NCBI GenBank assembly: GCA_963575745.1
Contig: CAUYUJ010000290.1
Coordinates: 1 to 64,000 of the forward strand
Direction of reading: 5' to 3'
Length of the DNA: 64,000 bases
From: Prorocentrum cordatum
Lineage: Eukaryota
Shown here: positions 1-64,000 of the stretch, one piece after another
Layout: every line of letters starts with the position of its first letter
How positions within the stretch are numbered: position 1 is the first letter of the stretch
Notes under the pieces: model-generated
Databases searched by the model: none
Seen by the model: only the letters and a program-made list of their open reading frames with translations
What the model was told of the DNA's origin: nothing
Translations under genes and position numbers: made by a program

Positions 1-36
1 GTAGTAGTAGTAGTAGTAGTAGTCGTAGTAGTAGTC

Positions 37-97
<61 letters not shown>

Positions 98-212
98 CAG
101 TAGTAGTAGTAGTAGTAGCAGTAGTAGTCGTAGTAGTAGTAGTAGCAGTAGTTGTCGTCGTAGTAATTGTAGTAGCAACAATGCTAAGAGTGGTTTTCAC
201 AGAAGTAGTAGT

Positions 213-256
<44 letters not shown>

Positions 257-316
257 CGTAGTCGTAGTAGTAGTAGTAGTAGTAGTAGCAGCAGTAGCAG
301 TAGCAGTAGCAGTATC

Positions 317-369
<53 letters not shown>

Positions 370-370
370 C
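1..370. repeat. (GTA)n trinucleotide microsatellite
   Basis: Near-pure gtagtagta run. The complementary (CTA)n run follows at about 480-690. Confidence 0.97.
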
Positions 371-479
371 AACAGTCAGGGCAATAGTTGTAGTCGCATT
401 CGTAGTCGTAGTAGATGTAGGTGCAGTGCTATTCATATTTCTGCTTTTACCACTGACACTATCACTACGATTGCTACCA

Positions 480-572
480 CTCCTTCTACTGCTACTACTA
501 CTAGGACTACTACTGCTACTGCTGCTGCTGCTACCATTTCTGCGAACATCATTATTAGTTTTGCTACCACTC

Positions 573-654
<82 letters not shown>

Positions 655-690
655 GACTACTACTGCCACTACTTTTACTGCTACTACTAT
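480..690. repeat. (CTA)n microsatellite, inverted relative to 1-370
   Basis: ctactacta run. Confidence 0.93.
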
Positions 691-1676
691 TATAAGATGG
701 CACTTCTATTATTTCGGCGGCTACGACTATCATTTTTATTACAGTTGCTACTACTTTTACAACGAGTACGATGTCGACGGCGATAACAGCAACAACAACT
801 ACACCTACTACGGCTACCATTCCTATTGCCAGTGGGACCACCACCACCATTCCTACTACTGCTGCCGTTCCTACTGTTCATTATCATGCCTTTCCTCTTG
901 TGTTCTCCTCCCAGTCGTCCTCCTCGGTTGGTCATTCCGTCACTACGGGATGATTCATGACAGAGAGTAAGGAGTCAGCGATCGCGGCAGCGGGCAAGTC
1001 TCATCAGTTCAACAGCTGATCCCCTTTTTTGAAAGCGCATGGGGCCCTTCAAAGTCCCAGTCCTGCGCTGGAGTTAGTGGTGTGGAAGGCTTCGTTGGGC
1101 GGCACACGAGTCTGCAACAGGAAATCAAATCACCAACGCGTGCTTCCAATGCGCGGTGCAAGTTGTACAGTCGCTCATGGGTCTGCAAGACATAGGGGGA
1201 GCTCCGACGAACCGAACATACATTTTCACCCCCTTGTTGTGAGTTAGCGCGCCGTGCACACCCCAGGCGCAACATTCAGGCGACGCTGTTCAGCGAGAGT
1301 TGAGCGGTGCCGCATACACCACATCATAGCATGACAGCAGTTTAGCGAGACCATTCCCCTGAGGTACCCTACGCACCGTTTCGCTTGTCAGGGAAGATGG
1401 GGTGGTGCCATCGGATCAAACTGACATTCACTCCGGATTTCGTAGCAGGGTGCTACGGGATGCCAGGGGCATGGGGCAAGGTTCGGTATTCTGACCCAGC
1501 ACCCATCACGGGGGGGCCTGGGTTCTCCCCAGGTTGAGACGGATTCGCAATGAAGAGGCTTTTGAGCCAGGAAACGATCAAACAGAGAGGGGCACGTATC
1601 GGCCGCAGCCCCCCAGAGGCATCATTGCCCCAAGAGTCTGCACGTGGGCCCTGTCCTGGCACCGCCCATGGTCTCT

Positions 1677-1708
<32 letters not shown>

Positions 1709-1735
1709 CTCCTCCTCCTTCTCCTCTTAATCCTC

Positions 1736-1757
1736 TCCGTATCCATTCTGGCTCGAG
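1736..1757 (+). other. Relict dinoflagellate spliced leader upstream of the azoreductase ATG
   Basis: tccgtatccattctggctcgag matches DCCGTAGCCATTTTGGCTCAAG at 19/22. It ends 45 nt before ATG 1803. Confidence 0.85.
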
Positions 1758-1802
1758 CCGACCCCCGTGCGGCCGCGACGCCGCGCCCGGCGGCGCCGCG
1801 GC

Positions 1803-4800
1803 ATGGCGGGGATGTTCTCCGCCGAGCTGGCCTACCGGACTGTGGAGTTCGGAGGAGAGGCCGCTCTGCGCTCGGCGAGGCACGTGTTGCATCTGGACTG
1901 CTCCCACGGCCCCGCCTCGCTGGTGGCTCACGGCGCGGAGAGGCTCTTCGCGGAGCTGGGCAGGAGGCGGCCTGACCTGCACGTGGAGCACGTGCGCCTC
2001 TGGGAGGCTGGCACACGCTCGCGCATAGAGTACGGCCTGGAGCACGTGAGGTCCAAGATGGCGATGCTGGGGGGGGTGCACGAGCCCTGTGTGGTCCTTC
2101 ACGGGGGCCTCAGAGGTTCCCAGAAGTCCTTGCGGTTTGGGGGATTTCGTCCAGACTTCGTCGGATTTGATTGACATTTGGGCGAAGCATGGACGAATTT
2201 CGACGAAATCTGAACGACATCTGGATGAAAGGGTGAAGAGAGGTGGTCGAATTCCGGACGAACTCCAGTCGAAATCACGTGTTGATAGGGCTGCGGAGGT
2301 CCAGAGAAGTTCCCATGAAGGCTCACCCAGCGAGCCTGGTGACCTGCGGCGCTTCGCGGCCATCGAGGAGCTGGCCGCCCAGGTCGCGACCGCCCGGGGG
2401 CTGGTCGTTTCTGCGCCGATGTGGAATTACTCTGTGCCGTGGGTCCTGAAGCAGTACTTCTCGGCGGCGCGGCGTGGGGGAAAGCCGGCGGCGAAATCCG
2501 AACCCCACCCTCGCCGATTAACGATTCAGGCAACTCGATGGGCGGCGGGGATATGGTTCGGAATTTGTCGAAAACGTGGCGAAATCCGAACCCTAACCCC
2601 GCCTCGCATCGATTCAGGAGAATCCATGGTTGGTGGGGGTAGGGTTCGGATATCGTCACCTGGGAAGTGAGAGGGGGCAGGCCTTCTCAGAAGGCTGCCA
2701 GGCTTCTCAGAAGCCCTCGCGCCTTCCGAGAAGCTGTCCCTGTTTTCGGAGAAGGCTTAGACAACTTGTCAGAAGGCTGGAGGCCTTCCGAGCCTTCTGA
2801 GAAGGCCCGCCCCCTCTGACTTCCTCCCTGGGCTCGCCGCCGAATTTCGACTGCGTTCTGCACCCGGGCCTCACCTTCCGCGAGACGCCCGCGGGGCCCC
2901 TGGGGCTGCTCGGCGGGGGCCGCCCCGTTGTCATCGTGACGTCCTCTGGCGGGGCGGGGGGCAAGGACTACCTGGTGCCGTGGCTCAGGGACGTGGCGGG
3001 GATGATGGGCTTCGACGACGCCACCATCCAGGGCGACGATATCTATACCTCTCCACCGCCCTTGGCCTGGCCCATCCCTGAGGGGCCCAGGAGCTGTACA
3101 CATGCGACCCTGGCCAAGCCAGGGGGGCGTACACACCGCAACCGGGGTCAGTATGTGCCTAGGCCAGGGGCAGTGGACTTGTACCCAGACGTGCGATGTC
3201 CTGTTTGTTCTGGTATGGAGCGCCCGGACGTTCCGACCCTCTCCCTGGGGCCAGTTTTTCATCTTCAGTATACTCAGGATTACTCAGGATGAAAAACCGG
3301 TCTCAGGGACCGTATAGCCAACAAGTTCCAGTTTTTGTTCACGGTCCCTGGGCCCGTCGAGGGCCCCGGAGGCCGGAGAAGGCCAAACACCTCCCGTCCT
3401 GCTCTTTGCCACGACGCGAGCCTGTCTCGGTTCAGACCTCGCCGCCCTGCCGTCGTGGCCGCGCCGAACGCCGCGCACGCGGACCGCGCCGCTTTGCTCG
3501 AGGAGGTGGCCGCCGCGGCGGCCCGGGCCGCGGAGGCCCTTGGCGGCCCGGGCCGCGCGGCCGAGGCCGCGGCCCGGGTGGCGGCCGCCGCCGGGCACGC
3601 CCGCGGCGAGGAGGGCCCACCTGTGGAGGAGTGGCCGGGCATGCGCAAGATCGGCGGCGCGCCGGGGGTGAGCCGGGAGGTGGGGCGAGGAGGCGAGGCG
3701 GGCCTCCGAGGGGCGGCGGGGCCTCTCAGAAGGCCTCGCGCCGCTGAGGTTTTCTGTAGATGGCCTGGGAAGCTAATCAGAAGGCCAGAGGCCTCCCGAG
3801 CCTTCTGAGAAAGCGCACTCCTTCTGAGGAGTGCCGGCCACGCGTAAGATCGACGAAGAAACAGTTGCATAAGCATAGACTGTCGGGGCTCCGCGCGGAT
3901 TTCTTGGATCGGCGTTGGGCCTCCCTGGCGGCGCCTCCAGCGCCGCCCGTGGTGCGCTCCGTGCGCCAGGGAGGGGGTCCAGCGTGGATCCAAGAAAATC
4001 ACCCCAGACCCCCAACAGTTTAGTTATGTCTGTACCGTGTTTGCTTCCTCAAGATCGCATCGTACGACGCAAATTCATTCGTCAGGTCAGTGGTTTGCAA
4101 TTCCGACAGCACGCCTAAACAATGAGCTTACCAGAGACTCAGAGGCCGCCCCTCGACAGCAATGGGCGCAGTCAGTATACTACTTGGAGTAAAGGCTGAT
4201 TTGATCCTCCTCGTGGTCATCTACCATCTTCAACTCAGCGCCGGCGTTTGGCCGTGCTCTCTCGCCTGTCGCCGCTCTCCACAGCGTTTGGCTGTTCGTT
4301 TGCTTTGTCTACAGTACGCGTCCTCTCGGATGCAAGGCTGCTGTACTATACGGTACTGATAAGAGCGACCCTTCAACGGAGTGGCCTTCGGTGCGGGCCC
4401 ACCGGGGCCCCCCTGGCAGTGGCTTGCGCGCGTGGATCGGTCCCCCACGCGGCCCCCTGAAGCCGCGCACCAAAGGTCCCTTTTGCCTCTTGCCCAGGGC
4501 CGCTCTTGCGTGGAGGCGACGTGGGGCTCACGCAAGGGGGACCAGCGCTGATGGTGGTCAGCCCCCCCCCCCTCCGAGGTCCTCTGGCTGACCCAGGTTT
4601 GGGAGCCACCCGGAACCGGCCCGCGCTCCCCCGCCTTCCACTGGCCGGGGTCTGGGAGCCACTTCGTGGCCCTGGCCTGGGCTCGCCGCGTGGCCCTGGC
4701 CGACCCAGGCTCGCGCTGCCCCGGGTCATTGCGTTAGTGCGCCCCGAGAGGAGTGGGACTGCGAGCGCGTCCTCCAGTGGCTGCGCGCCCAGGGGGGCCT

Positions 4801-4981
4801 GAGCGCGGACGCGCTGGAGTCCATGGAGGCGGTCGGGGTGAGCGGGGAGCTGCTCCTCGGGGCGTCGGAGGACGATTGGCGCGAGGAGGAGCTGGGCCTG
4901 GAGGAGGCCGACGTGGCGCGCGCGGTGGAGCTGCAGGGAAGATTCCGCGCCCTCGCCGAGGGCGGTGCCGGCGCTGGCTGA
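1803..4981 (+). CDS. FMN-dependent NADH-azoreductase / flavodoxin-2-fold protein with C-terminal SAM-like domain. Exons approx 1803-2086, 2337-2460, 2849-3028, 3455-3628, 4751-4981 (993 nt, 330 aa).
   Basis: Joined exons read through in frame: HVLHLDCSH... APMWNYSVPWVLKQYF|DCVLHPGLTFRETPAGPLGLL... VVIVTSSGG... DYLVPWLRDVAGMMGFDD, which matches the AzoR/AcpD signature PMWNxSxPxxLKxYFDxxxxxGxTF. The last exon EEWDCERVLQWL...GVSGELLLGASEDDWREEELGL is SAM-like. Stop TGA at 4979-4981. Confidence 0.85.
2087..2336 (+). other. Intron 1 (250 nt) with terminal inverted repeat and direct repeat
   Basis: Direct repeat cgagcc at 2081-2086 and 2331-2336. Inverted repeat ctgtgtggtccttcacggg (2087-2105) vs cccatgaaggctcacccag (2312-2330), 15/19. 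Confidence 0.7.
2461..2848 (+). other. Intron 2 (388 nt), non-canonical, IR+DR bounded
   Basis: Direct repeat acttc (2456-2460) / atttc (2844-2848). Perfect 9-bp inverted repeat tcggcggcg (2461-2469) / cgccgccga (2835-2843). Removal restores LKQYF|DCV. Confidence 0.8.
3029..3454 (+). other. Intron 3 (426 nt), non-canonical, IR+DR bounded
   Basis: Direct repeat ccatc (3024-3028) / ccgtc (3450-3454). Inverted repeat cagggcgacga / tcgccgccctg, 10/11, extending to 16/21. Confidence 0.75.
3629..4750 (+). other. Intron 4 (1122 nt), GA-AG type within a 9-bp direct repeat
   Basis: gaggagtgg at 3626-3634 and 4748-4756. An AG|GA donor and AG|G acceptor are possible and keep the frame. Confidence 0.75.
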
Positions 4982-5186
4982 GCCGCGGCCCTCGCGCGCG
5001 CGCGAGCGGCCGAAGGCGCAGGCCTGCGCCAGACGTTTGACCGCGGCGTAGGCGCTGGGCGTTGGGCACGGAGAGAACGGGAACACGGAAGGATCGGTAG
5101 AATGAGAGCTGGAGTCCGATGGAGAGCAACGGGTTCCTCTATTTTCTGTCTCTTTCTAGATCTAGTGGTCTGATGGCCTTCGGCCC

Positions 5187-5995
5187 ATCCGCCACCGTGC
5201 CGTGGTTGTGGGTCAGAGTTCTCGGGGATGCTTCTTGGGGTCCCTTCGGAGCGCTCTCGGGGGCCTCTTGGGAGCAGTTTTGGGGTCTCTTGGGAGCCTC
5301 TGTGGGGTCCTCTGGGGGGCATCTTGGGGCCTTTTGGGGGTCTCTTGGGGGCTCTTGGTGGCCTCTTGGGGCCTCCTGGGGGCCCGGGGCCAAGGGCTCG
5401 AAATTTCCGTTCCGGTCCCCCATCTGGGCCCCCTCTTGGAGCCGTCTTTGGGGCCTCTTGGGCCGTCTTGGGCGCCTCTTGGGCTGTCTCGGGGTCCTCT
5501 TGGGCCGTTCTGGGGCCCTCTTGGAGGCCTCTTGGGCCGTCTTGGGGCGATCCTGGAGGCCTCTAGGGCCGTCTGGGAGCGTCGGGAAACCGAAAAGGCG
5601 AGAACGCCCAAACCCTTCAAACACCTCTGGAAAATACATGTTTTTGGCTTCTCGTGAGGCTTCTCGGAGGCCTTTCTGGGTGTCTTGGAGGCCTCTTGGG
5701 CCGTCTGGGGGCCATCTTGAGCGTCTTGGGGCGATCGTTCGGCGACTCTAGGCCCTCTTGGACCGTCTTCGGGGCCTCCTGGGGCCCTCCTGCCCCGTCC
5801 TGGGGCCTTCTTGGCCCGAAAAAGTCATGCGACAAGCCGCGACGGGTCCCAAGGGGCACGTGGGAAGCCTAAGGAGATTTGGCAATTTTGGCTCCGGGCC
5901 CCGTAAATATTTCTCAGGAGTGAGGACAGGCTTAAAGGATTAGGCAAAGGACCTGAGGACACGTCCACCCCGTGCCAAGCGGCACAGTGGTGGAT
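5187..5995. mobile_element. MITE-like non-autonomous element filled with degenerate ggggcctcttgg repeats
   Basis: Terminal IR atccgccaccgtgccg (5187-5202) / cggcacagtggtggat (5980-5995), 14/16. The interior repeat family recurs at about 27280-27810 and, complemented, at 49700-50150. Confidence 0.55.
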
Positions 5996-6357
5996 CTCTT
6001 ATATAGGCATAAATGTACCTACCTACATGTGCTACACCGCATCGAATACTACAACACGCTGCACACCACGCATCAAACACCACCACTCCAGAGGGGCAGA
6101 TCTAATGTCAGATGTGTGTGTGTGTGTGCGTGTGTGTCGTCGCCGTCTCTGCTTCCAGGCAGTCCTTGGCCTCCTCGTAGCTCCACTCTACTCTCTCGTT
6201 CCCCCTGCCTTCCTGGGTCGGTTGGCTTTGGGCACCTTCCACATCACCGTAGTCTCGTCCTTCCACTGTTCCTCTTCGCCATCCACGCCCGGATTAGTTT
6301 AGCTTGCAGGTCGGCCTTGGCCTTCTTGTCGTTCCACTCTGCTTTCTCGCCCCCCAT

Positions 6358-6699
6358 GAGATTGTTTTTTTATCCTCTGGGGGGTAACGCTCGTTACCCG
6401 GGCCTCTCCCCCCCCCCCCCCCCCCGTAACGGTACCGCTCGTGCGCGGGGGGGGTCTCGGTCTTCCCCTCCAACATGCTGGTGCCCGAAGGCATGCGCAC
6501 TGTGGTGTGGTGGTCGCAGGCGCACTGTGGGCGCTCGCAGGCCATTGCGGCGCTCGCATGCGCGATGCTGGTGCTTGCGGGCTTTGCGCTTGTACTCGAA
6601 TCGTCGTCGTCGTCGTCGACGGCGCCCGAAAAACGGCCTCCGGAGTCCGACAAAGGCACAAAAACAACGTCGTCGTCGTCGTCGTCGTCGTCCTCGTTG

Positions 6700-6751
<52 letters not shown>

Positions 6752-6881
6752 CGGCGCCCGAAAAACGGCCTCCGGAGTCCGAAAAAGGCGAAAAACGTTG
6801 TCGTCGTCGTCGTCGTCGTCGTCCATCGTCGTCGTCGACGGCGCCCGAAAACGGCCTCCGGAGGGCGAAACAGGCGAAAAA

Positions 6882-6935
<54 letters not shown>

Positions 6936-7275
6936 CGGCGCTCGAAAACGGCCTCCGGAGGCCGAAACAGGCGGCAAACGTCGTCGTCGTCGTCGTCGAC
7001 CTCGTCGCTCGTCGCTCGTCGATCATCGTCGTCGCGCGCGCGGGCGCGGGCGTGGTGCCGGGACCACGCGGCGGGCTTTGCGCTTGTACTCGAATCGCAA
7101 GCCACTGTGGTGCTCTCAGGCAGAGAGTGCTGCTCGCGCGCATACTATGGCGATCGCAGAGCGCCCCTGCCTCGCCATACCCCGCCCAGCCCAAGCGTTA
7201 CCGTTACCCGAGGGGCACGACCCCCCCCCCCCCCCGGGTAACGAGCGTTATCGGCCAGAATAAAAAAACAATCTC
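6358..7275. mobile_element. MITE with long TIRs and 3-bp CAT target duplication
   Basis: TIR gagattgtttttttat / ataaaaaaacaatctc plus a perfect sub-terminal IR taacgctcgttacccggg / cccgggtaacgagcgtta. CAT at 6355-6357 and 7276-7278. It splits one unit of a roughly 150-bp tandem duplication that resumes exactly across the site. Confidence 0.85.
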
Positions 7276-8677
7276 CATGCCTTCCAGTCCCAGTTGGCTT
7301 TTGGCACCTCCAATCTAAGCGTAGTCTCTTCCTCCCAGCGTTCCCACCCGCCATCCATGCCCGGATGGTTATGTCTGCTGTCGGCCTGGAGACCCTGAGT
7401 GGTCTTTGAGTGCTCGGGTGGGCTTACACGCGCGCGCGCAATTAGTTGATCTCCGACCTTCTATGTCCCGTCGCTGCGCGCAGGGCGGCGACGCCAAAGT
7501 GTGTGTGTGTGTGTGTGTGCGCGGGGGGGTGACGCACCGAGTCCTGCCTCCCACAGCTTGTCCGTATAGATATTATTCTGCCCCTCCGAATATGTCCAAT
7601 GGGCACTGCGATTTCTCTCTCTCTCTATCTCTCTCATTTTTTTGTTCTCTCTCTCCCTCTCTCTCTCTCTCGTCAGCTGGCATTCTCCACACAGTGCTTG
7701 CACTCAGGGTTCCTGGCTTATTTTCAGGAACTGGGTCTGGCTGGCGGTCTGGCGGCTCCGTGCTCGCCGTCGCCGCCCTGTCGCCGCCTCGTCGCCGCCC
7801 GTCGTCTGGGCCTGGTTGGCGGTCTGGTGGCTCTGTGTTCGCCGTCCCCGCCCCGTCGCCTTCTCGTCGCTGCCCTTCGTCTTGGCCTGGCTTGCGGTCT
7901 GGCGGCTCCGTGCTCGCCGTCGCCACTCCGTCGTCGCCGTCGCCGCCCCGTCGTCGTCTCGCATAGATAGCATCGCATAGAGTGCACCGCGTATATTTGT
8001 TTTTTTTTTTTTTGTTTGAAAGAACATGGACTCTAATCCCCCCGGCTTTATTGTTATATTTTTTGTGTTGCAATTTTCATATGATTCTGCCCCATCGTTC
8101 ATCTTGAATATGAATTCGTTCCATCCTTGCCCAGCTAGTATCGACCCCCCCCGCCATCCTCTGCAAAACATGCTATGCGCGCGCACTCGTTTGTCACAGT
8201 TCATCAATTTCCAAGAACCTCTTGCACAATAGTGAGACGAACTGCACACGCGCGCGTCGTCGCGCGCGCATGCCGAAATCTGTCAAAAACCTTCGGTGTC
8301 GGACGGATGTCAAAACCGAGTGTCAAAAAACAGTAATATATGGTCGAGAGTTTGGCCTCCCCCCCCCCCAATGCTAATGCCATCGGCCCCCCCCCCCCCG
8401 CGCGATGCCCCCCCCCTGTGGGCGTGGGCTTGGCGTGGTGGTTCCCCCCCTCCCCCTTGTGGATGTGGTGTGGGTGTGGTGTGTTGCTGTGGGTGTGTGC
8501 GGGGTGACGCCATGGTCCTCCTCCCCCCCTCTCTCCCCCCCTGTTGGTGCGGTGTGGGTGCGGCGTGTGGCTGGGGTTGGCGTCATGTTGACAGCTCCGG
8601 TGCTCGACGTCGTCGCCGCCGCCGCTGGTGGTGCCATCGACGTCGTCGTCGTTGTCGTCGTCGTTGTCGTTGTCGTT

Positions 8678-8724
<47 letters not shown>

Positions 8725-8776
8725 TGTCGGTGTCGTCGTCGTCGTCGTCGTTTTCGTCGTCGTCGTCGTCGTCGTT

Positions 8777-8807
<31 letters not shown>

Positions 8808-8810
8808 TTG

Positions 8811-8869
<59 letters not shown>

Positions 8870-8985
8870 CTCTTCCTCCTCCTCCTCCTCCTCCTCCTCC
8901 TCCTCGTCCCCTTCCAGGGGGGGGGCCTGAGGACCCTGGGACCCATCCCATCTGGGGAGGGGGGCCCGAGGACCAGGAGCCCGCG

Positions 8986-9038
<53 letters not shown>

Positions 9039-9693
9039 ACACACATGGTTTCGCAACACGGACTTCCAAAACCTAGAAAAACGTGCGCGCGTTCTTGCGA
9101 ATTCTTGGGGAGCCCATCGGGTTTTCAACGGTTCCAAAAAATACCACCAGAGGGATTTCGTGCGCGCATATGGAATTTGTTCGAACGCCCTTGTGCGCGT
9201 GCCGTCGCGAGAACCCTTTGTAACAAATGGGACGAAGCGCGCGCGCGTCGTCGCGCGCGCGTGCTGGAATCCTTCAACATCTTTCAAAATCTTTCAAAAT
9301 CTTTCAAAATCTTTCAAAATCTTTCAAAACCTTTCAAAATCCTTCAGAATCTCTGTGCATTTTTCATGGATTTCTGCCAAACGGACCTCTGGCGCCGCAT
9401 GCCGACATCATTCGCGCGCCATTGCGCGCGTGCTGGGGGGGCACGATCGGTGTCAAATATAACCGTGCGGGCCAATCTCGCGCGTCGGCCGCGCGTGTAT
9501 GTCGAATTCCTTCCAAAAACTTCATCGCCGACGCGAGGGCGCCGTCATCGTCGCCGGCGCGATCGGCATCGGCGCCCGCGCTGGCCGCGCCTTCGTTGGT
9601 CCGAACATCGCCGCCAGCATCGCCATTGTAATCGCCGCGTCACCGTAGTCGGCGTTGCCGTGATACCGCGCCCGCCCAAGTCGCCGACTCGCA

Positions 9694-10908
9694 GTGAAGT
9701 GCCCGCTGGCTCAAGGCTCAAGTTGGCTCAAGTGCTTCCTTTCTTACCCGGCCAGACGATCCGGGCAAGCCACACGATCCGCATACCCTACCTTGTCTTT
9801 CTTCTTTCTGTCTCCAGCGGCGAAAAGGTATGACACGGGAACCCCGATCGGAGGCGAGCGTAAGCAAGCTCGCTATGACTCACTTTTGGATCAGATGGAC
9901 GGCGACGGCGTGGATGGCGCTGAGAAGTCACCGAAGTCACCCATCCGGCAGCCAGACTTCAGCCAGGCAGCAGAAGGGACGGGGGATGAGGGTTCGACTG
10001 ATCTCGACAGCGTTGACTCAGACATGAAGTTCATGATGACGAACATGATGGGAATGATGACGAAGATGACGAAGGACATGAATGCATTGAGGACGGGGGT
10101 GGAGGAGGCGAAAACCAAAGCGCAGCAGGCCGTAGACATTGCTAAGGGGACGGAGGCGAAGGTAGTGGAGATGCAGGAGAAGATGATCACCAGGGACACG
10201 GTACAGAGCATGATCGACACATCCATCCCTGAGTTTCAGAAGGCCGCGATGACCAAAGACGACGTGCAGACAATTATCGATGAGACGTTGTCCCGGTGTT
10301 CGACCCCACGCACGGCGAGGTCAGCGACAGCTTCTTTCATGTCGGCGGCAGTTGTCGGCAGCGTCCCCAACGCCGATACCTTCGAGAAAGCGGTGCAGTG
10401 GGCTACCGATTTATGCCGTGATCATTGTCTTCCCCCACCTGCAGCGCAGGACATGTATTTCAAAACGGCCTTCAAGGGCATCAAGTTCTCTTCGGATGAG
10501 GTTCGCCAGAAGTTTTTGGACATTGTGGAGGGGCGCTCGAAGTCGTCCCCGAGCCCGGCCGCGGTGCGGGCGAAACTTGACCTACCGATTCACATTCGTA
10601 CTCAGCACAGCGTGTTGTTCGGAATACGGCGCTTGCTCTCACAGTGGGGGTACAGCAAAGCTTGCGTCAAAGTGCGCGCGGAGAGCTCGACGATCCAGGT
10701 GGCGGGCTCCGCGGTCGCGAAGGTCGTGGCCAAAGACTTCCAGTTGAAAGTGGGGTGGCTGGACAAGGAATGGGTCGCCTGGCCGGCGCTACAGACGGCG
10801 CCGGAGCTTTCCGAGATTCCGACGAAAACCCAGGACAAGCTTGCCAGTGCGAAGGTTTTCAGCCTCAACAAGGGCAAGGGCAAAGGGCCTGCCCCTGCCT
10901 CCCATTAG
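9694..10908 (+). CDS. LINE ORF1-like protein (coiled coil, RRM-like core, KGKGKG tail); no ORF2 follows, probably truncated element
   Basis: 404-codon open frame. Met-rich heptad segment MKFMMTNMMGMMTKMTKDMNALRTGVEEAK; AVVGSVP...KFSSDEVRQKFL; AKLDLPIHIR..L motif as in L1-type ORF1 C-terminal domains. The true start is uncertain. Confidence 0.5.
   Translation: MKCPLAQGSSWLKCFLSYPARRSGQATRSAYPTLSFFFLSPAAKRYDTGTPIGGERKQARYDSLLDQMDGDGVDGAEKSPKSPIRQPDFSQAAEGTGDEGSTDLDSVDSDMKFMMTNMMGMMTKMTKDMNALRTGVEEAKTKAQQAVDIAKGTEAKVVEMQEKMITRDTVQSMIDTSIPEFQKAAMTKDDVQTIIDETLSRCSTPRTARSATASFMSAAVVGSVPNADTFEKAVQWATDLCRDHCLPPPAAQDMYFKTAFKGIKFSSDEVRQKFLDIVEGRSKSSPSPAAVRAKLDLPIHIRTQHSVLFGIRRLLSQWGYSKACVKVRAESSTIQVAGSAVAKVVAKDFQLKVGWLDKEWVAWPALQTAPELSEIPTKTQDKLASAKVFSLNKGKGKGPAPASH
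9707..9732 (+). other. Three tandem spliced-leader 3-prime-end relics
   Basis: tggctcaag-gctcaag-ttggctcaag, each equal to the 3-prime end of DinoSL (TTTTGGCTCAAG). Confidence 0.7.
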
Positions 10909-11325
10909 GGGGCAGGGCGGTGCATGGGCAGAGCACGTGTTTCACCCTTCGCTGCTGCCAGCAATGGAGCCCGTTTCTTTATTGCTTGAGGCATGACGGG
11001 CGTCATGGCCCCCGCTCCCCCCCCTCCCCCCCCCCTATGACGTAACGCTCCCCCCCACCAAGTGCGCTCCGGACACGGCCGCCGTGAATCCGCATAGGTG
11101 TCTGGTCCGCAGGCGTCGTCGTCGTCGTCGTCGTGGTCGTCGTCCGTCGTCGTCGCTCGTGGTTCGTCGCTCGTCGCTCATCTTCGTCGTGCGCGCGGAC
11201 GCGGCAGGAGCCTGTTCTTAAGTCTGGGCCGATGACGGCAATCATCTGGGGGGGGGAAGGGGTCGATGACGTCACGTTTCGCCACGGCGGCGTCTGGGAA
11301 TGCTTAGGAATGACGGAGGACGGGT

Positions 11326-12437
11326 AGCACGAACATGTAGGTGGCGATATGCACCACAACGCCTGTGTACATCACAGTGCCCGCGTGCTCCACAGCGCCT
11401 GTGTACACCACGCCGCCGATGTACACCACAGCAGCCGCGTGCAACACAGCGTCAGTTTGTGCCACCGTGCCTGCGGGCACAACAGCTCTTGTGTACACCA
11501 CAGCGCCTCCGTACACCGCATCGGCCGTGCGCGCTACAACACCAGTGTACACCACAATGCTTGCGTGCATTGCGGTGCCTGTGTACGTCACGGCGCCTGT
11601 GTGCACCACATCAGCCGTGTGCAACACAGCACCACTGTTGTGTACAGAATTTCAGAAGGAATCCTTGTGACAAAATGGAGCGCGTGTGGATTCCAGAGAA
11701 AACAATGGAAAACAAATCCTCATGGACGAAGGAGCGCCACTGGAATCTACGAATCCCCCCCAGTCCGCCCGCATCACCCTAACTCCCACTTGCGTCCAGG
11801 AGGCTCCAGCTAAACTGGCCGTCCGAAAACCAAGTGGACCGAGTGCACGCTGACATGCGCACGTGCGTTGTAACGCCAAGCCGCACGACAGGGGGTTAAG
11901 GAGGAGGAGGAAGAGACGGAGGAGGAGGAGGAGGAGGAGGAGGAGGAGGAGGAGGAGGAGGAGGAGACGGAGGAGGAGGAGGCGGAGGAGGAGGAGGAGG
12001 AGGTGAAGGAGGAGGAGGACGAGGGAAAAACGTCGCATTCGATTATCAGAACTTTACTGGCGTGGCGTGTAGTTGTCCGCAGCAGATCCTGACGTACGTG
12101 CTCCTTCTACCTGTCCTATGCACGCAGGCACTGTGGTGTACACCGGCGCTGCGTTGCACGCGGATGCTGTGGTGTAGACAGGCGCTGTGGCGTGCGCAGG
12201 CGCTGCGGTGCACGCGAGCACAATGGTGTACACAGGCGTTGTGTTGCACATGGCTGATGCGGTGTATGTACACCAGCGCTGTAGTGCTCCCAAGTATTGT
12301 GGTATACGCGGGCGGTGCGTTGCACACGGCTGTTGCGGTGTACGCAGGCGCTGTGGTGCACACGCGTGGTGTGGTGCACGCCAGCGTTGTGGTGTACACA
12401 GGCGCAATGGGCAGATCGCCACTTACATGCTGCTCGC
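11326..12437. repeat. Fold-back structure: two inverted arms of an 18-bp minisatellite
   Basis: gcgcctgtgtacaccaca-type units at 11340-11640 and their complement at 12115-12410. Outer ends acatgtaggtggcgatatgc / gcagatcgccacttacatg are inverted. Confidence 0.75.
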
Positions 12438-12944
12438 GTCGTCGTCGTCGCTCGTCGCCCGTCGCTCGTTGCGTCGTGCGCGCGGGCGCGGCTGTGGTGC
12501 CGGAGATTTTGCAAAACAGTTTTCACGCGCGTTCTTGCGGAATCTTTCAAGAACACCATAGGCTTTTCAATATTTTCAAAACATACCACCAAATGGGCTT
12601 CGCGCGCGCATGTCGAAATCGTTCGAACGCCCTTGCGCGCGTGCCGGCGCGAGAATCCTTTTGAACAAAATAGGACGAAGTTCGCGCGCGCGTCGTCGCG
12701 CGCGCATGCCGAAATCGTTCAAAAACCTTCGGCTTCGAAAGGGTTTCAAAATCTACTGCCCAAAAACATACAAAAGCACAGGGTTTCGCAACACGGACTT
12801 TGAACAAAAGCGTGCGCGCGCGCTCTTGCGTCGTCGTCGTCGCCGTCCTCGTCCTATGTCTTTCCTCGTCGTCGTCGCCGTCGTCCTCTTTGGCGTCGTC
12901 GTCGTTTCCGTCGTCATTGTCGCCGTGGTCGTCCTTCCTCCTCC

Positions 12945-12986
<42 letters not shown>

Positions 12987-13374
12987 CGTCGTCGGCGTCT
13001 CGTCGTCGTCCCTCCTATTTCGTCGCCGTCGTCGTCGTCGTCGTCGTTCCCGTCGTCGTCGTCGTCTTCCTTCCTCCCTCGTCGTTGTCGTCGTCGGCGT
13101 CGCCGTCCTCTCTCCTTCTTCGTCGTTCGCGTTGTCGCCGTCCTCCCTCCTGCCTCGTCATTGTCGTCGTTGTCGCCGTCGTCGTCCTCCCTCTTTTCTC
13201 GTCGTCGGCGTCGTCTTCGTTGGCGACGTCGTCGTCGTCGTCGTCGTCGTCGTCTTCGTTGTCGTCGTCGTCGGCGTCGTCGTCGTCGTCGTCGGCGTCG
13301 GCGTCGGCGTCGGCGTCGTAATCGTCGTCGTCGTCGTTGTCGTCGTCGGCGTCGCCGTCGGCGTCGGCGTCGTA

Positions 13375-13408
<34 letters not shown>

Positions 13409-13414
13409 GTGTCG

Positions 13415-13452
<38 letters not shown>

Positions 13453-15679
13453 GTCGTCGAAGTCGTCGGAGACGTCGTCGGTGTCGTCATAGTCGTCGTC
13501 GGCGTCGTCGTCGTCGTCATTGTCGCTCTCGTCGTCGGCGTCGCTGTCGTTGCCAAGTGCCATTTGGTACCCACCGTCACGGTCTTAAAAGAACTCCTGC
13601 GACCTTGTTGCGGGTGGGGGGTGGGATGTTTGCACGAGCAGTGGAGAGGACCGCTTCAAGACAGTCGAAGTGAATTGCACCGCATAGAGTGCACCGCATA
13701 TATTACACAACCTGGGTTGCACTATGTATATGGCACAACATAAATCGCACCATATCGATTGCACAACAGCAGTATTATTATTTGCATCCCCCTGACTCAA
13801 CGGTCCGCCTTTTTTATATCGCACTTTACATATGATTTTGCCCCCATCCTTCATCCGAGCTGTGAAATCATGCCATCCCAAGCTTTCCTTGTATCGCTAT
13901 CCCCTCATCTTTCTTGTAAGAAGTGCAATGCCGGCACGCCCGTTCATTAAAAACCATCAAGTTCAAAGAACCCCTTGCAGGCAACATCAAAAGGACGACA
14001 TGCGCACGCTCGCGCCGTCGCGCGCGCATGCTGAATTGATTGGAGCAAAAAACATAGGTGTCGCAGGGATTTCAAAATGGAGTGTCCCGAACACAATCCT
14101 AACATAGTTGTTTCGGAAGAGGAATTTTCAAAATAAACCTGCGCTCGCGCTTTTGCGGGTTTGGAAGAAAACCATAGGTCTTTCATCACATTCATCCAGT
14201 GTGACCAAGCGTGCCCTTCGCTCGAGCATGCCGAAATCATTCGTGCGCCCTGGCGCGCGTTTTGTCGCAAAAACCCTTGCAGCGCGCATGCCAGAATCCT
14301 TCCAAAGTTCTGGAGGGATTTCAACATCGAGTGTCCCGAAAACTTATCAAACACCAACGGTTTCGCAACAATCATTTTCAAACAAGCCTGCGCTCGTGCT
14401 CCTGCGAATTCTTGAGGGAAACATCGGTTGTCCAACATGTTAATCCGCTGCGACGAAAGTGCCCCTCGCGCGCGCATGCCGGAATCATTCGAATGCCATT
14501 GCGCGCGGGTTGTCGCAAACGCTCCTTGCAACAATTTGAAGTGCACGCGCGCCGTCGCGCGCCTATGCCGAAATCCTTTCAAACATCTCTCTAGGTTGCG
14601 TAAGGATTTTAGAATCGAATGCCCTGAGAACGTACCAAAACACATTGCTTTGCAACCGCAGTTCCCAAACAAGGTCCGCGTGCGCGCTCTTGCGAAAACG
14701 AAACCTAAGCATTGGTTCTCAACATTCTCGTCACATTCAACCAAACGGGCTGCTCGCGCCGCATGTCAAAATGATTCGAACGCCCTGGCGCGCGTGCTGG
14801 GGGGGCACGGCCCCTATCAAATTGTAGCAAGCGGGGCACTCGCGCGCGTCGACCGCGCGCGCATGTCGAAATCTTTCCAAAACCTTTATCACCAACGCGA
14901 GGGCACAATCGTCGTCATCGGCGCGATCAGCATTGGCGCCGTCATTGCCCTTGCCGTCGTCATTGCCATCATCGTTGCCAGCATCGCTGGTATCATCGTC
15001 GCGCCTGTCGTTGTCGACGTCGCCATGGTGCCGCGCCCGCCTGATTCATCAGCTCCCACAGTTGTGCCCGCGCGTCGGCGCGGCTTGCGACAGGCGCTGG
15101 GGAGTTCCCAGCGGTCAGCGCCACCGCGGCCGCGTTGGTCGCGCCAGGCTAGCTGGCTTGCTGCGCGCGAGCCTGCGCGCGCTAGCACGGCCGCAGCGAT
15201 GCGCCAGCCAGCGCCAGGCAGCCATCGCAATCGCCGCCGCAAGGGTTTTGCAAACCTAGTTGCGGGTGGGTGGGTGGGTGGGATGATAGCACGAGCGTGC
15301 ATGGAGGTGGTCGCGCGCGGTGCAGGGTCGTCAATGGCACCACGTAGGTTGCACGAAGCGGTCAGTGCATCACATGAATTGCACAATGTAGGCTGCACCA
15401 CACATATTGCACCACATCGGTTGCACAACACCCTAGTGTTACCCCCAGTCATCCGGCGTTGCGAGTTTTTCGTGATGCGGACGCCCAAACCCCTCGACCC
15501 CATTCTGGGGACCTGTCTTTCTTCATGGGTAGTTTTGCGATGGCCCCTGGTCCGAAGGTGGGTTTGACAGGCCTGACTTGCTGTTGGGTTTCTATTTGCG
15601 ACGCCAGAGCTCTGGGCCCTTCCCCTGATCCCTCCCCTTTCGTACCCCCGTCCTCCCCCACCTCGGGCTCCGTGCCCTG

Positions 15680-15802
15680 GCGGAGGCGCAAAGGGACAGC
15701 AAGCGTGCCAAAAAGCTGGAGGACAAGCTGAACCTTGTCCTGGGCGGCTACATGGGCAGGGTGAAGCAGTCCATCAGCAAGCTGGGCACTCTGTCCGAGG
15801 AG
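15680..15802 (+). CDS. CDC5L: Isolated exon resembling the C-terminal coiled-coil region of pre-mRNA splicing factor CDC5L/Cef1
   Basis: AEAQRDSKRAKKLEDKLNLVLGGYMGRVKQSISKLGTLSEE resembles the CDC5 segment [23 protein letters not shown]. Boundaries are approximate and no other exons were recognised. Confidence 0.65.
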
Positions 15803-15829
15803 GGGGGGCGGGCCAGAGAGTCTCACCGG

Positions 15830-16929
15830 ATGGCGATGTTGACGGAGACGGTGACGGTGACGGTGGTGACGGTGGTGACGATGATGATGGTGGTGATGAT
15901 CATGATGATGATTCAGATGGTGTTGGTGATGGCTCTGGTGATGATGATGGTGTTGCTGCTGATGATGATGAGGAGGAGGATAAGGATGATGATGAGGATG
16001 GTGGTGGTGATGATGATGATGCTGGTTCAGATGGTGTTGGTGATGGCGATGGTGATGATGGTGGTGATGATGATGATCATGATGTTGACGATGATGATAT
16101 GCTGATGCTGATGATGACAATGATGATGGTGATGGTCATGATGATGGTGGTGGTGCAGTGATGATGATTGTGGTGATGATGATGAGGAGGAGGATGATAA
16201 GGATGAAGATGAAAATGAGGATGAGAACGAGGATGAGGACGAGGATGATGATGATGCTGATGATGATGGTGATGACGATGATGGTGATGATGAAGATGAT
16301 TATGATGATTATGATGATTGGGATGATTATGATAATCATGATGGTGATGGTGATGGTGATGATGATGATGGTGATGGTGATGGTGCTAGCAATAATGCAG
16401 CGACGACCCTGACGACATCGATTGCGACAGCGATGACGGCAACGACGATGACTATGGCTAGCAGGATGGTATTGATATTGATTATGATGGTGATGATGCT
16501 GCTGCTGATGATGGTAGTAATGAGAATGGATGACGGTGATTCTGATGATGGTGACAACTATGACAGCGTCAACCATACTCATGCCGCTGATCATGATTAT
16601 GATGCTGCTGCTGATGATGATGCTAATTACAATGTCGATCACGATTATCGAGGTGATAACTATGATGCTGATGCTGCGTTGCTTCTGTTGCTGCTGCTGG
16701 TGCTGCTGCTGCTACTGCCGATGATGATGGTGATGATGATAAAGATACTGATACTGATGTTGATGCTGATGATGATGATGGCTGCTGATGATGGTGAGCT
16801 GATGATGCTGATTCTGATGATGGTGGTGCTGATGATGATGCTTATATTTGAGATGCTGATGCTGATGCTGGTGATGATGGTGATGGTGATGATGATGCTG
16901 CTGATGATGATGATTATGCTGATGATGAC

Positions 16930-16960
<31 letters not shown>

Positions 16961-16970
16961 TTGTTGTTGT

Positions 16971-17005
<35 letters not shown>

Positions 17006-17006
17006 C

Positions 17007-17052
<46 letters not shown>
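15830..17052. repeat. Degenerate (GAT)n microsatellite
   Basis: About 1.2 kb of gat/ggt/gct triplets. Confidence 0.95.
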
Positions 17053-17279
17053 AAGCTTGCTCCCGAAGGAAGTTCTAGCCCAATATCACAAGACCGCCTT
17101 GGCTCAGCCCTTTACACCGCCAGTCAGGAGCACTTGCCAGTAGATCTCTTTCATTACGTGTCATGGAGGCCGCTGCGGCGCTCCTCCCCCTGTCTCGACT
17201 CACTCCCCCCCTTCTCCCACCCTTGAGCCCTCCCCCACCCCCCCTCCTCGCTTCCTCCTCGCCCCCCGTTTCCCCTTCC

Positions 17280-17448
17280 TGTGATATGGATATCGCTGAT
17301 ATCGTTTGTCGAGGAATCGCGCGGCGAAACTCTCTGCGTAGCTCTAAGGCCAAGGGCCCTAGTTTGAAACAAAACGGCAGCGGCACGAGCGGGCGTAAGG
17401 GATAGAGCGGGGATACAGGAAGGGCACAGGGAGTGAGCGGGAATCACA
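17280..17448 (-). repeat. 3-prime LTR
   Basis: Identical by eye to 26245-26413. Preceded on the minus strand by the purine tract AGGAGGAG (17449-17456). Confidence 0.96.
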
Positions 17449-17760
17449 CTCCTCCTGATTGACGCTCGCGGCGCCGTCGAGCGGCAATCATTGATTGCAG
17501 CTCACTTCATTAATCAGAGCGCTCTCAAACAAACACAGGCAAACGGCCCTGTCGGCATGCTATCCGGCTGCCCCGGGGCATTTAACGGGTGCTGCTACAC
17601 GCACCGGCAAGAAAGGCATAAATTCACAAAAAAAAAACGAACAGCGGCGCGAGTCCGATCGCTATGCGACAAAACTCAAATAGCGCTGTCTTATCAAGAT
17701 AAAATCTCAATGGTGTGGTCGTCACCACATAAAGAAAGGAAATCTGTGCACACTGAATGA

Positions 17761-18010
17761 AGCTTCGAACAATGCGGACTAGCGTAATATGCCACAGGGT
17801 GTGGCGCCAAATAAAAAAACAAGCTAGTAAGACAATTCGGATTTATGCAATCTGCCACACTATGTGGCTCCAGGTGTAAAAGAAACGGACTGACAAAACG
17901 ATGCGGACTGTCGTAATCTGCCACAGGATGTGGCGCCAAATATGAAACGAGCTTAACAGAGCAATGCGGACTTACATAATCTGCCACAGGATGTGGCGCC
18001 AAACATAAAA
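17761..18010. repeat. Four 63-66-bp tandem units with a GCCACA-NNN-TGTGGC hairpin in the copia 3-prime region
   Basis: gccacagggtgtggc, gccacactatgtggc and gccacaggatgtggc (twice). Confidence 0.85.
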
Positions 18011-18021
18011 CGATGGCGTGC

Positions 18022-21000
18022 TCACGAAATCTTCTTTTGAGCTTTCGCCTTGCCGGGCAGTCCTTGTAGCTGCCTCCATCTGTTCTGTAAATCCCAGCGC
18101 AGACTATTATGCATCCTCGAGAAATCTGGCTCATGGGTCACATAATTCCTGCGTAGCCACGTAGCGTGCTTCCTGCACGTCCTGCAGGTGATGTAGACAC
18201 TGTGTGCGTTGTGTCCCACGCGTACGTTGTGCTCGGCGGCCACACATGCGTTCATTTCTACTGGCGGAACCGTTGGCGTCGATCCGTTCCAAGAAACCAC
18301 GCTGGCTGACGAGGAACTGGTAACCGTCATCGGGGATGATGGCGACGAGCTGGCTCCCTGCGCGAAGCTGTCCGGTGATGGGGGCGGTGCGGCTGGCGCT
18401 GCCGATCCGCTTGCTGATGATGAACTCTGGGCTGCGACGGCAACCATCGGCGGCTCCATATAGACATCTCCGTCGACGTCTTCGGGAATGGTAGTCGGTA
18501 CATTGTTACGACGTCCGAGGTATCGTCCATCCCATCCTGGATATATTCCGGGCAAGGGGGTGTCCGCGTGCCCGGAGTGATCAGCCTTGGACCCACTGCT
18601 GGTGTTGTTGATGGTCCCGATCTGGATGGGATTGGGGTCGCCTGGCCCAAATATCTCCTTTCGCACCACAAACCACAGCGCTGCGAATAATGTAAATCCA
18701 ATCATGATCCCACTAAGCATCGCAATTCGTGTCATGTAGTAGATCCAATGTGACATCGGCACTTGCCATTCCTGTGGGGGATGCTGTGCCTTCACGCGTC
18801 CGAGACATGTCATCAGTACTGAAGCAAGCATGGCGGCGTGCGGTTGCCTAGTGCCGAAATTGTACTTCTTGGCCCCGAAGAAAGCGAGGAGCACTCCGGT
18901 CTCCATGGTCTTGGTGAGCGCGTCGGCGACCATACTCCACGTAGGTATCCACGAGAGCTTCAGCTGGCTGTTGGGGTGCACCGTCTCCTTAATCATTGAT
19001 GCCACGATGCGGAACCGCTTGTCCGTGGATTGACCCACGTCAGACTTGATGTGCGTCACCAACCCGTTGCTGTCGCTGTAGATCTCCCCGGATCGTTTGG
19101 TGCTGAGGTCATCGATCTGCTTGAGCGTCTTCTTCGGGTTGTAGGCCTCCGTAAGTAGCTGACCGAACCACGTGCTCGATTCGGCGCCCTCCAGAATGGC
19201 GTAGCCCTCGGCGGCCAGCGTAGACTTCACGGATCGCTTGACCGTGCCCGAATGCCAGGCCACAGGCAAGCACAAATCATATCGTCCAGCCACGACGTCC
19301 CGTGGCTTGTGGGTTAGCCCGATCGCCATGCCCCACTGGCTCTTCACCCCGTCCACATTGGCGAAGGCCGCGTCGCTGAAACAGACGATGGTGCAAGTGC
19401 GCAGGTCAATGATATTGCGCTTGATGACTATGGCGAAATCGGCGGACCCGTGCACGTAAGCGACGGTCTTGTTCAGCGTCTTGGCGTCGGCCACGGTGGC
19501 GGTGTTGGTGCGGCGAGCTGCAAGGCTCACCGGGCAGGCGATGTCCACTCGCGTCTGTACTGCGAGCCAAAGCAGTTGGCCGAGTGTGTGGCGATATCCT
19601 GAGACCTCCGAGGTGGTAAGACGATCCTCTGGTGATCGTCCGCGTTGGGCGTTGAGTTCGATGAAATCCACTTGGGCGGCGGCCGTCGCCTGGGTAATGC
19701 GGAACTCCTCGTTGGTCTTGTTGATTGTCCGGCCGCAGTACTTGATGATGCCCTCTACCTTCTTGAGGTGCAGCCTTTTCTGCAAGGAGCTAATAACTCG
19801 CTTCCACTCGCTGGAGCTTCCGCGCTGGGCGATGAGGAAATCATCCACATGGGAGTGAATCATAGCAGCGAGCCCTTTGTCGTCGTAGAAGTAGTAAAGG
19901 CCCTTCTCGAGCTTGCTCTCGATGAGGCCGTGCTCTTGGAACACCTTTTGAGCGTAGAGGTACCACTGGCGTCCGGCATCCCGGGTACCGTAGATGGCGC
20001 CAGTCGCCATCACGATCTCGCCGGGCGATGTACGCGGCGGCGGGTTCTTGGCTGGCATACGCAGCAATAGCAGCCTCTCGATGTTGCCCGACTGCAGGTA
20101 AGCCGTCATCGCGTCGTACGACGTGAGGTCCCAGCCAAGCTGGGCGGCGGCAGCAAGAGTGAGGTAAAGCGCGTCCCTTGACCCGGTCGGCGCGTCCGTA
20201 CGGATTTGGGACTTGTCCTCTTGACAGCCCTGGACGACAAGGCGGGCCTTCATGAGGTTGGCAGCCTTCTGCGTGAGCACCCAGCGGGTACCAACTGGTC
20301 GTATTCCAGGGTGTCGCTGGAAGATCTCCTTCAACTCCTTGGGCGGTAGCTTCTTGTAGGCCCCGAACTCGGTCCACTTGGACCGCTCAACCTCCATGGC
20401 CGTGTCCATGAGCTTCTTGTCCTTGGCGGAGAGCTTGTCGTACCTGATCTCCTTGGCAGCGGCCTTTCCGGTGAGCATCACCTCCCGGAGTCGGATGGTC
20501 GAATGCGAATCGCCGTCGTTGATCTCTAGATAGTTGTCCAAGTAGAGGTCGGTCCTGAGTGTGTCCTTCGGCCTCTTGAAGCACTTGGGTAGGTCGTCCT
20601 TGAGACTCTCCAGGAATTCCTTGCGCTTAATGGCCTTGCTGCGGTCGTCTGTTTGATCGTGCCTGTCGCGTTCTAGGGCGCGAGGTGCGTCCTCTTGTTG
20701 GGCTTGACGCTGAGCCTTGTTACCGCGTTGTCCTTCAGGATGTTGTGGTCTGCGGGCAAGGGCTTCTTTGCGAACTTCCTCCTCCGCGGCCTTGCTCCAG
20801 TCGCGTAGACCTTCGGATCCGGAGCTGTCGGCGTCCGAGGAATGTCCATCAGCTTCTGTGCGTCGAGCTCCTGGTGTTGGAAGTCGTGTTTCATCACGTT
20901 CTTCAGGCTGTTCGTCATGTAACTCTGGTTGCACGATAGGTTCTGGAGCTGGATCTTCAGCGTGATCTGGGTCTTCTTGAGCAGGGTCATGGGCGGGGTC

Positions 21001-24000
21001 AGCGACAGCAACTGAGTCAGCAATAGGCACCGGAGGCGCTGGAGGCGCTGGCAGAAGGTCTCTTCCCGAAGGTGCTGGTGCTGAACCGCTTCCTGAGGCG
21101 CCCCCGCTGGTCGTATATTCCTCATCTCCTTGCCGTCGGCGAAGCCACTCAAGAGTAGCATGGGCACGTCGATTGTGTGGAGTATCTTCGATATTGCCGA
21201 AGTTGTGCTGCTTGATGGCCGGTGGCGGAGGTGGTAGTGCTGGCGGATCGTTGTTCACTCGCGGGCGTTTCTTCGGCGTTTCGCCCGTGAGGTCGATGAA
21301 TGTATCTCCATCTCCTCCTTTATCTGATGGTGGTAATCCGCCTCCACCGCAGTCTCCACCTTCATGTGGTGATTCTTCGTCCCCTCCTCCTGGTCTTGGT
21401 GGCTGCGGTCCGTCAGGAGGTGGGGGCCGGTCAGCTGGTGGTTGTCCTGGCGGTGGTGGTGGCTGATTGCCGTTCATGGCGTCGAATACCTGTCCCCAGG
21501 GCACGAGCTCTGAGGCAGTAGCGTGACGTAAATGTCCTCGGTTGACCTTGACGGTGGTGGAACGATGGCTGACCCATACATTCGAGGTACCCTCGAAACC
21601 AATGATGATGCCGGGTCCATGCCATTGCAAAGCCCATTCACGCTTAGGCTTGCCGTTCCCCCTCCAGTAATATACCTGGTCCCCTGTCTGGTAGATGTCC
21701 GACGCGTGCTGAGCTCCATCCGCACGCGATCGTGCGAGTAAGGCCCGGGACAGGGACTGGTTGAACCGTAGATGCTGGATTGACGTCTGGGCGGCCTTCA
21801 TGAGGGCAATCCTCTCAGAGAAGGACTTATCAGAGACCACTCTCTCGTGTAGCGAGAGTCTCCCAGCGCTATCCAGCAGGCAATAGGGTAGTTGAAGTCC
21901 ACGTCCGAGTACCCACTGTGCCGGTGAATACCCACTGGCATTGATTGAGCTATTCATAGCCCAGCAGACAGCGGCGAGCAGCCACTGGATCTTGTGGGCG
22001 TTCGCGGGCTGGTCGAACCTGATGCTGAACTGGTCGATCAGCTTCCTGGCGTGGACCTTCCACATGCCGCCGTGCCTTTCCACGGTGGCGTTCTGTTGCG
22101 GCGTAGCCGCGGCAGTAGTCATAAGGCGACAGCCCATGTCCTCGAGCTCCTTTGAGAACTCCCTCTCAAACTCGCCTCCTCCATCAAAAAGTACCCGTTG
22201 TGGTGCTCCAAACGGTGTAATCCAAATCTGCAAAAGCCTCGCGAATACAACCGAGGGGTGTCTTGAAGAAACTGTACCACATAATGTAAATCCAGAAGCG
22301 AGGTCGACCACATTGAGGAAAACCAACTGATTGCCGGCGTAGTCGGCGAGGGTGAACAAGTCCACTCCAATGGAATCGTTAAAGTCCCTATCTAGCTTAA
22401 TTCTCCCAGGTAGATGAGGGAGGGGTCGCCGATGGGCGGCGCAGACTTCGCAATGCAGGTTGAGCGCCATCTCGACCGCTCTTTGGGATCCACCCGTCAC
22501 TCGGATGGCCCGGGCCAGCGCATCGTTGGCAGGGTGCCCCGTGTTGACGTGGAGCTGCAATATGGCGGACTTGAGCGTCCGCTCCTCCGCTGCCGTCAAG
22601 GCTGGCTCTGCGGGAGCTGCCGGGGCAGGCACTGTCCTCCTCGCGGCTCTCCGTCTCGTTGGTTCCGCGGGGTTTGCCTCGCGGTGCTCGGTCGTGTTCG
22701 TCTTGCGAAGCTGCTTGACCAGCATAGCGACGAGCTTATCAGTGTAGTTCTCGCTGTCCTTGGCGAGCTTGCCACGGGCCTCGACGTGTTTGTGTAGGCC
22801 GTTGCAAAGCTTGTGCAGCGAGTTGTCGATCCCGTAGTGGTCGATGATAATCCTCCACGGCTTCTTGATCGCGTCCCCGTTCCTTGTCTGAAGGCCGTAA
22901 GCGCAGCCATCGAAATCGATGATGCGCGGGAGCTGATCCTTCAGCTTCTTCGCGGTGTAGTTCTTCCTCTGATCCCAGCCGTCGCAGTAGCGCGGCCACT
23001 CAAAGGAGACCGCGAGCTGGCTGCCGAACTCCTTCCGCAGACGGCTCATTGACGTCAGGAAGAGGTCGATCATCCTGGCGGAATCCTTCCGGTCCCTTTT
23101 CAGCTTCTCAGCCTTGCGGGGGTCGATCTTCAAGATGATGCGCTGCAACGTGGTCCACGGCGTGCATGGAAATGCGGCATGGACCCGTACACTCTGGCCC
23201 TTCCGCAGGTTCTTCCGAATCTTGTCCTCGGGCTTCTCGACGATGGGCTTCCGAGAGAGGTCCAATCCAGGAAGACCGCAACGTACAGCAGCTCCTCCAC
23301 TCTCGATCCACTTCGCACTGAGCTTGCTGTCGGGGTTGCAGCACCACTCGTAGAGGATGGTGGTGTTGCTCGAGATTCCGCTCGAGTTCGTAGTTTGCTT
23401 AGCCAGGTCAGCCTTGAGCGCCTGGCTGACTGTGTGTGGCTTAACGCCGCTCTTATTGGTGACGATGGCCGACCGCTTGCCGGCGGTCAGCTGCAGCCTT
23501 GTCCCTTTCTTAAGCCGCCGTGCCTTCATCTGCTCCTCCTCCACGATGTTGACCTCCTTCGGGTCGTTGTCTTTCTCGATGTCCAACGTGACCGAGTTGC
23601 CGAAAACGCACTCGGAGCAGAACCCGAGGTGGCAGCAGTCGGTATAGGACTTGGCGCCGCAGGCCACGCAATCGTCGAGGGGCTCGGCGACGCAGGTAGT
23701 GGCCGACATCATTGTTGGAGCAAACGTCGGCGGCGTGACCGCCGTCGAACAGCAGACCAACGCAGAGCTTACGGCGGCCATGAGCCTCGAGCTGCCGCCG
23801 CGTCGCTGTTGAAGTCGTCTCGGTACATTTAGCTCCTTCTTGGGAATGAGTCTCGTGATATTCTCGAGCAAGTTGCTCGCCTTCGTAGTGATGTTGACAT
23901 TGGGCTTCGGGACTGGCCGCTTGGCGATGCTCTTGGTACTAACAGCCTTCGGTCCAAAATCATGCCCCGCGCCCTTGATGGCAAGCCAGTCCTCCGGGTG

Positions 24001-25719
24001 GAGGTCAATCGCGGGATGTCCTGCGCTGCTCGTGATGAGCTTCTGGGAATGGTTCCCGATGCGAATCTGTTCCCGCCAGAGCGAGATGTCGATCTTGCTC
24101 GGCTGGATGAAGTCCCGGCCGATAAGCAGGCCGAGCGTGGGGCTGTCCACGACGCTGAATATTATGCGACCAGCGCGGCCACACAGGACGAGTGGGGCTG
24201 TGACGCGCATCTTGCTCGGGAGCGTGCCACCGTTCCCGAACCTGTAGACTTCGTTCTCTGGCTCCTCCAGGATCTGGTCGGCCAGACCCATCTTGGTGAG
24301 CTTCTCCTTGTACCGCTTGTACCAGCTAAGCCCGCCAACGCAGAAGAGACAGGCAGTGTCGATCACGCCGACGCCGTCATCGTTGGGCTTCTCGCCAGCG
24401 TTGGTGGTGTTTATGGTGGGCAAGTCTGGCACCACGCGCTCGGAGACCAGAGTCTCGGGGGGCGGGGTAGTCGGACCTTCTGGATGAAGAATCACTTCCT
24501 CGTCGCCAAACTCCACGTGATTCTGGTCGTGGACCTGCTCGGTGATGTTGGCCTGGCGGTGCGAGCGACCTCCGCCGCCTCGTCCTCCGCCCTTTTGCTT
24601 AGAATTTGGGGCGAACTTTCGAGCCCCTGGTGTCGGGCACTCCTTGTCACCGGTCCAGTGCCCCGCCTCGCCGCAGTCCCAGCACTTGGAGTTCTTCTTG
24701 CGCTGGTCTACGCGGCCTTGTAGCTTGCCCGCGGGTCGGCGCTTGGCCGAAGCCTTCCCGCGGCCCTTGATAGCTTCCCGGGCCGACCGCATGGTCGCCA
24801 TGGCCTCGGGAATCGCGGCGAGCTCCGCCGCGGCAGCCTCCACCTTAGCAGAATCGTCCCGATCGAACACCTCGCCGAGGTCGTAATTTGACTGCTCCAG
24901 CTCGGCGCTGAAGGCCTCGAGCTCCTGGCGCACGATGTCCTGGACGTCTGCCTCCGTATCATTGTCGTCGCCGTCCTCCGAGTCCTCATGCTCGTCTTCT
25001 GGCTCGTCAGCGATGTTGGCTGATCGTGCTCGGCTTGGCGGTGAGCGCTGCCAACTACTGTTTGATCGCTGCGGCCATGATCGTGACGGCAAGCTCGTGT
25101 GTCGTTCAGATGTGTGAATATCGGGGAACATGCGCACCAGCAGGCCCCTGATGCGCTGAAATGAGTAGTGCTCGTCCGGCAAGTTGCCCACGACGCGCTC
25201 ACGGCGCTCGGCCGTGAGCCCAGCCTTGCGTAGCAGGAACCAGCCGGCCACGTCGTCGAGCGTAGTGAGGTCAACCTCGTTCTCACGTAATTGCTGTAGT
25301 CCCGCCTCGAATCGCACGAGCCAATCCGTCATGCGTTCTCCACGGCGGCGATGGTGATGAGTCGACTCGAAGAACTTTTCAAGCGTCTCTCCCTTCTGCA
25401 CCGGCTTCTGCTGGCCTAGGTTTGCTTCGAGGTGCATCAGTACGTTCTCGATGCCCTTCTGGTTGCGATCGCGCTTCTTCTCATTCGCATCCTCGATGCC
25501 GTCGTCCGGCGGCGGGTGGAGCTCCTGCTCCGTCATGTTGAGAGCGGCCGACCTGGCCGTGCCCGTCAGACGCAGGACTAACTTCGATGCCAAGCTTTGT
25601 GTCACTTCCAAATTCTCACTGAGCTTCCACAATTTTACCTCCTGTTTGTAATCTCGCCATTTCGCTGGATCTCCATTCCAGCTCGGTATCACTGACTGGT
25701 TGTGCGTGAACTCCGTCAT
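18022..25719 (-). CDS. Copia polyprotein: gag, Zn knuckle, aspartic protease, DNMT-like domain, integrase, RT, RNase H, C-terminal TM + Zn-ribbon extension
   Basis: Probable ATG 25719 (MTEFTHNQSVIPSWNGDP). CWDCGEAGHWTGDKEC; GVIDTAC; HVNTGH...CEVC; IGVDLF / FDGGGEF / QNATVERH; KARLVVQG, YGTRDAGRQW, HSHVDDF; FSDAAFA...ADALTK. Confidence 0.95.
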   Translation of the reverse strand: MTEFTHNQSVIPSWNGDPAKWRDYKQEVKLWKLSENLEVTQSLASKLVLRLTGTARSAALNMTEQELHPPPDDGIEDANEKKRDRNQKGIENVLMHLEANLGQQKPVQKGETLEKFFESTHHHRRRGERMTDWLVRFEAGLQQLRENEVDLTTLDDVAGWFLLRKAGLTAERRERVVGNLPDEHYSFQRIRGLLVRMFPDIHTSERHTSLPSRSWPQRSNSSWQRSPPSRARSANIADEPEDEHEDSEDGDDNDTEADVQDIVRQELEAFSAELEQSNYDLGEVFDRDDSAKVEAAAAELAAIPEAMATMRSAREAIKGRGKASAKRRPAGKLQGRVDQRKKNSKCWDCGEAGHWTGDKECPTPGARKFAPNSKQKGGGRGGGGRSHRQANITEQVHDQNHVEFGDEEVILHPEGPTTPPPETLVSERVVPDLPTINTTNAGEKPNDDGVGVIDTACLFCVGGLSWYKRYKEKLTKMGLADQILEEPENEVYRFGNGGTLPSKMRVTAPLVLCGRAGRIIFSVVDSPTLGLLIGRDFIQPSKIDISLWREQIRIGNHSQKLITSSAGHPAIDLHPEDWLAIKGAGHDFGPKAVSTKSIAKRPVPKPNVNITTKASNLLENITRLIPKKELNVPRRLQQRRGGSSRLMAAVSSALVCCSTAVTPPTFAPTMMSATTCVAEPLDDCVACGAKSYTDCCHLGFCSECVFGNSVTLDIEKDNDPKEVNIVEEEQMKARRLKKGTRLQLTAGKRSAIVTNKSGVKPHTVSQALKADLAKQTTNSSGISSNTTILYEWCCNPDSKLSAKWIESGGAAVRCGLPGLDLSRKPIVEKPEDKIRKNLRKGQSVRVHAAFPCTPWTTLQRIILKIDPRKAEKLKRDRKDSARMIDLFLTSMSRLRKEFGSQLAVSFEWPRYCDGWDQRKNYTAKKLKDQLPRIIDFDGCAYGLQTRNGDAIKKPWRIIIDHYGIDNSLHKLCNGLHKHVEARGKLAKDSENYTDKLVAMLVKQLRKTNTTEHREANPAEPTRRRAARRTVPAPAAPAEPALTAAEERTLKSAILQLHVNTGHPANDALARAIRVTGGSQRAVEMALNLHCEVCAAHRRPLPHLPGRIKLDRDFNDSIGVDLFTLADYAGNQLVFLNVVDLASGFTLCGTVSSRHPSVVFARLLQIWITPFGAPQRVLFDGGGEFEREFSKELEDMGCRLMTTAAATPQQNATVERHGGMWKVHARKLIDQFSIRFDQPANAHKIQWLLAAVCWAMNSSINASGYSPAQWVLGRGLQLPYCLLDSAGRLSLHERVVSDKSFSERIALMKAAQTSIQHLRFNQSLSRALLARSRADGAQHASDIYQTGDQVYYWRGNGKPKREWALQWHGPGIIIGFEGTSNVWVSHRSTTVKVNRGHLRHATASELVPWGQVFDAMNGNQPPPPPGQPPADRPPPPDGPQPPRPGGGDEESPHEGGDCGGGGLPPSDKGGDGDTFIDLTGETPKKRPRVNNDPPALPPPPPAIKQHNFGNIEDTPHNRRAHATLEWLRRRQGDEEYTTSGGASGSGSAPAPSGRDLLPAPPAPPVPIADSVAVADPAHDPAQEDPDHAEDPAPEPIVQPELHDEQPEERDETRLPTPGARRTEADGHSSDADSSGSEGLRDWSKAAEEEVRKEALARRPQHPEGQRGNKAQRQAQQEDAPRALERDRHDQTDDRSKAIKRKEFLESLKDDLPKCFKRPKDTLRTDLYLDNYLEINDGDSHSTIRLREVMLTGKAAAKEIRYDKLSAKDKKLMDTAMEVERSKWTEFGAYKKLPPKELKEIFQRHPGIRPVGTRWVLTQKAANLMKARLVVQGCQEDKSQIRTDAPTGSRDALYLTLAAAAQLGWDLTSYDAMTAYLQSGNIERLLLLRMPAKNPPPRTSPGEIVMATGAIYGTRDAGRQWYLYAQKVFQEHGLIESKLEKGLYYFYDDKGLAAMIHSHVDDFLIAQRGSSSEWKRVISSLQKRLHLKKVEGIIKYCGRTINKTNEEFRITQATAAAQVDFIELNAQRGRSPEDRLTTSEVSGYRHTLGQLLWLAVQTRVDIACPVSLAARRTNTATVADAKTLNKTVAYVHGSADFAIVIKRNIIDLRTCTIVCFSDAAFANVDGVKSQWGMAIGLTHKPRDVVAGRYDLCLPVAWHSGTVKRSVKSTLAAEGYAILEGAESSTWFGQLLTEAYNPKKTLKQIDDLSTKRSGEIYSDSNGLVTHIKSDVGQSTDKRFRIVASMIKETVHPNSQLKLSWIPTWSMVADALTKTMETGVLLAFFGAKKYNFGTRQPHAAMLASVLMTCLGRVKAQHPPQEWQVPMSHWIYYMTRIAMLSGIMIGFTLFAALWFVVRKEIFGPGDPNPIQIGTINNTSSGSKADHSGHADTPLPGIYPGWDGRYLGRRNNVPTTIPEDVDGDVYMEPPMVAVAAQSSSSASGSAAPAAPPPSPDSFAQGASSSPSSPMTVTSSSSASVVSWNGSTPTVPPVEMNACVAAEHNVRVGHNAHSVYITCRTCRKHATWLRRNYVTHEPDFSRMHNSLRWDLQNRWRQLQGLPGKAKAQKKIS

Positions 25720-26125
25720 CTTGACACCTTCGTAGGTGGAGTATGTGGCGTCGCTGACACCGTCGTAGGAGAGGTATATGGCGTCGCTGACACCGTTGTA
25801 GGAGAAATATATGGCGTCGCTGACACCGTCGTAGGAGAGGTATGCCGCGTCGCTGACACAGGCGTAGGGGAAGTATATGGCGTCGCTGACACCGTTGTAG
25901 GGGAAGTATGCCGCGTCGCTGACACAGGCGTAGGAGAAGTATGTGGCGTCGCTGACACCGTTGTAGGGGAAGTATGCCGCGTCGCTGACGCAGGCGTTGG
26001 AGCTGGCAGGGATGTAGGCGTAGTAGGCGTAGTCGCTGGCGTCGCTGACGCTGGCGTTGACGCTGGCGTCGCTGACGCTGGCGTAGGTGCTGGCGTCGCT
26101 GACGCTGGCGTAGGTGCTGGCGCTG
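25720..26125. repeat. 33-bp and 24-bp tandem repeats in the copia leader, in frame with gag
   Basis: gcgtcgctgaca core repeated about 12 times. Translates as VSDAxYxxYxG units. Confidence 0.9.
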
Positions 26126-26225
26126 AGCAACAGCGCGAGGAGGCCGCTGGGCCTCGATTCCAGTATGGATCGCGACGTCGCAGACGTCGTCTTGAGTATG
26201 CGGCCCCGCGGGCCGGGATAGCGAG

Positions 26226-26243
26226 CCTCGCTCCAAGCTACCA
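26226..26243 (-). promoter_or_regulatory. Primer binding site (possibly initiator tRNA-Met type)
   Basis: Minus strand TGGTAGCTTGGAGCGAGG lies 1 nt inside the 5-prime LTR and is complementary to a tRNA end ...GCTACCA. The tRNA identity is an inference. Confidence 0.75.
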
Positions 26244-26244
26244 C

Positions 26245-26413
26245 TGTGATATGGATATCGCTGATATCGTTTGTCGAGGAATCGCGCGGCGAAACTCTCT
26301 GCGTAGCTCTAAGGCCAAGGGCCCTAGTTTGAAACAAAACGGCAGCGGCACGAGCGGGCGTAAGGGATAGAGCGGGGATACAGGAAGGGCACAGGGAGTG
26401 AGCGGGAATCACA
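26245..26413 (-). repeat. 5-prime LTR
   Basis: TG...CA termini, identical to the 3-prime LTR. Confidence 0.96.
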
Positions 26414-28210
26414 CTTCCTGTCCCCCTCCACCCTGCCCACCCACTCCTTCCCCTTTGGCTCCTCCTGCTCGTCGCCCTCCAACTCTTCTTCCCTTCTCTC
26501 CCTCCGACTCCCCCTCCATCTCTCCCCCTCGATCTCTCCATCTCTCCCTTTCCCCACCTTCCCCCTCATCTCTCTGTTGAGTTCTCGATCGTACTTAATA
26601 TTGTTTATGAGATTTTGGGGGATCCCTGCATGACCACTAGAGTCCCAAGAAGAGCCAGACATGCTAAAAAGAATCGATCCCCCCGTTTCTCTCATGTTTC
26701 TTTCCTCCCAACCGTCCAGTGACGTGATGTTTTCGAGACCCCTTCCGTGGGTTCCCCTCGGGCCTCCGAGGCATCCAGGCGCCCAAGGGTCCCCAAGGTA
26801 AGTTGGGCATCGTTGGGCTGTTTGGGAGATTTCGATGATGTCTCGCAAGGGTCTTCCAGGAATTCCAGCGTTTTCCAGTGCCTCGGAGCCCCGGCGCCGC
26901 CTAGAGCCAACGACCTGGCTCCCGCTTCTTCCTCCTCCTCCTCCTACCCCTGCTGCTGCTGCAGCCTCCTCCGCTCCCTCGCTTTAGCGTCGCGCTCGAT
27001 GGATGCATGTAAAGGCTCCTGGGCTCGTGCCCTCGTGCGCCACTATGGCTACCCGTTGCACTGTTCGCAGTTTCTCATGTGCCGCCATGTTGACCATATG
27101 TGGCTGCACTGTACGTTGTGGCCTGGGACCTTCCTGTATCTCGAGTGGCATGGCCCTGTATTTCGCATTTGAGGCGGCGCTGTTGGGTCCGAACTCGATT
27201 ACCGATTTGCCTTCGGCAGATCCCGCCGCTGTTCCTGGGCTGCGCGTACGAAGCTTGCGCGGCGTTCGCTGGGGGCTGGGGGACTTCTCGCGGGCCTCTT
27301 GGAGGCAGTTTCGGAACCTCTGAGGTGCAGTAGTGCGGCCTCTTACGGCATAGTTTGGGCCTCTTGGGGGTCCATTGGGGCCTCTTGGAGGAGGCCTCTT
27401 GGGCGCTTCCTGTGGCTTCTTGGGGGCAGATTGGGGCCTCCTGGGAGCTGCTTGGGGCGAAGGGCTCGTCTTTTCGATTCGCCCCCCCAGCCCCCCCCCC
27501 CTCTTGAGCCCTTTCCTGGGGCTGTCTTGGGGCTTGGGGCCCTTTTGTGGCTCTCTTGGGCGCCTCCTGGGCAATCTTGGCGCGCTCTTGGGCCGTCTTG
27601 GGGCCGTCTGGTCTTCTGAGGGAGATCAATGAATTTGGTCTCTTGAGGCCTTCTTGGGGCGCCTCTTCGAGGCCTCCTGGGTCGTCTTGGCGGCCTCTTG
27701 GGCGGTCTTGGGGTCATCCTCGGCGTCTTGGGGCGCTCTGTGGGTGCCTCTTGGGCCGTCTCGGGGGCCTCTCGGGGCTTTCTTGGCCCGTCATGGGGCG
27801 CTCTTCGGCTCGAAACAATCGAGAGAAGCATATGGAAGTTCATAGACCTTTGGCAATGTGGGGCCTGTGCCCCTCAGACATTCCCCAGGGCTCGGGGCTG
27901 AAGCTTACAGGTTTAGACAAGGTGCCTGAGGGCGCGCCAACTCTGCGCAGATAGCGCGGGCCTCTCGCGCCTGCGAATGAGGCCCTGCGGGATGTTTGCG
28001 TCGGCCAACGACCGACCCGTTCCATTTCGCGTGCCCCTGCGCCTTGCCCCCAATCCGATCAAGGTTATCCGGGCCGCGTCCAGCGGCGGCGGCGGCGCCC
28101 CGATTTCGCCCGAGTCTCCCAGGCGCGCGGAGCGCGGTGGGGGAGGGGGGATGGGGGGGGGGGCACGATAAAGCGACATGCGCGCGGATATATGTGTATA
28201 TGTATATATC

Positions 28211-28262
<52 letters not shown>

Positions 28263-28435
28263 ATCCAACGCAACCAGCGTGCCGAAGACGCGGAACTCGA
28301 TGTACATATTTGTGCACGCTTATACTCGCGTACTAACGCACCTTTTGGCGCACTGGCTGAGACGCTACAAGAGAGTGCGTGCACGTGCTACCTGCGTAAA
28401 TTTATGTAGGGGTATATATAGAAAAAACACAGAGA

Positions 28436-28571
<136 letters not shown>

Positions 28572-28599
28572 CACTTGCGATGCCACAGTGCCACAGGAC

Positions 28600-31500
28600 A
28601 CTATTGTGGCAGACATCAGCGCGTGCGCACTGCGTGGGAACTTCTGGCAACGCCACATGTTCTTTTTGGAGTGGTCGTGCCATTACAACGTGAAGGATTC
28701 GGACCCCAACGGGTTCGGCAAGCAGGTCGACGACGCCATGGCGAAGCACATTGCATGGCCGCCAACTGGGTTCGAACCAGGCCAAGCAGCCAAATAACCG
28801 AGACAGGCATCGAAGTGACGCAGGAGTCCAGGGCCGTGCCCTTCAAGCAGGTAGAGTTCTAGTGTAAGAAAATGGTCGCCGCGCTCCCGTCTATGGGTGG
28901 GCCTGGCGTCGCCGTCTATCTCTTCCACGACGAGTCGCCGAACGCGTCCGTGGGCTACCGAATCAGTCGCTTTACCAGGGTCTTCGGCGGCCACGCTGCA
29001 TGCAAAGTGATTGCGGTGGGCCAGTAGTTCAAACGGCAGTCGGATCTAGCTTTCTGAGCGAGCGTCGGCGGAGCAGATGGCGGTGCCCCCTTCTTGCCAT
29101 CGATCGACGGCAGTATCGTATATAGGGATTCGCTTCCTTGTCTGAGCGACTACTTCGAGGGCGAGTTGAGCGTGGGTGCAGAGCCGGCAGCTCGGGGGGC
29201 TGGGCAGCCCGGGCCAGCGGCAGCGGCGCATGGGCCCCATTTGCCAGCGCCCGCAGCGAAGGCCAGGCCCAGGCGACGCCGCATCATAACGCTCTGGATT
29301 CACCAGGGACGCCCATCGGACCAGGGCAGGGCCCCCCAAGCAAGACACCGTCTGTCATGGATATGTGCTCGGTCGCAGATGACTAATGGCGCGGCCGATG
29401 CCGCCTCGGAGTTGGGTGGGGCCCCCATCGAGTTGGAGGGCGCGTGCGAGCACTGGATCAGGAAGACCCCGTTCGAAAAGATCATGAGAAGCGACCGGGG
29501 GGGGGGGGGCGCGCTATGCGGCAAGGGAGTGACCTCGCAGCGAAGTGCACGAACCTCAGTGGCCACGAAGCAACCGCCGCGTCAAACCTCGCACTGCGCG
29601 TCAGGCGCGCGAACGGCGCAAAACTATTGGCGCCTGGGAAGAGGGTGATCGAGCCCGACCTCCAGGACATAGTGAGCGAGTTCGTTGGTATAGGGCTGGA
29701 AATGCCCGTTCACGTGAAGGCGCAGTTTGTTTTCCGCTCCGCCAGCAAGCCGAGAGAGGACACGTGCAATCCAACACACAGAGGACTGGTGCATGGAGAC
29801 GTTGGCGACGGTGGTCCCGTGGCTGCGCGGCGGCACGCATGCGTTCGACTTTTCTTATGCCGGGGTGAGCGGGCGGGGCATAAGCGATGACTTTGCCATC
29901 CAAGCTTTCAGGGGGGCATTCATCATTGACTTCCTCGCGCCTATGATCATGCAGGGCAAGGCGCGCGCCGCGATGGTGGGGGATGCCGCCAAGGCCTGTG
30001 CGATGATGGCCTTGGAACAAGACGCGGACTTCGACGTGGCAGAGGCCATGCAGCATGAGCATTCTGGCGCGCTCACTTGCGCGAGGGGGCTGCCGGCGAT
30101 TTCGAATTCCAAGGCGCCCCGCGGCGACGCGTCGGCCATCGTCGACGCCGGGGCCCTCGAGAACGCATCTGCGAACGCAGCCTCGAGGGAAGCGTCGGCT
30201 CGGATCAACGCTGCATTGGCTGGGAACCTGCGGTGGAACGAACGCATGGCAACCCTCCTCCAGTACGATCAGACAATGGTGCAATCCCAATATTTCGTCG
30301 ATCGTTGTTTGCAGCTGGTCGGGTCAACTGCGAGGGTGGCGATGCAGATGGCCACGCCGATCGCTAACAACCTACGACAACTGGACTTCCATCAAACGTT
30401 CCGGATTCCTGAGATGCACGCGGGCGTCGACGAGAAGCTCCAGGCCGTTGCGCAACAAGTTGTCGACAAAGAGCTTTGGGCAATCCAGTCGGCCTCCGAC
30501 GCGGCCGATGCGGGCGCGCTCCAGGTTGCAGTGAGCGGCGCGATGTGGGCGCCCAAGGTTTTGTCGGAGGCTCTCATCGCGTGGCCCATCGAGAACGGAT
30601 TTCAAATTCGAATGTCGTGGTATCATCGAAGTTGGCGTCGGTGTCTGGCATGCGGCGGTTGTCTTCGTTTGAAAGCAACGCCTTGGCGACGGCTCGCCTC
30701 GATGCCAGTGATATTGCCGACCTCGCCGACAAGACAGTGGCCGAGCTCAGGGTGGGGGCTAGCGTCGTGGATGCGATCAAGACGTCGCCGACAGACAGCG
30801 TAGCCATCGACCACGTCAAAGGATATCACCCATCGTATGCACATGGCCCGTCTCGACGAGGAAGATCTCCTGAAGCTGGGCGAAAGGTCGGGCCACTGCG
30901 CGGCTTTGATATCCGACCTCGTTGGCGCGCCCCCAACTGGGCAGGCGGCGTCGCTTCCCTTCTCAGCGAGGTCGCCCATGCCCGGTGCAACGCTAGTATA
31001 TGCACGAATCAGCGCAATGACCTCGGCGAAGACGCGGCCGCCAGATTCGCGGCGGATCCTGGGTGCTCGTTCGTTGCCAAGCTGCAGGGCGGGATTGGCG
31101 CGCGCAATGGCTTCGCGGAGAAGATCGGCGCCGCGGGCGCGGGCGCGGGGCGGCCAGTGGAGTGCCGCGACGAGAGCGCTGCGATGCCATCTTGCACGGC
31201 GGCGCTCATGGAGCTCGAGAAGTCGGGCGCAGAGGCAGAGCGTGCGAAGTTCCAGGCTGGGTTCATGACTGACCGCGCCATCGGGGGTGGCCCGCGCGAC
31301 GGCGGGGGGCGGGGCAGCGCGTGCGAGGCAGAGCTGCTCGATCAGTTCCTGAAGCAGGCGGTGGCAGTTTGGTCGTCCAGCTCCAAGGCCGGGGAGCTCC
31401 GCCGGGCCATTGCTGACTTCGAGACGGCCCGGCGAGCGGGGGGGGAGGGCGAGGGCGAGGGCTGGGTGCGCGAAGAGGAGAAGGAGGGCCGCAGGGGGGG
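28600..31500 (+). pseudogene. Decayed coding-like sequence of unknown function; a similar-looking fragment lies at 32800-33150
   Basis: Successive protein-like plus-strand segments broken by stops and frameshifts. No recognisable domain. Confidence 0.4.
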
Positions 31501-31637
31501 GGCAGAATCGACAGCCGCAGCAGCAGCATCATGAGATCGCGGTGGAGGAGGAGACGGACGGCGACGGGGGCGACGAGGGGGGGGAAAAGGAGAATGAGGG
31601 GGGGGGCGAGAGGGAATGTGGAGACGGAGGGGGGGTG

Positions 31638-32355
<718 letters not shown>

Positions 32356-33346
32356 GGGGGGGGGGGGGCGCGAGGAGGGCGATGGCGAGGGGGGTGGGGG
32401 TGGGGGCGGCGGAGGAGGAGATGTGCGAGGAGAAGGCGCGCAGGAGGAAGGTTGGGGGGGGGGATGGGGGAGGGGGGGGGGGGGCCGGGGATGATTCGAC
32501 AGAGGAGGGGTAGGGATGAGAGAGCAGCCAGGGGATGAATTTGGATGCTGGCATAGACGATGATGCGGATGGTGATGAAGATAAGAACAATGATGATGTG
32601 AATCAGGACGGGGAGGGGCAGCGGGAACATATGGGGATGAGGAGGCAGACGTTGGGCGGAGGATGGGGCGGATGAGAAGGCGGAGGGGGGGGGGGGGGGG
32701 CGCGAGGAAAACGAGAAGGCGGATGGGGGGCGAGGAGGAGGATGGGGATGGGAATGAGGATGGCGAGGATGAGGGGGAGGGGGAAGATGAACCCCCCGGG
32801 GGCGGCGGCGACAGGCCGTCGATCGCTACAGGCCGAAGGCGGGGAAGCACGGGTTCGCAGTCGACGGGGCTGCCGTCCAGCAGGCGAACAACATTCGCAT
32901 GCAGATGATTGCCATGGAGGTCGAGGGCGCGTTCATCCACATCTTCGACGCGACGGCGGCAGAGGGCAGGCTGGGGCTCCGCGCCGAGTGCCAGGTCCAG
33001 AACGAGAAGATCGCCGGCGACGGCAAGGACGCGGAGATGGCGTCCTAGCTGGCGTCGCTCGTCCATGCGAAGCTGACCGAGCGCGAAGGACGCGCTGGTC
33101 TCCGAGTAGATGGAGGCCGCGAGCCTCGCGGCCCAGCGGCGCGACGTTGCGCGCCATGGTAGGAAAAATTGTATAGTCTGATTGGTTGTAGACTGCAGGT
33201 TAAGTGGGAGGGGGTGTGGGCTCAGGTAGCCATTTTGGCTCCGTAGCGTTCGGCTCTGGCCGACGCGCGGGTGTTCCAGGGGGCCGCGGGGCGGCCATGA
33301 CCACAGCCGTGCTAGTCTGCGGACTAGGTAGCGCGCCTGTGGTGCC

Positions 33347-34543
33347 ATGGCTGTGGGCTTCCTGGGGGCGCACCTGATGATCTTGGTTGCGGGCGGCGCT
33401 CTTACGGTCCAAGGGGCACTTGGCTGGCTGCCGTTCGGGCGCGGGGGACAGGAGGTCCCAGCGCCGACGCCGCCAGCCCTGCCCGGGCCGACAGCGCCGC
33501 CGGCAGGCGGTGGGGGGCGAGGCAAGGGGCGAGGACCGCCCGCCAAGCCCGCGCCTGCAGGGGGAAAGGGGCGAGGGCCGCAGGCCAAGCCCCCGGGGGC
33601 GCCGGGCGTCCCACCGCCGCCGCGGTCAGGGTCGACTACAACGACCACGACCGCGGGCATCGGGCGCGTAGGCGAGGGCGAGCCCACGGGCAGCCCAGCT
33701 ACGCCGGCATACGGAGGTAACAACGAGCCCACGGGCGCGCCTGGGCAGCCGTCCGCCCCGGGAAACCGGACGGGCGATGGTGAGCCTGACCTGCCGCGTG
33801 GGCTGGACGGGTATTGGGGGTGGAGTGGTTGGGTCCCGCACCTGCCCCATTGGTGGGCTGGCCGGAACGAACCCCCACCGCCGCCGCCGCCACCTACCCC
33901 GCCCCCGGAGGCGGGGCCGGGTCCCGGTTGGGGCTTCGCAGCCTGGGTCTTCGAGTTCGTGGGCTATGGAGCGTGGGTAAGCTCCCCCGACCACCCGGGC
34001 ACGATCCGCACGAGTGGCGGATGGATTGGATCCGCCGTCGACCGCCTGGGCGTTAAGATGCTTGGGTACTGGTGGGAGACCGCGGTCCTATGCTTTGCCC
34101 TAGGCATCTTCACGTTCGTGTTGGGTGCCCTGGCCTTCATCGTCAACACCGCAGCCCAGCCTATGCTGTGGGCAGCCGGGGGACTCCGCTGGGCGTGGTA
34201 CCAGATTACCCGGTGCTGCCAGCGACGCGGAGGCGATGGGCCCGGCGCCCATCTTCCCCCACCCCCTCCGACCCCCTTGCTGGTGCGCTGGCGCGGGCCG
34301 GGCTTGGGCGGCGTGGTGGAGACAGAGTTCTACACAAAGGGGGTCCGCGGCCGAGGGACCAATCGGGCGTACAACCACGTGCTGCTGCGTAAGCACGGGC
34401 AGGTGGCCCGCATCAGCTGCAACTTTGCGGACCGGTACCGATTGGACCGCCACGGGCTCAACATCAAGATCGGGCAGGTCCTGGGGTGCACCAGTCGCAA
34501 GTGGCGGCTGAACCTCGAGGAGACAGGGAATGTGCACCTATAG
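33347..34543 (+). CDS. YR element polyprotein part 1: N-terminal hydrophobic segment, Pro/Gly linker, TM helices
   Basis: 398-aa ORF with YWWETAVLCFALGIFTFVLGALAFIV. It appears to continue into the next frame at about 34540 (NVHL / RAVEC). Confidence 0.7.
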   Translation: MAVGFLGAHLMILVAGGALTVQGALGWLPFGRGGQEVPAPTPPALPGPTAPPAGGGGRGKGRGPPAKPAPAGGKGRGPQAKPPGAPGVPPPPRSGSTTTTTTAGIGRVGEGEPTGSPATPAYGGNNEPTGAPGQPSAPGNRTGDGEPDLPRGLDGYWGWSGWVPHLPHWWAGRNEPPPPPPPPTPPPEAGPGPGWGFAAWVFEFVGYGAWVSSPDHPGTIRTSGGWIGSAVDRLGVKMLGYWWETAVLCFALGIFTFVLGALAFIVNTAAQPMLWAAGGLRWAWYQITRCCQRRGGDGPGAHLPPPPPTPLLVRWRGPGLGGVVETEFYTKGVRGRGTNRAYNHVLLRKHGQVARISCNFADRYRLDRHGLNIKIGQVLGCTSRKWRLNLEETGNVHL

Positions 34544-37500
34544 GTCGTGCTGTCGAGTGCGCCTCCTGTCCAGTGGCGCATCCCATGCGCGTCGACCAGT
34601 ACGCGGCCATTGACCACACACAGATCGTGGACTTGGCTGAGCACGGAAGGGCCACGGCCTGCCGGGCAGTCGGCGTGGGGCTCCGGAAGGTATTCGGGGT
34701 CGTCAAGTGGCTGCTTTGCTCACCCTGGTCGGTTCTCGGATGGCTGTGCCGGGGCCGGCCGGAGCCCCGCTACATCGCCGACGCCACGGGCTATCGCCGC
34801 CTGGACATCGACTCGGAGAGCGAGGTGGAGGCGGAGGAGCGCCCCTGCCAAGCCGCACAAGTTGGGGCGCAGCTCGCGGGTGGCGCACGCCCCCTCCAGC
34901 CGGAGGGGTGCGGCGACCGAGGGATGCAGGAGGCTACTGTCTTGCTGCAGGAGGACGCGGAGGTGTCGGACGTTCCCCGGCCGGGGCATTGTCTCAATGC
35001 ACAGGTGCACCTCTGCGCCCATCATGCGCAGAAGTATCGGTCTACCCTGATCGGCCGCAAGTGCAGCCTCCCCACTTGTCTCCGCATGGCGAAGGGTAGC
35101 TGCGGGGGGGCCCCGATGTGCGGGGAACATCTCCGACGGGACGAGGGTCGCACCGCGCGCGTCGAGGCGACGGTCCAACCTGGGATCCTCGGGGGCCTGC
35201 GCCGCCGCATGCGGGCGCGGGCTCCAAGCCCCGCCAGGGCGCGCGATTGGACCGCGCACGCTGCCGATGGGGTTGGCATAGCGCCCGGGCCGGTCTACCC
35301 CCCGCCTCTACCTCCCCCCGCTGCACCGCCACCGCCCGCCGTGGCCCCATCTATCGATGTGGAGCCCACGGGGGCGCAGGCCCTAACCTCTGGGCCGCAG
35401 CCGCGTCGCACACGCTCCGCGGAAGCAAGGGCCAGCGGACGCTCACGGTCTGCCGACCGCGGGGCCCCGGGCGATCGGATCGCCCACCACGGGTGGCTTC
35501 AGGAGCCCCTACTCGTGAAGGTCTGCCCGATACTCCCGGGCGACCCTCGGGGAGCCGAGGAGGCGTACGGCGCGCCCCCGGCGAGTCCTTGGTTTATTCT
35601 ATTGGGGGAATGCGAGGGGCTCGACGTACGGGGCACTGGCGGGGACGCCAGACTTATCATCGGGACTAGCCTCGAGGGCGTCAGGGTGGAGGTCCCAGCC
35701 AGCGAGGTCGTACGGCACCCCCCTCCGCTGGAGGACGGGCGCTACCCGATAGATTGGATCAATCGGCTGCTGTACGAGGTCCCCCAAGGGGCTCGGGAAG
35801 TGGGGTTGCGTGTCATCGCCCACCACATCCCGCAGGATCTGCTGGCGATGTTACGCCAGGAGCAGTGGGGCGGTGTGGACGTGGAAAGCGCGAGCGGCTG
35901 GAGGCGGCGCTACCTGACGAACACGGAGCGCCAGCAGCTGCAGCACGACCCGGTGCGCACGCTCGGCCACCATCGGCGGGGCGGCGCGCAGGGGGCGCCG
36001 CCTGCGCCCGGGATGGAGGGCCTGCCCCGTCCCGCCCCCGTGGCGGCACCATCGCGCTTAGCGGCGGCCGCCGCCGGCGTGAGCGAGGATGCTGAGGAAC
36101 CCGACCCACTCGAAATGTTCATGGATTCCTTGCGAGCCGAGGATCTCAAAGGACGGGGGGGCCAAGCGGCGGCCCTCAGTGCATTAGGTATGGCCGCGGA
36201 CCTGCTCGGGGTTCCACTTGATCAGGCGGAGCGGCAGCTGCGGCGGAGGGTCGCACAGGTGGCAGCGGCGGGCCCACTGGGGTCCGACCTAGAGCGCGCC
36301 CTCGCGGATTTGGAGGATGCGCAGCTGGAAGCGCGCGCGCGGGAGCGTGCTGCGGCCGCCGACAAGGTTCCCCTGCAGGGGAGCCTCTCACGTGAGGGGT
36401 CGCGGAGTCGCTCGGCGCGGGGACGGGATCCCAGCCCGAAGCAGGGACCCCGACGCGAGCTCTTCGGTGCCATGCCCCCCATCCAACCCACGGGCCCACG
36501 ACGGGGCTTGCTGGGTGATCGGGACCTGCTGGCACGCGATGGACGCGGGGGGGCCGCTCGTGGGGCCAATCCGCTCCTCGACGGGGCCTCGGTCCTTGGC
36601 CACCTCACTGGCCAGACGCCCCACGGGGGCGGCCTGGGTGGGGAGCGAGCTGGGGGCCCAGACGACGCCGGGGCGGCGGGCGCCCTGGGCGGGCTTACAG
36701 TCGAGGCCGAAGCCCAGATCATCGAGCGCCTGGATCGCCAGAACCGCCTCGCTGAACGCCACGTCCTCGCCGCCGAGCGGCAGGCGCGGGCCACCGAGGG
36801 CGACAAGAAGGCCCGGGGCACCAGGGCAGGGATCGGTCGGGACGAGGAACTTGATCTTTACATAGCCCGGGGATGCAACACCTTCGTGGTTGAGGCCTGC
36901 GAGGGGATCACGGGGAAGGACTTGTTCGACTCACTCAAGCGCATGTGTGCGCACTCCAAGAGCACGCTCAAGACGATCGGGTTTCCCTGCCTGGTTACCA
37001 ACCGTGTGGCACACGGCTACGCGGCGCTCGCCTTCGGGACGGGCCCTCACGACCTGGCGGTGGACGACTGCGTCCCCGCGCGTGACGAGGACTTCGATGG
37101 CTATCGGCTCCCTGTGGACGACAAGCTGGAGCCCCGCCAACGGCCCGCCACCCACATGGCGACCTGGTTCAAGAGGGCCCGGTGCGAGATCCAGATGTTC
37201 GAGTCCATCATAGGGGTCGCACACGGGGCGGAGCGTCGGCGGTCGTTAGGGTTCTTGGAGGCGGCCTTCGAGAGGGACCCATCGGAGTTCCCAGACCATT
37301 GGGTCAAGGATCTGTGGGAAGAGCTCCGAAGCACCTGGGTCGAGGAGTTACGGGAGCTGAGGCGCGGCTCTGCCGAGAGCTCGACACCGAGAACCCGAGG
37401 AGGGAGGACATCAAGTACATCCTACTCATGCCGGAGAACGGCTACGATTTGCCCCGAACGTTCGACCTCGGGGACCCGAACGCCTACTACCAGCAGGTGG

Positions 37501-37551
37501 TCGTGCCCCGGCGCAAGGCCGCACTCACGCGCCTCCTCAATGGGCAGCTGA
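34486..37551 (+). CDS. YR element polyprotein part 2: Cys-rich and gag-like region (frameshift at about 37365)
   Basis: 1021-aa ORF with HLCAHH...CSLPTC...CGEH. Ends WEELRSTWVEELRELRR, then continues as LCRELD in the next frame. Confidence 0.7.
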   Translation: MHQSQVAAEPRGDRECAPIGRAVECASCPVAHPMRVDQYAAIDHTQIVDLAEHGRATACRAVGVGLRKVFGVVKWLLCSPWSVLGWLCRGRPEPRYIADATGYRRLDIDSESEVEAEERPCQAAQVGAQLAGGARPLQPEGCGDRGMQEATVLLQEDAEVSDVPRPGHCLNAQVHLCAHHAQKYRSTLIGRKCSLPTCLRMAKGSCGGAPMCGEHLRRDEGRTARVEATVQPGILGGLRRRMRARAPSPARARDWTAHAADGVGIAPGPVYPPPLPPPAAPPPPAVAPSIDVEPTGAQALTSGPQPRRTRSAEARASGRSRSADRGAPGDRIAHHGWLQEPLLVKVCPILPGDPRGAEEAYGAPPASPWFILLGECEGLDVRGTGGDARLIIGTSLEGVRVEVPASEVVRHPPPLEDGRYPIDWINRLLYEVPQGAREVGLRVIAHHIPQDLLAMLRQEQWGGVDVESASGWRRRYLTNTERQQLQHDPVRTLGHHRRGGAQGAPPAPGMEGLPRPAPVAAPSRLAAAAAGVSEDAEEPDPLEMFMDSLRAEDLKGRGGQAAALSALGMAADLLGVPLDQAERQLRRRVAQVAAAGPLGSDLERALADLEDAQLEARARERAAAADKVPLQGSLSREGSRSRSARGRDPSPKQGPRRELFGAMPPIQPTGPRRGLLGDRDLLARDGRGGAARGANPLLDGASVLGHLTGQTPHGGGLGGERAGGPDDAGAAGALGGLTVEAEAQIIERLDRQNRLAERHVLAAERQARATEGDKKARGTRAGIGRDEELDLYIARGCNTFVVEACEGITGKDLFDSLKRMCAHSKSTLKTIGFPCLVTNRVAHGYAALAFGTGPHDLAVDDCVPARDEDFDGYRLPVDDKLEPRQRPATHMATWFKRARCEIQMFESIIGVAHGAERRRSLGFLEAAFERDPSEFPDHWVKDLWEELRSTWVEELRELRRGSAESSTPRTRGGRTSSTSYSCRRTATICPERSTSGTRTPTTSRWSCPGARPHSRASSMGS

Positions 37552-40500
37552 ACGCCCACCTCACGAAGCGACCGCCCAAAGCGGGAGGGAGCGAGGAAAT
37601 GGGCGATCCCCGGCCCACGGCGCAGGGGGATGACAGGCCCAAGGCGGGGGCTGGGCCCCAGCCGAAGGCGGGGCCCAAGGCGGGCACCGGGGCCCCAGCG
37701 GGGACAGCCCCCAAGAGGGCGTACCCAGCGGGCAAGGAACTAACACGCCCGGAGCGGACGCGATCCGTGGCGCATGCGCCCCGCAATAAAGACAACGTCC
37801 CTATCTGCTGGGGGGCCACCACGCACATGGGCTGCTCGCGGAAGGCTTGCGATTGCCCTAACTCCCATGACCCCATCAAGTCAACGCGCGGATTGGACTA
37901 CTCGGTAGTCATGCAGCTCACGAGGCGCGGGGGGCTCCTTGGGACGCCCCGGATCGATCCCAAGCAGGTGGATGGGATGATTGCGCAGCTGCGCTCGCAA
38001 GCCAAGGCAGCCGAGGCCGAGAAGGTTGGCGAGGACACTTCCCCACCTGCTCCCCCTGACTCCCAGAAGGAAAAGGGCCGGGGCCGTGGCAGCGGCTCGC
38101 GAGCAGCGGGCGACCCGGGCCCGGGGCAGGCCCCGGACGACTACACCGCGCTCCAGCTTACCGCGATGGAATCTGACCTCCGGGAAGCGGTTAAGGGCCC
38201 CGACTTCGGATGGCTCGAAGACCACGACCGCCCGCGCGCGGCGGCCACTTGGGACGCCCAGCCCGCGGGTGATGGGCCGGAGCTTCGCCTCAAGTTCATG
38301 CAGGAGCTCGAAGCCGAGGGCGTCTTCGCACCTCTGAAGGGGGCCAGCGAGTACTTGCAGAGCCACGTGCGCGGGCGCGTCTTGGGGGCGCGCCTGCGCG
38401 GGGAGCGGCTTACTCTGGAGCGAGCCCTCGAGGAAGCCGTGGACCGAGGCCATCGGGGTCTCAGCAGCGAGGCAGCCGACCTGCATGAGGCGCTTAGCTG
38501 CGCCGCAGGATACGTCACCGAGGGCGGGGCCGAGGTTGGCCCGGTTGCGTGGGACCCCGGCGGGCTGATAGGCCGCGGGTCCTATACCTTCTGGGACGGG
38601 GACACCCGCATCCAGTGGGACTTCATCGACTATCGGGACCGCCTCGGCCCTACAGAGGAGATGGGCCAGGCGATGGGCCTGGAGGTGGGCGACACCGAGG
38701 AGCGGCAGTGCCTGCTACTGCACGTAGCTGCGGGGGTGCTCCTGCTACGCGCGGGCGAGGGCACAGGTGAGCCCAGCCCGGACGCGGTGCAGCAGTTGGC
38801 CGCGACGTATCGCCATGCACTATGGGAGGAGGCCCATGAGGCCCTGCGTGCCCTGGGCGACTCCCCGCCGTGGATCACGGCCCTGGAGGCCGATGTCCGC
38901 TCCTACGTCCACGATGCGGTGCACCCGCACCACGACAAGGACTATCGCTGCCTGGCAGCATGCCCCGTCGCCGACCTCGACGCCGTCACGCTCCAGGTGC
39001 ACCGTGTCAACGGCAGTGGGCGCCTATGCGTGGACCACCTAATGGGAACGGGTGTCGGCGCGGAGGATCACGTAATTCCGCTCCTGATCTGGCGTGGCCA
39101 TATGCGCGCCTTGCGCCCGCGCTCCCACGCGGAGGCGGCGGCCCTAGGCCAGCGCTGGGGGCACGCAGGACGCCTGTCCCGCGAGATCGCAAGTGTCGGC
39201 TGGCGCGAGATGCTCGATGAAGGCCCGGACGTTGAACCCACCGTCCCGGGCAAGAGCGCGCCCTGCACCCACTGCAAGGCAGCGGAAGGTCGGGCGGGCC
39301 GCGCAGTGGGACGCGCGCCAGCCTCGTTCGGGGAACATCCAGCCGACGTCCAGGCACGCCTCCTGGAGGCGAACGCGATGCCAATTCGACACGACCCCGC
39401 GTTCGCGTACGGTTTGATCGCCCAGGAGGTGTACGCCGGTTCGGGAAATTGGTCGGCCGCGCTTCGCGCCGAGGGCATCCGGGTGCTGGAGCCGATCGAA
39501 TATTACGACGACCCCCTCCGAGAATCCGGCCCACGGCCGGATCATGACACCCTCGACCCAGCGGTCCGCGCGCGCCTACAGGAGGCCGCACGGACCCCCA
39601 TGGGCCCCGACGTGGCCAACGTTTGGTGCTGGGGTACCCCGTGTGGCTCGTACACCGACCTCGGGCTCATGACCCAGCCGGGCGGGACCCCGCAGGGCAC
39701 CCGCACGTGGGAGCACCCCGAGGGGGATGGCTCCAAAGAGTTCGAGCGCGTGGGTAACAGCCACACACAGTTCACGTGCGACACCTGCCGCATCCTACAC
39801 GACGCTGGCAAGGAGTTTCTCATCGAGTCCTCCTGCCCCTCGGGCCGCTACCCCAAGATTTGGGACCAGGCCCCGATGCACGAGCTGCGTCGAGCGACGG
39901 GGGCCATGATCGTCCCGATCCACATGTGCGCCTGGGGTAAGGCCCCGTCCGACGCGCCAGAGAGCCGCTATCGCAAGGGCAGCTGGTGGCTCGTCAGCCC
40001 CCGGCTGTATCTGCACGCTCTGTTGTTGGCGCGACGTTGCCCCCGTGACCACCACCACGTCGAGCTGAAGGATCACGTGCCGGGCTCGGGCATTAAGCGC
40101 ACCAAGGAGGCGCAGGTTTGGGCCCCCCGCCTTTGCGCCGCGTGGGCAAAGGTGTTGAAAGGGGCCTATCACCGCTGGTCGGTGAGCCAACTGCGTCGGC
40201 AGTTGGCGCCTATATGGGAGGATGGCCCGGGGGCGTCCCCCAAAATCGCCCGGGCGGAGGCGCCCGGGCGCCTGCAGGGCGTCGACTTCACTGGAATCGA
40301 GCGCCTGCAGGCCTCAGGGGACGGCTCAAAATGCGGTAGGCTTAGCCCAGCCATGCACCGAGCATTGGCGGGGCTTCCTAAGCCCCCATTGGGCAAGGCA
40401 CAGGGGGAGGTGAGTGCGGGCAAGACTCGACCCCCTTGCGAGGATCCGGCCAGAGATATCGCGGAGGACCTCGACGGGTGCAGCCCGGCGGAGCTGGCCA

Positions 40501-41474
40501 CGGTCTACCTGACCTTCTGCGCGGAGCACCCTGAGTATGACCCCGAAGCCATGCGGACCCTGGTAGGGCTGGGGGATCAGCTCCTCCAGCGGACGGGGTC
40601 CCTGAAGGAAGCGGCCGCGCTGCTTAGGCGCGCGCGCCACGAGCGCCTAGGCAACCCCCTTCGGGGTGTCCTGGGGGACAAGGTGCGACGGTGTTTAAGC
40701 CGAGAGCACTTCGAGTACGTCCGGGAGCTAGCGGAAGGGGGAGCCTCCGCGCGGCGGGGCGCGCCGCGGAGGCGCGAGCGAGCCCAGCCGTGCCCCAGCG
40801 TGCGAGCCCACATCGACGAGGCCTACCAGAAGGTATGGGCGGATGTGACCTGGGGGATCGTCCTGGTGGCGTCCCAGGCGGCAGAGGGTTTTCTAACGGA
40901 GCTGGTTGAAGCCCCCCTGGGGAGGGTACCGAAGCAGCTACCGGACAGAACCTTATCGTCCGAAGGGCGTATGATCCATGCGATGCTCTCGGCCAACGCC
41001 GCCACACACAAGCGCGACCACCCGCCTGCCGTCCAGCCACGCCATCGGCAAGTGGCGAGGACGGCGGTATGGCATCGCGCGCGCCACCCCGGAGCGCGCC
41101 TCCTCTGCGCCAAGCGGGACGTCTCGCGGGCCTTCAAGTGGTTGGACATCGCCCCGGCGGACGTCGGGGACTTTGGCACCTCGTTACCGGGGGCCCACGC
41201 TGGCATCGAGGGGGACGTCAGAGTCGTTTACCTAGCCATGGTGTTCGGGTGGACGGGAGCCCCAGGCAATTACATGATGCTCGCCCTGGCGGCGAGGGAG
41301 CTCCACGAGAGCTATCGGCCTGGGGAGCCGCACTGGCACGACACCACCCACTTCCACTCGGAGTGGCTCATGGATGACCCTGTGGTGGTGGAGCCCGACA
41401 TTGGGGTCCGCCGTGGATGGCCTGCGACGCATTGGATGCCTCCATACGTGAGGTGTTTGGGTCCGAAGCAGTGA
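37182..41474 (+). CDS. YR element polyprotein part 3: CCCH finger, OTU-like protease, C5 cytosine methyltransferase, reverse transcriptase (frameshift at about 41412)
   Basis: ICWGATTHMGCSRKACDCPNSH; QCLLLHVAA...LLIWRGHM; QEVYAGSG, WGTPCGSY, FLIESS, HMCAWG..YRKG; KRDVSRAF, MVFGWTGAPG, WLMDD. Confidence 0.85.
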   Translation: MRDPDVRVHHRGRTRGGASAVVRVLGGGLREGPIGVPRPLGQGSVGRAPKHLGRGVTGAEARLCRELDTENPRREDIKYILLMPENGYDLPRTFDLGDPNAYYQQVVVPRRKAALTRLLNGQLNAHLTKRPPKAGGSEEMGDPRPTAQGDDRPKAGAGPQPKAGPKAGTGAPAGTAPKRAYPAGKELTRPERTRSVAHAPRNKDNVPICWGATTHMGCSRKACDCPNSHDPIKSTRGLDYSVVMQLTRRGGLLGTPRIDPKQVDGMIAQLRSQAKAAEAEKVGEDTSPPAPPDSQKEKGRGRGSGSRAAGDPGPGQAPDDYTALQLTAMESDLREAVKGPDFGWLEDHDRPRAAATWDAQPAGDGPELRLKFMQELEAEGVFAPLKGASEYLQSHVRGRVLGARLRGERLTLERALEEAVDRGHRGLSSEAADLHEALSCAAGYVTEGGAEVGPVAWDPGGLIGRGSYTFWDGDTRIQWDFIDYRDRLGPTEEMGQAMGLEVGDTEERQCLLLHVAAGVLLLRAGEGTGEPSPDAVQQLAATYRHALWEEAHEALRALGDSPPWITALEADVRSYVHDAVHPHHDKDYRCLAACPVADLDAVTLQVHRVNGSGRLCVDHLMGTGVGAEDHVIPLLIWRGHMRALRPRSHAEAAALGQRWGHAGRLSREIASVGWREMLDEGPDVEPTVPGKSAPCTHCKAAEGRAGRAVGRAPASFGEHPADVQARLLEANAMPIRHDPAFAYGLIAQEVYAGSGNWSAALRAEGIRVLEPIEYYDDPLRESGPRPDHDTLDPAVRARLQEAARTPMGPDVANVWCWGTPCGSYTDLGLMTQPGGTPQGTRTWEHPEGDGSKEFERVGNSHTQFTCDTCRILHDAGKEFLIESSCPSGRYPKIWDQAPMHELRRATGAMIVPIHMCAWGKAPSDAPESRYRKGSWWLVSPRLYLHALLLARRCPRDHHHVELKDHVPGSGIKRTKEAQVWAPRLCAAWAKVLKGAYHRWSVSQLRRQLAPIWEDGPGASPKIARAEAPGRLQGVDFTGIERLQASGDGSKCGRLSPAMHRALAGLPKPPLGKAQGEVSAGKTRPPCEDPARDIAEDLDGCSPAELATVYLTFCAEHPEYDPEAMRTLVGLGDQLLQRTGSLKEAAALLRRARHERLGNPLRGVLGDKVRRCLSREHFEYVRELAEGGASARRGAPRRRERAQPCPSVRAHIDEAYQKVWADVTWGIVLVASQAAEGFLTELVEAPLGRVPKQLPDRTLSSEGRMIHAMLSANAATHKRDHPPAVQPRHRQVARTAVWHRARHPGARLLCAKRDVSRAFKWLDIAPADVGDFGTSLPGAHAGIEGDVRVVYLAMVFGWTGAPGNYMMLALAARELHESYRPGEPHWHDTTHFHSEWLMDDPVVVEPDIGVRRGWPATHWMPPYVRCLGPKQ

Positions 41475-44400
41475 ACGTCAGCAAGAGGGACGCCGAGGGG
41501 GAGCCTTCCACCACGCAGATTATCTGGGGGCTCAGTATGGACTTCGAGCGCGAGCGAGTTGGACTCCCGGAGCCCAAGGCCATGAAGATGCGCTTCCTAC
41601 TGGCGGAGCCGGAGCTGAGCTTCGGCTGCCGCATGGTCCGGCTGCGAACCGCGAGGGAGCTAAGTGGGCTCGGCCAGTTCTGCGCCTGCGCAGCTCCAGC
41701 CCTGAGCCTGGAGCTCCCAGCGGTCCACCGGATGCTGTCGGGTGACCCAGGTCAGGCCTACGTCCATCCGCCGGGCGACCCCGAGATGGTAGAGGCTGCG
41801 TGGGACGATTGGCACCAGACCCTGGATTGGCTTCGCGTCTGCTTTGAGATGCCGGTCGAGGGTAACTTCGAGACCTCCTTCGAGGGCTTGCTAGGCCTTC
41901 GCGAGGCCCTCGCACTCCCGGGGGCGCTCGGCAAGCTGCGCTGGCTGGGAGGCGATGCCACCCTGGATCGGATCGGTGCGCTGGACTGGTCCTCGCGCGA
42001 GTACATCGTGGCGGAGGCGGCTCCCTATCTGGAGACGCTCCGCTCCGCCCCTGGGGTCACTTGGCAGGGGGAGGGGGAGGTCATCGCGGTGGTCGAACTC
42101 CTCTGCCTGATAGCCTTGGCGGCCGAGAAGGGCCCGGACTGGTTCCAGCTGCTATTGCCGTACGTCACTGACAACAGCAATGTCAGCCGCTGGCTGCGAC
42201 GCCGCCGGGCACGGAACGCGGTGGCGCGCCACCTGCTTCGAGTCCTGGCCATGCTGGAGCTACGGTACAAGTTCCGGGTCCTGGACGGGCTTTACTTACG
42301 GACTTACCACAACGAGCTGGCCGACTTCATTACTCGTGCCACGGTGGAGGAGGTACGCCAGCGGATGGCGGAGGCCGGATGGACCGAGCTGTCGCCGGCA
42401 GCACCGTGGGGCGAGCTGGTGGAGGAGGCCGCCCAGCGCGAGCTGCGGATGCCAGGAGACGACGGGCCCTGGCGCGCGGCTGCACTCCAAGTCAAAGGAG
42501 CCCGGGAGGCCCTACCACGCTACGCCCCCCTGCAGGTCGAGGGGGCGCGGCTGCTGGAGGTGGGAACCGCGTGGCCCCCCTTTGGGGAGGCATGGGAGAG
42601 CCTCGGTGGGTCGGCGCTGCTAGCGCCGTGGGATGTCGGTGACCGATGGGACCCGGACGACGGGGACCACCCCAAGGACCCCACTGGGGCCCCACGGACC
42701 CGCTGGCTGTGCGTGTCACTATCGGAGGACCCCGGTGGACGCGAAGCGACGGGCCTGGAGCGGCTACTGATCACCACTCGGCCACTGGCCGTGCTGCTCG
42801 ACGCCCCCGTCAACTACGCTGCAGTGCGACTAGGGGCGCGCTTACGGCGCCTCGGCTATGTGGCACTCTCCCCAGAGACGCGCCTACTGTGCACACACTT
42901 CGGCGACGTCACGGCACGCGCGCGGGCGGTCCAGGTTTGGGGTTGCGGGGAACGGGTTCGGGCACCGAGCCCCGTACCCCCCCTGGGACAGCCCTGCGTG
43001 GAGCCACGCGGCCTCTGCCAGCTCTGGAAGGAGGCAGGGCGGCCACCGCTGGATGAGCTCCGCCTGGACCTCGACAACGGCACCTTGCTCGTGGACCCTC
43101 GGATCTCGACGACGGGGGATCGCATGATGCCCTGGCCGCGGGGCACATGGCAGCCCGCGGGAGGCGGGCGGGCCCAGCGCGTGGTGATTCATGATCCGCG
43201 CGGGCCCTGCCATACGGCACGGGCGAAGCCCGACCCGTTGAAGGGCTATGCGAACACCCTGATCCTGGAAGGGTCCGAGGGCGGCTGGACCGTGCGAGCC
43301 CTGCACCCGAAAGAAATCTGGTGCGCCCAGGGGGGCACGGCGGAGCTGTGGGATGCCTTGGGCCTTGGAGGTATGCCGATCGCCGAGCGCATGCGGCAGG
43401 CCGCTCGTGCACTCCCGCGTCGCACGGCCCGCTGGGTGCTCCAGTGGGCGGAGCGCCTGCTGAGGCAGGCCGTAGAGGCAGCGAGCGCAGGCGAGGCACC
43501 CGGGGCGCGCGCTGGCGTCGGGCCCGATCACGACCGACTCGCTAATGACGAGATGGTTAAGCTGTGGCTAAAGGCCTGGCTTCAGGCCCCCGATCGCCCA
43601 AGCGGGCCATTCGAGGCTGCGCTGGAGGCGGGGAAGACGACGGACGACGCCGCTCGGTTGGCGGACCAGCTCGACCCCCCTGCTACCGCGCGGTCCACCG
43701 CAGCAGGGGTGGACGGGGCAGGCGGGGAGCGGGTCGGGGCGGTGACCTTCGCTGTTCCGGAAGGCGCGGGCATGCCCAGGCCAAGCGCCATGGACGGCGT
43801 GGGCGGCGAGGCCCCCCCCCCGCGCAAGGCCCGTCGGCGTGCCCGCAGCGCCCCTGCTCCCGCGCTGGTGAAGCCCGCCGCCTGGCGGTACGCCGGCGGG
43901 GGCGCCCCGAAAGGGATTCAAGGTGAACTCACCGACCCCCGCGAGCTGGATGCGACCGCCACCGAGGCGATGTTGGCCAAGCTTGCCGAAGGGACGCGGG
44001 CCAATTACAGCGCCGGGTGGCGTAACTGGGTACTCTGGCGGAGGCTCCGAGGCCGGAGCCCATACCTGCAGGGGGAGACTCGGGACGCCCGCCTTACGGA
44101 TGAGGATGACCTCATCCGGTATGTCGTGTACCTGTACAAGGTGATGAAGAGGCGAGCCACGACCATCCGCCAGCGCCTGTTCGCCATTCGATATGCCCAC
44201 ACCCTGGCCGGGTTTGGGGATGTGACCTCCGATCGGCGCCGGCTCTGGACCACGATCGAGGGACTCCGCCGCTGGGACGGAAAGGCGAAACGGAAGCTGC
44301 CGGCCACGCCCCGGATGTTGCGCTGGCTCCGAGAGTACTTGTTCGCCCACGGGACGGCCACGCGCCGGGAGGCGACCATCCTATGGGCGGCGCTTATGAC

Positions 44401-47400
44401 GGGGTACTTCTTCATGCTCCGAGCGTCGGAGTATTTGGTCCAAGAGGACCGCTCCTGGAGTATGGGACGGGTGGTGCGTGGGCAGGACGTACAGGGGATG
44501 CGCGGAGGTACACCCAGCGCAAGGCTCAGCGACTGCGATGAGGTAGTACTGACGATCACGTCGTCCAAGACGGACCAGTTTAACGCAGGTTGCGTACGCA
44601 ACCATTACCGTTCGGGGGTGGAGTTGTGTGTCGTGGACGCACTCGCCGACCTCCAGAGGGAGCTGCCGGACCGGTTTGGACGAGGAACCGAGGCGGGGCT
44701 CCCCCTGTTCCGCCGGCCCGATGGCCACCCGATTATGCGGGAGGAGGTGCAGGGGCTCCTCCAACTCGCGGCTGCCGCCTGCGGCGTGGACGCAGGCCAG
44801 ATGGGATCCCACTCCCTGCGCATCGGGGGCGCGACGGCGTTGTACCACGCCTGTCGCGACCTGGAAGCGGTCAAGAGGTTCGGGAGGTGGTCCACGGACG
44901 CCTTCCACGGATACCTCTGGGAGGACCATCGGCGTCAGGCTCCATTCGCCCGAGGCATGGCGGAGGGCCACGCCTTATTGGCCCCGGACGCCCGCGGTGA
45001 CGACGGCGCCGCGGCCGGCGCCCGCCCCGACCAGTTGGCCGGGAGCGACCCGCCCCAGTTTGGGAGCGATCTGAGGCCCTCGGAACGCCCGGCCTGGGCG
45101 CCCGGGCGCCCCCCCTGGGCGCGCCCTTCGGCGCGAGCAGGGTCAACTACGGAGGGGGAAGGAGAGGAGGAATTGGTGAGATACGAGCCAGGGCGAGGAG
45201 TTAACGGGCGTGTGGGAAAGCAGCAGGCGGGTCCCACGGGTATTCAGGTCAGGGCGGGGGCTTCGCGTTGTGGGGGTATCCCGGTGGACCTCTCGCCCTC
45301 GACCCCCCTTTCGCTACCGCTCCCGATCGCCCCAGGCACGCCCACCTCCTCTTGGTCCTCTCATCCGCAGCCATCTCCCACTCCAGAGCGAGGCACGCGA
45401 GCAGCGCGCGCACCCCAGCCTCGCGCGCCAGCCGCGCCTTCGCCCCGCGCTCCGGCAGCGTGCATCATGGGATTCCTGGTGGGCCTGGTGGCCCCGGACC
45501 AGAGCAAGGCGCGTGGCCATGACTACAGCATCATGGCGGTGAACCCCCTCGGCGTCGTCGTCTCGGGGGCCGCGCTGTCGGACGAGCTCCGGAGTGCCGC
45601 CCACAACATCCTGTACACGGTGGTGAACGAGCTGGACAGCGAGGACCTCGTCGAGGTGGTCAACCACGACCACGAAGCAGCCCCGTGCATCGCGGCGGCT
45701 TGCTTGGCCGCGGGGGCGAGCGAGGACCACGGCCAGCTGGTGATCGTCGACGGCAAGCGGGGTGCGTGGGGGGTGGGCGCGGGGCCGAATATCAAGGTCC
45801 AGCGCCAGGCGGCCAAGCTGGCGCTCGCCTTGGCCCAGTTCCAGGGGCAGCCCATGCCGGAGCTCCGCGAGCTCTGCAAGCACAACAGGGGGCTGCTCGA
45901 CATGATGCGCACAGTGGACGCGGAGGCGGTCGTGGAGCTCACCGACGACGACGCCTCGAGCAGGGGCGAGGGGAGGTCGACCCCAGCCCCGGTCCTCGAG
46001 GCGGGAGAGGACGCGGTCACCGCGGCGCTGGCGCGTGCGGCCATCCAGGCTGCCGCGCGGCGCCAGAGCAAAGGCGCTCCAAAGGCGCGCCCGCGGCCCG
46101 CGCGGTCGCCGGGCCAGGAGCGCCTCGCCGAAGAGGTCCGCAAGCGCGAGAGGCGCCCTGCGCCCTTGCGCTCGCCCTCGCGCGCGAGGCGCCGCGATCG
46201 CGAGCGCGATGCGCCTCGCGATCGCGGGCGCAGGGGACAGGAGGAGGAGGCCGTCTTGAAACCCAAGACGGGCGGCGCCCCCCCGAAGGCCGACATCGTG
46301 AAGCGTGAGGCCGTCCTGAAGCCTAAGAGCGGGGGGGCGCCGCCGCGGTCCTTCGAGGTGAAGACCGAGGTGGAGGAGGCGGCGGCGCCAGGCGCGGGGG
46401 ACGGTCCGCCCCAGCGCCAGCCGCGCTCGAGGAGCCGCCGTAGGCGCAAGGAGGAGCAGCGCCAGGGCGCCCAGCAGCAGCCCAGTGACCAGCACGACGA
46501 GGGCGAGTCCATCATCCGCATCGAGCGGGTACCGCACCACGTCGATGCCGAGGTGGTCAGGCAGGTGGTCGTGCCCTTTGGGGTCGTCAAACACATCGCC
46601 TTCCTGTACGACCACCGCCACAAGCGGGAGCCGTGCGTGCTGGTGGAGTTCCAGCGCCGCGCTGACGCAAAGCGCGCGCGGGAGTGCATGAGGTCGAACT
46701 ATCGGTTCTACAAGACGGACCCGTGCACGGTGGTCACGGAGTGGGCGAGCCGGCCTCGCGGCCCTGACCCAGGCAGCGACGGGGAGGATGGCCCGACCAT
46801 CCAGCCGCCTGCCTGCCCGACGTGCGCACTCAAGATGCGCTGGAGCTCCTTTGACCCGGGAGACGGTTGGGGTTGCGAGATGTGCCCCGCGGGCGGAGCT
46901 AACAGCGGAGCCCTGCGGTGGCACTGTAAGGGGTGCGACGTGAGCTACTGCGAGGCTTGCCGCGTCGCCTTCGGCAAACCCAAGACGGTGGTGGAGAAGG
47001 CCCGGCGGAGCGGCCACACCGTGCGGGAGGCGCCGGGCCCCAGTGCCGGCCATGGAGAGCGCCCCAGCACGGGTGCCACGGGTGCGGGGGCTGAGGGGGA
47101 CCGCCCGCCGGGCGACCTCAGCTGGCCCAAGCGCGAGAGGTCGCCCAGCCGCAACCGGCCCAAGCGCGAGAGGTCGCCCAGCCGCAGTCTGGCGCGGGAC
47201 CCAGCGTGGGCGCGGCGCGGCGACACCCCTCCCGGCCGCACGCGGCGTAAGACCGGGAAGCACGCTGGGCAGCTTCGCGCTCCTCGCGGCGGCTGGTACG
47301 AGCAGGAGAAGAAGCGGCGGCGTGCTGCCGCCGCGGAGGCTGCCGCGGGCGAGGGTGGGATCCCAGCCTGGCGTGGCAAGGGCGCGGGCGACAAGGGCGG

Positions 47401-47665
47401 CAAGGGCGGCAAGGTCAAGGGCAAGCACTCCGGCAAGGCCGCCAAGGGCTCCAAGAGCGGCGGCAAGGGCGACAAGAGCGGCAAGGGCGGCCACTCCAAG
47501 GGCGACCAGGGCAGCCGCGGCCGGAGTGAGCGTGACTGGCCCAGCGCGGACGGTCGCGCGTCGAGGGGCGGCGATGGCGGCAGCCCCCGGGACCCCAGTG
47601 AGCGCGGCGGAGACCGCAGCGGAGACGAGAGCCGCGACCGCCAGGGGAACACGCCCTCCATCTAG
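41417..47665 (+). CDS. YR element polyprotein part 4: RT end, RNase H, degenerate second MTase, tyrosine recombinase, then dsRBD-like/RRM/Zn-finger/GK-rich cargo
   Basis: GGDAT...VVELL...VTDN...HNELADFITR (RNase H); VRALHPKEIWCAQG; FFMLRASEY, SKTDQ, SHSLRIGGAT, FGRWSTDAFHGY (YR). RRM at about 46505-46750 and CxxC clusters at about 46810-46960. Confidence 0.9.
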   Translation: MACDALDASIREVFGSEAVNVSKRDAEGEPSTTQIIWGLSMDFERERVGLPEPKAMKMRFLLAEPELSFGCRMVRLRTARELSGLGQFCACAAPALSLELPAVHRMLSGDPGQAYVHPPGDPEMVEAAWDDWHQTLDWLRVCFEMPVEGNFETSFEGLLGLREALALPGALGKLRWLGGDATLDRIGALDWSSREYIVAEAAPYLETLRSAPGVTWQGEGEVIAVVELLCLIALAAEKGPDWFQLLLPYVTDNSNVSRWLRRRRARNAVARHLLRVLAMLELRYKFRVLDGLYLRTYHNELADFITRATVEEVRQRMAEAGWTELSPAAPWGELVEEAAQRELRMPGDDGPWRAAALQVKGAREALPRYAPLQVEGARLLEVGTAWPPFGEAWESLGGSALLAPWDVGDRWDPDDGDHPKDPTGAPRTRWLCVSLSEDPGGREATGLERLLITTRPLAVLLDAPVNYAAVRLGARLRRLGYVALSPETRLLCTHFGDVTARARAVQVWGCGERVRAPSPVPPLGQPCVEPRGLCQLWKEAGRPPLDELRLDLDNGTLLVDPRISTTGDRMMPWPRGTWQPAGGGRAQRVVIHDPRGPCHTARAKPDPLKGYANTLILEGSEGGWTVRALHPKEIWCAQGGTAELWDALGLGGMPIAERMRQAARALPRRTARWVLQWAERLLRQAVEAASAGEAPGARAGVGPDHDRLANDEMVKLWLKAWLQAPDRPSGPFEAALEAGKTTDDAARLADQLDPPATARSTAAGVDGAGGERVGAVTFAVPEGAGMPRPSAMDGVGGEAPPPRKARRRARSAPAPALVKPAAWRYAGGGAPKGIQGELTDPRELDATATEAMLAKLAEGTRANYSAGWRNWVLWRRLRGRSPYLQGETRDARLTDEDDLIRYVVYLYKVMKRRATTIRQRLFAIRYAHTLAGFGDVTSDRRRLWTTIEGLRRWDGKAKRKLPATPRMLRWLREYLFAHGTATRREATILWAALMTGYFFMLRASEYLVQEDRSWSMGRVVRGQDVQGMRGGTPSARLSDCDEVVLTITSSKTDQFNAGCVRNHYRSGVELCVVDALADLQRELPDRFGRGTEAGLPLFRRPDGHPIMREEVQGLLQLAAAACGVDAGQMGSHSLRIGGATALYHACRDLEAVKRFGRWSTDAFHGYLWEDHRRQAPFARGMAEGHALLAPDARGDDGAAAGARPDQLAGSDPPQFGSDLRPSERPAWAPGRPPWARPSARAGSTTEGEGEEELVRYEPGRGVNGRVGKQQAGPTGIQVRAGASRCGGIPVDLSPSTPLSLPLPIAPGTPTSSWSSHPQPSPTPERGTRAARAPQPRAPAAPSPRAPAACIMGFLVGLVAPDQSKARGHDYSIMAVNPLGVVVSGAALSDELRSAAHNILYTVVNELDSEDLVEVVNHDHEAAPCIAAACLAAGASEDHGQLVIVDGKRGAWGVGAGPNIKVQRQAAKLALALAQFQGQPMPELRELCKHNRGLLDMMRTVDAEAVVELTDDDASSRGEGRSTPAPVLEAGEDAVTAALARAAIQAAARRQSKGAPKARPRPARSPGQERLAEEVRKRERRPAPLRSPSRARRRDRERDAPRDRGRRGQEEEAVLKPKTGGAPPKADIVKREAVLKPKSGGAPPRSFEVKTEVEEAAAPGAGDGPPQRQPRSRSRRRRKEEQRQGAQQQPSDQHDEGESIIRIERVPHHVDAEVVRQVVVPFGVVKHIAFLYDHRHKREPCVLVEFQRRADAKRARECMRSNYRFYKTDPCTVVTEWASRPRGPDPGSDGEDGPTIQPPACPTCALKMRWSSFDPGDGWGCEMCPAGGANSGALRWHCKGCDVSYCEACRVAFGKPKTVVEKARRSGHTVREAPGPSAGHGERPSTGATGAGAEGDRPPGDLSWPKRERSPSRNRPKRERSPSRSLARDPAWARRGDTPPGRTRRKTGKHAGQLRAPRGGWYEQEKKRRRAAAAEAAAGEGGIPAWRGKGAGDKGGKGGKVKGKHSGKAAKGSKSGGKGDKSGKGGHSKGDQGSRGRSERDWPSADGRASRGGDGGSPRDPSERGGDRSGDESRDRQGNTPSI

Positions 47666-47760
47666 GCGTGGAGCTCCCCCCCGTACCCCGACGCCAGCGC
47701 CCGCGGCATCGCGGGCGCGGGCTGAAGGCGGCGGCCTGTGAGTGAGCCGGCCCTCCTCTC

Positions 47761-47909
47761 AGCCTACCGTGCGCAGGTGGCGCCTGCGATCCTTGAGCCT
47801 ACGGTACGCAGGTGGCGCCTGCGATCTTGTTTCTTTTAGCCTACGGTACGCAGGTGGCGCCTGCGATCTTCTTTCTTTAGCCTACGGTACGCAGGTGGCG
47901 CCTGCGATC
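47761..47909 (+). repeat. Four 31-bp hairpin repeats in the YR element 3-prime region
   Basis: agcctacggtacgcaggtggcgcctgcgatc at 47761 (2 mismatches), 47796, 47838 and 47879. Confidence 0.92.
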
Positions 47910-49494
47910 CTCTCTCTTTGGAGGAGTTTAACGTTGCGCGCACGTCGCGTGCTTCCTGGACCCGGCCGTGCCGCGCGTCTTGCGCGCCGTGCGGTCGGGG
48001 CCACACTTGCGCTCTGCGCCCGGCGCCTCGTGCGCCGCCCCCTTTCGTTTCTTTTGCGCGCATCGCGCGCGCGCCGCGCCCGCGCTCTGGGTGCGCGGGC
48101 GCGGAAGGCCTCAAGGTTGCAGGCAAGTGGCCGCGCGCGCGAGGCTCTTGCAGCCTCTGGTTCCGCCCTCGCACTCGGGCGAGGCGTCCCCGCGCGCGCG
48201 GCTGCGTTTTCTTTTCTCATGGCCGAGCGGCCGCAGGCGTGCCAGAGCGCAGCGCGCGGGCCGTCAGGGCCCACGCGCTCGCGTTGAGCGTGGGGCCATC
48301 AGGGCCCACGCCCAGGCGGAGATGCGCGTCGCCACGCTGCCATGAAAATACCATCGCCCTGTCCTGGTCCCTCTCTCGTCCCCTCCTCTCCTCCTCTCCC
48401 TCCGTTGAGTGCACGCGTATCTCACTTAACTTGTATAGTCTGATTGGTTGTAGACTGCAGGTTAAGTGGGAGGGGGTGTGGGCTCAGGTAGCCATTTTGG
48501 GTCCGTAGCGTTCGGCTCTGGCCGACGCGCGGGTGCCCACCCACCCCGCTTTGCTCCCAGACGCCTGCGTCGGCCGAGCGGCCGCAGGCGTGCCAGAGCG
48601 CGAGCGCGCGGGCCGTCAGGGCCCACGCGCTCGCGTTGAGCGTGGGGCCATCAGGGCCCACGCCCAGGCGGAGATGCGCGTCGCCACGCTGCCATGAAAA
48701 TACCATCGCCCTGTCCTGGTCCCTCTCTCGTCCCCTCCTCTCCTCCTCTCCCTCCGTTGAGTGCACGCGTATCTCATTTAACCTGAAGAATTGGGTCGCG
48801 ATTGGGAGGTGTGGAGGGGGTGGGGGGATCTCACCACCTCCTCCTCCGCCTCCTACTCCCCCTCCTCGTCCTTCTCCTCTTCCGCCTCGTCCTCTTCCTC
48901 GTCCTCTTCCTCCTCTTCCGCCGCCTCCTTCTCCTCCTCCGCCCCCGCCCCGCCCCCCGCGCCCCCTCCTGCTCCTCCTCCTGGCCTATCTTTTGGTCGT
49001 CTTGTGGCCACCTTTTATTAGTCCGCGCGCATAGGCGGGGTGTCTTTTGCTATGCCCCCCCCCCTTCCCCCGGTTGCTCCTTGCCGGGCCTGCGAGCCGC
49101 GGCCCCTGGCCTAGGCCAGAGGAAAAAACAATTGGAAAACGGCGTGGCCTTGCCGTCCCTGGCCGCGCTCGCGGCGCCGTGGGCGGCGGAAACACGAAGG
49201 GCCATCGCGACCAGCAACGAGGGGGGGCGGGGGCGGAGGAGGAGGAGGAGGGGAAACAACAGGGCAACAGCAAAAAGGATACCTCCCCGAGGATGGGCTG
49301 GGGCCCCCCGGGCAGCGCGGGCCGCAGCGTCACGCGCGAGAGCGTGAACGGGCGTTCGCCTGAGGAGGAGGGGGAGGAGGAGGAGGAAGGGGGGGGGGAG
49401 CAGGAGGAAACGGAGGAGGAGGAGGAGGAGGATGGGGGGGGGGGAGGGGCGGGGGAGGAGGAGGAAAATACTATATATATACATGGAGAGAAAA

Positions 49495-49537
<43 letters not shown>

Positions 49538-49788
49538 GAGGGAGAGAGAGAAAGAGAGAGCTAAATATCTGTATATACAAGTGGCACGTGTGTGCCCAGG
49601 CTCATGCAACAATCTGAAGGGGCGTTTGAATCAGGGGTGACATGCAACAGCGAAGTCGCACTCGAGCGCAAGTGGGGTTGCCACACCTTGCGATGTGTGT
49701 ACCAGGGCCCCCCAGGAAGCCTCAGGAGGCCCGACTTGGATACCAGAAGAGGCTCCAGGAGGCCCCAGGATTGTGAGTGTGTGTTGTG

Positions 49789-49830
<42 letters not shown>

Positions 49831-49872
49831 TGTGTGCTTTGTGTGGTGCGTGCTTTTTGTGTGTTGTCGGTG

Positions 49873-49932
<60 letters not shown>

Positions 49933-50429
49933 TATGTTTGTCTAGCGTGTGATGTGTTGGGCGTGATTTGTGTAACTGTGTGCGCATGTAGTTCTGAAGC
50001 CCCAGGAGGCCCCAGGCGGCCCCAGGCGGCTTCAGCAGGCCCAGGAGAATTCCAGGAGGCTCCGAGGCGGGGTCTGGGGTGCCAGAAGGTCCAGAAAGCC
50101 CCAGGAGGCCCCGGGAGGTTCCAGGAGGCCCCCAGGAGGTTCCGAGGAGGGGTCTGGGGCTCGATTTTGGGAGGATGTCTCAGGCGAAACCGCCATTCTT
50201 TGAGAATCGGGGCCAACATTATTGAACTTACCAGGTGTTTTTGAAGGTTTTATGTTAAAACGTTGAAATTCCCATGTGTTTTTGGACCCTGACGTCACGA
50301 TCTGCGTGAGGGGTGCCACCGATTTTCAGAATTTCGAGGATGTCCCGAGCGAGGCGGCCAGAAAAATCGCGGACGACGTGCGCACTAATCGCCTCTGAGC
50401 TCTACTCCCTCGGAGAGGTGCGTATGAGA

Positions 50430-50810
<381 letters not shown>

Positions 50811-53800
50811 ACAAGTAGGCGGACCAGGGTCCGTCCGCGAGGCGCACTGCGGTGCGACAACCCGCAAAACACTATTAGCGGCGGTGCAGCCTTAGGATAC
50901 GAGGGCGGGCAAAAGACCCCCTCCCCCGGCGCATTGCGTCTGAAGCTACGGACGGCGGACAGACTGTGAAGATCTCACGTGTCAGACCGCGTGACGAAGA
51001 AGGCCCCAACAAGAAAGGCGACGTGCGGACACGTGGCTAGGCGGCTTGGCAGACCGCCAGTTGGGCGCTTGGCCGCAGCGCGGCGCGCAGGGACGGGGCA
51101 CCCCCCGCCCCCGCGCCCTGACACCGTGGACGCGGGGCCACGCGTGCACACGGGCAGGCAGAATGGCGGAGATTAGCGCGGGGCTCCAGGCGGAGCGCCG
51201 CGGAGCGATGACAGCATAGCATGGAGGGTGAGTGGCGGCGCAGCACCATCGGGGGGGGGTGTAAGCAGCTCGGCGAAGGCACGACCGGCGCGGTGGAGGC
51301 GCTGGAGCAAAGGGCCTTGACGGGCTTGGGCAGCGGCAAGGTCGGCGGCGAGGGCTGCACGCCTCTGCTGGAGAGCGGCCATAGACTGGGACAGCTCGGC
51401 TTCGCGCTCGGTGCGGGGCGGCTGCTCTGTGCCCGCGGCCGCGGGCCTCGCGGCGGGGACGAGGTCATCGGTGCGCCTGGCCAGGTGGTGGACCAGCGCG
51501 GTGCGGCGGTCCGTGCGCTGGCGGCCGTCGCCGTGGCGAGGCGACTGGAGGGCGTCGCGCGGTCCCAGGGCTGAAGCCGCCGGGGCAACGCCCCATGAGG
51601 GCGGAGGGGCCGCAGCCTCACAGCCTGCAACAGTAGGGGCGTGGACGGGGCGCGACGGTCTGACTGGCTCAGTGCCCTGCGGGGGGGCTGAAGCCGCCCC
51701 CGCGGGCTGGCGCTGGTGGGGGGACGGGGTTGGTGGCACGGAGGGGCCAATCATGATGCCGTGCGAGGGCTCAGAGGTCGGCCGCGTGACAGGGTGGCGA
51801 CTCGATGAAGCGGCGTCGTCGGCAGCGTGGGGTGTCAGCGGGACGTCGTCTATGCTGCCGCCCAATCCGAGGGGATCATAAAAGTCCGCGTCGGCGTCTT
51901 GGAGGTGAGCGACGTCATCATGTGGGTGCGGTACCGCTCTCGGTGGCGGGGTCGAGGTGGGCGTCGTGCGGTTGCCCGACGGGGCAAGGTTGGCGCTGGC
52001 TGGCCCGTCGTCCAGGAAGTCTAGTCCCCCGCCGAAGCCGAACGGGTCGTCCTCCTGTTCGTCGTACATCGCCCGTTGGGCCTCGGCCCAGAGCTCGTCA
52101 GGGTTCTGCGGGATGTCTGGTCCAGCCGCGGGTGGTGCCTGGTCCGACAGCAGGGGGTTTGGTTCCATTTTGCTGAGTTCAGCCGCTGTAAACCCAGCCC
52201 TGCGGTGTGGGAGCGGCAGAGTACGGTGTCTGCGCTCGTAGATGGCGACAGCGACCCCGTGAAGCACGGTCGCTTGGCGATGTCGTGTTTTGGCAGCTTC
52301 AACGATGTCGTCGGGGAGGTTGTGCGTGCGTGCCGCCGCTGTGGCAAGGGCGTCGGCCTGACGGTTGAACTCCTCCGCGATGGGCCCGATGAGCCCAAGG
52401 TCGATGCCCAGGTCTCCCAGGTGGCTGGCGACTTTTTCGACGCGAAACATGTCGGGCTTGGCCATGACACATCGGTGAATCCTTGCCCAGAGCTCCGCGT
52501 GCGTGCCCTGCGGTGCTGGATGTCCGTCGATGATGCTTTGAAACCCATCGACCACCGCCTGGTTGTCCACGAAGACGTGCACGGGCCGTTCGGCACACGC
52601 CGTACGGTGGACGATGGCAAGGGTCTCCGCAACCTGGGCGTTCTGCGTTAGGCCGTGAACGCGTGCACTGTAGTTCATGCGGTGGTCGATGCCGTAGTAG
52701 ACGCCGTAGCCCGCTCGTGCTAGGAGTGGGATGGCTTGGTTGGTGCACGCGCCGTCCGTGGCAGCATAGACCCATGTCCATCCAGTGTCGTTGTCTAGGT
52801 AGGTGGTGTAGGTGTCCTGGGCTGGAGCCGCAGGATCACCCTCAGGGGGGGGCCGCGGGATGGGCTGTGGCAGCGGGTCCCTCGCGAGGTCGGCCTGCAG
52901 GTCGAGGAGGGCTGGGTCTTCGTCGAAGAGCCCGCAGTGTCTTGTGTGCGGCGGAAGACGGGCCCACTGGTCGTCACTGATGAGGGTGGTGAGAGGAACT
53001 CTTTCTCGGGCCCAGCACTTACAGTCGCGGACAGTGTGCTCCTGAGTTTCCTCTTCCTCGTCGCAGTAGCGGCACATGGGGCTGGGGTCTGCCGACGTGT
53101 TGGATCGGGATCGTCGCTGTTGGGTGTGGTCCCCGCCCGACAGGTAGTTCAGGAGGAGCGCCAGCTGCCAGGCAGTGCATTTGGCTGCTCCTTTGGTTCG
53201 CGCGAGCCACGTGCTGGCGAAGAGGTCAAGGCCCTGTCTGACCGAGGCGAGGTAGCCAAGGTCGTGTCGCCGTGGCTTGATCTTCCGCAGAAATGCCCTG
53301 CGTTGTGAGGCCCGCAGCATGTGCAGGAAGGCGTTTTGGGGTAGATTCAGCCAGCTGATCGGGCAGCCCCAGTCATCGTACATGATGCCAAATGTGGGCC
53401 AGGTCCATCGGAGCTGCTGGAGCGACTGGACGAGTCGCCCGACGGGTCCTCCACCAAACAGGGTCTGGACGTGGTGTTGGAGGTCTCTGGCGAGCCCGCA
53501 GAGTGTGACGTCGCGGTTAACCTGACGCCGCAGGCACAGGAATGCTTCACGCTGCGTGATGGCGTCGATCTCAAGGGCGTGTCCCGGCACGCACACGGCC
53601 ATGAGAGTCCAGAACTCGACCCACTTGTTCCCCTTGGGGCGGATAGCCGCCTTGAGGGCGTGGTTGTAGGCAGTCTTGGCTGGGCCTGATGGTGCTTGGA
53701 TGTCGGTGCCCGTGGTGCAGACGCTGGCGGCCAGGGATCGGGCGTGCCGCGCCTTGATAAGCATCGGCGACGGGAGCTTGCCAATGCGCGGCAGGCGGAT

Positions 53801-56800
53801 AGTCGCCCTCCGCACACGGGCGTCTGCGGTGGCCGTGAGGTTAAGCGCGGCTGGAGCCGGCGCTGCCTCGGCGTTGATGTAACTCCCGACGAGCTTGAAG
53901 GAATCGACCACTCGGAGGGGGCGATCCGCCAGTGTGAGCTGGGTGACGGCGGCGTGCAGCTCATCGGTGAGCGCCCACCCTGCCACTTTACCAGGGTGAA
54001 TGCGTTGACCGGAGAATCGGTCAAACTTGGCGGTTTCGTCGAGAGATTTCTGCAGCTCAGGAGCGGTGTGGGTAGTGGAGTTGCTGTCGTCAACGAAGGT
54101 AGTGCTGAGTGATCGAGGAACGTATCGGTGCTGCCTCTTTGTCCACACGCACATGAGCAGCTTGATGTCATCCAGGGACCACGAGCTGCCCTGGAGGTGA
54201 CCGTTTGTCCTGGCCAGGTCCCTGGAGTACGCTCCGTTCATGCGGATGTAGCGTTTGTGGTGTCTGTAGAAGTTTCGGCGGACAGTAACGATGTCTTGTG
54301 GGCACCCCGCGTGCAGCGCAAGGTTTAGACAGATGTCCGTGATGAGGTAGTCGAAGCACTTCTGTCGGTCAAGGGCTGCTCCAGCTAAGGGGAGGAGTAA
54401 AGTCCTGGCGTGTTCGATGCGCAGGGCGAGAGACGTGCTGACATCCCCAATGGTGGCTTTGGGAACGGCGCCGAAGCTCGTGGCATGAGTCCATCCTTGC
54501 CGCCAGGTCGTGAGGCTACGGTAGGCCGGCGCCTCCCACGCATACATCCACACGGAAAGAACCGAGAGAAGCCGTTGGTCCGTCGGGAGTTCCCCTCGGC
54601 CTTTTCGGAGGCACGGGTTTGGCACGTGCAGGAGGGGCTCGGGGATGGTGCCAGTGCGTTGCATAGCACGTAAGACGCTGGCGAAGAGGCGAAGGATGTC
54701 GTCGGGTAACTCCTTTGCCTCCTTGGTCGTCCAGCCGTCGAGTCCCCCCGCGCGGCGCGGTGAACGGGTGCGAATGAAGTGGATGAGTTGGTCGTCGGTA
54801 AGGTGGAAGGGGGCTGCTGGTGATGGCGTAGGCAGCTCTTGGCGGTATTCGTCGTAGAAGTCCGCCCACGTCGGCATAGCTTCGGCGTCATGGCCCGCGC
54901 GAGCGCGGTACGTGCCCAGGATGGGCTCCCAGGTGTCGACCATGAGCTTGAGCATGTCTTTGGTGTTGGCAACGATAGCGTTGGCGGGGAGGGCGTCGGG
55001 AACCTGGGCTGGTAGTGGGCCACGAATGGGGCCGTCGTCGTTGTCCGTGTCGGGCGAGCTACCGTCGCCGGGGCTGAAGCCGCCGGCGTCGGTGTCGGCG
55101 TCACTGTCGTCCGTGCTAGCTTGGTCAGGGTTGAAGGCGGTGATGTCGCAGTGGAGCTGTGCATCGTCGGGAGTGGTAGGCGTGCGGAGATACGCCGTGG
55201 GCGAGCAGTCGGCAGCCCGTGCGTATATGGCCGCCTTTCGCCCGCTTGGCTCGCGGACGCCCTCAGACCAGATCTTGATGCGTTCAGCTTTGGCTCGGTT
55301 TGCACGTCGCGCCAGCTCCGAGTCTAGATTTTGGATCAGACGATCGAGCTGCTCTCCGCGTGGCGCTGGCACGTCGGGGGTCCAGGCGTCAGGAAAGGCC
55401 AGGAGGGCCGTGGGGCGCAGCTTGTGGCAGAGAAGGCGGGCCGCGGCCCACGTGCAGTCGATGCGTTGCGCCAGGTGCGGCGGGATAGCACGGCAGTCCA
55501 TATGATGGTGCAGTCCGATGAAGCGAAGCTCGCAAAGTTGCCGATGGAGCTTGCGAAGGCGGTTCATGTGAATCGTGGAGGCTCCGTAGGTGGGAAAGGC
55601 GCGGGGGACAGCGGGTCGCTCCTCGAACGTGGGTGTGAGCCCGTGCATGGTAGGGGCCTTTTTTGGGTGGTCTGGCGGTGGGGGCGGCAGGTCCCGCAGC
55701 CGGGTGAGATGGTACTCATGGCTGGCCTCGTTTGCCAGGGCGAACATGCGTTCCACATCGTCACGTGCGCCAGCCTGCTCTATGCGGTCGTGGTATCGTC
55801 CGGCGATGTGGGTCCCTAGTGCCTGGAGTTCGTGGTCCTCATGAGCTCCGTCGTTTGGAGGGTATGGCGTGGGGGCCAGAAGGCGTGGGGCCGTGTGATC
55901 GAGGCGGCTTAGGTCGAGTGTGACCTGCAGGCCAACATGGGACTTCGCTGGCAAGTCACGCAGATAGCAGAAGTCGGTGACAAGGGATCGCGCAGCTTGG
56001 TTGGCGATGACATAGTCGATGCGCGAAGTGCGGGGGCACTTGGTGACGCGGTCCCAGTCAGGGATATTGCCATATGTGTGCATGGTGTGGTCTGGTGTGC
56101 CTTCAGCGACGTTGGACCATCCGTGCTGCATCATGTGCAGCAGGTGTGGATTGTCGTCGATGTTCGTGTTGGCGTCCATACAAATGAAATACGGGGCTGA
56201 GCCGACCCTCGCGGCGGCGCAATCAGCAAGCCGAAATATATCGGTGCTGTCCCCTCCAGCGACCCCGTAGAGGCTCGCAATGTAGATCCCAGCGGGACCG
56301 TGGTTGTTTCGTCGCCGCCTGCGGCGGTGCTGGGTGCAGAGCGGGAGGAAGACCTCGTGCCATCGTTTCTTGGCCTTGAGGGTGGCGATACAGGTCGCAA
56401 TGTCGTCGACGGTGGAGTCGACGATGGCGTCCTTAGAGAGGATGGCAACCCCGCCCGAGGCGCCGGTGTTGCCCTCGACCGTGTGGTCCGTGCCACCGTG
56501 AGCAGCTTTGCGCTGGGCACGCGCCAGGTCCAGGTCAGGTCCCAGACTGGCCTGGTATCCTCCGTGGTGTGGATTGGCGGCGTTGGTGGCGATGGCTTGC
56601 CTGGTAGGCTTGGCATGACGGGTCTCCTGCAGCGCTATGACTGCGGCGTTGTGGTCGACACCTAGGGCGGTAATGGTTGGCCAGTTCGCTGGAAGACTCG
56701 TGATGTTGAGGCTGACGAGGTGGATGGAGCGACCTGGCCCATCTCCGTCGGTGGAGCTGGGGTTAGCACGCCCCGCACGGTGGAGGGCGGCCTGGCCGTC

Positions 56801-59800
56801 ACCCAGGTAGGAGGCTTGGCCACAGTAGGAGCTCATGGCGTCGCAGCAGATTGGCTTGGACGGGGCTGAAGCCGCCGTCGGGCCAAAAATGTAGGCAAGG
56901 CATGGTCGACGCTGCGCCGGGGGGGGTTCATAAACATCGGCAAAAATGCATCGAAAAAACCTCCTCACTCCTGTACCGTGGGGGGCGGATCCTCGATCCA
57001 TCCTGCCGAGCGCAAGAGCAAAAGCAAACCAGCGGCGGCAGCGCGGCGCGGCAGCGGCGCAGCGCGCGCGCGAATACTGCGCACGCGACACCGCTGGTCC
57101 GTCCTGCGGCGGCGCGCCCGCCCCGTCAGTGCCGTGATGAGCAGCATCAGCTGGAACAGCTTGTTCGTGTGCGCCCTCCGCGCTCGCCTCGGGCGGTGGG
57201 CCCTGTGGCAGCGGCGGCGCACGCCCTGCCAGCGCGTCAGCCACTAGCTGGGCGTGGCGAGCGGCGCGGTCGGTGGCCTGGCGCTGGGCCTCGTCCATGC
57301 CCGCCGCCGTGAGGCTCGCGTTGCGGACAGGGCTGACTCCACGCGGGGCCGCCGCTGCCGCGGCAGCGGCAGAGGTGGCGGGGGCGCCGCCGTGGCTCTG
57401 AGGAGACAGCGGTGAGCCGCCGCCGAAGCCCGCCGCGAGGTCCTTGACGGAGTACTTGTGCTTGTAGGGGTCGAAGGTCGGCGCCTCGTCGGGGGCGACG
57501 ACGCGGGTGAGCGGTGGCAGCTCCTGGTCCGTGGACGGCGTCGGCTCGAGGTCGACCTCGTTAGGGTCTTTGGCGCCGGCACCGAAACGTGGCACCACCT
57601 CGGGGGCTTGGGCGTCAGCCTGAGTCTCGCGGGGCGGCGAGCTCGTGGAACTCCCAGGGGGCTTGCGCGAGCTGTGGCGGCTGCTGGGCCGGCTGCGCGG
57701 GACGCGCCCGCCCGTGTGGCGGTCACGTGGCGAGGCCGCCTGGGCGTTGGCGCGCGCAGAGTCCGCCCTGCTCGGGGAGCGGATCGGCGCTGCGCTGGGT
57801 GCTGGGCTGGGCGGGCGGGAGCCGCCTGTGCCGCCCGCCGCCGAGGCTGCAGCCTGGTCAGGGTCGGCGGCGTCAGGCCGGGGGCTGACGCGGTGGGCAC
57901 TACCCTCGCTGTGCCGCGGGGAGGCGCTGTGGTGTGCCTGGGTGTGCGTGAGGACGAGCGGGACGAGCGGCTGCCGCTCGCGCTCAGGGGGGGCGGGCTT
58001 TGCCTGGGCAGGGCGCTGCGCTGCGGCCACGTTTGGCGGGGGCGTGTGTTGGCGCGGTTGCCAGGCGCGCACGTTCGCCTCGCGCCATCCTTCGGGGCGC
58101 CCTGTCCTGCCGCGGCTTGGTGCAGCCCCCTGGGCTGAAGCCGCAGGGGGTGCCGCTGCGGACTGGTTGCTGGCGGTGCTGTCGTGGCGGCCTGGGTAAT
58201 GGCCCCAGGCACGCGTGGACCCTGGCGCGGGCGAGGTGGCCCGTGGGGGAGCCTGCGCGAGTGCGCGCGGGTAGCCGACGACCGCTGGGTGCACCCTGGC
58301 GTGGGGGACGTGGCCGTAGCTGGAGGCGGCTGCCCCTGCCGCCGCGGGCCTGGCACCAATGGGGCCACGGTGGTAGGCGGCGCCTCCGCCGTACACCGCT
58401 CTGTCGCCTGTCGGGACGCGCGCGGGAGAGCGGTTGCGTGGCGTGCTCGGCTGACCTGCGTCGCGTTGGTCGCGCTGCTGGGTGCGCTGCTGGTGCTGCT
58501 GGTAGCGCTGTTGGTCGGCTCTCGAGAGCGGGCGGGTGTCGGGGAGGATGGGCGGCACGTCGGGCCGCCGCCAGCCCTGGTAGACGTGCTCGAAGGCGTG
58601 GTCTGGGTAAGTCTCCCCGTCAGGTGAGTAGCGCCGTACATGCTCCACGAAGTCAATGTTCTGCGGCTCGGGGAGCACCGTGATGTTCACAGCCCGCTGG
58701 TGCGCTGGTCCATAGAGACAGAAGCTACCACGGTTGCTGCGGTCGTGGTTCAACTCGGCTTCGGTCGTGGCACGACTCACCATGGCGTCACAGAGGCGCA
58801 TGTCGTAGTCGAGAGCTTGAGGCCCAGGGCCGCCCTCGGCATCCCAGTACAGTACCACATCCCGCCAGCGCGTGCGGGTAGTGTGGATGCGCTCGGCGAT
58901 AGACTCGCAGACGGTCCTGACTGTGACACGATCCCTGTACATGTTGGTGATGGCTAGGGAGTAAGGTCGGCGCACCGCTTTGTTGAAGATGAAATCTTCC
59001 TTGAGGGCCTGGTGCGGGCCGAAGAGCACGTAGCCTTCCTTCCACAGCGGTTGGTCGGGAGACGGGTCTTCAGGCATCCCCGTCCCTGTGAACCCTGGTG
59101 GCCGCCTCGTGCCGTCGGGCAATCCCTGCTTGGGGACGCGACGCGGCCTCGGTGGTAGATACCATTGGCCCTGGTATCCTGCTTGGCCTGGTTGCGGAGG
59201 CTCCCCCCCGGGGCCTGAAGGCGCTCGGGGGGGCTCCATGAGGTCGTGCTGGGCTGGCGCGTTGCCGTATTGGCGGGCGAGGATGTGCGGAGGCATCCCT
59301 GTGGCACGGACGTCGAACAGGCTGTGCGGACGAGGCGGATGTGGGCATCTGCTGGAGAGGCAGCATGTGTCGGCGGCCCTGTCGTCGGTGCTGTACACGC
59401 ACGTCCAGCTGTTGCAAGAGTAGTCCGTGGACCAGTCCATAGGTGCACGCAGTCCGCTGAGGGAGCAGTCCGGGCACGTCGGTTGGCCCGAGGTGCCGAG
59501 CTGCGTGTTGCGGCGGGCAGCACAATACTGGCAGCATTGGAATCGGCACTGTAGGCAAATCCAGCGTCCTGGTAGGGGCGGGAACGCTTGCTCGTCGGTG
59601 ACTGCGTCGTCTGGGTGGGGTCGGGGTCGATCCCACAAAGGCCAGACGTCGGCGAACCAGGACTGGCCTGTAGTGCGGACCGCCTCCGCGGGGAGGCGAG
59701 CGTCGTCAGCATGGCGCTGGATCCACTGGGGCCCCAGGTCCGCTGCGATCATGACCGTGCGCCAAGTGTCGTCCGCCTTGACGTGGACTTGGGTCGGTGC

Positions 59801-62800
59801 CCAGAGCCTGGTGGTGGTGTCGCCGTGGTCGTGGTGAAGGATGACCCAGCCATCGCGACCCGCAACCGCAGGGTCAGTAACGCGGTGGCCCACAACGGTC
59901 GCCCCCCACGGTAGGTAGGCGCCATCGTGATGCTCGCCTGGGTCGAGCCAGACCTCGACGCCAGGGGCGTTCACACGGGACCGCACATCGCGGACGTGGA
60001 AGGCGAGGACGTGGTAGGCGGTCGGCTCCTCTTCCGTCTCGATGTGCTCCCACGTATCGATGTCGCTGCTGTCAGAGGCGGAGTTTCCGCCGCTCTGCCG
60101 TGACGAACGTGAGGCGGAGCGCCGTGAGCGAGCATGGCCTCGGGCGAGGGCGGCGGCCGCGCTGATAAGGGACGGCGTACGGCGGTCGTCGGCTCCCGAT
60201 GCCGTCGGTGAGCGGTCTGGACTGTGTCCCGAGGCGGCACCTGGCTGAGAGGTGTGCGATGGGCCAGACGCGGCCCCAGGGCTGGAGCCGCTGGGGCGCG
60301 GCGCTCGTACGTCAGACTGCCCCCGCTCGGGTACAGCCTGCGCCGTGGCAGTGTACACCAGGTCGATCAGTGGCTGCGGGTCCAGCTGGAGCTTGCGAAG
60401 CGAGGCACGCGGACGGGGCTGGTTGGGGTCGGCCCTGGTGGCTGCTTCGGTGTCGTAGTGCTGTGTAGCCCATGCTCGCGCTGCCTCTGGCGAGTATAGT
60501 GCCTGTGGCGGTGGCCACGCTGCCGCGGTGTCCAGCCGGCGCCAGATCTTTGCCTCCTGGTCGCGGGCTTCAGCCGCCTCGCGGAGGTCTGGGTGATCGA
60601 AGCCGGCAATGTGGAGGGCGTGCGTGCAGTCGCCCATGCCACAGGTGTGCGGGAGGGCACGGCACCTGGAGGCAGCTTCGGTGGGGGCACACCAGTCCAT
60701 GCGGATGAGGAGGCCCAGGACCCGTGGGTAGATGAGGCGCGCTCCGTGAGCCTCCCCGTTCACGAAGTTGTGCCAGTTCTCACCGCGCGGCGGTTTGGTA
60801 GCCTCGCACATCCAGAGCGCGATGGGTCCCCAGGCGAGGGTGTCGTCTTCGAGGCTGCGGGGCGGGTGAGGCGGCACCGCGTACCACGCGGCCAGCGACG
60901 GGTGCACACCCACGTACGTGCGGTCGACATTTGTGGCGGTTCGGCCCTTCGCTTCACGGCGGGGGCCCGGCAGGAGGTGACCTCCGTTGAAAGCAAGACG
61001 GGCCGCAAGGTCGCCGCGGGTCCCGTGCCAGAAGACCGTGGGCGTGTCAGTGGTAGGAGCACGGAGGTCCCACGTGAGGTAGGGGAAGATCGTCTCGCCT
61101 GAGTTCCCGCCCGAGTCTTCCAGCACCCAAGTGAGTCGGTTCGGGGGCCTCTGCATGATGTCAGTCCACGGCGCCAACGCTTGGAGCGTTGGGTCATGGG
61201 TGAATCGAGGATGGTCGTGGAGTCGCAGGGCGTCTTCGATGTCCTCCGTGGTCACGCCACTGTTACCAAGCGCAAAGCCGTTCTGGTACAGGGAGGTGAG
61301 GATGCTCGTCGGCGGGACGGGGACCGCTGGGTCGCGCTGGATGGTGCTGCGTAAGTTGCGCGTCGGTGGCCAGAGGGCTGGGTGGGGCGTACCAGGGCCT
61401 GAAGGCGCCTGGGGCCTGGCGGGTGATGCGTGGCGTGCTCGCCGTCGTGGTGGTTGGGTGTCCATGTCGGAGGAGGAACCACGGGCGTTGCTTGCATCCG
61501 CTTCGTCGTCGGGCGCTCCGTGCACGCCGTCGCCGTCGAGGGCGCGCTCACGTGCTTCACTTGCCTCGGCGTCGGTGGCCTGAGCTGCGTCGGCTTCGTG
61601 AGTCGGCGGGTTACCAGAGGCCGCGCCGCTTGTGGGGCCGTCTCGCGGGGACGGGCTGGTCGACCGTGGCGTGACAGACGAGGCTCGCGATACCGCGGCA
61701 GTGACTTCAACGATGGCGGCGGTGGTGGCGGTGGTGACATCGGCGACTGCGGCGGCAACTGCAGCGGCGTAGTGTTCCTGTAGCAGCGGGTGTCGAAGGG
61801 GATGCACGTGCTGGCTCTCGGGGTCGTCGGGATGCGTGCGCGGAAGCGTGTGTGGGGCCTCATCGCGCGGGCTCCTGATCGGTTGGCAACAGCGGAGGCA
61901 CCACTGGGCCGTGGGTGAGTCCAGGACGCGCGCACAGATGCGGGCTCCTACGTGTCCGACGGCTCCTTGAGCGAGAAGTTTGGCGCCGACCAGGAGGAGA
62001 CCGCAAACCACTCCGCCTGTGGCGATAGCTCCGAGTTTGCCGCTGGCCCATTTCAGGGCGCCCCAGAGGCCAGACCCGACTGCGCTGGCTCCGCCCGAGA
62101 CAGTGTCCCTGAGTTTGGCGCTGGTCCACCTGAGAAGACCCCTCAGGGCGGTCGCGGCGTCGTATGCTATTGTGCGTCGGGGCGTAGTGGACACGGATGG
62201 GCCTGGTGCCGCAGCTTCACGGCGTCGTCGCTGCCGGTAGCTGGGGTCTCGGCTCGGCGTCGGCAGGTGCCCGTCGATCTGGTCCTGGTACGGCATGGCT
62301 ACCAAGATGGCGTACGTGACCGCGAAGAGGCAGATGAGACAGCCGCAGCGTCGAGAGGCCGCTGCGCTGTGCGGGGCCTCATGGGAGCCGCTGGCGTCGG
62401 GGTCCGCGTCCTCGATGGGATCGTTGTCGAGGCCAGCCTGCCAGTGGTCGACGGGGCTGGAGTTGGAGTCAGTCGAGTTAGCTCGGCGGACAAGGGTGCG
62501 GGACGGGGTCCTGCCACCTGAGGTCTGAAGACGCCCAGGTCCAGCCAGTGCTGCAGCGGGGCTGAAGCCGCCACTGCGCGGGCTGGTGGGAGCTGGCGGT
62601 GCGGTGGCATGGCCTGGCTCGTCGGCGGCGGTGGCACCTTCGGCGTCGCTGAGCTGTGCGCTGGGGTCGGCCTGGGCCGAGTTGTTGGGCGCACTGCTGC
62701 GCGACCGGGAGCGCCCTGTGTGGGGATCGCTGTCACGGTCGCGCTGGGCAGCGTCACTTGGCGGTGGCGTGCCGTCGGGGTCCTGGGTTTCCGTGTCGTG

Positions 62801-64000
62801 GATGGAGTCGTTCTGGCTATCGTCCGACACGTGGAACGAGTCCAGGGATATGTTGCTGATATCGCTGGCAGCTGCGTGCTGGAGCAGAAGCGGTTCAGCG
62901 TCGGCCGCGGGCTGGTCACACGTGGCGTTTTGGGCGGGGGGGCCAGCGGGCGGTGGTAGGTTTAGCGGTTCCATCGGTGCCGCGGCGAGCTCCGCCTCGA
63001 CAAGCGGCTGCAGGTCTGGCGGGTGGTGCGAGATCGCATCCACGAGATACGCCAGGGCGTCTCGGTCGGGCGGAGGGAGGCCTCTTGGCAGCAAGGCGTG
63101 GGCCCGTGAGAGGTATGGCGGCAGTGGTGCCGCGAAAGCCTCAGGGCCGACGAGCTGGGCACGAGCGCCCTGGTATTCCAGAAGGAGGCCAAGGTAGCGG
63201 GTGGGGTACTCGTGGCTGCCCTGGATACGAGTGAGGTTGCGGTTGGTGCGCTGTCTGTCGGGGCCCGCTCTGTGCCAGATATCCTCGCACATGTCGACCG
63301 CGGTGCGGTGGCGCAGGGCGTCGTTTTTCTCCGCGGAGTCCTCCTGGAAAAGGTGGTCGTACTGTGGCAGATGGAGCGTCGCCAGGACGTGCGGGACGCA
63401 GTCCTCGAGCCATGCCCAGTAAACGTCCTGATGGTCCTCACCTGGTGCCCACGCCGCGGCGCACGGGATGAGCCGTGCTCGGATGTTCATCAGGTGCCAG
63501 AAGGCGGGGTCCTCATCAGGTTCACCCCTGGCGCACAGAGGGGAAGCGGGACTCTCTGTGTTGCTGGTAGTCAGGCCGTGTGCGTGGGTGCTAAGCACGG
63601 CCATAATTAGCAGCCCACATAGCGTGTTGGGCTCCACGGTGATGCACAGGTAGGGCACGAGGAGCCAGATGGCTCGCAGCGAGGCGCCTGTGGTCTGTGG
63701 GGGCCACGGTGGAGCCGTCTGCGGCGCTGGCTCAGCGGCGTGGTTTCCAGCGTGGCACGACCCACCGCTGTCAGTAATTTCGAAGCTGTCAGGTCGGCAC
63801 GCTGCGGGGGTGCCACACTCTGGAGGGTACACGGTGCGACGTACGGCGGCAGGCGTCGTGGTCGGTGATAACTCTCGCAGGTGGTCGTGCGCGGCGTGCG
63901 TTGCCTCATGCGGGGGTGGTGGCAGCCAGGGCACTGCAGCGGGGCTGAAGCCGCCACTGCGTGCCTGGGCCTTGCCAGCGGCCCTGTCGAGGATATGCTG
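50811..64000 (-). mobile_element. LINE retrotransposon with RNase H; 5-prime end lies outside the window
   Basis: The ORF above plus about 360 nt of putative 3-prime UTR ending at a (TC)n tract. Confidence 0.85.
51173..64000 (-). CDS. Non-LTR retrotransposon (LINE) single ORF of over 4270 codons: long N-terminal region, APE endonuclease, RT, CCHC-like finger, RNase H
   Basis: The frame is open to the window edge. SLNITSL, ALQETRH, GGVAIL, CMDANT, SRIDYV (EN about 55910-56730); AGGLDGW, LDRQKCFD, GHLQGSSWS, FVDD (RT about 53870-54780); CRYC..ETQEH...C; ATDGAC, VAE, VDNQ, KVASH, NRQADALA (RNase H about 52330-52780). Confidence 0.93.
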   Translation of the reverse strand, partial: QHILDRAAGKAQARSGGFSPAAVPWLPPPPHEATHAAHDHLRELSPTTTPAAVRRTVYPPECGTPAACRPDSFEITDSGGSCHAGNHAAEPAPQTAPPWPPQTTGASLRAIWLLVPYLCITVEPNTLCGLLIMAVLSTHAHGLTTSNTESPASPLCARGEPDEDPAFWHLMNIRARLIPCAAAWAPGEDHQDVYWAWLEDCVPHVLATLHLPQYDHLFQEDSAEKNDALRHRTAVDMCEDIWHRAGPDRQRTNRNLTRIQGSHEYPTRYLGLLLEYQGARAQLVGPEAFAAPLPPYLSRAHALLPRGLPPPDRDALAYLVDAISHHPPDLQPLVEAELAAAPMEPLNLPPPAGPPAQNATCDQPAADAEPLLLQHAAASDISNISLDSFHVSDDSQNDSIHDTETQDPDGTPPPSDAAQRDRDSDPHTGRSRSRSSAPNNSAQADPSAQLSDAEGATAADEPGHATAPPAPTSPRSGGFSPAAALAGPGRLQTSGGRTPSRTLVRRANSTDSNSSPVDHWQAGLDNDPIEDADPDASGSHEAPHSAAASRRCGCLICLFAVTYAILVAMPYQDQIDGHLPTPSRDPSYRQRRRREAAAPGPSVSTTPRRTIAYDAATALRGLLRWTSAKLRDTVSGGASAVGSGLWGALKWASGKLGAIATGGVVCGLLLVGAKLLAQGAVGHVGARICARVLDSPTAQWCLRCCQPIRSPRDEAPHTLPRTHPDDPESQHVHPLRHPLLQEHYAAAVAAAVADVTTATTAAIVEVTAAVSRASSVTPRSTSPSPRDGPTSGAASGNPPTHEADAAQATDAEASEARERALDGDGVHGAPDDEADASNARGSSSDMDTQPPRRRARHASPARPQAPSGPGTPHPALWPPTRNLRSTIQRDPAVPVPPTSILTSLYQNGFALGNSGVTTEDIEDALRLHDHPRFTHDPTLQALAPWTDIMQRPPNRLTWVLEDSGGNSGETIFPYLTWDLRAPTTDTPTVFWHGTRGDLAARLAFNGGHLLPGPRREAKGRTATNVDRTYVGVHPSLAAWYAVPPHPPRSLEDDTLAWGPIALWMCEATKPPRGENWHNFVNGEAHGARLIYPRVLGLLIRMDWCAPTEAASRCRALPHTCGMGDCTHALHIAGFDHPDLREAAEARDQEAKIWRRLDTAAAWPPPQALYSPEAARAWATQHYDTEAATRADPNQPRPRASLRKLQLDPQPLIDLVYTATAQAVPERGQSDVRAPRPSGSSPGAASGPSHTSQPGAASGHSPDRSPTASGADDRRTPSLISAAAALARGHARSRRSASRSSRQSGGNSASDSSDIDTWEHIETEEEPTAYHVLAFHVRDVRSRVNAPGVEVWLDPGEHHDGAYLPWGATVVGHRVTDPAVAGRDGWVILHHDHGDTTTRLWAPTQVHVKADDTWRTVMIAADLGPQWIQRHADDARLPAEAVRTTGQSWFADVWPLWDRPRPHPDDAVTDEQAFPPLPGRWICLQCRFQCCQYCAARRNTQLGTSGQPTCPDCSLSGLRAPMDWSTDYSCNSWTCVYSTDDRAADTCCLSSRCPHPPRPHSLFDVRATGMPPHILARQYGNAPAQHDLMEPPRAPSGPGGEPPQPGQAGYQGQWYLPPRPRRVPKQGLPDGTRRPPGFTGTGMPEDPSPDQPLWKEGYVLFGPHQALKEDFIFNKAVRRPYSLAITNMYRDRVTVRTVCESIAERIHTTRTRWRDVVLYWDAEGGPGPQALDYDMRLCDAMVSRATTEAELNHDRSNRGSFCLYGPAHQRAVNITVLPEPQNIDFVEHVRRYSPDGETYPDHAFEHVYQGWRRPDVPPILPDTRPLSRADQQRYQQHQQRTQQRDQRDAGQPSTPRNRSPARVPTGDRAVYGGGAAYHRGPIGARPAAAGAAASSYGHVPHARVHPAVVGYPRALAQAPPRATSPAPGSTRAWGHYPGRHDSTASNQSAAAPPAASAQGAAPSRGRTGRPEGWREANVRAWQPRQHTPPPNVAAAQRPAQAKPAPPERERQPLVPLVLTHTQAHHSASPRHSEGSAHRVSPRPDAADPDQAAASAAGGTGGSRPPSPAPSAAPIRSPSRADSARANAQAASPRDRHTGGRVPRSRPSSRHSSRKPPGSSTSSPPRETQADAQAPEVVPRFGAGAKDPNEVDLEPTPSTDQELPPLTRVVAPDEAPTFDPYKHKYSVKDLAAGFGGGSPLSPQSHGGAPATSAAAAAAAAPRGVSPVRNASLTAAGMDEAQRQATDRAARHAQLVADALAGRAPPLPQGPPPEASAEGAHEQAVPADAAHHGTDGAGAPPQDGPAVSRAQYSRARCAAAAPRCRRWFAFALALGRMDRGSAPHGTGVRRFFRCIFADVYEPPPAQRRPCLAYIFGPTAASAPSKPICCDAMSSYCGQASYLGDGQAALHRAGRANPSSTDGDGPGRSIHLVSLNITSLPANWPTITALGVDHNAAVIALQETRHAKPTRQAIATNAANPHHGGYQASLGPDLDLARAQRKAAHGGTDHTVEGNTGASGGVAILSKDAIVDSTVDDIATCIATLKAKKRWHEVFLPLCTQHRRRRRRNNHGPAGIYIASLYGVAGGDSTDIFRLADCAAARVGSAPYFICMDANTNIDDNPHLLHMMQHGWSNVAEGTPDHTMHTYGNIPDWDRVTKCPRTSRIDYVIANQAARSLVTDFCYLRDLPAKSHVGLQVTLDLSRLDHTAPRLLAPTPYPPNDGAHEDHELQALGTHIAGRYHDRIEQAGARDDVERMFALANEASHEYHLTRLRDLPPPPPDHPKKAPTMHGLTPTFEERPAVPRAFPTYGASTIHMNRLRKLHRQLCELRFIGLHHHMDCRAIPPHLAQRIDCTWAAARLLCHKLRPTALLAFPDAWTPDVPAPRGEQLDRLIQNLDSELARRANRAKAERIKIWSEGVREPSGRKAAIYARAADCSPTAYLRTPTTPDDAQLHCDITAFNPDQASTDDSDADTDAGGFSPGDGSSPDTDNDDGPIRGPLPAQVPDALPANAIVANTKDMLKLMVDTWEPILGTYRARAGHDAEAMPTWADFYDEYRQELPTPSPAAPFHLTDDQLIHFIRTRSPRRAGGLDGWTTKEAKELPDDILRLFASVLRAMQRTGTIPEPLLHVPNPCLRKGRGELPTDQRLLSVLSVWMYAWEAPAYRSLTTWRQGWTHATSFGAVPKATIGDVSTSLALRIEHARTLLLPLAGAALDRQKCFDYLITDICLNLALHAGCPQDIVTVRRNFYRHHKRYIRMNGAYSRDLARTNGHLQGSSWSLDDIKLLMCVWTKRQHRYVPRSLSTTFVDDSNSTTHTAPELQKSLDETAKFDRFSGQRIHPGKVAGWALTDELHAAVTQLTLADRPLRVVDSFKLVGSYINAEAAPAPAALNLTATADARVRRATIRLPRIGKLPSPMLIKARHARSLAASVCTTGTDIQAPSGPAKTAYNHALKAAIRPKGNKWVEFWTLMAVCVPGHALEIDAITQREAFLCLRRQVNRDVTLCGLARDLQHHVQTLFGGGPVGRLVQSLQQLRWTWPTFGIMYDDWGCPISWLNLPQNAFLHMLRASQRRAFLRKIKPRRHDLGYLASVRQGLDLFASTWLARTKGAAKCTAWQLALLLNYLSGGDHTQQRRSRSNTSADPSPMCRYCDEEEETQEHTVRDCKCWARERVPLTTLISDDQWARLPPHTRHCGLFDEDPALLDLQADLARDPLPQPIPRPPPEGDPAAPAQDTYTTYLDNDTGWTWVYAATDGACTNQAIPLLARAGYGVYYGIDHRMNYSARVHGLTQNAQVAETLAIVHRTACAERPVHVFVDNQAVVDGFQSIIDGHPAPQGTHAELWARIHRCVMAKPDMFRVEKVASHLGDLGIDLGLIGPIAEEFNRQADALATAAARTHNLPDDIVEAAKTRHRQATVLHGVAVAIYERRHRTLPLPHRRAGFTAAELSKMEPNPLLSDQAPPAAGPDIPQNPDELWAEAQRAMYDEQEDDPFGFGGGLDFLDDGPASANLAPSGNRTTPTSTPPPRAVPHPHDDVAHLQDADADFYDPLGLGGSIDDVPLTPHAADDAASSSRHPVTRPTSEPSHGIMIGPSVPPTPSPHQRQPAGAASAPPQGTEPVRPSRPVHAPTVAGCEAAAPPPSWGVAPAASALGPRDALQSPRHGDGRQRTDRRTALVHHLARRTDDLVPAARPAAAGTEQPPRTEREAELSQSMAALQQRRAALAADLAAAQARQGPLLQRLHRAGRAFAELLTPPPDGAAPPLTLHAMLSSLRGAPPGAPR

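What the first reader, a model, noticed from the sequence alone, without database searches (positions are those of the whole stretch)
2081..3454. Three introns without canonical splice sites, each closed by its own terminal stem and a 5-6 bp direct repeat
Seen: the azoreductase frame is restored exactly by deleting from one direct-repeat copy to the other (cgagcc/cgagcc, acttc/atttc, ccatc/ccgtc). No register inside those repeats gives GT/GC/GA...AG. Directly inside each repeat lies an inverted repeat (15/19; 9/9; 10/11 extending to 16/21), and the three IR sequences are unrelated to each other. Intron 2 splits the conserved LKQYF|D motif, and the nearest AG alternatives would insert 14 residues or delete 12. 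Lengths 250 and 388 are not multiples of 3, so removal is required. The DR mismatches are silent or conservative (TAC/TAT, ATC/GTC). Known: IR+DR non-canonical introns occur in the parasitic dinoflagellate Amoebophrya, introner transposons create introns in dinoflagellates, and euglenids have stem-closed nonconventional introns. Inference: structure-guided splicing, or precise DNA-level excision, working in an SL-bearing dinoflagellate gene alongside an ordinary GA-AG intron. Intron 1 alone has a GT(2076)-AG(2334) alternative that loses 3 codons.
Basis: partly seen in the sequence, partly recalled or inferred. Interest (0 to 1): 0.88.

Follow-up and report, generated by a model that had tools for sequence, protein, structure and literature searches.

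The report
Odd-ended hairpin introns in a dinoflagellate gene
Three hairpin-ended, transposon-like inserts inside an enzyme gene of the red-tide alga Prorocentrum cordatum are missing from its messenger RNA exactly at short repeats, although none has the usual splice signals, and the published gene model is wrong at all three.

Summary
Assembled transcripts lack 2081-2330 (250 nt), 2458-2845 (388 nt) and 3027-3452 (426 nt), each movable within its 5-6 nt direct repeat. The first two joints are in three runs from three studies. The third is in one run only, of unrecorded library type; a second run keeps intron 3. No permitted register gives GT/GC/GA..AG.

Each intron starts and ends with an inverted repeat abutting the repeat. 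Only 4 of 20000 random pairs score as well, for each intron. The fourth intron has GA..AG in one register, a 9-nt direct repeat and no inverted repeat.

The RNA join is collinear with 36 of 36 dinoflagellate homologues. The NCBI model, forced onto canonical sites, is the only outlier. A worn spliced leader sits at 1737-1757, so the gene is probably a retrogene and its introns later gains.

The inserts match the inverted-repeat plus direct-repeat non-canonical introns of Amoebophrya. My searches did not find these reported for a free-living dinoflagellate. Whether the stem guides removal, and which machinery does it, remains inferred. This scan noted related cases on other DNA of this genome (e1-7627401, e1-7625971). 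Verdict: a new member of a known kind.

The parts
1737..1757 (+). Relic dinoflagellate spliced leader, 18 of 21 letters, 46 nt upstream of the ATG. It marks the gene as a probable retrogene.
   Evidence: the only match in the window with up to 3 mismatches; 0 of 100 shuffles gave any match. The leader sequence was taken from the abstract of PMC5585692. RNA contigs start at 1752, 1758 and 1782.
1803..2080 (+). Coding exon 1 (ATG at 1803). The transcript contig starts at 1758.
   Evidence: Identical to residues 1-92 of P0001.
2081..2330 (+). Intron 1, 250 nt. The register can move by 0-6 nt within the direct repeat CGAGCC (2081-2086 and 2331-2336). Possible ends are CG..AG, GA..GC, AG..CG, GC..GA, CC..AG, CC..GC and CT..CC. 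Inverted repeat 2087-2105 with 2312-2330, 15 of 19.
   Evidence: Joint 2080>2331 with 6 ambiguous letters, one contig each in X1, X3 and X17. Registers and inverted repeat. 4 of 20000 random pairs score as well. The closing stem appears in the lowest-energy and centroid folds, but the whole-intron z-score is only -1.27.
2331..2457 (+). Exon 2. It ends in ...LKQYF.
   Evidence: Pfam Flavodoxin_2 profile positions 68-98.
2458..2845 (+). Intron 2, 388 nt. The register can move 0-3 nt to the right. Permitted ends are TT..AT, TC..TT, CT..TT and TC..TC. Direct repeat ACTTC (2456-2460) and ATTTC (2844-2848). Inverted repeat TCGGCGGCG (2461-2469) with CGCCGCCGA (2835-2843), 9 of 9. Inside lie two tandem 88-nt hairpin units (2490-2650) and a palindrome (2663-2824).
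   Evidence: Joint 2457>2846 with 3 ambiguous letters in X1, X3 and X17; the mRNA keeps C2457 of the 5' copy. (4 of 20000). Fold z-score -13.0. The stretch 2774-2889 has high depth with foreign flanks in RNA contigs, so it is multi-copy.
2846..3026 (+). Exon 3. It starts in ...DCVLHPGLTFRE.
   Evidence: Pfam Flavodoxin_2 profile positions 100-169.
3027..3452 (+). Intron 3, 426 nt, in frame but containing a stop codon. The register can move 0-2 nt to the right. Permitted ends are TC..CG, CC..GT and CA..TC. Direct repeat CCATC (3024-3028) and CCGTC (3450-3454). Inverted repeat from 3029 with the stretch ending at 3449, 9 of the first 10 and 16 of 21. An inner perfect hairpin lies at 3242-3309.
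   Evidence: Joint 3026>3453 with 2 ambiguous letters, in X3 only (one 1176-nt contig with 0 mismatches). The X1 contig reads on into the intron as far as 3235, which is retention. (4 of 20000). Fold z-score -5.53. Stop codon seen.
3453..3628 (+). Exon 4.
3629..4750 (+). Intron 4, 1122 nt, GA..AG in register +3. It is bounded by the 9-nt direct repeat GAGGAGTGG (3626-3634 and 4748-4756). It has no terminal inverted repeat. It holds multi-copy repeats at 3712-3827 and about 3888-3997.
   Evidence: Joint 3625>4748 with 9 ambiguous letters in X1 and X3. Registers. Inverted repeat 4 of 6, reached by 2717 of 20000 random pairs. 71% identity to 2693-2819.
4751..4981 (+). Last coding exon (SAM-like tail) with the stop codon. 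The transcript contig runs on to 5119.
   Evidence: The 993-nt joined reading frame has a single, terminal stop.

Best explanation
These are real introns removed from the RNA in the cell.

A retro-copied azoreductase-SAM gene of Prorocentrum cordatum was hit three times by unrelated hairpin-ended insertions. Each looks like a miniature DNA transposon, with terminal inverted repeats and a 5-6 bp target duplication.

In the transcript, the inverted repeat forms a stem that closes the insert and lays the two direct-repeat copies side by side. The insert and one repeat copy are then removed, which restores the pre-insertion reading frame exactly.

The terminal dinucleotides are not read. The 5' cut lies 0-2 nt before the stem and the 3' cut 3-5 nt after it, in the two introns where a repeat mismatch fixes the register.

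Shown: exact removal in RNA, non-canonical ends, terminal stems, and conservation of the joined protein.

Inferred: the transposon origin, the guiding role of the stem, and the machinery. I lean about 55:45 towards a spliceosome that tolerates any ends when a stem holds them together, as proposed for Amoebophrya, over a separate cut-and-ligate route.
For: Joints:
- 2080>2331 and 2457>2846 each appear in one contig from each of X1, X3 and X17. These are three studies, and X17 is a polyA RNA library.
- 3026>3453 appears in X3, in a 1176-nt contig with 0 mismatches that carries all four joints.
- Depth is zero inside introns 1 and 2 (bins 2194-2309 and 2542-2657) in all 4 laid runs.

Other RNA evidence:
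- None of the 20 runs that hold part of the stretch holds more than 0.31 of its words. I calculate about 0.31-0.36 for the exons alone.
- The stranded raw reads of X23 lie in the sense direction.
- The 849-nt X1 contig is spliced at introns 1 and 2 but continues 209 nt into intron 3 with 0 other letters in that piece (1 in the whole contig). So the RNA comes from a copy that carries intron 3.

Structure:
- No canonical register exists.
- For each terminal inverted repeat, 4 of 20000 random pairs score as well; for the canonical intron 4 the figure is 2717 of 20000.
- The closing stem is in the lowest-energy fold of all three introns.

Conservation:
- The joined protein is collinear with 36 of 36 homologues at joints 2 and 3. 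At joint 1 it has no gap at the joint itself (4 homologues have a 4-residue insertion a few residues downstream).
- It is also collinear with solved AzoR structures. The exons downstream of the inserts are therefore still under selection.
- P0001 is the only P. cordatum protein among the 37 hits.

Origin:
- The relic spliced leader implies the introns were gained after retro-copying.
- Other RNA contigs carry the inner palindrome of intron 2, followed by a look-alike of its 3' end and then by different flanks (loose ends at 2824). That fits a repeated element family.
Against: - Joint 3 rests on one contig from one run whose library type is not on record. A second run retains that intron.
- The three contig runs give presence, not levels. 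The raw-read run gave only 33 reads and no listed joints.
- No DNA run of the same strain could be laid, and no genome is held. An intronless or less interrupted twin copy is therefore not formally excluded.
- No other copies of the intron 1 or intron 3 elements were found in the 64-kb window or in the scan's index. Their transposon origin rests on inverted and direct repeats alone.
- The whole-intron fold of intron 1 is no more stable than shuffles (z -1.27; 21 of 200 shuffles fold as well).
- The target duplications differ in length (6, 5 and 5 nt). A single fixed-distance ruler measured from the stem cannot explain all three.
Confidence: 0.78

Rival explanations
1. The facts are the same, but the machinery is not the spliceosome. 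A structure-specific endonuclease cuts at the base of the stem and an RNA ligase joins the exons, as suspected for the nonconventional introns of euglenids, which leave as circles. This is a variant of the best explanation. Its probability lies inside the 0.78 given there.
For: - In the registers that RNA permits, introns 2 and 3 have neither a 5' G nor a 3' AG.
- Stems occur at 3 of 3 odd-ended introns and at 0 of 1 canonical intron in the same gene.
- Euglenids also mix both intron types within one gene (passages of PMC11282704).
Against: - No bulge-helix-bulge or other fixed geometry was found.
- Exon-exon pairing beside the repeats is no better than at random coding positions (fraction at or below the observed energy 0.17-0.48).
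- Duplications of 5 and 6 nt do not fit one ruler.
- No circles or ligation products could be looked for here.
Confidence: 0.35
2. The mature mRNA comes from a second, uninterrupted or less interrupted DNA copy. This could be a recent duplicate, a strain polymorphism, or somatic precise excision of the elements. The copy in the window would then be silent.
For: - Dinoflagellate genes are often multi-copy and retro-copied (PMC5585692).
- No DNA run was among the holders, and no genome is held. Empty sites could not be checked.
Against: - The X1 contig joins exons 1-3 and then carries intron 3 of this very locus, with 1 mismatch in 849 nt.
- Only one P. cordatum protein appears among 37 family hits.
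- Three unrelated elements would all have to excise without a footprint. Established knowledge of cut-and-paste transposons (recalled) makes that unlikely.
Confidence: 0.08
3. This is a library artefact. Reverse transcriptase jumps across the hairpin between the direct repeats in the test tube, and the cell's mRNA still holds the inserts.
For: Direct repeats, non-canonical ends and a hairpin are the classic signature of template switching (PMC2923612; search listing and start of abstract only).
Against: - Removal is complete in the contigs of three independent studies, with zero depth inside introns 1 and 2.
- The exact homology actually usable is only 3 nt at joint 2 and 2 nt at joint 3.
- With the inserts retained the frame is closed by stops, yet the exons downstream keep family-invariant motifs such as DCVLHPGLTFRE.
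Confidence: 0.04

Closest known systems
Non-canonical introner elements of Amoebophrya A25 and A120 (Farhat et al. 2021, PMC7789003; passages read)
   Same: RNA-supported introns without a fixed end dinucleotide. They have 8-20 nt inverted repeats joining the two ends into a hairpin and short direct repeats across the exon-intron borders. They have no transposase and they coexist with canonical introns in the same gene.
   Different: The host here is a free-living, photosynthetic core dinoflagellate with a multi-gigabase genome, not a parasitic syndinean. One direct repeat is 6 nt, whereas Farhat's definition gives 3-5 nt. Family membership is shown only in part, for intron 2. The loss of U1 reported in Amoebophrya was not examined here.
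Introner-like elements of Polarella glacialis and Symbiodinium (Roy et al., bioRxiv 10.1101/2020.10.14.339549; passages read)
   Same: Inverted-repeat elements with target duplications of 4-8 nt create introns in dinoflagellate genes. Intron 4 here (GA..AG, both sites inside a 9-nt repeat) matches their pattern in which both splice sites come from the duplication.
   Different: In the passages read, every described class supplies G[ACT]..AG splice sites from the duplication or the element. Introns 1-3 here have none in any register.
Introner elements reported in P. cordatum itself (Dougan et al. 2023, PMC10666404; passages of the main text and of 2 held supplements)
   Same: Same species. The same inverted-plus-direct-repeat pattern search found such elements in 2.4% of annotated introns.
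   Different: That survey looked only inside introns predicted by tools limited to GT, GC or GA donors. In the text I saw it does not report odd-ended splicing. Its gene model for this locus (P0001) misses all three joints.
Nonconventional introns of euglenids (as reviewed in PMC11282704; passages read)
   Same: Variable ends, a terminal stem that brings the ends together, frequent duplication-like repeats at the borders, a suspected miniature-transposon origin, and coexistence with conventional introns.
   Different: An unrelated lineage. The euglenid CAG/CTG positions and the circular excision products were not shown here.
Identically repeated intron boundaries of dinoflagellates (Mendez et al. 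2015; I saw it only as a citation; the 2-9 bp figure is recalled)
   Same: The same short sequence sits at both intron borders and is kept once in the mRNA.
   Different: As I recall, those introns use conventional dinoflagellate splice sites and were not described with terminal inverted repeats.

Membership tests
Amoebophrya-type non-canonical introner element (Farhat 2021 definition) | The intron is supported by RNA | tested here: met
   Joints appear in contigs of 3 runs for introns 1 and 2, and of 1 run for intron 3.
Amoebophrya-type non-canonical introner element (Farhat 2021 definition) | The splice dinucleotides are not canonical | tested here: met
   No GT/GC/GA..AG in any register. 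The registers that RNA permits are TT..AT through TC..TC for intron 2 and TC..CG through CA..TC for intron 3.
Amoebophrya-type non-canonical introner element (Farhat 2021 definition) | An 8-20 nt inverted repeat between the 5' and 3' intron ends | tested here: met
   15 of 19, 9 of 9 and 9 of 10 (16 of 21). For each, 4 of 20000 random pairs score as well. The stems appear in the lowest-energy folds.
Amoebophrya-type non-canonical introner element (Farhat 2021 definition) | A 3-5 nt direct repeat across the exon-intron borders | tested here: met
   5 nt (4 of 5) in introns 2 and 3. Intron 1 has 6 nt (6 of 6), one nucleotide over the stated range.
Amoebophrya-type non-canonical introner element (Farhat 2021 definition) | The intron belongs to a repeated family in the genome | tested here: inconclusive
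   The inner part and the 3' end of intron 2 recur with other flanks in RNA contigs and in intron 4 (71% identity). No copies of introns 1 or 3 were found in the window or in the scan's index. No genome is held.
Spliceosomal introner (Roy, Gozashti and colleagues) | G[TCA]..AG splice sites supplied by the target duplication or the element | tested here: not met
   Not met for introns 1-3. Met for intron 4 (GA..AG at register +3), which lacks an inverted repeat.
Miniature inverted-repeat transposable element (MITE) | Terminal inverted repeats, a target-site duplication, small size and no coding capacity | tested here: met
   Lengths are 244, 383 and 421 nt between the repeats. An unrelated inverted-repeat element with a 5-bp duplication (CCATG) lies at 6354-7279 in the same window.
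Miniature inverted-repeat transposable element (MITE) | Many copies with shared ends | tested here: inconclusive
   As in the repeated-family row above: partial for intron 2 only.
Euglenid nonconventional intron | Excised as a full-length circle after the conventional introns | not testable with these tools
   Also, contigs cannot show circles.
FMN-dependent NADH-azoreductase (Pfam Flavodoxin_2, AzoR) | Domain match and collinearity with solved AzoR structures | tested here: met
   PF02525 matches exons 2 and 3 above the curated cut-off: 29.3 and 29.9 bits against 27. P0002 against 1tik/1v4b gives E about 1e-14 and is collinear across joints 2 and 3. Enzyme activity was not tested.

The most novel reading that the evidence does not exclude
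Free-living dinoflagellates have a second RNA excision route, independent of the spliceosome. It recognises a stem that closes an insert and rejoins the flanks exactly. Hairpin transposons that land in coding exons would thereby become harmless at once. The route would be shared with Amoebophrya and analogous to the nonconventional intron pathway of euglenids. It would have been hidden because dinoflagellate gene finders admit only GT, GC or GA donors with AG acceptors.
Probability: 0.3. Interest if true: 0.9.

Novelty: new member of a known kind. Interest (0 to 1): 0.66.

Why it matters
- The ability to remove hairpin-closed, odd-ended introns would not be a quirk of the parasite Amoebophrya. 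It would also exist in a bloom-forming core dinoflagellate that otherwise uses ordinary dinoflagellate splice sites.
- That makes the mechanism testable in a culturable alga, with one gene that offers three odd introns and one ordinary intron side by side.
- A relic spliced leader dates all four introns as probable gains after retro-copying. This gives a clean view of intron birth from insertions.
- In practice, annotation pipelines that force canonical sites give wrong proteins at such introns. Here the model gains 15 residues and loses two conserved segments, and its identity to a homologue (P0002) is 51%, against 70-75% for the window's exons 1 and 3 aligned to it. Protein catalogues of these genomes may carry systematic errors.

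Tried and rejected
- **Whole-genome search:** no genome is held for this window. Genome-wide copy counts, empty sites and a second gene copy could not be checked.
- **Exon-exon pairing beside the direct repeats.** The lowest-energy folds paired the two exon flanks in all three introns, which suggested a helix-loop-helix or bulge-helix-bulge signal, or a palindromic target site. Two tests against about 13300 coding positions found nothing unusual. Fractions at or below the observed energy were 0.23-0.48 for free folding and 0.17-0.48 for folding centred on the repeat. Rejected.
- **Blind scan of the window** for exact direct repeats of 5 nt or more plus inverted repeats of at least 10 of 12. 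It gave 30 candidates, but it missed all three real introns, whose repeats are imperfect. The mirror-repeat control was swamped by microsatellites (1136 hits). It is not usable as a count.
- **Rfam:** nothing reached a gathering score. There were only weak microRNA-precursor-like hits on the perfect hairpin at 3242-3309.
- **Scan index by sequence,** for the three introns: no look-alikes.
- **Joint 2813>3884** (one X1 contig, 25 letters on the shorter side). I read this as a cross-match between related repeats in introns 2 and 4, not as a splice.
- **Dead-pseudogene reading:** rejected because of the spliced transcripts and the conserved joined protein.
- **RNA editing creating canonical sites:** rejected by reasoning only. 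Several edits per intron would be needed.
- **Literature.** I found no report of odd-ended splicing in Prorocentrum or in other core dinoflagellates. The searches were made, plus passages of PMC10666404, PMC11453091, PMC11282704 and PMC12130899. Only two of the supplementary files of PMC10666404 are held as text. The final Current Biology version of Roy et al. was not seen.
Full report
**What is in the sequence**

The window is GC-rich (0.58-0.73 over most of its length). Positions 1803-4981 hold a gene on the + strand. Its exon 1 is identical to residues 1-92 of an NCBI protein of Prorocentrum cordatum, P0001, which matches the window over its first 106 residues. Exons 2 and 3 match Pfam Flavodoxin_2 at profile positions 68-98 and 100-169, so the profile runs on across the second interruption.

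| Intron | Length | Direct repeat | Terminal inverted repeat |
|---|---|---|---|
| 1 | 250 nt | CGAGCC / CGAGCC | 15 of 19 |
| 2 | 388 nt | ACTTC / ATTTC | 9 of 9 (21 of 30) |
| 3 | 426 nt | CCATC / CCGTC | 9 of first 10, 16 of 21 |

Each inverted repeat starts directly inside the direct repeat. No register inside any repeat gives GT, GC or GA with AG.

**Is it more than chance?**

I drew 20000 random pairs of positions at each intron's spacing from GC-rich parts of the window. For each of the three introns, 4 of 20000 pairs reach the observed terminal inverted-repeat score. For the fourth intron (4 of 6), 2717 of 20000 do.

With a base-match probability of about 0.28 (my calculation from the GC content), a 6-of-6 direct repeat has a chance of about 5e-4, and 4 or more of 5 about 0.024.

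RNA folds place the closing stem in the lowest-energy structure of all three introns. Whole-intron z-scores are -1.27, -13.0 and -5.53. Intron 1 as a whole is therefore not unusually stable; only its ends pair. Introns 1, 2 and 3 share no sequence with each other.

**RNA evidence**

The run search found 20 runs from 9 studies that hold part of 1700-5000. None holds more than 0.31 of its words. I calculate 0.31-0.36 for the exons alone.

I laid four runs from four studies on 1730-5200:

| Joint | Skipped | Ambiguous letters | Seen in |
|---|---|---|---|
| 2080>2331 | 250 nt | 6 | X1, X3, X17 (one contig each) |
| 2457>2846 | 388 nt | 3 | X1, X3, X17 (one contig each) |
| 3026>3453 | 426 nt | 2 | X3 only |
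| 3625>4748 | 1122 nt | 9 | X1, X3 |

- X17 is a polyA RNA library. X1 and X3 have no library type on record.
- The X3 contig is 1176 nt long, has no mismatch and carries all four joints.
- Depth inside introns 1 and 2 is zero in all four runs.
- X23, a stranded raw-read run, gave only 33 reads and no listed joints. Its reads on the exons lie in the sense direction.
- The 849-nt X1 contig is spliced at introns 1 and 2 but reads 209 nt into intron 3. This ties the spliced RNA to a copy that carries intron 3, and it shows that intron 3 is removed less completely.
- These contigs come from 31-letter word graphs, so a 5-6 nt repeat cannot create a false joint. This last point is my inference.

**Cut register**

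The mRNA keeps C2457 and A3026, both from the 5' copy.

- Intron 2 is 2458-2845, movable up to 3 nt to the right. Its possible ends are TT..AT, TC..TT, CT..TT and TC..TC.
- Intron 3 is 3027-3452, movable up to 2 nt to the right. Its possible ends are TC..CG, CC..GT and CA..TC.

Relative to the stem, the 5' cut lies 0-3 nt (intron 2) or 0-2 nt (intron 3) before the first paired base. The 3' cut lies 2-5 nt or 3-5 nt after the last paired base. Both divergent letters sit in the discarded copy.

Intron 1 can be CG..AG or CC..AG, among other registers. Intron 4 is GA..AG at register +3, inside a 9-nt direct repeat, GAGGAGTGG.

**The joined protein is the conserved one**

A search with P0002, a 344-residue protein encoded on a 1090-nt contig, gave 37 dinoflagellate AzoR-SAM proteins from transcriptomes and genomes.

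In the alignment, the RNA-based join has no gap at joints 2 and 3 against 36 of 36 homologues. At joint 1 it has no gap at the joint itself; 4 homologues carry a 4-residue insertion a few residues downstream.

The NCBI model P0001 is the only outlier. It has 15 extra residues at joint 1 and lacks DCVLHPGLTFRE and the following residues at joint 2, and VAAPNAAHADR and the following residues at joint 3. P0002 also aligns to the solved AzoR structures 1tik and 1v4b across joints 2 and 3.

With the inserts retained the frame closes. Conservation of the downstream exons therefore argues that the cell makes the joined message.

**Origin**

A relic spliced leader lies at 1737-1757: 18 of 21 letters, the only match in the window, with 0 of 100 shuffles giving a match. 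The leader sequence came from PMC5585692. The X3 contig starts at 1758, just after the relic's AG. The gene is thus probably a retro-copy, and its four introns are probably later gains. That paper notes that partly processed RNAs can also be retro-copied, so this is likely rather than certain.

Intron 2 is composite. It holds two tandem 88-nt hairpin units (2490-2650) and a palindrome (2663-2824) between short end pieces. The palindrome has a 71% relative in intron 4. In other RNA contigs it is followed by a look-alike of the 3' end of intron 2 and then by different flanks (loose ends at 2824). That fits a repeated family.

An unrelated element with perfect inverted ends and a 5-bp duplication lies at 6354-7279. 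Elements with inverted ends and 5-bp duplications are therefore present elsewhere in this window.

**How it most likely works**

The stem brings the two repeat copies together, and one copy plus the insert is removed. The direct repeat looks like a historical target duplication rather than a signal, because removal stays exact although two repeats have decayed. That is weak evidence, from two cases.

The machinery is not identified. I tested one structural idea, pairing of the exon flanks, and rejected it.

Three rivals stand against removal in the cell at RNA level:
- A twin DNA copy without the inserts.
- Precise DNA excision of the elements.
- Reverse-transcriptase template switching during library preparation.

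All three are made unlikely by the intron 3 retention contig, the complete removal across studies, the 2-3 nt of usable homology, and the conserved exons. None is formally excluded without DNA reads from the same strain or direct RNA reads.

**Comparison with what is known**

- The pattern meets Farhat's definition of Amoebophrya introner elements. Exceptions are one 6-nt repeat and family membership that is unproven for introns 1 and 3.
- It fails the defining feature of the Polarella and Symbiodinium introner-like elements, whose classes all supply G[ACT]..AG sites.
- Dougan et al. reported inverted-plus-direct-repeat introns in P. cordatum, but only among introns predicted with GT, GC or GA donors.
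- The 2024 reviews assign arbitrary intron boundaries in dinoflagellates to Amoebophrya alone.
- My five searches found no report for a core dinoflagellate.
- Earlier notes of this scan describe an inverted-repeat introner and a 17.7-kb odd-ended intron elsewhere in the same genome. This is therefore not the scan's first sighting.

**Verdict**

The mechanism remains open. This is a new member of a known kind, with a practical consequence for gene annotation. Interest 0.66.

Noticed in passing
window 1737-1757: Relic dinoflagellate spliced leader, 18 of 21 letters, 46 nt before the start codon. One RNA contig begins at 1758, right after the relic's AG, which may be the present trans-splice acceptor.
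   Followed up: yes
window 1803-4981 (NCBI protein P0001): The public gene model uses canonical sites near each odd intron. As a result it gains 15 residues at joint 1 and loses conserved segments at joints 2 and 3. Its identity to the homologue P0002 is 51%, against 70-75% for the window's exons 1 and 3 aligned to P0002.
   Followed up: yes
window 3626-3634 and 4748-4756: The ordinary GA..AG intron 4 is bounded by a perfect 9-nt direct repeat but has no terminal inverted repeat. It was probably also born by an insertion or a repair event.
   Followed up: partly
window 6354-7279: A 921-bp spacing between two CCATG copies, which flank an element with perfectly inverted ends (AGATTGTTTTTTTA...). 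It is full of (CGT)n arrays and lies outside any recognised gene.
   Followed up: partly
window 2663-2824, 3712-3827 and about 3888-3997: Palindromic repeats inside introns 2 and 4 reach very high summed depth in RNA contigs (up to 433) with foreign flanks. These are abundant hairpin repeats that stay in many transcripts.
   Followed up: partly
window 3242-3309: A near-perfect 68-nt hairpin inside intron 3 gives weak hits to microRNA precursor families, far below the gathering scores.
   Followed up: partly
window 18022-26565 (- strand): An open frame of 2847 residues with reverse transcriptase (RVT_2) and integrase (rve) domains: a large copia-type retrotransposon.
   Followed up: partly
window 34393-47665 (+ strand): Three huge overlapping open frames of 1052, 1462 and 2095 residues in different frames. 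The only Pfam hit is a weak RRM_1 match. The frame changes lie near 37086-37551 and 41378-41474. They could be short odd introns, frameshifts or a giant element.
   Followed up: partly
window 1-689, 12829-13543 and 15876-17052: Very long trinucleotide arrays: (GTA)n about 123 copies, (CGT)n about 236 copies and (TGA)n about 389 copies.
   Followed up: no

What the first reader, a model, noticed from the sequence alone, without database searches (positions are those of the whole stretch)
38690..39120. OTU/papain-like cysteine protease inside a tyrosine-recombinase retrotransposon polyprotein
Seen: QCLLLHVAA (Cys codon 38709), helical LAATYRHAL and DYRCLAA segments, strand VTLQVHRV, and IPLLIWRGHMRAL (His codon 39099). 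This is the order and spacing of an OTU-fold Cys...His dyad. Known: DIRS-order elements typically lack a protease and use separate overlapping ORFs, while RNA viruses use such domains for polyprotein processing and deubiquitination. Inference: this element makes one polyprotein of about 4700 aa and processes it itself. (K/R)(A/V)G motifs cluster in the linkers (KAG four times at 37577-37685, RAG at about 39290, 43505, 45130) and are candidate cleavage sites, although RAG is common in GC-rich ORFs.
Basis: inference. Interest (0 to 1): 0.78.

Follow-up and report, generated by a model that had tools for sequence, protein, structure and literature searches.

The report
OTU-fold protease in giant retrotransposon
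A 15.6-kb jumping gene of a dinoflagellate-type genome carries a very divergent ubiquitin-protease-like (OTU-fold) domain with its active-site cysteine and histidine conserved across relatives, and it probably cuts the element's own giant protein into working pieces.

Summary
The Cys codon (38709) and His codon (39099) lie in a conserved ~316-aa domain (38313-39260). AlphaFold2 models it at pLDDT 92.8. The 28 best of 48,161 PDB representatives are all OTU deubiquitinases (Z 8.6-5.4). Cys is kept in 129 of 130 and His in 102 of 106 covering homologues. No sequence profile (Pfam, PDB) detects OTU, so this is a new, very divergent OTU-fold family.

The host element (33166-48782) has A-coding-B-A-B split direct repeats, an RT confirmed by fold, and a tyrosine recombinase. 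Named relatives are from Polarella and Symbiodinium.

"One polyprotein" is true of the family but not of this copy. Three 1-2-nt frame breaks split the ~4,770-codon frame here. Homologous proteins and contigs from four public runs read through all three.

(K/R)(A/V)G is not enriched overall (17 observed, 12.9 expected). However, (K/R)AG-type motifs and a ubiquitin-tail-like LLRRGG sit at conserved linker positions flanking the zinc-finger and OTU modules.

Self-processing is therefore plausible but unproven, and a deubiquitinase-only role is the main rival. I found no report of OTU domains in tyrosine-recombinase retrotransposons. Verdict: a new variant of a known kind, of moderate to high interest.

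The parts
33166..33273 (+). Terminal repeat A1, the 5' end of the element
   Evidence: 108 nt, 98% identical to A2 at 48428-48535
33347..47665 (+). Polyprotein reading frame of about 4,770 codons. In this copy it is split over four frames: 33347-34540, 34546-37368, 37371-41410 and 41411-47662
   Evidence: No in-frame stops within any of the four segments. Long homologues are colinear across the junctions
34541..34546 (+). Frame break 1 (frame 2 to frame 1), where a TAG stop is created
   Evidence: All covering contigs of 4 of 4 runs lack 2 letters at 34542
37364..37371 (+). Frame break 2 (frame 1 to frame 3), with no slippery heptamer
   Evidence: Contigs of 4 of 4 runs carry one extra letter after 37364: all of the depth in X1 and X4, part in X5 and X7
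37578..37589 (+). KAGG, in the linker between the gag-like region and the zinc finger. Candidate cleavage site 1 (family form GG(K/R)AG)
   Evidence: Aligned (A/G)G in all 21 sequences covering the site, of 23 aligned, and GG(K/R)A(A)G in about half
37806..37868 (+). CCCH-type zinc-finger motif (CW...C...C...SH)
   Evidence: Invariant or nearly invariant C, W, C, C and H columns in A1 and A5
37923..37934 (+). RRGG of the conserved motif VxMQLLRRGG, which resembles the ubiquitin tail. Candidate cleavage site 2
   Evidence: GG in 19 of 21 aligned sequences. [RK][RK]GG occurs 200-330 residues before the Cys in 22 of 29, against 1 of 51 and 1 of 26 in control windows
38097..38114 (+). SRAAGD, at the end of the low-complexity linker before the OTU module. 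Candidate cleavage site 3 (family form (K/R)AG(G/E/W))
   Evidence: [KR]A{1,2}G occurs 180-300 residues before the Cys in 23 of 31. By my count from the listing, 20 of 31 lie within -225..-185. The background rate is 0.28 per 100 aa
38313..38510 (+). N-terminal three-helix bundle of the module (model residues 1-66)
   Evidence: AF2 helices 13-28, 35-45 and 48-62. It matches only generic helical bundles
38514..39128 (+). OTU-fold core (model residues 68-272)
   Evidence: VIA-align: ranks 1-28 of 48,161 chains are all OTU, Z 8.6-5.4. 50 of 50 rows are OTU in the second look. Foldseek's top rows are OTU
38709..38711 (+). Putative catalytic Cys (E-x-x-Q-C motif) at the N-terminus of helix 133-147
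   Evidence: Cys in 129 of 130, Gln-1 in 128 of 130 and Glu-4 in 128 of 130. DSSP
38886..38948 (+). Family-specific invariant motif E-A-D-x-R-x3-H-D-x5-H-D-K-D-Y-R in the helical lobe. Its role is unknown
   Evidence: H200 in 136 of 140, D201 in 139 of 140, H207 in 132 of 138, D210 in 131 of 137 and R212 in 130 of 137
39099..39101 (+). Putative catalytic His (G-H-M-R) at the start of strand 263-268
   Evidence: His in 102 of 106. DSSP
39264..39299 (+). CxxC knuckle (CTHC) followed by GRAG. Candidate cleavage site 4, immediately after the OTU module
   Evidence: CxxC lies 30-110 residues after the His in 57 of 63. It is followed within 12 residues by [KR]xG in 48 of 63
39400..40349 (+). Domain with C5-methyltransferase-like motif order (YAGSG, EPIE, TPC, ESS). 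Not confirmed
   Evidence: Motifs read from alignment A3. The only profile hit is a weak phrog_363 DNA methyltransferase match on homologue P0006, E 0.016. Pfam finds none
40350..42000 (+). Reverse transcriptase (motif A at 41118, LMDD at 41367-41378), cut by frame break 3
   Evidence: AF2 of 40350-41411 gives pLDDT 78.2. The Foldseek top 50 rows are all HIV-1 or MMLV RT, best E 4.7e-4, probability 1.00
41409..41411 (+). Frame break 3 (frame 3 to frame 2), inside the RT just after motif C
   Evidence: Contigs with one extra letter after 41409 or 41410 occur in 4 of 4 runs: all of the depth in X1, part in the others
43508..43516 (+). RAG in the linker before the recombinase region. Candidate cleavage site 5
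   Evidence: By my reading it lines up with KAGG at residue 2892 of P0011, followed by the same ALEAW-type helix. P0072 has two KAGG in the same linker and P0101 has none
44705..44917 (+). Tyrosine recombinase catalytic region (HSLRIGGATALY ... RFGRWSTDAFHGYL)
   Evidence: Pfam Phage_integrase E 3.3e-4, 20.9 bits, below the 27.1-bit cutoff. Homologue P0072 scores 25 bits. XerC is weak
46514..46696 (+). RRM in the C-terminal extension beyond the recombinase
   Evidence: Pfam RRM_1 22.4 bits, above the 20.7-bit cutoff
48221..48782 (+). 3' repeat block: B1 48221-48430, A2 48428-48535, B2 48572-48782
   Evidence: B1 and B2 are 211 nt, 99% identical. A1 and A2 are 98% identical

Best explanation
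The segment encodes a very divergent OTU-fold cysteine protease. It is a fixed module of a dinoflagellate family of giant tyrosine-recombinase retrotransposons of about 15.6 kb.

Shown:
- The element has split direct repeats (A-coding-B-A-B).
- It carries a reverse transcriptase and a recombinase.
- In intact relatives, one continuous frame of about 4,770 codons runs through a gag-like region, a CCCH zinc finger, the OTU module, a methyltransferase-like domain, RT and YR.
- The OTU fold is present, and Cys133 and His263 are conserved at the canonical structural positions.

Inferred: the domain is an active thiol protease and serves as the element's own processing enzyme. It would cut in cis and in trans after small Gly-ending motifs that mimic the ubiquitin tail: (K/R)-(A/G/T/S)-G, including LLRRGG. 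These motifs sit at conserved positions in the linkers on both sides of the zinc-finger and OTU modules and before the recombinase. This is how the OTU-fold proteases of arteriviruses (PLP2) and tymoviruses (PRO) work.

A second, deubiquitinating activity is likely but not required by this reading.

The copy in the window is itself disabled by three small frame-breaking indels.
For: Fold:
- AF2 gives pLDDT 92.8 and pTM 0.88.
- VIA-align ranks 1-28 of 48,161 chains are all OTU: OTUD3 Z 8.6 (rmsd 4.0 over 135 aa), SnOTU 8.5, Cezanne 8.4, A20 8.1.
- All 50 rows of the second look are OTU, and 86 chains reach Z>=5.
- 26 of 35 listed Foldseek PDB rows are OTU.
- BFVD's best rows include viral OTU and ubiquitin-thioesterase proteins.

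Active site:
- Cys is kept in 129 of 130, His in 102 of 106, and both in 84 of 89.
- The Cys sits at a helix N-terminus and the His at a strand start.
- The ends of the alignments to OTUB1 (84..269 to 45..271), OTUB2 (82..271 to 4..232) and OTULIN (83..273 to 78..349) place Cys133 and His263 at the same offsets as those enzymes' catalytic Cys and His. The catalytic residue numbers are recalled, not from a call.

Polyprotein:
- Homologues are contiguous across all three junctions. P0011 is colinear with 33941-44791.
- Contigs of four runs read through the breaks.
- 26 of the 40 listed differences from those contigs are synonymous.
- No aspartic protease or other protease hit appears anywhere in the frame.

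Candidate sites:
- [RK][RK]GG occurs in 22 of 29 at a fixed distance before the Cys, against 1 of 51 and 1 of 26 in control windows.
- CxxC followed by [KR]xG occurs after the His in 48 of 63.
- (K/R)AG occurs before the module in 23 of 31, against a background of 0.28 per 100 aa.
- GG(K/R)AG aligns in the first linker.

Precedent: EAV PLP2 and TYMV PRO are OTU-fold enzymes that both process polyproteins and deubiquitinate, and TYMV PRO works as a Cys-His dyad (PMC3968130 and PMC5967125, passages read).
Against: Sequence methods:
- No sequence method sees OTU. Pfam finds 0 of 50 members even at E<=10.
- The profile search against PDB gives no OTU among 10 weak hits, and single-sequence phmmer gives none.

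Structure methods:
- Foldseek finds nothing at E<=1e-3 in PDB or BFVD.
- The tool itself warns that a best Z of 7-8 is common for unmatched models.
- No residue-level superposition or Cys-His distance could be obtained.
- The canonical acidic or amide residue two positions after the His is absent: the motif is H-M-R, with Arg in 74 of 105.

Cleavage motifs:
- (K/R)(A/V)G is not enriched in this copy: 17 against 12.9 +/- 3.5.
- It is only about 1.3-fold over my composition estimate across homologues.
- Arg, Ala and Gly are the commonest residues here.
- LLRRGG lies in a strongly conserved, probably folded stretch rather than an obviously free linker.

Alternative role: OTU or other DUB-type protease domains also occur in transposons that make no polyprotein. 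Examples are Ginger1 and Helitrons (PMC2836005), Ulp1-like domains in NeSL/Utopia (PMC4640811) and a Josephin-related domain in a Chlamydomonas TE (PMC9977147). This favours a ubiquitin-directed role.

No cleavage has been observed.
Confidence: 0.5

Rival explanations
1. The domain is an active OTU deubiquitinase, or a hydrolase of a ubiquitin-like modifier, that acts only on host or element proteins and not on the polyprotein. It would, for example, protect element proteins from ubiquitin-dependent degradation or tune DNA-repair signalling. Processing, if any, would be done by host enzymes.
For: Every structural neighbour is a deubiquitinase. OTU, Ulp1 and Josephin-type domains occur in Ginger1, Helitron, NeSL/Utopia and Chlamydomonas elements, which make no giant polyprotein. 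The nairovirus OTU is not involved in processing (PMC3968130). The motif count in this copy is at chance level.
Against: This reading does not explain the positionally conserved (K/R)xG and RRGG motifs in otherwise variable linkers on both sides of the module. It also leaves a ~4,770-residue multi-enzyme product without any identified protease.
Confidence: 0.3
2. The domain keeps an OTU-like fold but is not a protease. The conserved Cys, His and Asp residues (C133, H200, D201, H207, D210, H263) would bind a metal or have a structural or nucleic-acid-related role. The domain would then act as a scaffold or binding module, like catalytically inactive OTU relatives.
For: An unusual invariant E-A-D-x-R-x3-H-D-x5-H-D-K-D-Y-R block has no counterpart that I know of in OTU enzymes. 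The canonical third catalytic residue after the His is missing. FAM105A, an inactive OTU relative, is among the matches at Z 6.2. No sequence profile recognises the family as OTU.
Against: Cys at a helix N-terminus and His at a strand start, with offsets matching OTUB1, OTUB2 and OTULIN, is the catalytic arrangement (catalytic numbers recalled). Joint conservation in 84 of 89 is what is expected of a dyad. TYMV PRO is active without a third residue.
Confidence: 0.1
3. The similarity is a chance arrangement of helices and strands in a GC-rich frame. The Cys and His would have no special meaning, or the domain would be a captured host fragment that does not belong to the element.
For: The best Z (8.6-8.7) is only just above the tool's typical best Z for unmatched models. 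Foldseek E-values are weak.
Against: Three rankings all converge on one superfamily: 28 of the top 28, 50 of 50, and 26 of 35 rows. 423 homologous cluster representatives share the domain, with near-invariant Cys and His. In long homologues the domain always sits between the same gag-like/zinc-finger region and the RT region.
Confidence: 0.03

Closest known systems
Cellular OTU deubiquitinases (otubains OTUB1/2, OTULIN, OTUD1-3, A20/Cezanne/TRABID)
   Same: The alpha/beta fold is the same over about 135-175 aligned residues, Z 7.4-8.7. The Cys is at a helix N-terminus and the His at a strand start, at the same offsets as in OTUB1, OTUB2 and OTULIN. A conserved Asp (D106, 110 of 114) lies upstream of the Cys, as in A20-type enzymes (the A20 comparison is recalled).
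   Different: - There is no detectable sequence-profile similarity.
- The Cys motif is E-x-x-Q-C instead of D-G-x-C (the canonical motif is recalled).
- There is no Asp or Asn two residues after the His.
- There is an extra invariant H-D...H-D-K-D-Y-R block.
- The domain has a three-helix bundle fused at its N-terminus.
- It is embedded in a retrotransposon polyprotein.
Viral OTU-fold processing proteases: arterivirus PLP2 and tymovirus PRO
   Same: These are OTU-fold thiol proteases inside a large multi-enzyme polyprotein that has no other obvious protease for those junctions. They cut after small Gly-type residues and also deubiquitinate. TYMV PRO is a Cys-His dyad (PMC3968130 and PMC5967125, passages). 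The TYMV proteinase appears among the structural matches at Z 4.6.
   Different: Those belong to RNA viruses and are much smaller. Here the host is a DNA-integrated retrotransposon of a protist, and cleavage has not been shown. The structural similarity to cellular OTUs is higher than to TYMV PRO.
OTU domains of DNA transposons (Ginger1 transposases, animal Helitrons/Helentrons)
   Same: An OTU-type protease is carried as an accessory domain of a mobile element (PMC2836005, passages; PMC4067079, search listing only).
   Different: Those match Pfam PF02338 and sit on transposases or Rep/helicase proteins of DNA transposons, which have no polyprotein. This one is missed by Pfam and sits in a retroelement polyprotein.
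SymbioDIRS-Dnmt3 and other DIRS/PAT/Ngaro-type tyrosine-recombinase retrotransposons
   Same: The host group is dinoflagellates. The repeat arrangement is A-coding-B-A-B. The RT is divergent and missed by Pfam. There is a tyrosine recombinase, and a methyltransferase-type domain lies in the pol region (PMC5890265, passages).
   Different: In the described elements the recombinase is in a separate ORF, and no protease is mentioned: 0 occurrences of OTU, protease or peptidase in the main text. Here everything is in one frame of about 4,770 codons, with an OTU module. The methyltransferase-like domain does not match Pfam DNA_methylase.
Other DUB-type cysteine protease domains in retrotransposons (Ulp1-like in NeSL/Utopia LINEs; Josephin-related in a Chlamydomonas element)
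   Same: A ubiquitin- or SUMO-protease-type thiol protease fused to a retroelement protein (PMC4640811, passages; PMC9977147, one figure legend).
   Different: The protease families differ (Ulp1, Josephin), the elements are non-LTR, and their proteins are far smaller.

Membership tests
OTU structural superfamily (OTU fold, papain-like clan) | Two-lobed alpha/beta OTU fold | tested here: met
   Ranks 1-28 of 48,161 chains are all OTU, Z 8.6-5.4. 50 of 50 rows are OTU in the second look. 26 of 35 listed Foldseek rows are OTU, although none reaches E<=1e-3.
OTU structural superfamily (OTU fold, papain-like clan) | Conserved catalytic Cys at the N-terminus of the central helix | tested here: met
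   Cys133 is the first residue of helix 133-147. It is kept in 129 of 130.
OTU structural superfamily (OTU fold, papain-like clan) | Conserved catalytic His on a beta-strand of the sheet lobe, next to the Cys in space | tested here: inconclusive
   His263 is at the start of strand 263-268 and is kept in 102 of 106. Alignment end offsets match OTUB1, OTUB2 and OTULIN (catalytic numbers recalled). No coordinates were available to measure the Cys-His distance.
OTU structural superfamily (OTU fold, papain-like clan) | Third residue (Asp/Asn) two positions after the His | tested here: not met
   The motif is H-M-R, and position 265 is Arg in 74 of 105. Known active exceptions exist: A20-type enzymes have an upstream Asp (recalled), and TYMV PRO is a dyad. 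D106 (110 of 114) is a candidate upstream Asp.
OTU structural superfamily (OTU fold, papain-like clan) | Hydrolysis of ubiquitin or ubiquitin-like conjugates, or of peptide bonds | not testable with these tools
   This needs an enzyme assay.
Pfam OTU families (PF02338 OTU; PF10275 Peptidase_C65 otubain) | Significant match to the family profile | tested here: not met
   0 of 50 aligned members match any OTU model even at E<=10. The window domain has no Pfam, NCBIfam or PHROG hit. It is therefore not filed under these Pfam families.
Tyrosine-recombinase retrotransposons with split direct repeats (DIRS order: PAT/Ngaro-like) | Reverse transcriptase | tested here: met
   For the AF2 model of 40350-41411, the Foldseek top 50 rows are all retroviral RT, best E 4.7e-4, probability 1.00. 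Pfam RVT models do not match.
Tyrosine-recombinase retrotransposons with split direct repeats (DIRS order: PAT/Ngaro-like) | Tyrosine recombinase instead of a DDE integrase | tested here: inconclusive
   Phage_integrase scores 20.9 bits, below the 27.1-bit cutoff. Homologue P0072 scores 25 bits. The H-x-L-R and R-W-x-S-x5-Y motifs are read from the sequence. No DDE integrase hit was found.
Tyrosine-recombinase retrotransposons with split direct repeats (DIRS order: PAT/Ngaro-like) | A1-coding-B1-A2-B2 terminal repeat arrangement | tested here: met
   A1 33166-33273 and A2 48428-48535 are 98% identical. B1 48221-48430 and B2 48572-48782 are 99% identical.
Tyrosine-recombinase retrotransposons with split direct repeats (DIRS order: PAT/Ngaro-like) | Several separate or overlapping ORFs and no protease | tested here: not met
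   Relatives carry one continuous frame and an OTU-fold protease domain. These are the respects in which this family departs from the described ones.
Viral OTU-type polyprotein-processing proteases (PLP2/PRO-like, by mechanism) | Cleaves its own polyprotein at defined Gly-type sites | not testable with these tools
   There is only indirect support, from positionally conserved (K/R)xG and RRGG motifs.

The most novel reading that the evidence does not exclude
This would be a retrotransposon that expresses itself like a positive-strand RNA virus. A single polyprotein of about 4,770 residues would be matured by a built-in OTU-fold protease. That protease would recognise ubiquitin-tail mimics, (K/R)(A/G)G and LLRRGG, placed at the domain boundaries, so the same active site could also strip ubiquitin from element or host proteins. 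It would be the first self-processing tyrosine-recombinase retroelement, and the first retroelement to use an OTU protease in place of the retroviral aspartic protease.
Probability: 0.4. Interest if true: 0.78.

Novelty: new variant of a known kind. Interest (0 to 1): 0.62.

Why it matters
Tyrosine-recombinase retrotransposons are described as lacking a protease and as using several ORFs. This family does the opposite: it has one giant frame with an OTU-fold protease.

If the protease processes the polyprotein, a virus-like expression strategy has arisen independently in a retrotransposon. It would use a protease class otherwise known for polyprotein processing from arteriviruses and tymoviruses.

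The finding also defines a large protein family, with 423 cluster representatives at 50% identity, that current profile libraries do not recognise as OTU. This bears on the annotation of dinoflagellate genomes, where such elements are abundant and are often predicted as "unnamed protein products".

The conserved linker motifs give concrete cleavage sites that can be tested.

Tried and rejected
- **Whole-genome search:** no genome is held for this window.
- **Single-sequence and profile searches of PDB sequences:** only weak, unrelated hits and no OTU. A 10-protein profile of the whole polyprotein also found neither RT nor methyltransferase.
- **Profile libraries:** Pfam at E<=10 on all 50 aligned members found no OTU. 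PHROGs and NCBIfam found nothing for the domain.
- **ESM Atlas:** no usable hit.
- **Complex prediction:** I tested the OTU module against the zinc-finger segment ending in RRGG. The verdict was "no answer", with scores 0.00 and 0.00 and the controls not run. This is evidence neither way.
- **Sequencing runs:** no RNA holder is listed among 24 rows, so expression could not be examined.
- **Programmed -1 frameshifting at the three frame breaks:** rejected. There is no slippery heptamer. One break lies inside the RT catalytic domain. Other copies and homologues read straight through.
- **Introns at the breaks:** rejected. The discontinuities are 1-2 nt.
- **Overall enrichment of (K/R)(A/V)G or GG in this copy:** not found. 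The counts are 17 against 12.9 +/- 3.5, and 57 against 61.6 +/- 6.9.
- **Dualen's protease:** my recollection that the Chlamydomonas Dualen LINE carries an OTU protease was not confirmed. The one passage I found names a Josephin-related cysteine protease in a Chlamydomonas TE figure.
- **Earlier notes of this scan:** look-ups by place and by sequence returned nothing.
- **Residue-level superposition and Cys-His distance:** not possible, because model coordinates are not exposed to the script machine.


Full report
**1. The observation**

The Cys codon is 38709-38711 and the His codon is 39099-39101.

The region lies in a stop-free frame, 37086-41474. This is one of four long + strand frames between 33.3 and 47.7 kb, and they occupy three different reading frames. 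Pfam finds nothing in the frame that holds the finding. A single-sequence search of PDB sequences finds only noise.

**2. Homologues and conservation**

A word-indexed search gave two long relatives, P0002 (E 5.8e-25) and P0003 (E 5.9e-19). Both keep QC(L/M)xLHV, HD(K/R)D(Y/F) and GHMR.

An exhaustive phmmer search with 38313-39260 found many more cluster representatives:
- 423 at E<=1e-3
- 209 at E<=1e-10
- 20 at E<=1e-30

In a 50-sequence alignment (A2), Cys133 is kept in 49 of 50 and His263 in 41 of 42 covering sequences.

I then realigned all 151 stored representatives to an HMM of A2. Each count is out of the sequences that cover the column:
- Cys133: 129 of 130
- His263: 102 of 106
- Both Cys and His: 84 of 89
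- D106: 110 of 114
- E129: 128 of 130
- Q132: 128 of 130
- R167: 134 of 138
- H200: 136 of 140
- D201: 139 of 140
- H207: 132 of 138
- D210: 131 of 137
- R212: 130 of 137

The residue two positions after the His is Arg in 74 of 105. It is not the Asp or Asn of canonical OTUs.

**3. Fold**

AlphaFold2 on A2 gave a confident model, with pLDDT 92.8 and pTM 0.88. Its parts are:
- a three-helix bundle (residues 1-66)
- two N-terminal strands ending at D106
- Cys133 as the first residue of helix 133-147
- a helical lobe (156-216)
- a four-stranded sheet in which His263 opens strand 263-268

Foldseek against the PDB found nothing at E<=1e-3, but 26 of the 35 listed rows are OTU domains. The best is the rice OTUB-like domain at E 0.029, probability 0.80.

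VIA-align against 48,161 representative chains, which does not depend on Foldseek, put OTU proteins at every rank from 1 to 28:
- OTUD3: Z 8.6, rmsd 4.0 over 135 residues
- SnOTU: Z 8.5
- Cezanne: Z 8.4
- A20: Z 8.1
- then OTUD2, TRABID, nairovirus OTUs, VCPIP1, OTUD1, yeast Otu1 and Otu2, OTUB1, Wolbachia and Legionella OTUs, and FAM105A

Lower rows match only the N-terminal helical bundle.

A second look at Foldseek's best 1000 chains gave 50 of 50 OTU rows and 86 chains with Z>=5.

The viral library's best rows include a cyprinid herpesvirus ORF62, a pandoravirus OTU protein, an iridovirus ubiquitin thioesterase, a nairovirus L fragment and chrysovirus proteases. All have E>=2.3e-3.

The tool warns that a best Z of 7-8 is common. 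The weight therefore lies in three rankings agreeing on one superfamily, together with the placement of the conserved Cys and His.

The alignment ends support that placement. OTUB1 aligns 84..269 to 45..271, OTUB2 82..271 to 4..232, and OTULIN 83..273 to 78..349. These put Cys133 and His263 at the same offsets as those enzymes' catalytic residues. I recall those residues as C91/H265, C51/H224 and C129/H339; the numbers come from no call.

No sequence profile sees the relationship:
- 0 of 50 members hit any OTU Pfam model at E<=10.
- The A2 profile finds no OTU chain in the PDB.
- PHROGs and NCBIfam are blank.

**4. The element**

Two repeat pairs frame the coding region:
- A1 33166-33273 and A2 48428-48535, 98% identical
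- B1 48221-48430 and B2 48572-48782, 99% identical

This is the A-coding-B-A-B order of split-direct-repeat tyrosine-recombinase retrotransposons. The same order is described for SymbioDIRS-Dnmt3 (PMC5890265, passages). The element is therefore 33166-48782, about 15.6 kb.

The RT is invisible to Pfam and to a PDB profile search. However, an AF2 model of 40350-41411 (17-sequence alignment, pLDDT 78.2) gives only retroviral RTs in Foldseek's top 50 rows, with best E 4.7e-4 and probability 1.00.

The recombinase region (44705-44917) has the H-x-L-R and R-W-S...Y motifs. Its Phage_integrase hit is sub-threshold at 20.9 bits against a 27.1-bit cutoff. Homologue P0072 has the same domain at its C-terminus, at 25 bits.

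Two homologues carry public names: Polarella glacialis (P0011) and Symbiodinium sp. CCMP2592 (P0101). The family is therefore dinoflagellate-associated.

**5. One polyprotein or several ORFs?**

tblastn of the 26 stored homologues of 900 aa or more shows proteins running without loss of residues across all three frame changes. The changes are at 34540/34546, at 37365 and at 41411. P0011 (3270 aa) is colinear with 33941-44791.

The DNA at the breaks has no slippery heptamer, and the third break lies inside the RT just after LMDD.

I laid Logan contigs from four runs of four different studies on 34300-41600:
- At 34542, every covering contig lacks two letters.
- After 37364, contigs carry one extra letter. 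This accounts for all of the depth in X1 and X4, 205 of 373 in X5, and 34 of 90 in X7.
- After 41409 or 41410, contigs carry one extra letter. This accounts for all of the depth in X1 and part of it in the other three.

Related copies are therefore continuous, and the window's copy carries three small frame-breaking indels. Alternatively, for the first break, whose state appears in none of the four runs, the cause may be an assembly error.

Of the 40 substitution differences listed, out of 120, 26 are synonymous and 14 are not. This fits copies descended from elements under purifying selection, but the listed rows are a selected subset.

The frame from the ATG at 33347 to the stop at 47665 would be about 4,770 codons. 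Two earlier notes of this scan on other copies in the same genome say the same. They are not independent evidence.

**6. Candidate cleavage sites**

In this copy (K/R)(A/V)G occurs 17 times against 12.9 +/- 3.5 in shuffles, and 153 of 1000 shuffles reach 17. GG occurs 57 times against 61.6 +/- 6.9. There is no overall enrichment, and the KAG x4 cluster is a PKAG low-complexity repeat.

Position-specific conservation is another matter.

(a) In the variable linker after the gag-like region, relatives align a GG(K/R)A(A)G or xAG(G/D) motif with the window's KAGG at 37578.

(b) After the CCCH zinc finger, the motif VxMQLLRRGG (window 37923-37934) keeps GG in 19 of 21 aligned sequences.
- [RK][RK]GG lies 200-330 residues before the Cys in 22 of 29 representatives that reach that far, against 1 of 51 and 1 of 26 in the neighbouring windows.
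- Its last three residues equal the R-G-G end of ubiquitin (recalled).

(c) At the end of the low-complexity linker before the OTU module, [KR]A{1,2}G occurs in 23 of 31 in the -300..-180 window.
- By my count from the listing, 20 of 31 lie within -225..-185.
- The background rate is 0.28 per 100 residues.
- The window has SRAAGD at 38097.

(d) After the OTU module, a CxxC knuckle is present in 57 of 63. It is followed within 12 residues by [KR]xG, typically (R/K)(K/R)(A/T/S)G, in 48 of 63. The window has CTHC...GRAG at 39264-39299.

(e) The RAG at 43508 lines up, by my reading, with KAGG at residue 2892 of P0011, before the same helix. P0072 has two KAGG in that linker and P0101 has none.

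The RAG at 45134 could not be tested, because no stored homologue extends that far.

**7. Mechanism**

Shown:
- an OTU fold
- a conserved Cys and His at the canonical secondary-structure positions
- a fixed place in a single giant retroelement frame that has no other recognisable protease
- short Gly-ending basic motifs conserved at linker positions around the modules

Inferred: the domain is the element's processing protease and cuts after (K/R)-(small)-G.

OTU-fold precedents are EAV PLP2 and TYMV PRO. [quoted passage not shown] TYMV PRO lacks a third catalytic residue (PMC3968130 and PMC5967125, passages).

The main rival is a deubiquitinase-only role. This is suggested by OTU, Ulp1 and Josephin-type domains in transposons that make no polyprotein: Ginger1 and Helitrons (PMC2836005), NeSL/Utopia (PMC4640811) and a Chlamydomonas element (PMC9977147).

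I put self-processing, with or without DUB activity, at about 0.5. I put DUB-only at 0.3, a non-catalytic role at 0.1, and chance at 0.03 or less.

**8. Novelty**

Full-text searches:
- DIRS + tyrosine recombinase + OTU + retrotransposon
- OTU cysteine protease + retrotransposon
- OTU domain + transposable element + tyrosine recombinase
- dinoflagellate + DIRS + retrotransposon + protease
- retrotransposon + ovarian tumor + deubiquitinase + polyprotein

None found a description of an OTU domain in a tyrosine-recombinase retrotransposon.

Three relevant papers do not contain the word OTU in their main text:
- the SymbioDIRS paper
- a 2026 preprint on DAM-carrying retrotransposons (10.64898/2026.05.21.726589, passages)
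- a review of accessory retrotransposon domains (PMC6338049, passages)

Supplements were not examined, and subscription journals are outside the library. OTU domains in mobile elements and in viral polyproteins are known, so I rate this a new variant of a known kind.

**9. Limits**
- No coordinates were available for a residue-level check.
- The complex prediction gave no answer.
- No RNA run was listed.
- The methyltransferase-like reading of 39400-40349 rests on motif order and one weak PHROG hit on a homologue.

Noticed in passing
window 39400-40349 (+): The domain just after the OTU module has the motif order of C5 cytosine methyltransferases (F/YAGxG, EPIE, PCxSY, ESS). It matches no Pfam or NCBIfam model. 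The only profile hit is a weak phrog_363 DNA methyltransferase match (E 0.016) on homologue P0006, residues 482-572.
   Followed up: partly
window 38886-38948 (+): There is an invariant block E-A-D-x-R-x3-H-D-x5-H-D-K-D-Y-R in the helical lobe of the OTU-fold domain, with each residue kept in about 94-99% of covering homologues. It has no counterpart that I know of in OTU enzymes. It could supply the third catalytic residue, bind a metal or bind substrate.
   Followed up: no
window 47754-47919 (+): Four tandem copies of a unit of about 41 nt lie just after the polyprotein stop codon. Each contains GCAGG-TGGCG-CCTGC, a possible 5-bp stem with a 5-nt loop.
   Followed up: no
window 44960-47665 (+): The frame continues about 900 codons beyond the recombinase. 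It passes through low-complexity Arg/Gly/Lys-rich stretches, an RRM (46514-46696, Pfam RRM_1 above its cutoff) and a weak B-box-like zinc motif (46874-46966). The long homologues P0011 and P0072 end at the recombinase, so this tail may be specific to the lineage.
   Followed up: no
homologues P0101 (residues 1962-2125) and P0124 (residues 1740-1845): Two relatives carry an RNA 2'-phosphotransferase (Tpt1/KptA, PF01885) domain downstream of the OTU module (E 3.2e-11 and 1.2e-15). The window copy lacks it. P0101 also ends in a glycosyl hydrolase 28 domain, which is probably a fused gene model.
   Followed up: no
homologues P0002 and P0003: The protein database lists a precomputed Pfam label, PF26692.1, for both. 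The Pfam copy available here finds no family in either protein, even at E<=0.1. I could not find out which region that model covers or what it is called.
   Followed up: partly
window 34064-34144 (+): A hydrophobic stretch of about 27 residues, resembling a transmembrane segment (GYWWETAVLCFALGIFTFVLGALAFIV), lies in the N-terminal part of the polyprotein, upstream of the gag-like region.
   Followed up: no
window 28175-28630, 31600-32400, 49390-50600: Long GA/TC and TG/CA microsatellite arrays, together with G-rich tracts, flank the element on both sides.
   Followed up: no
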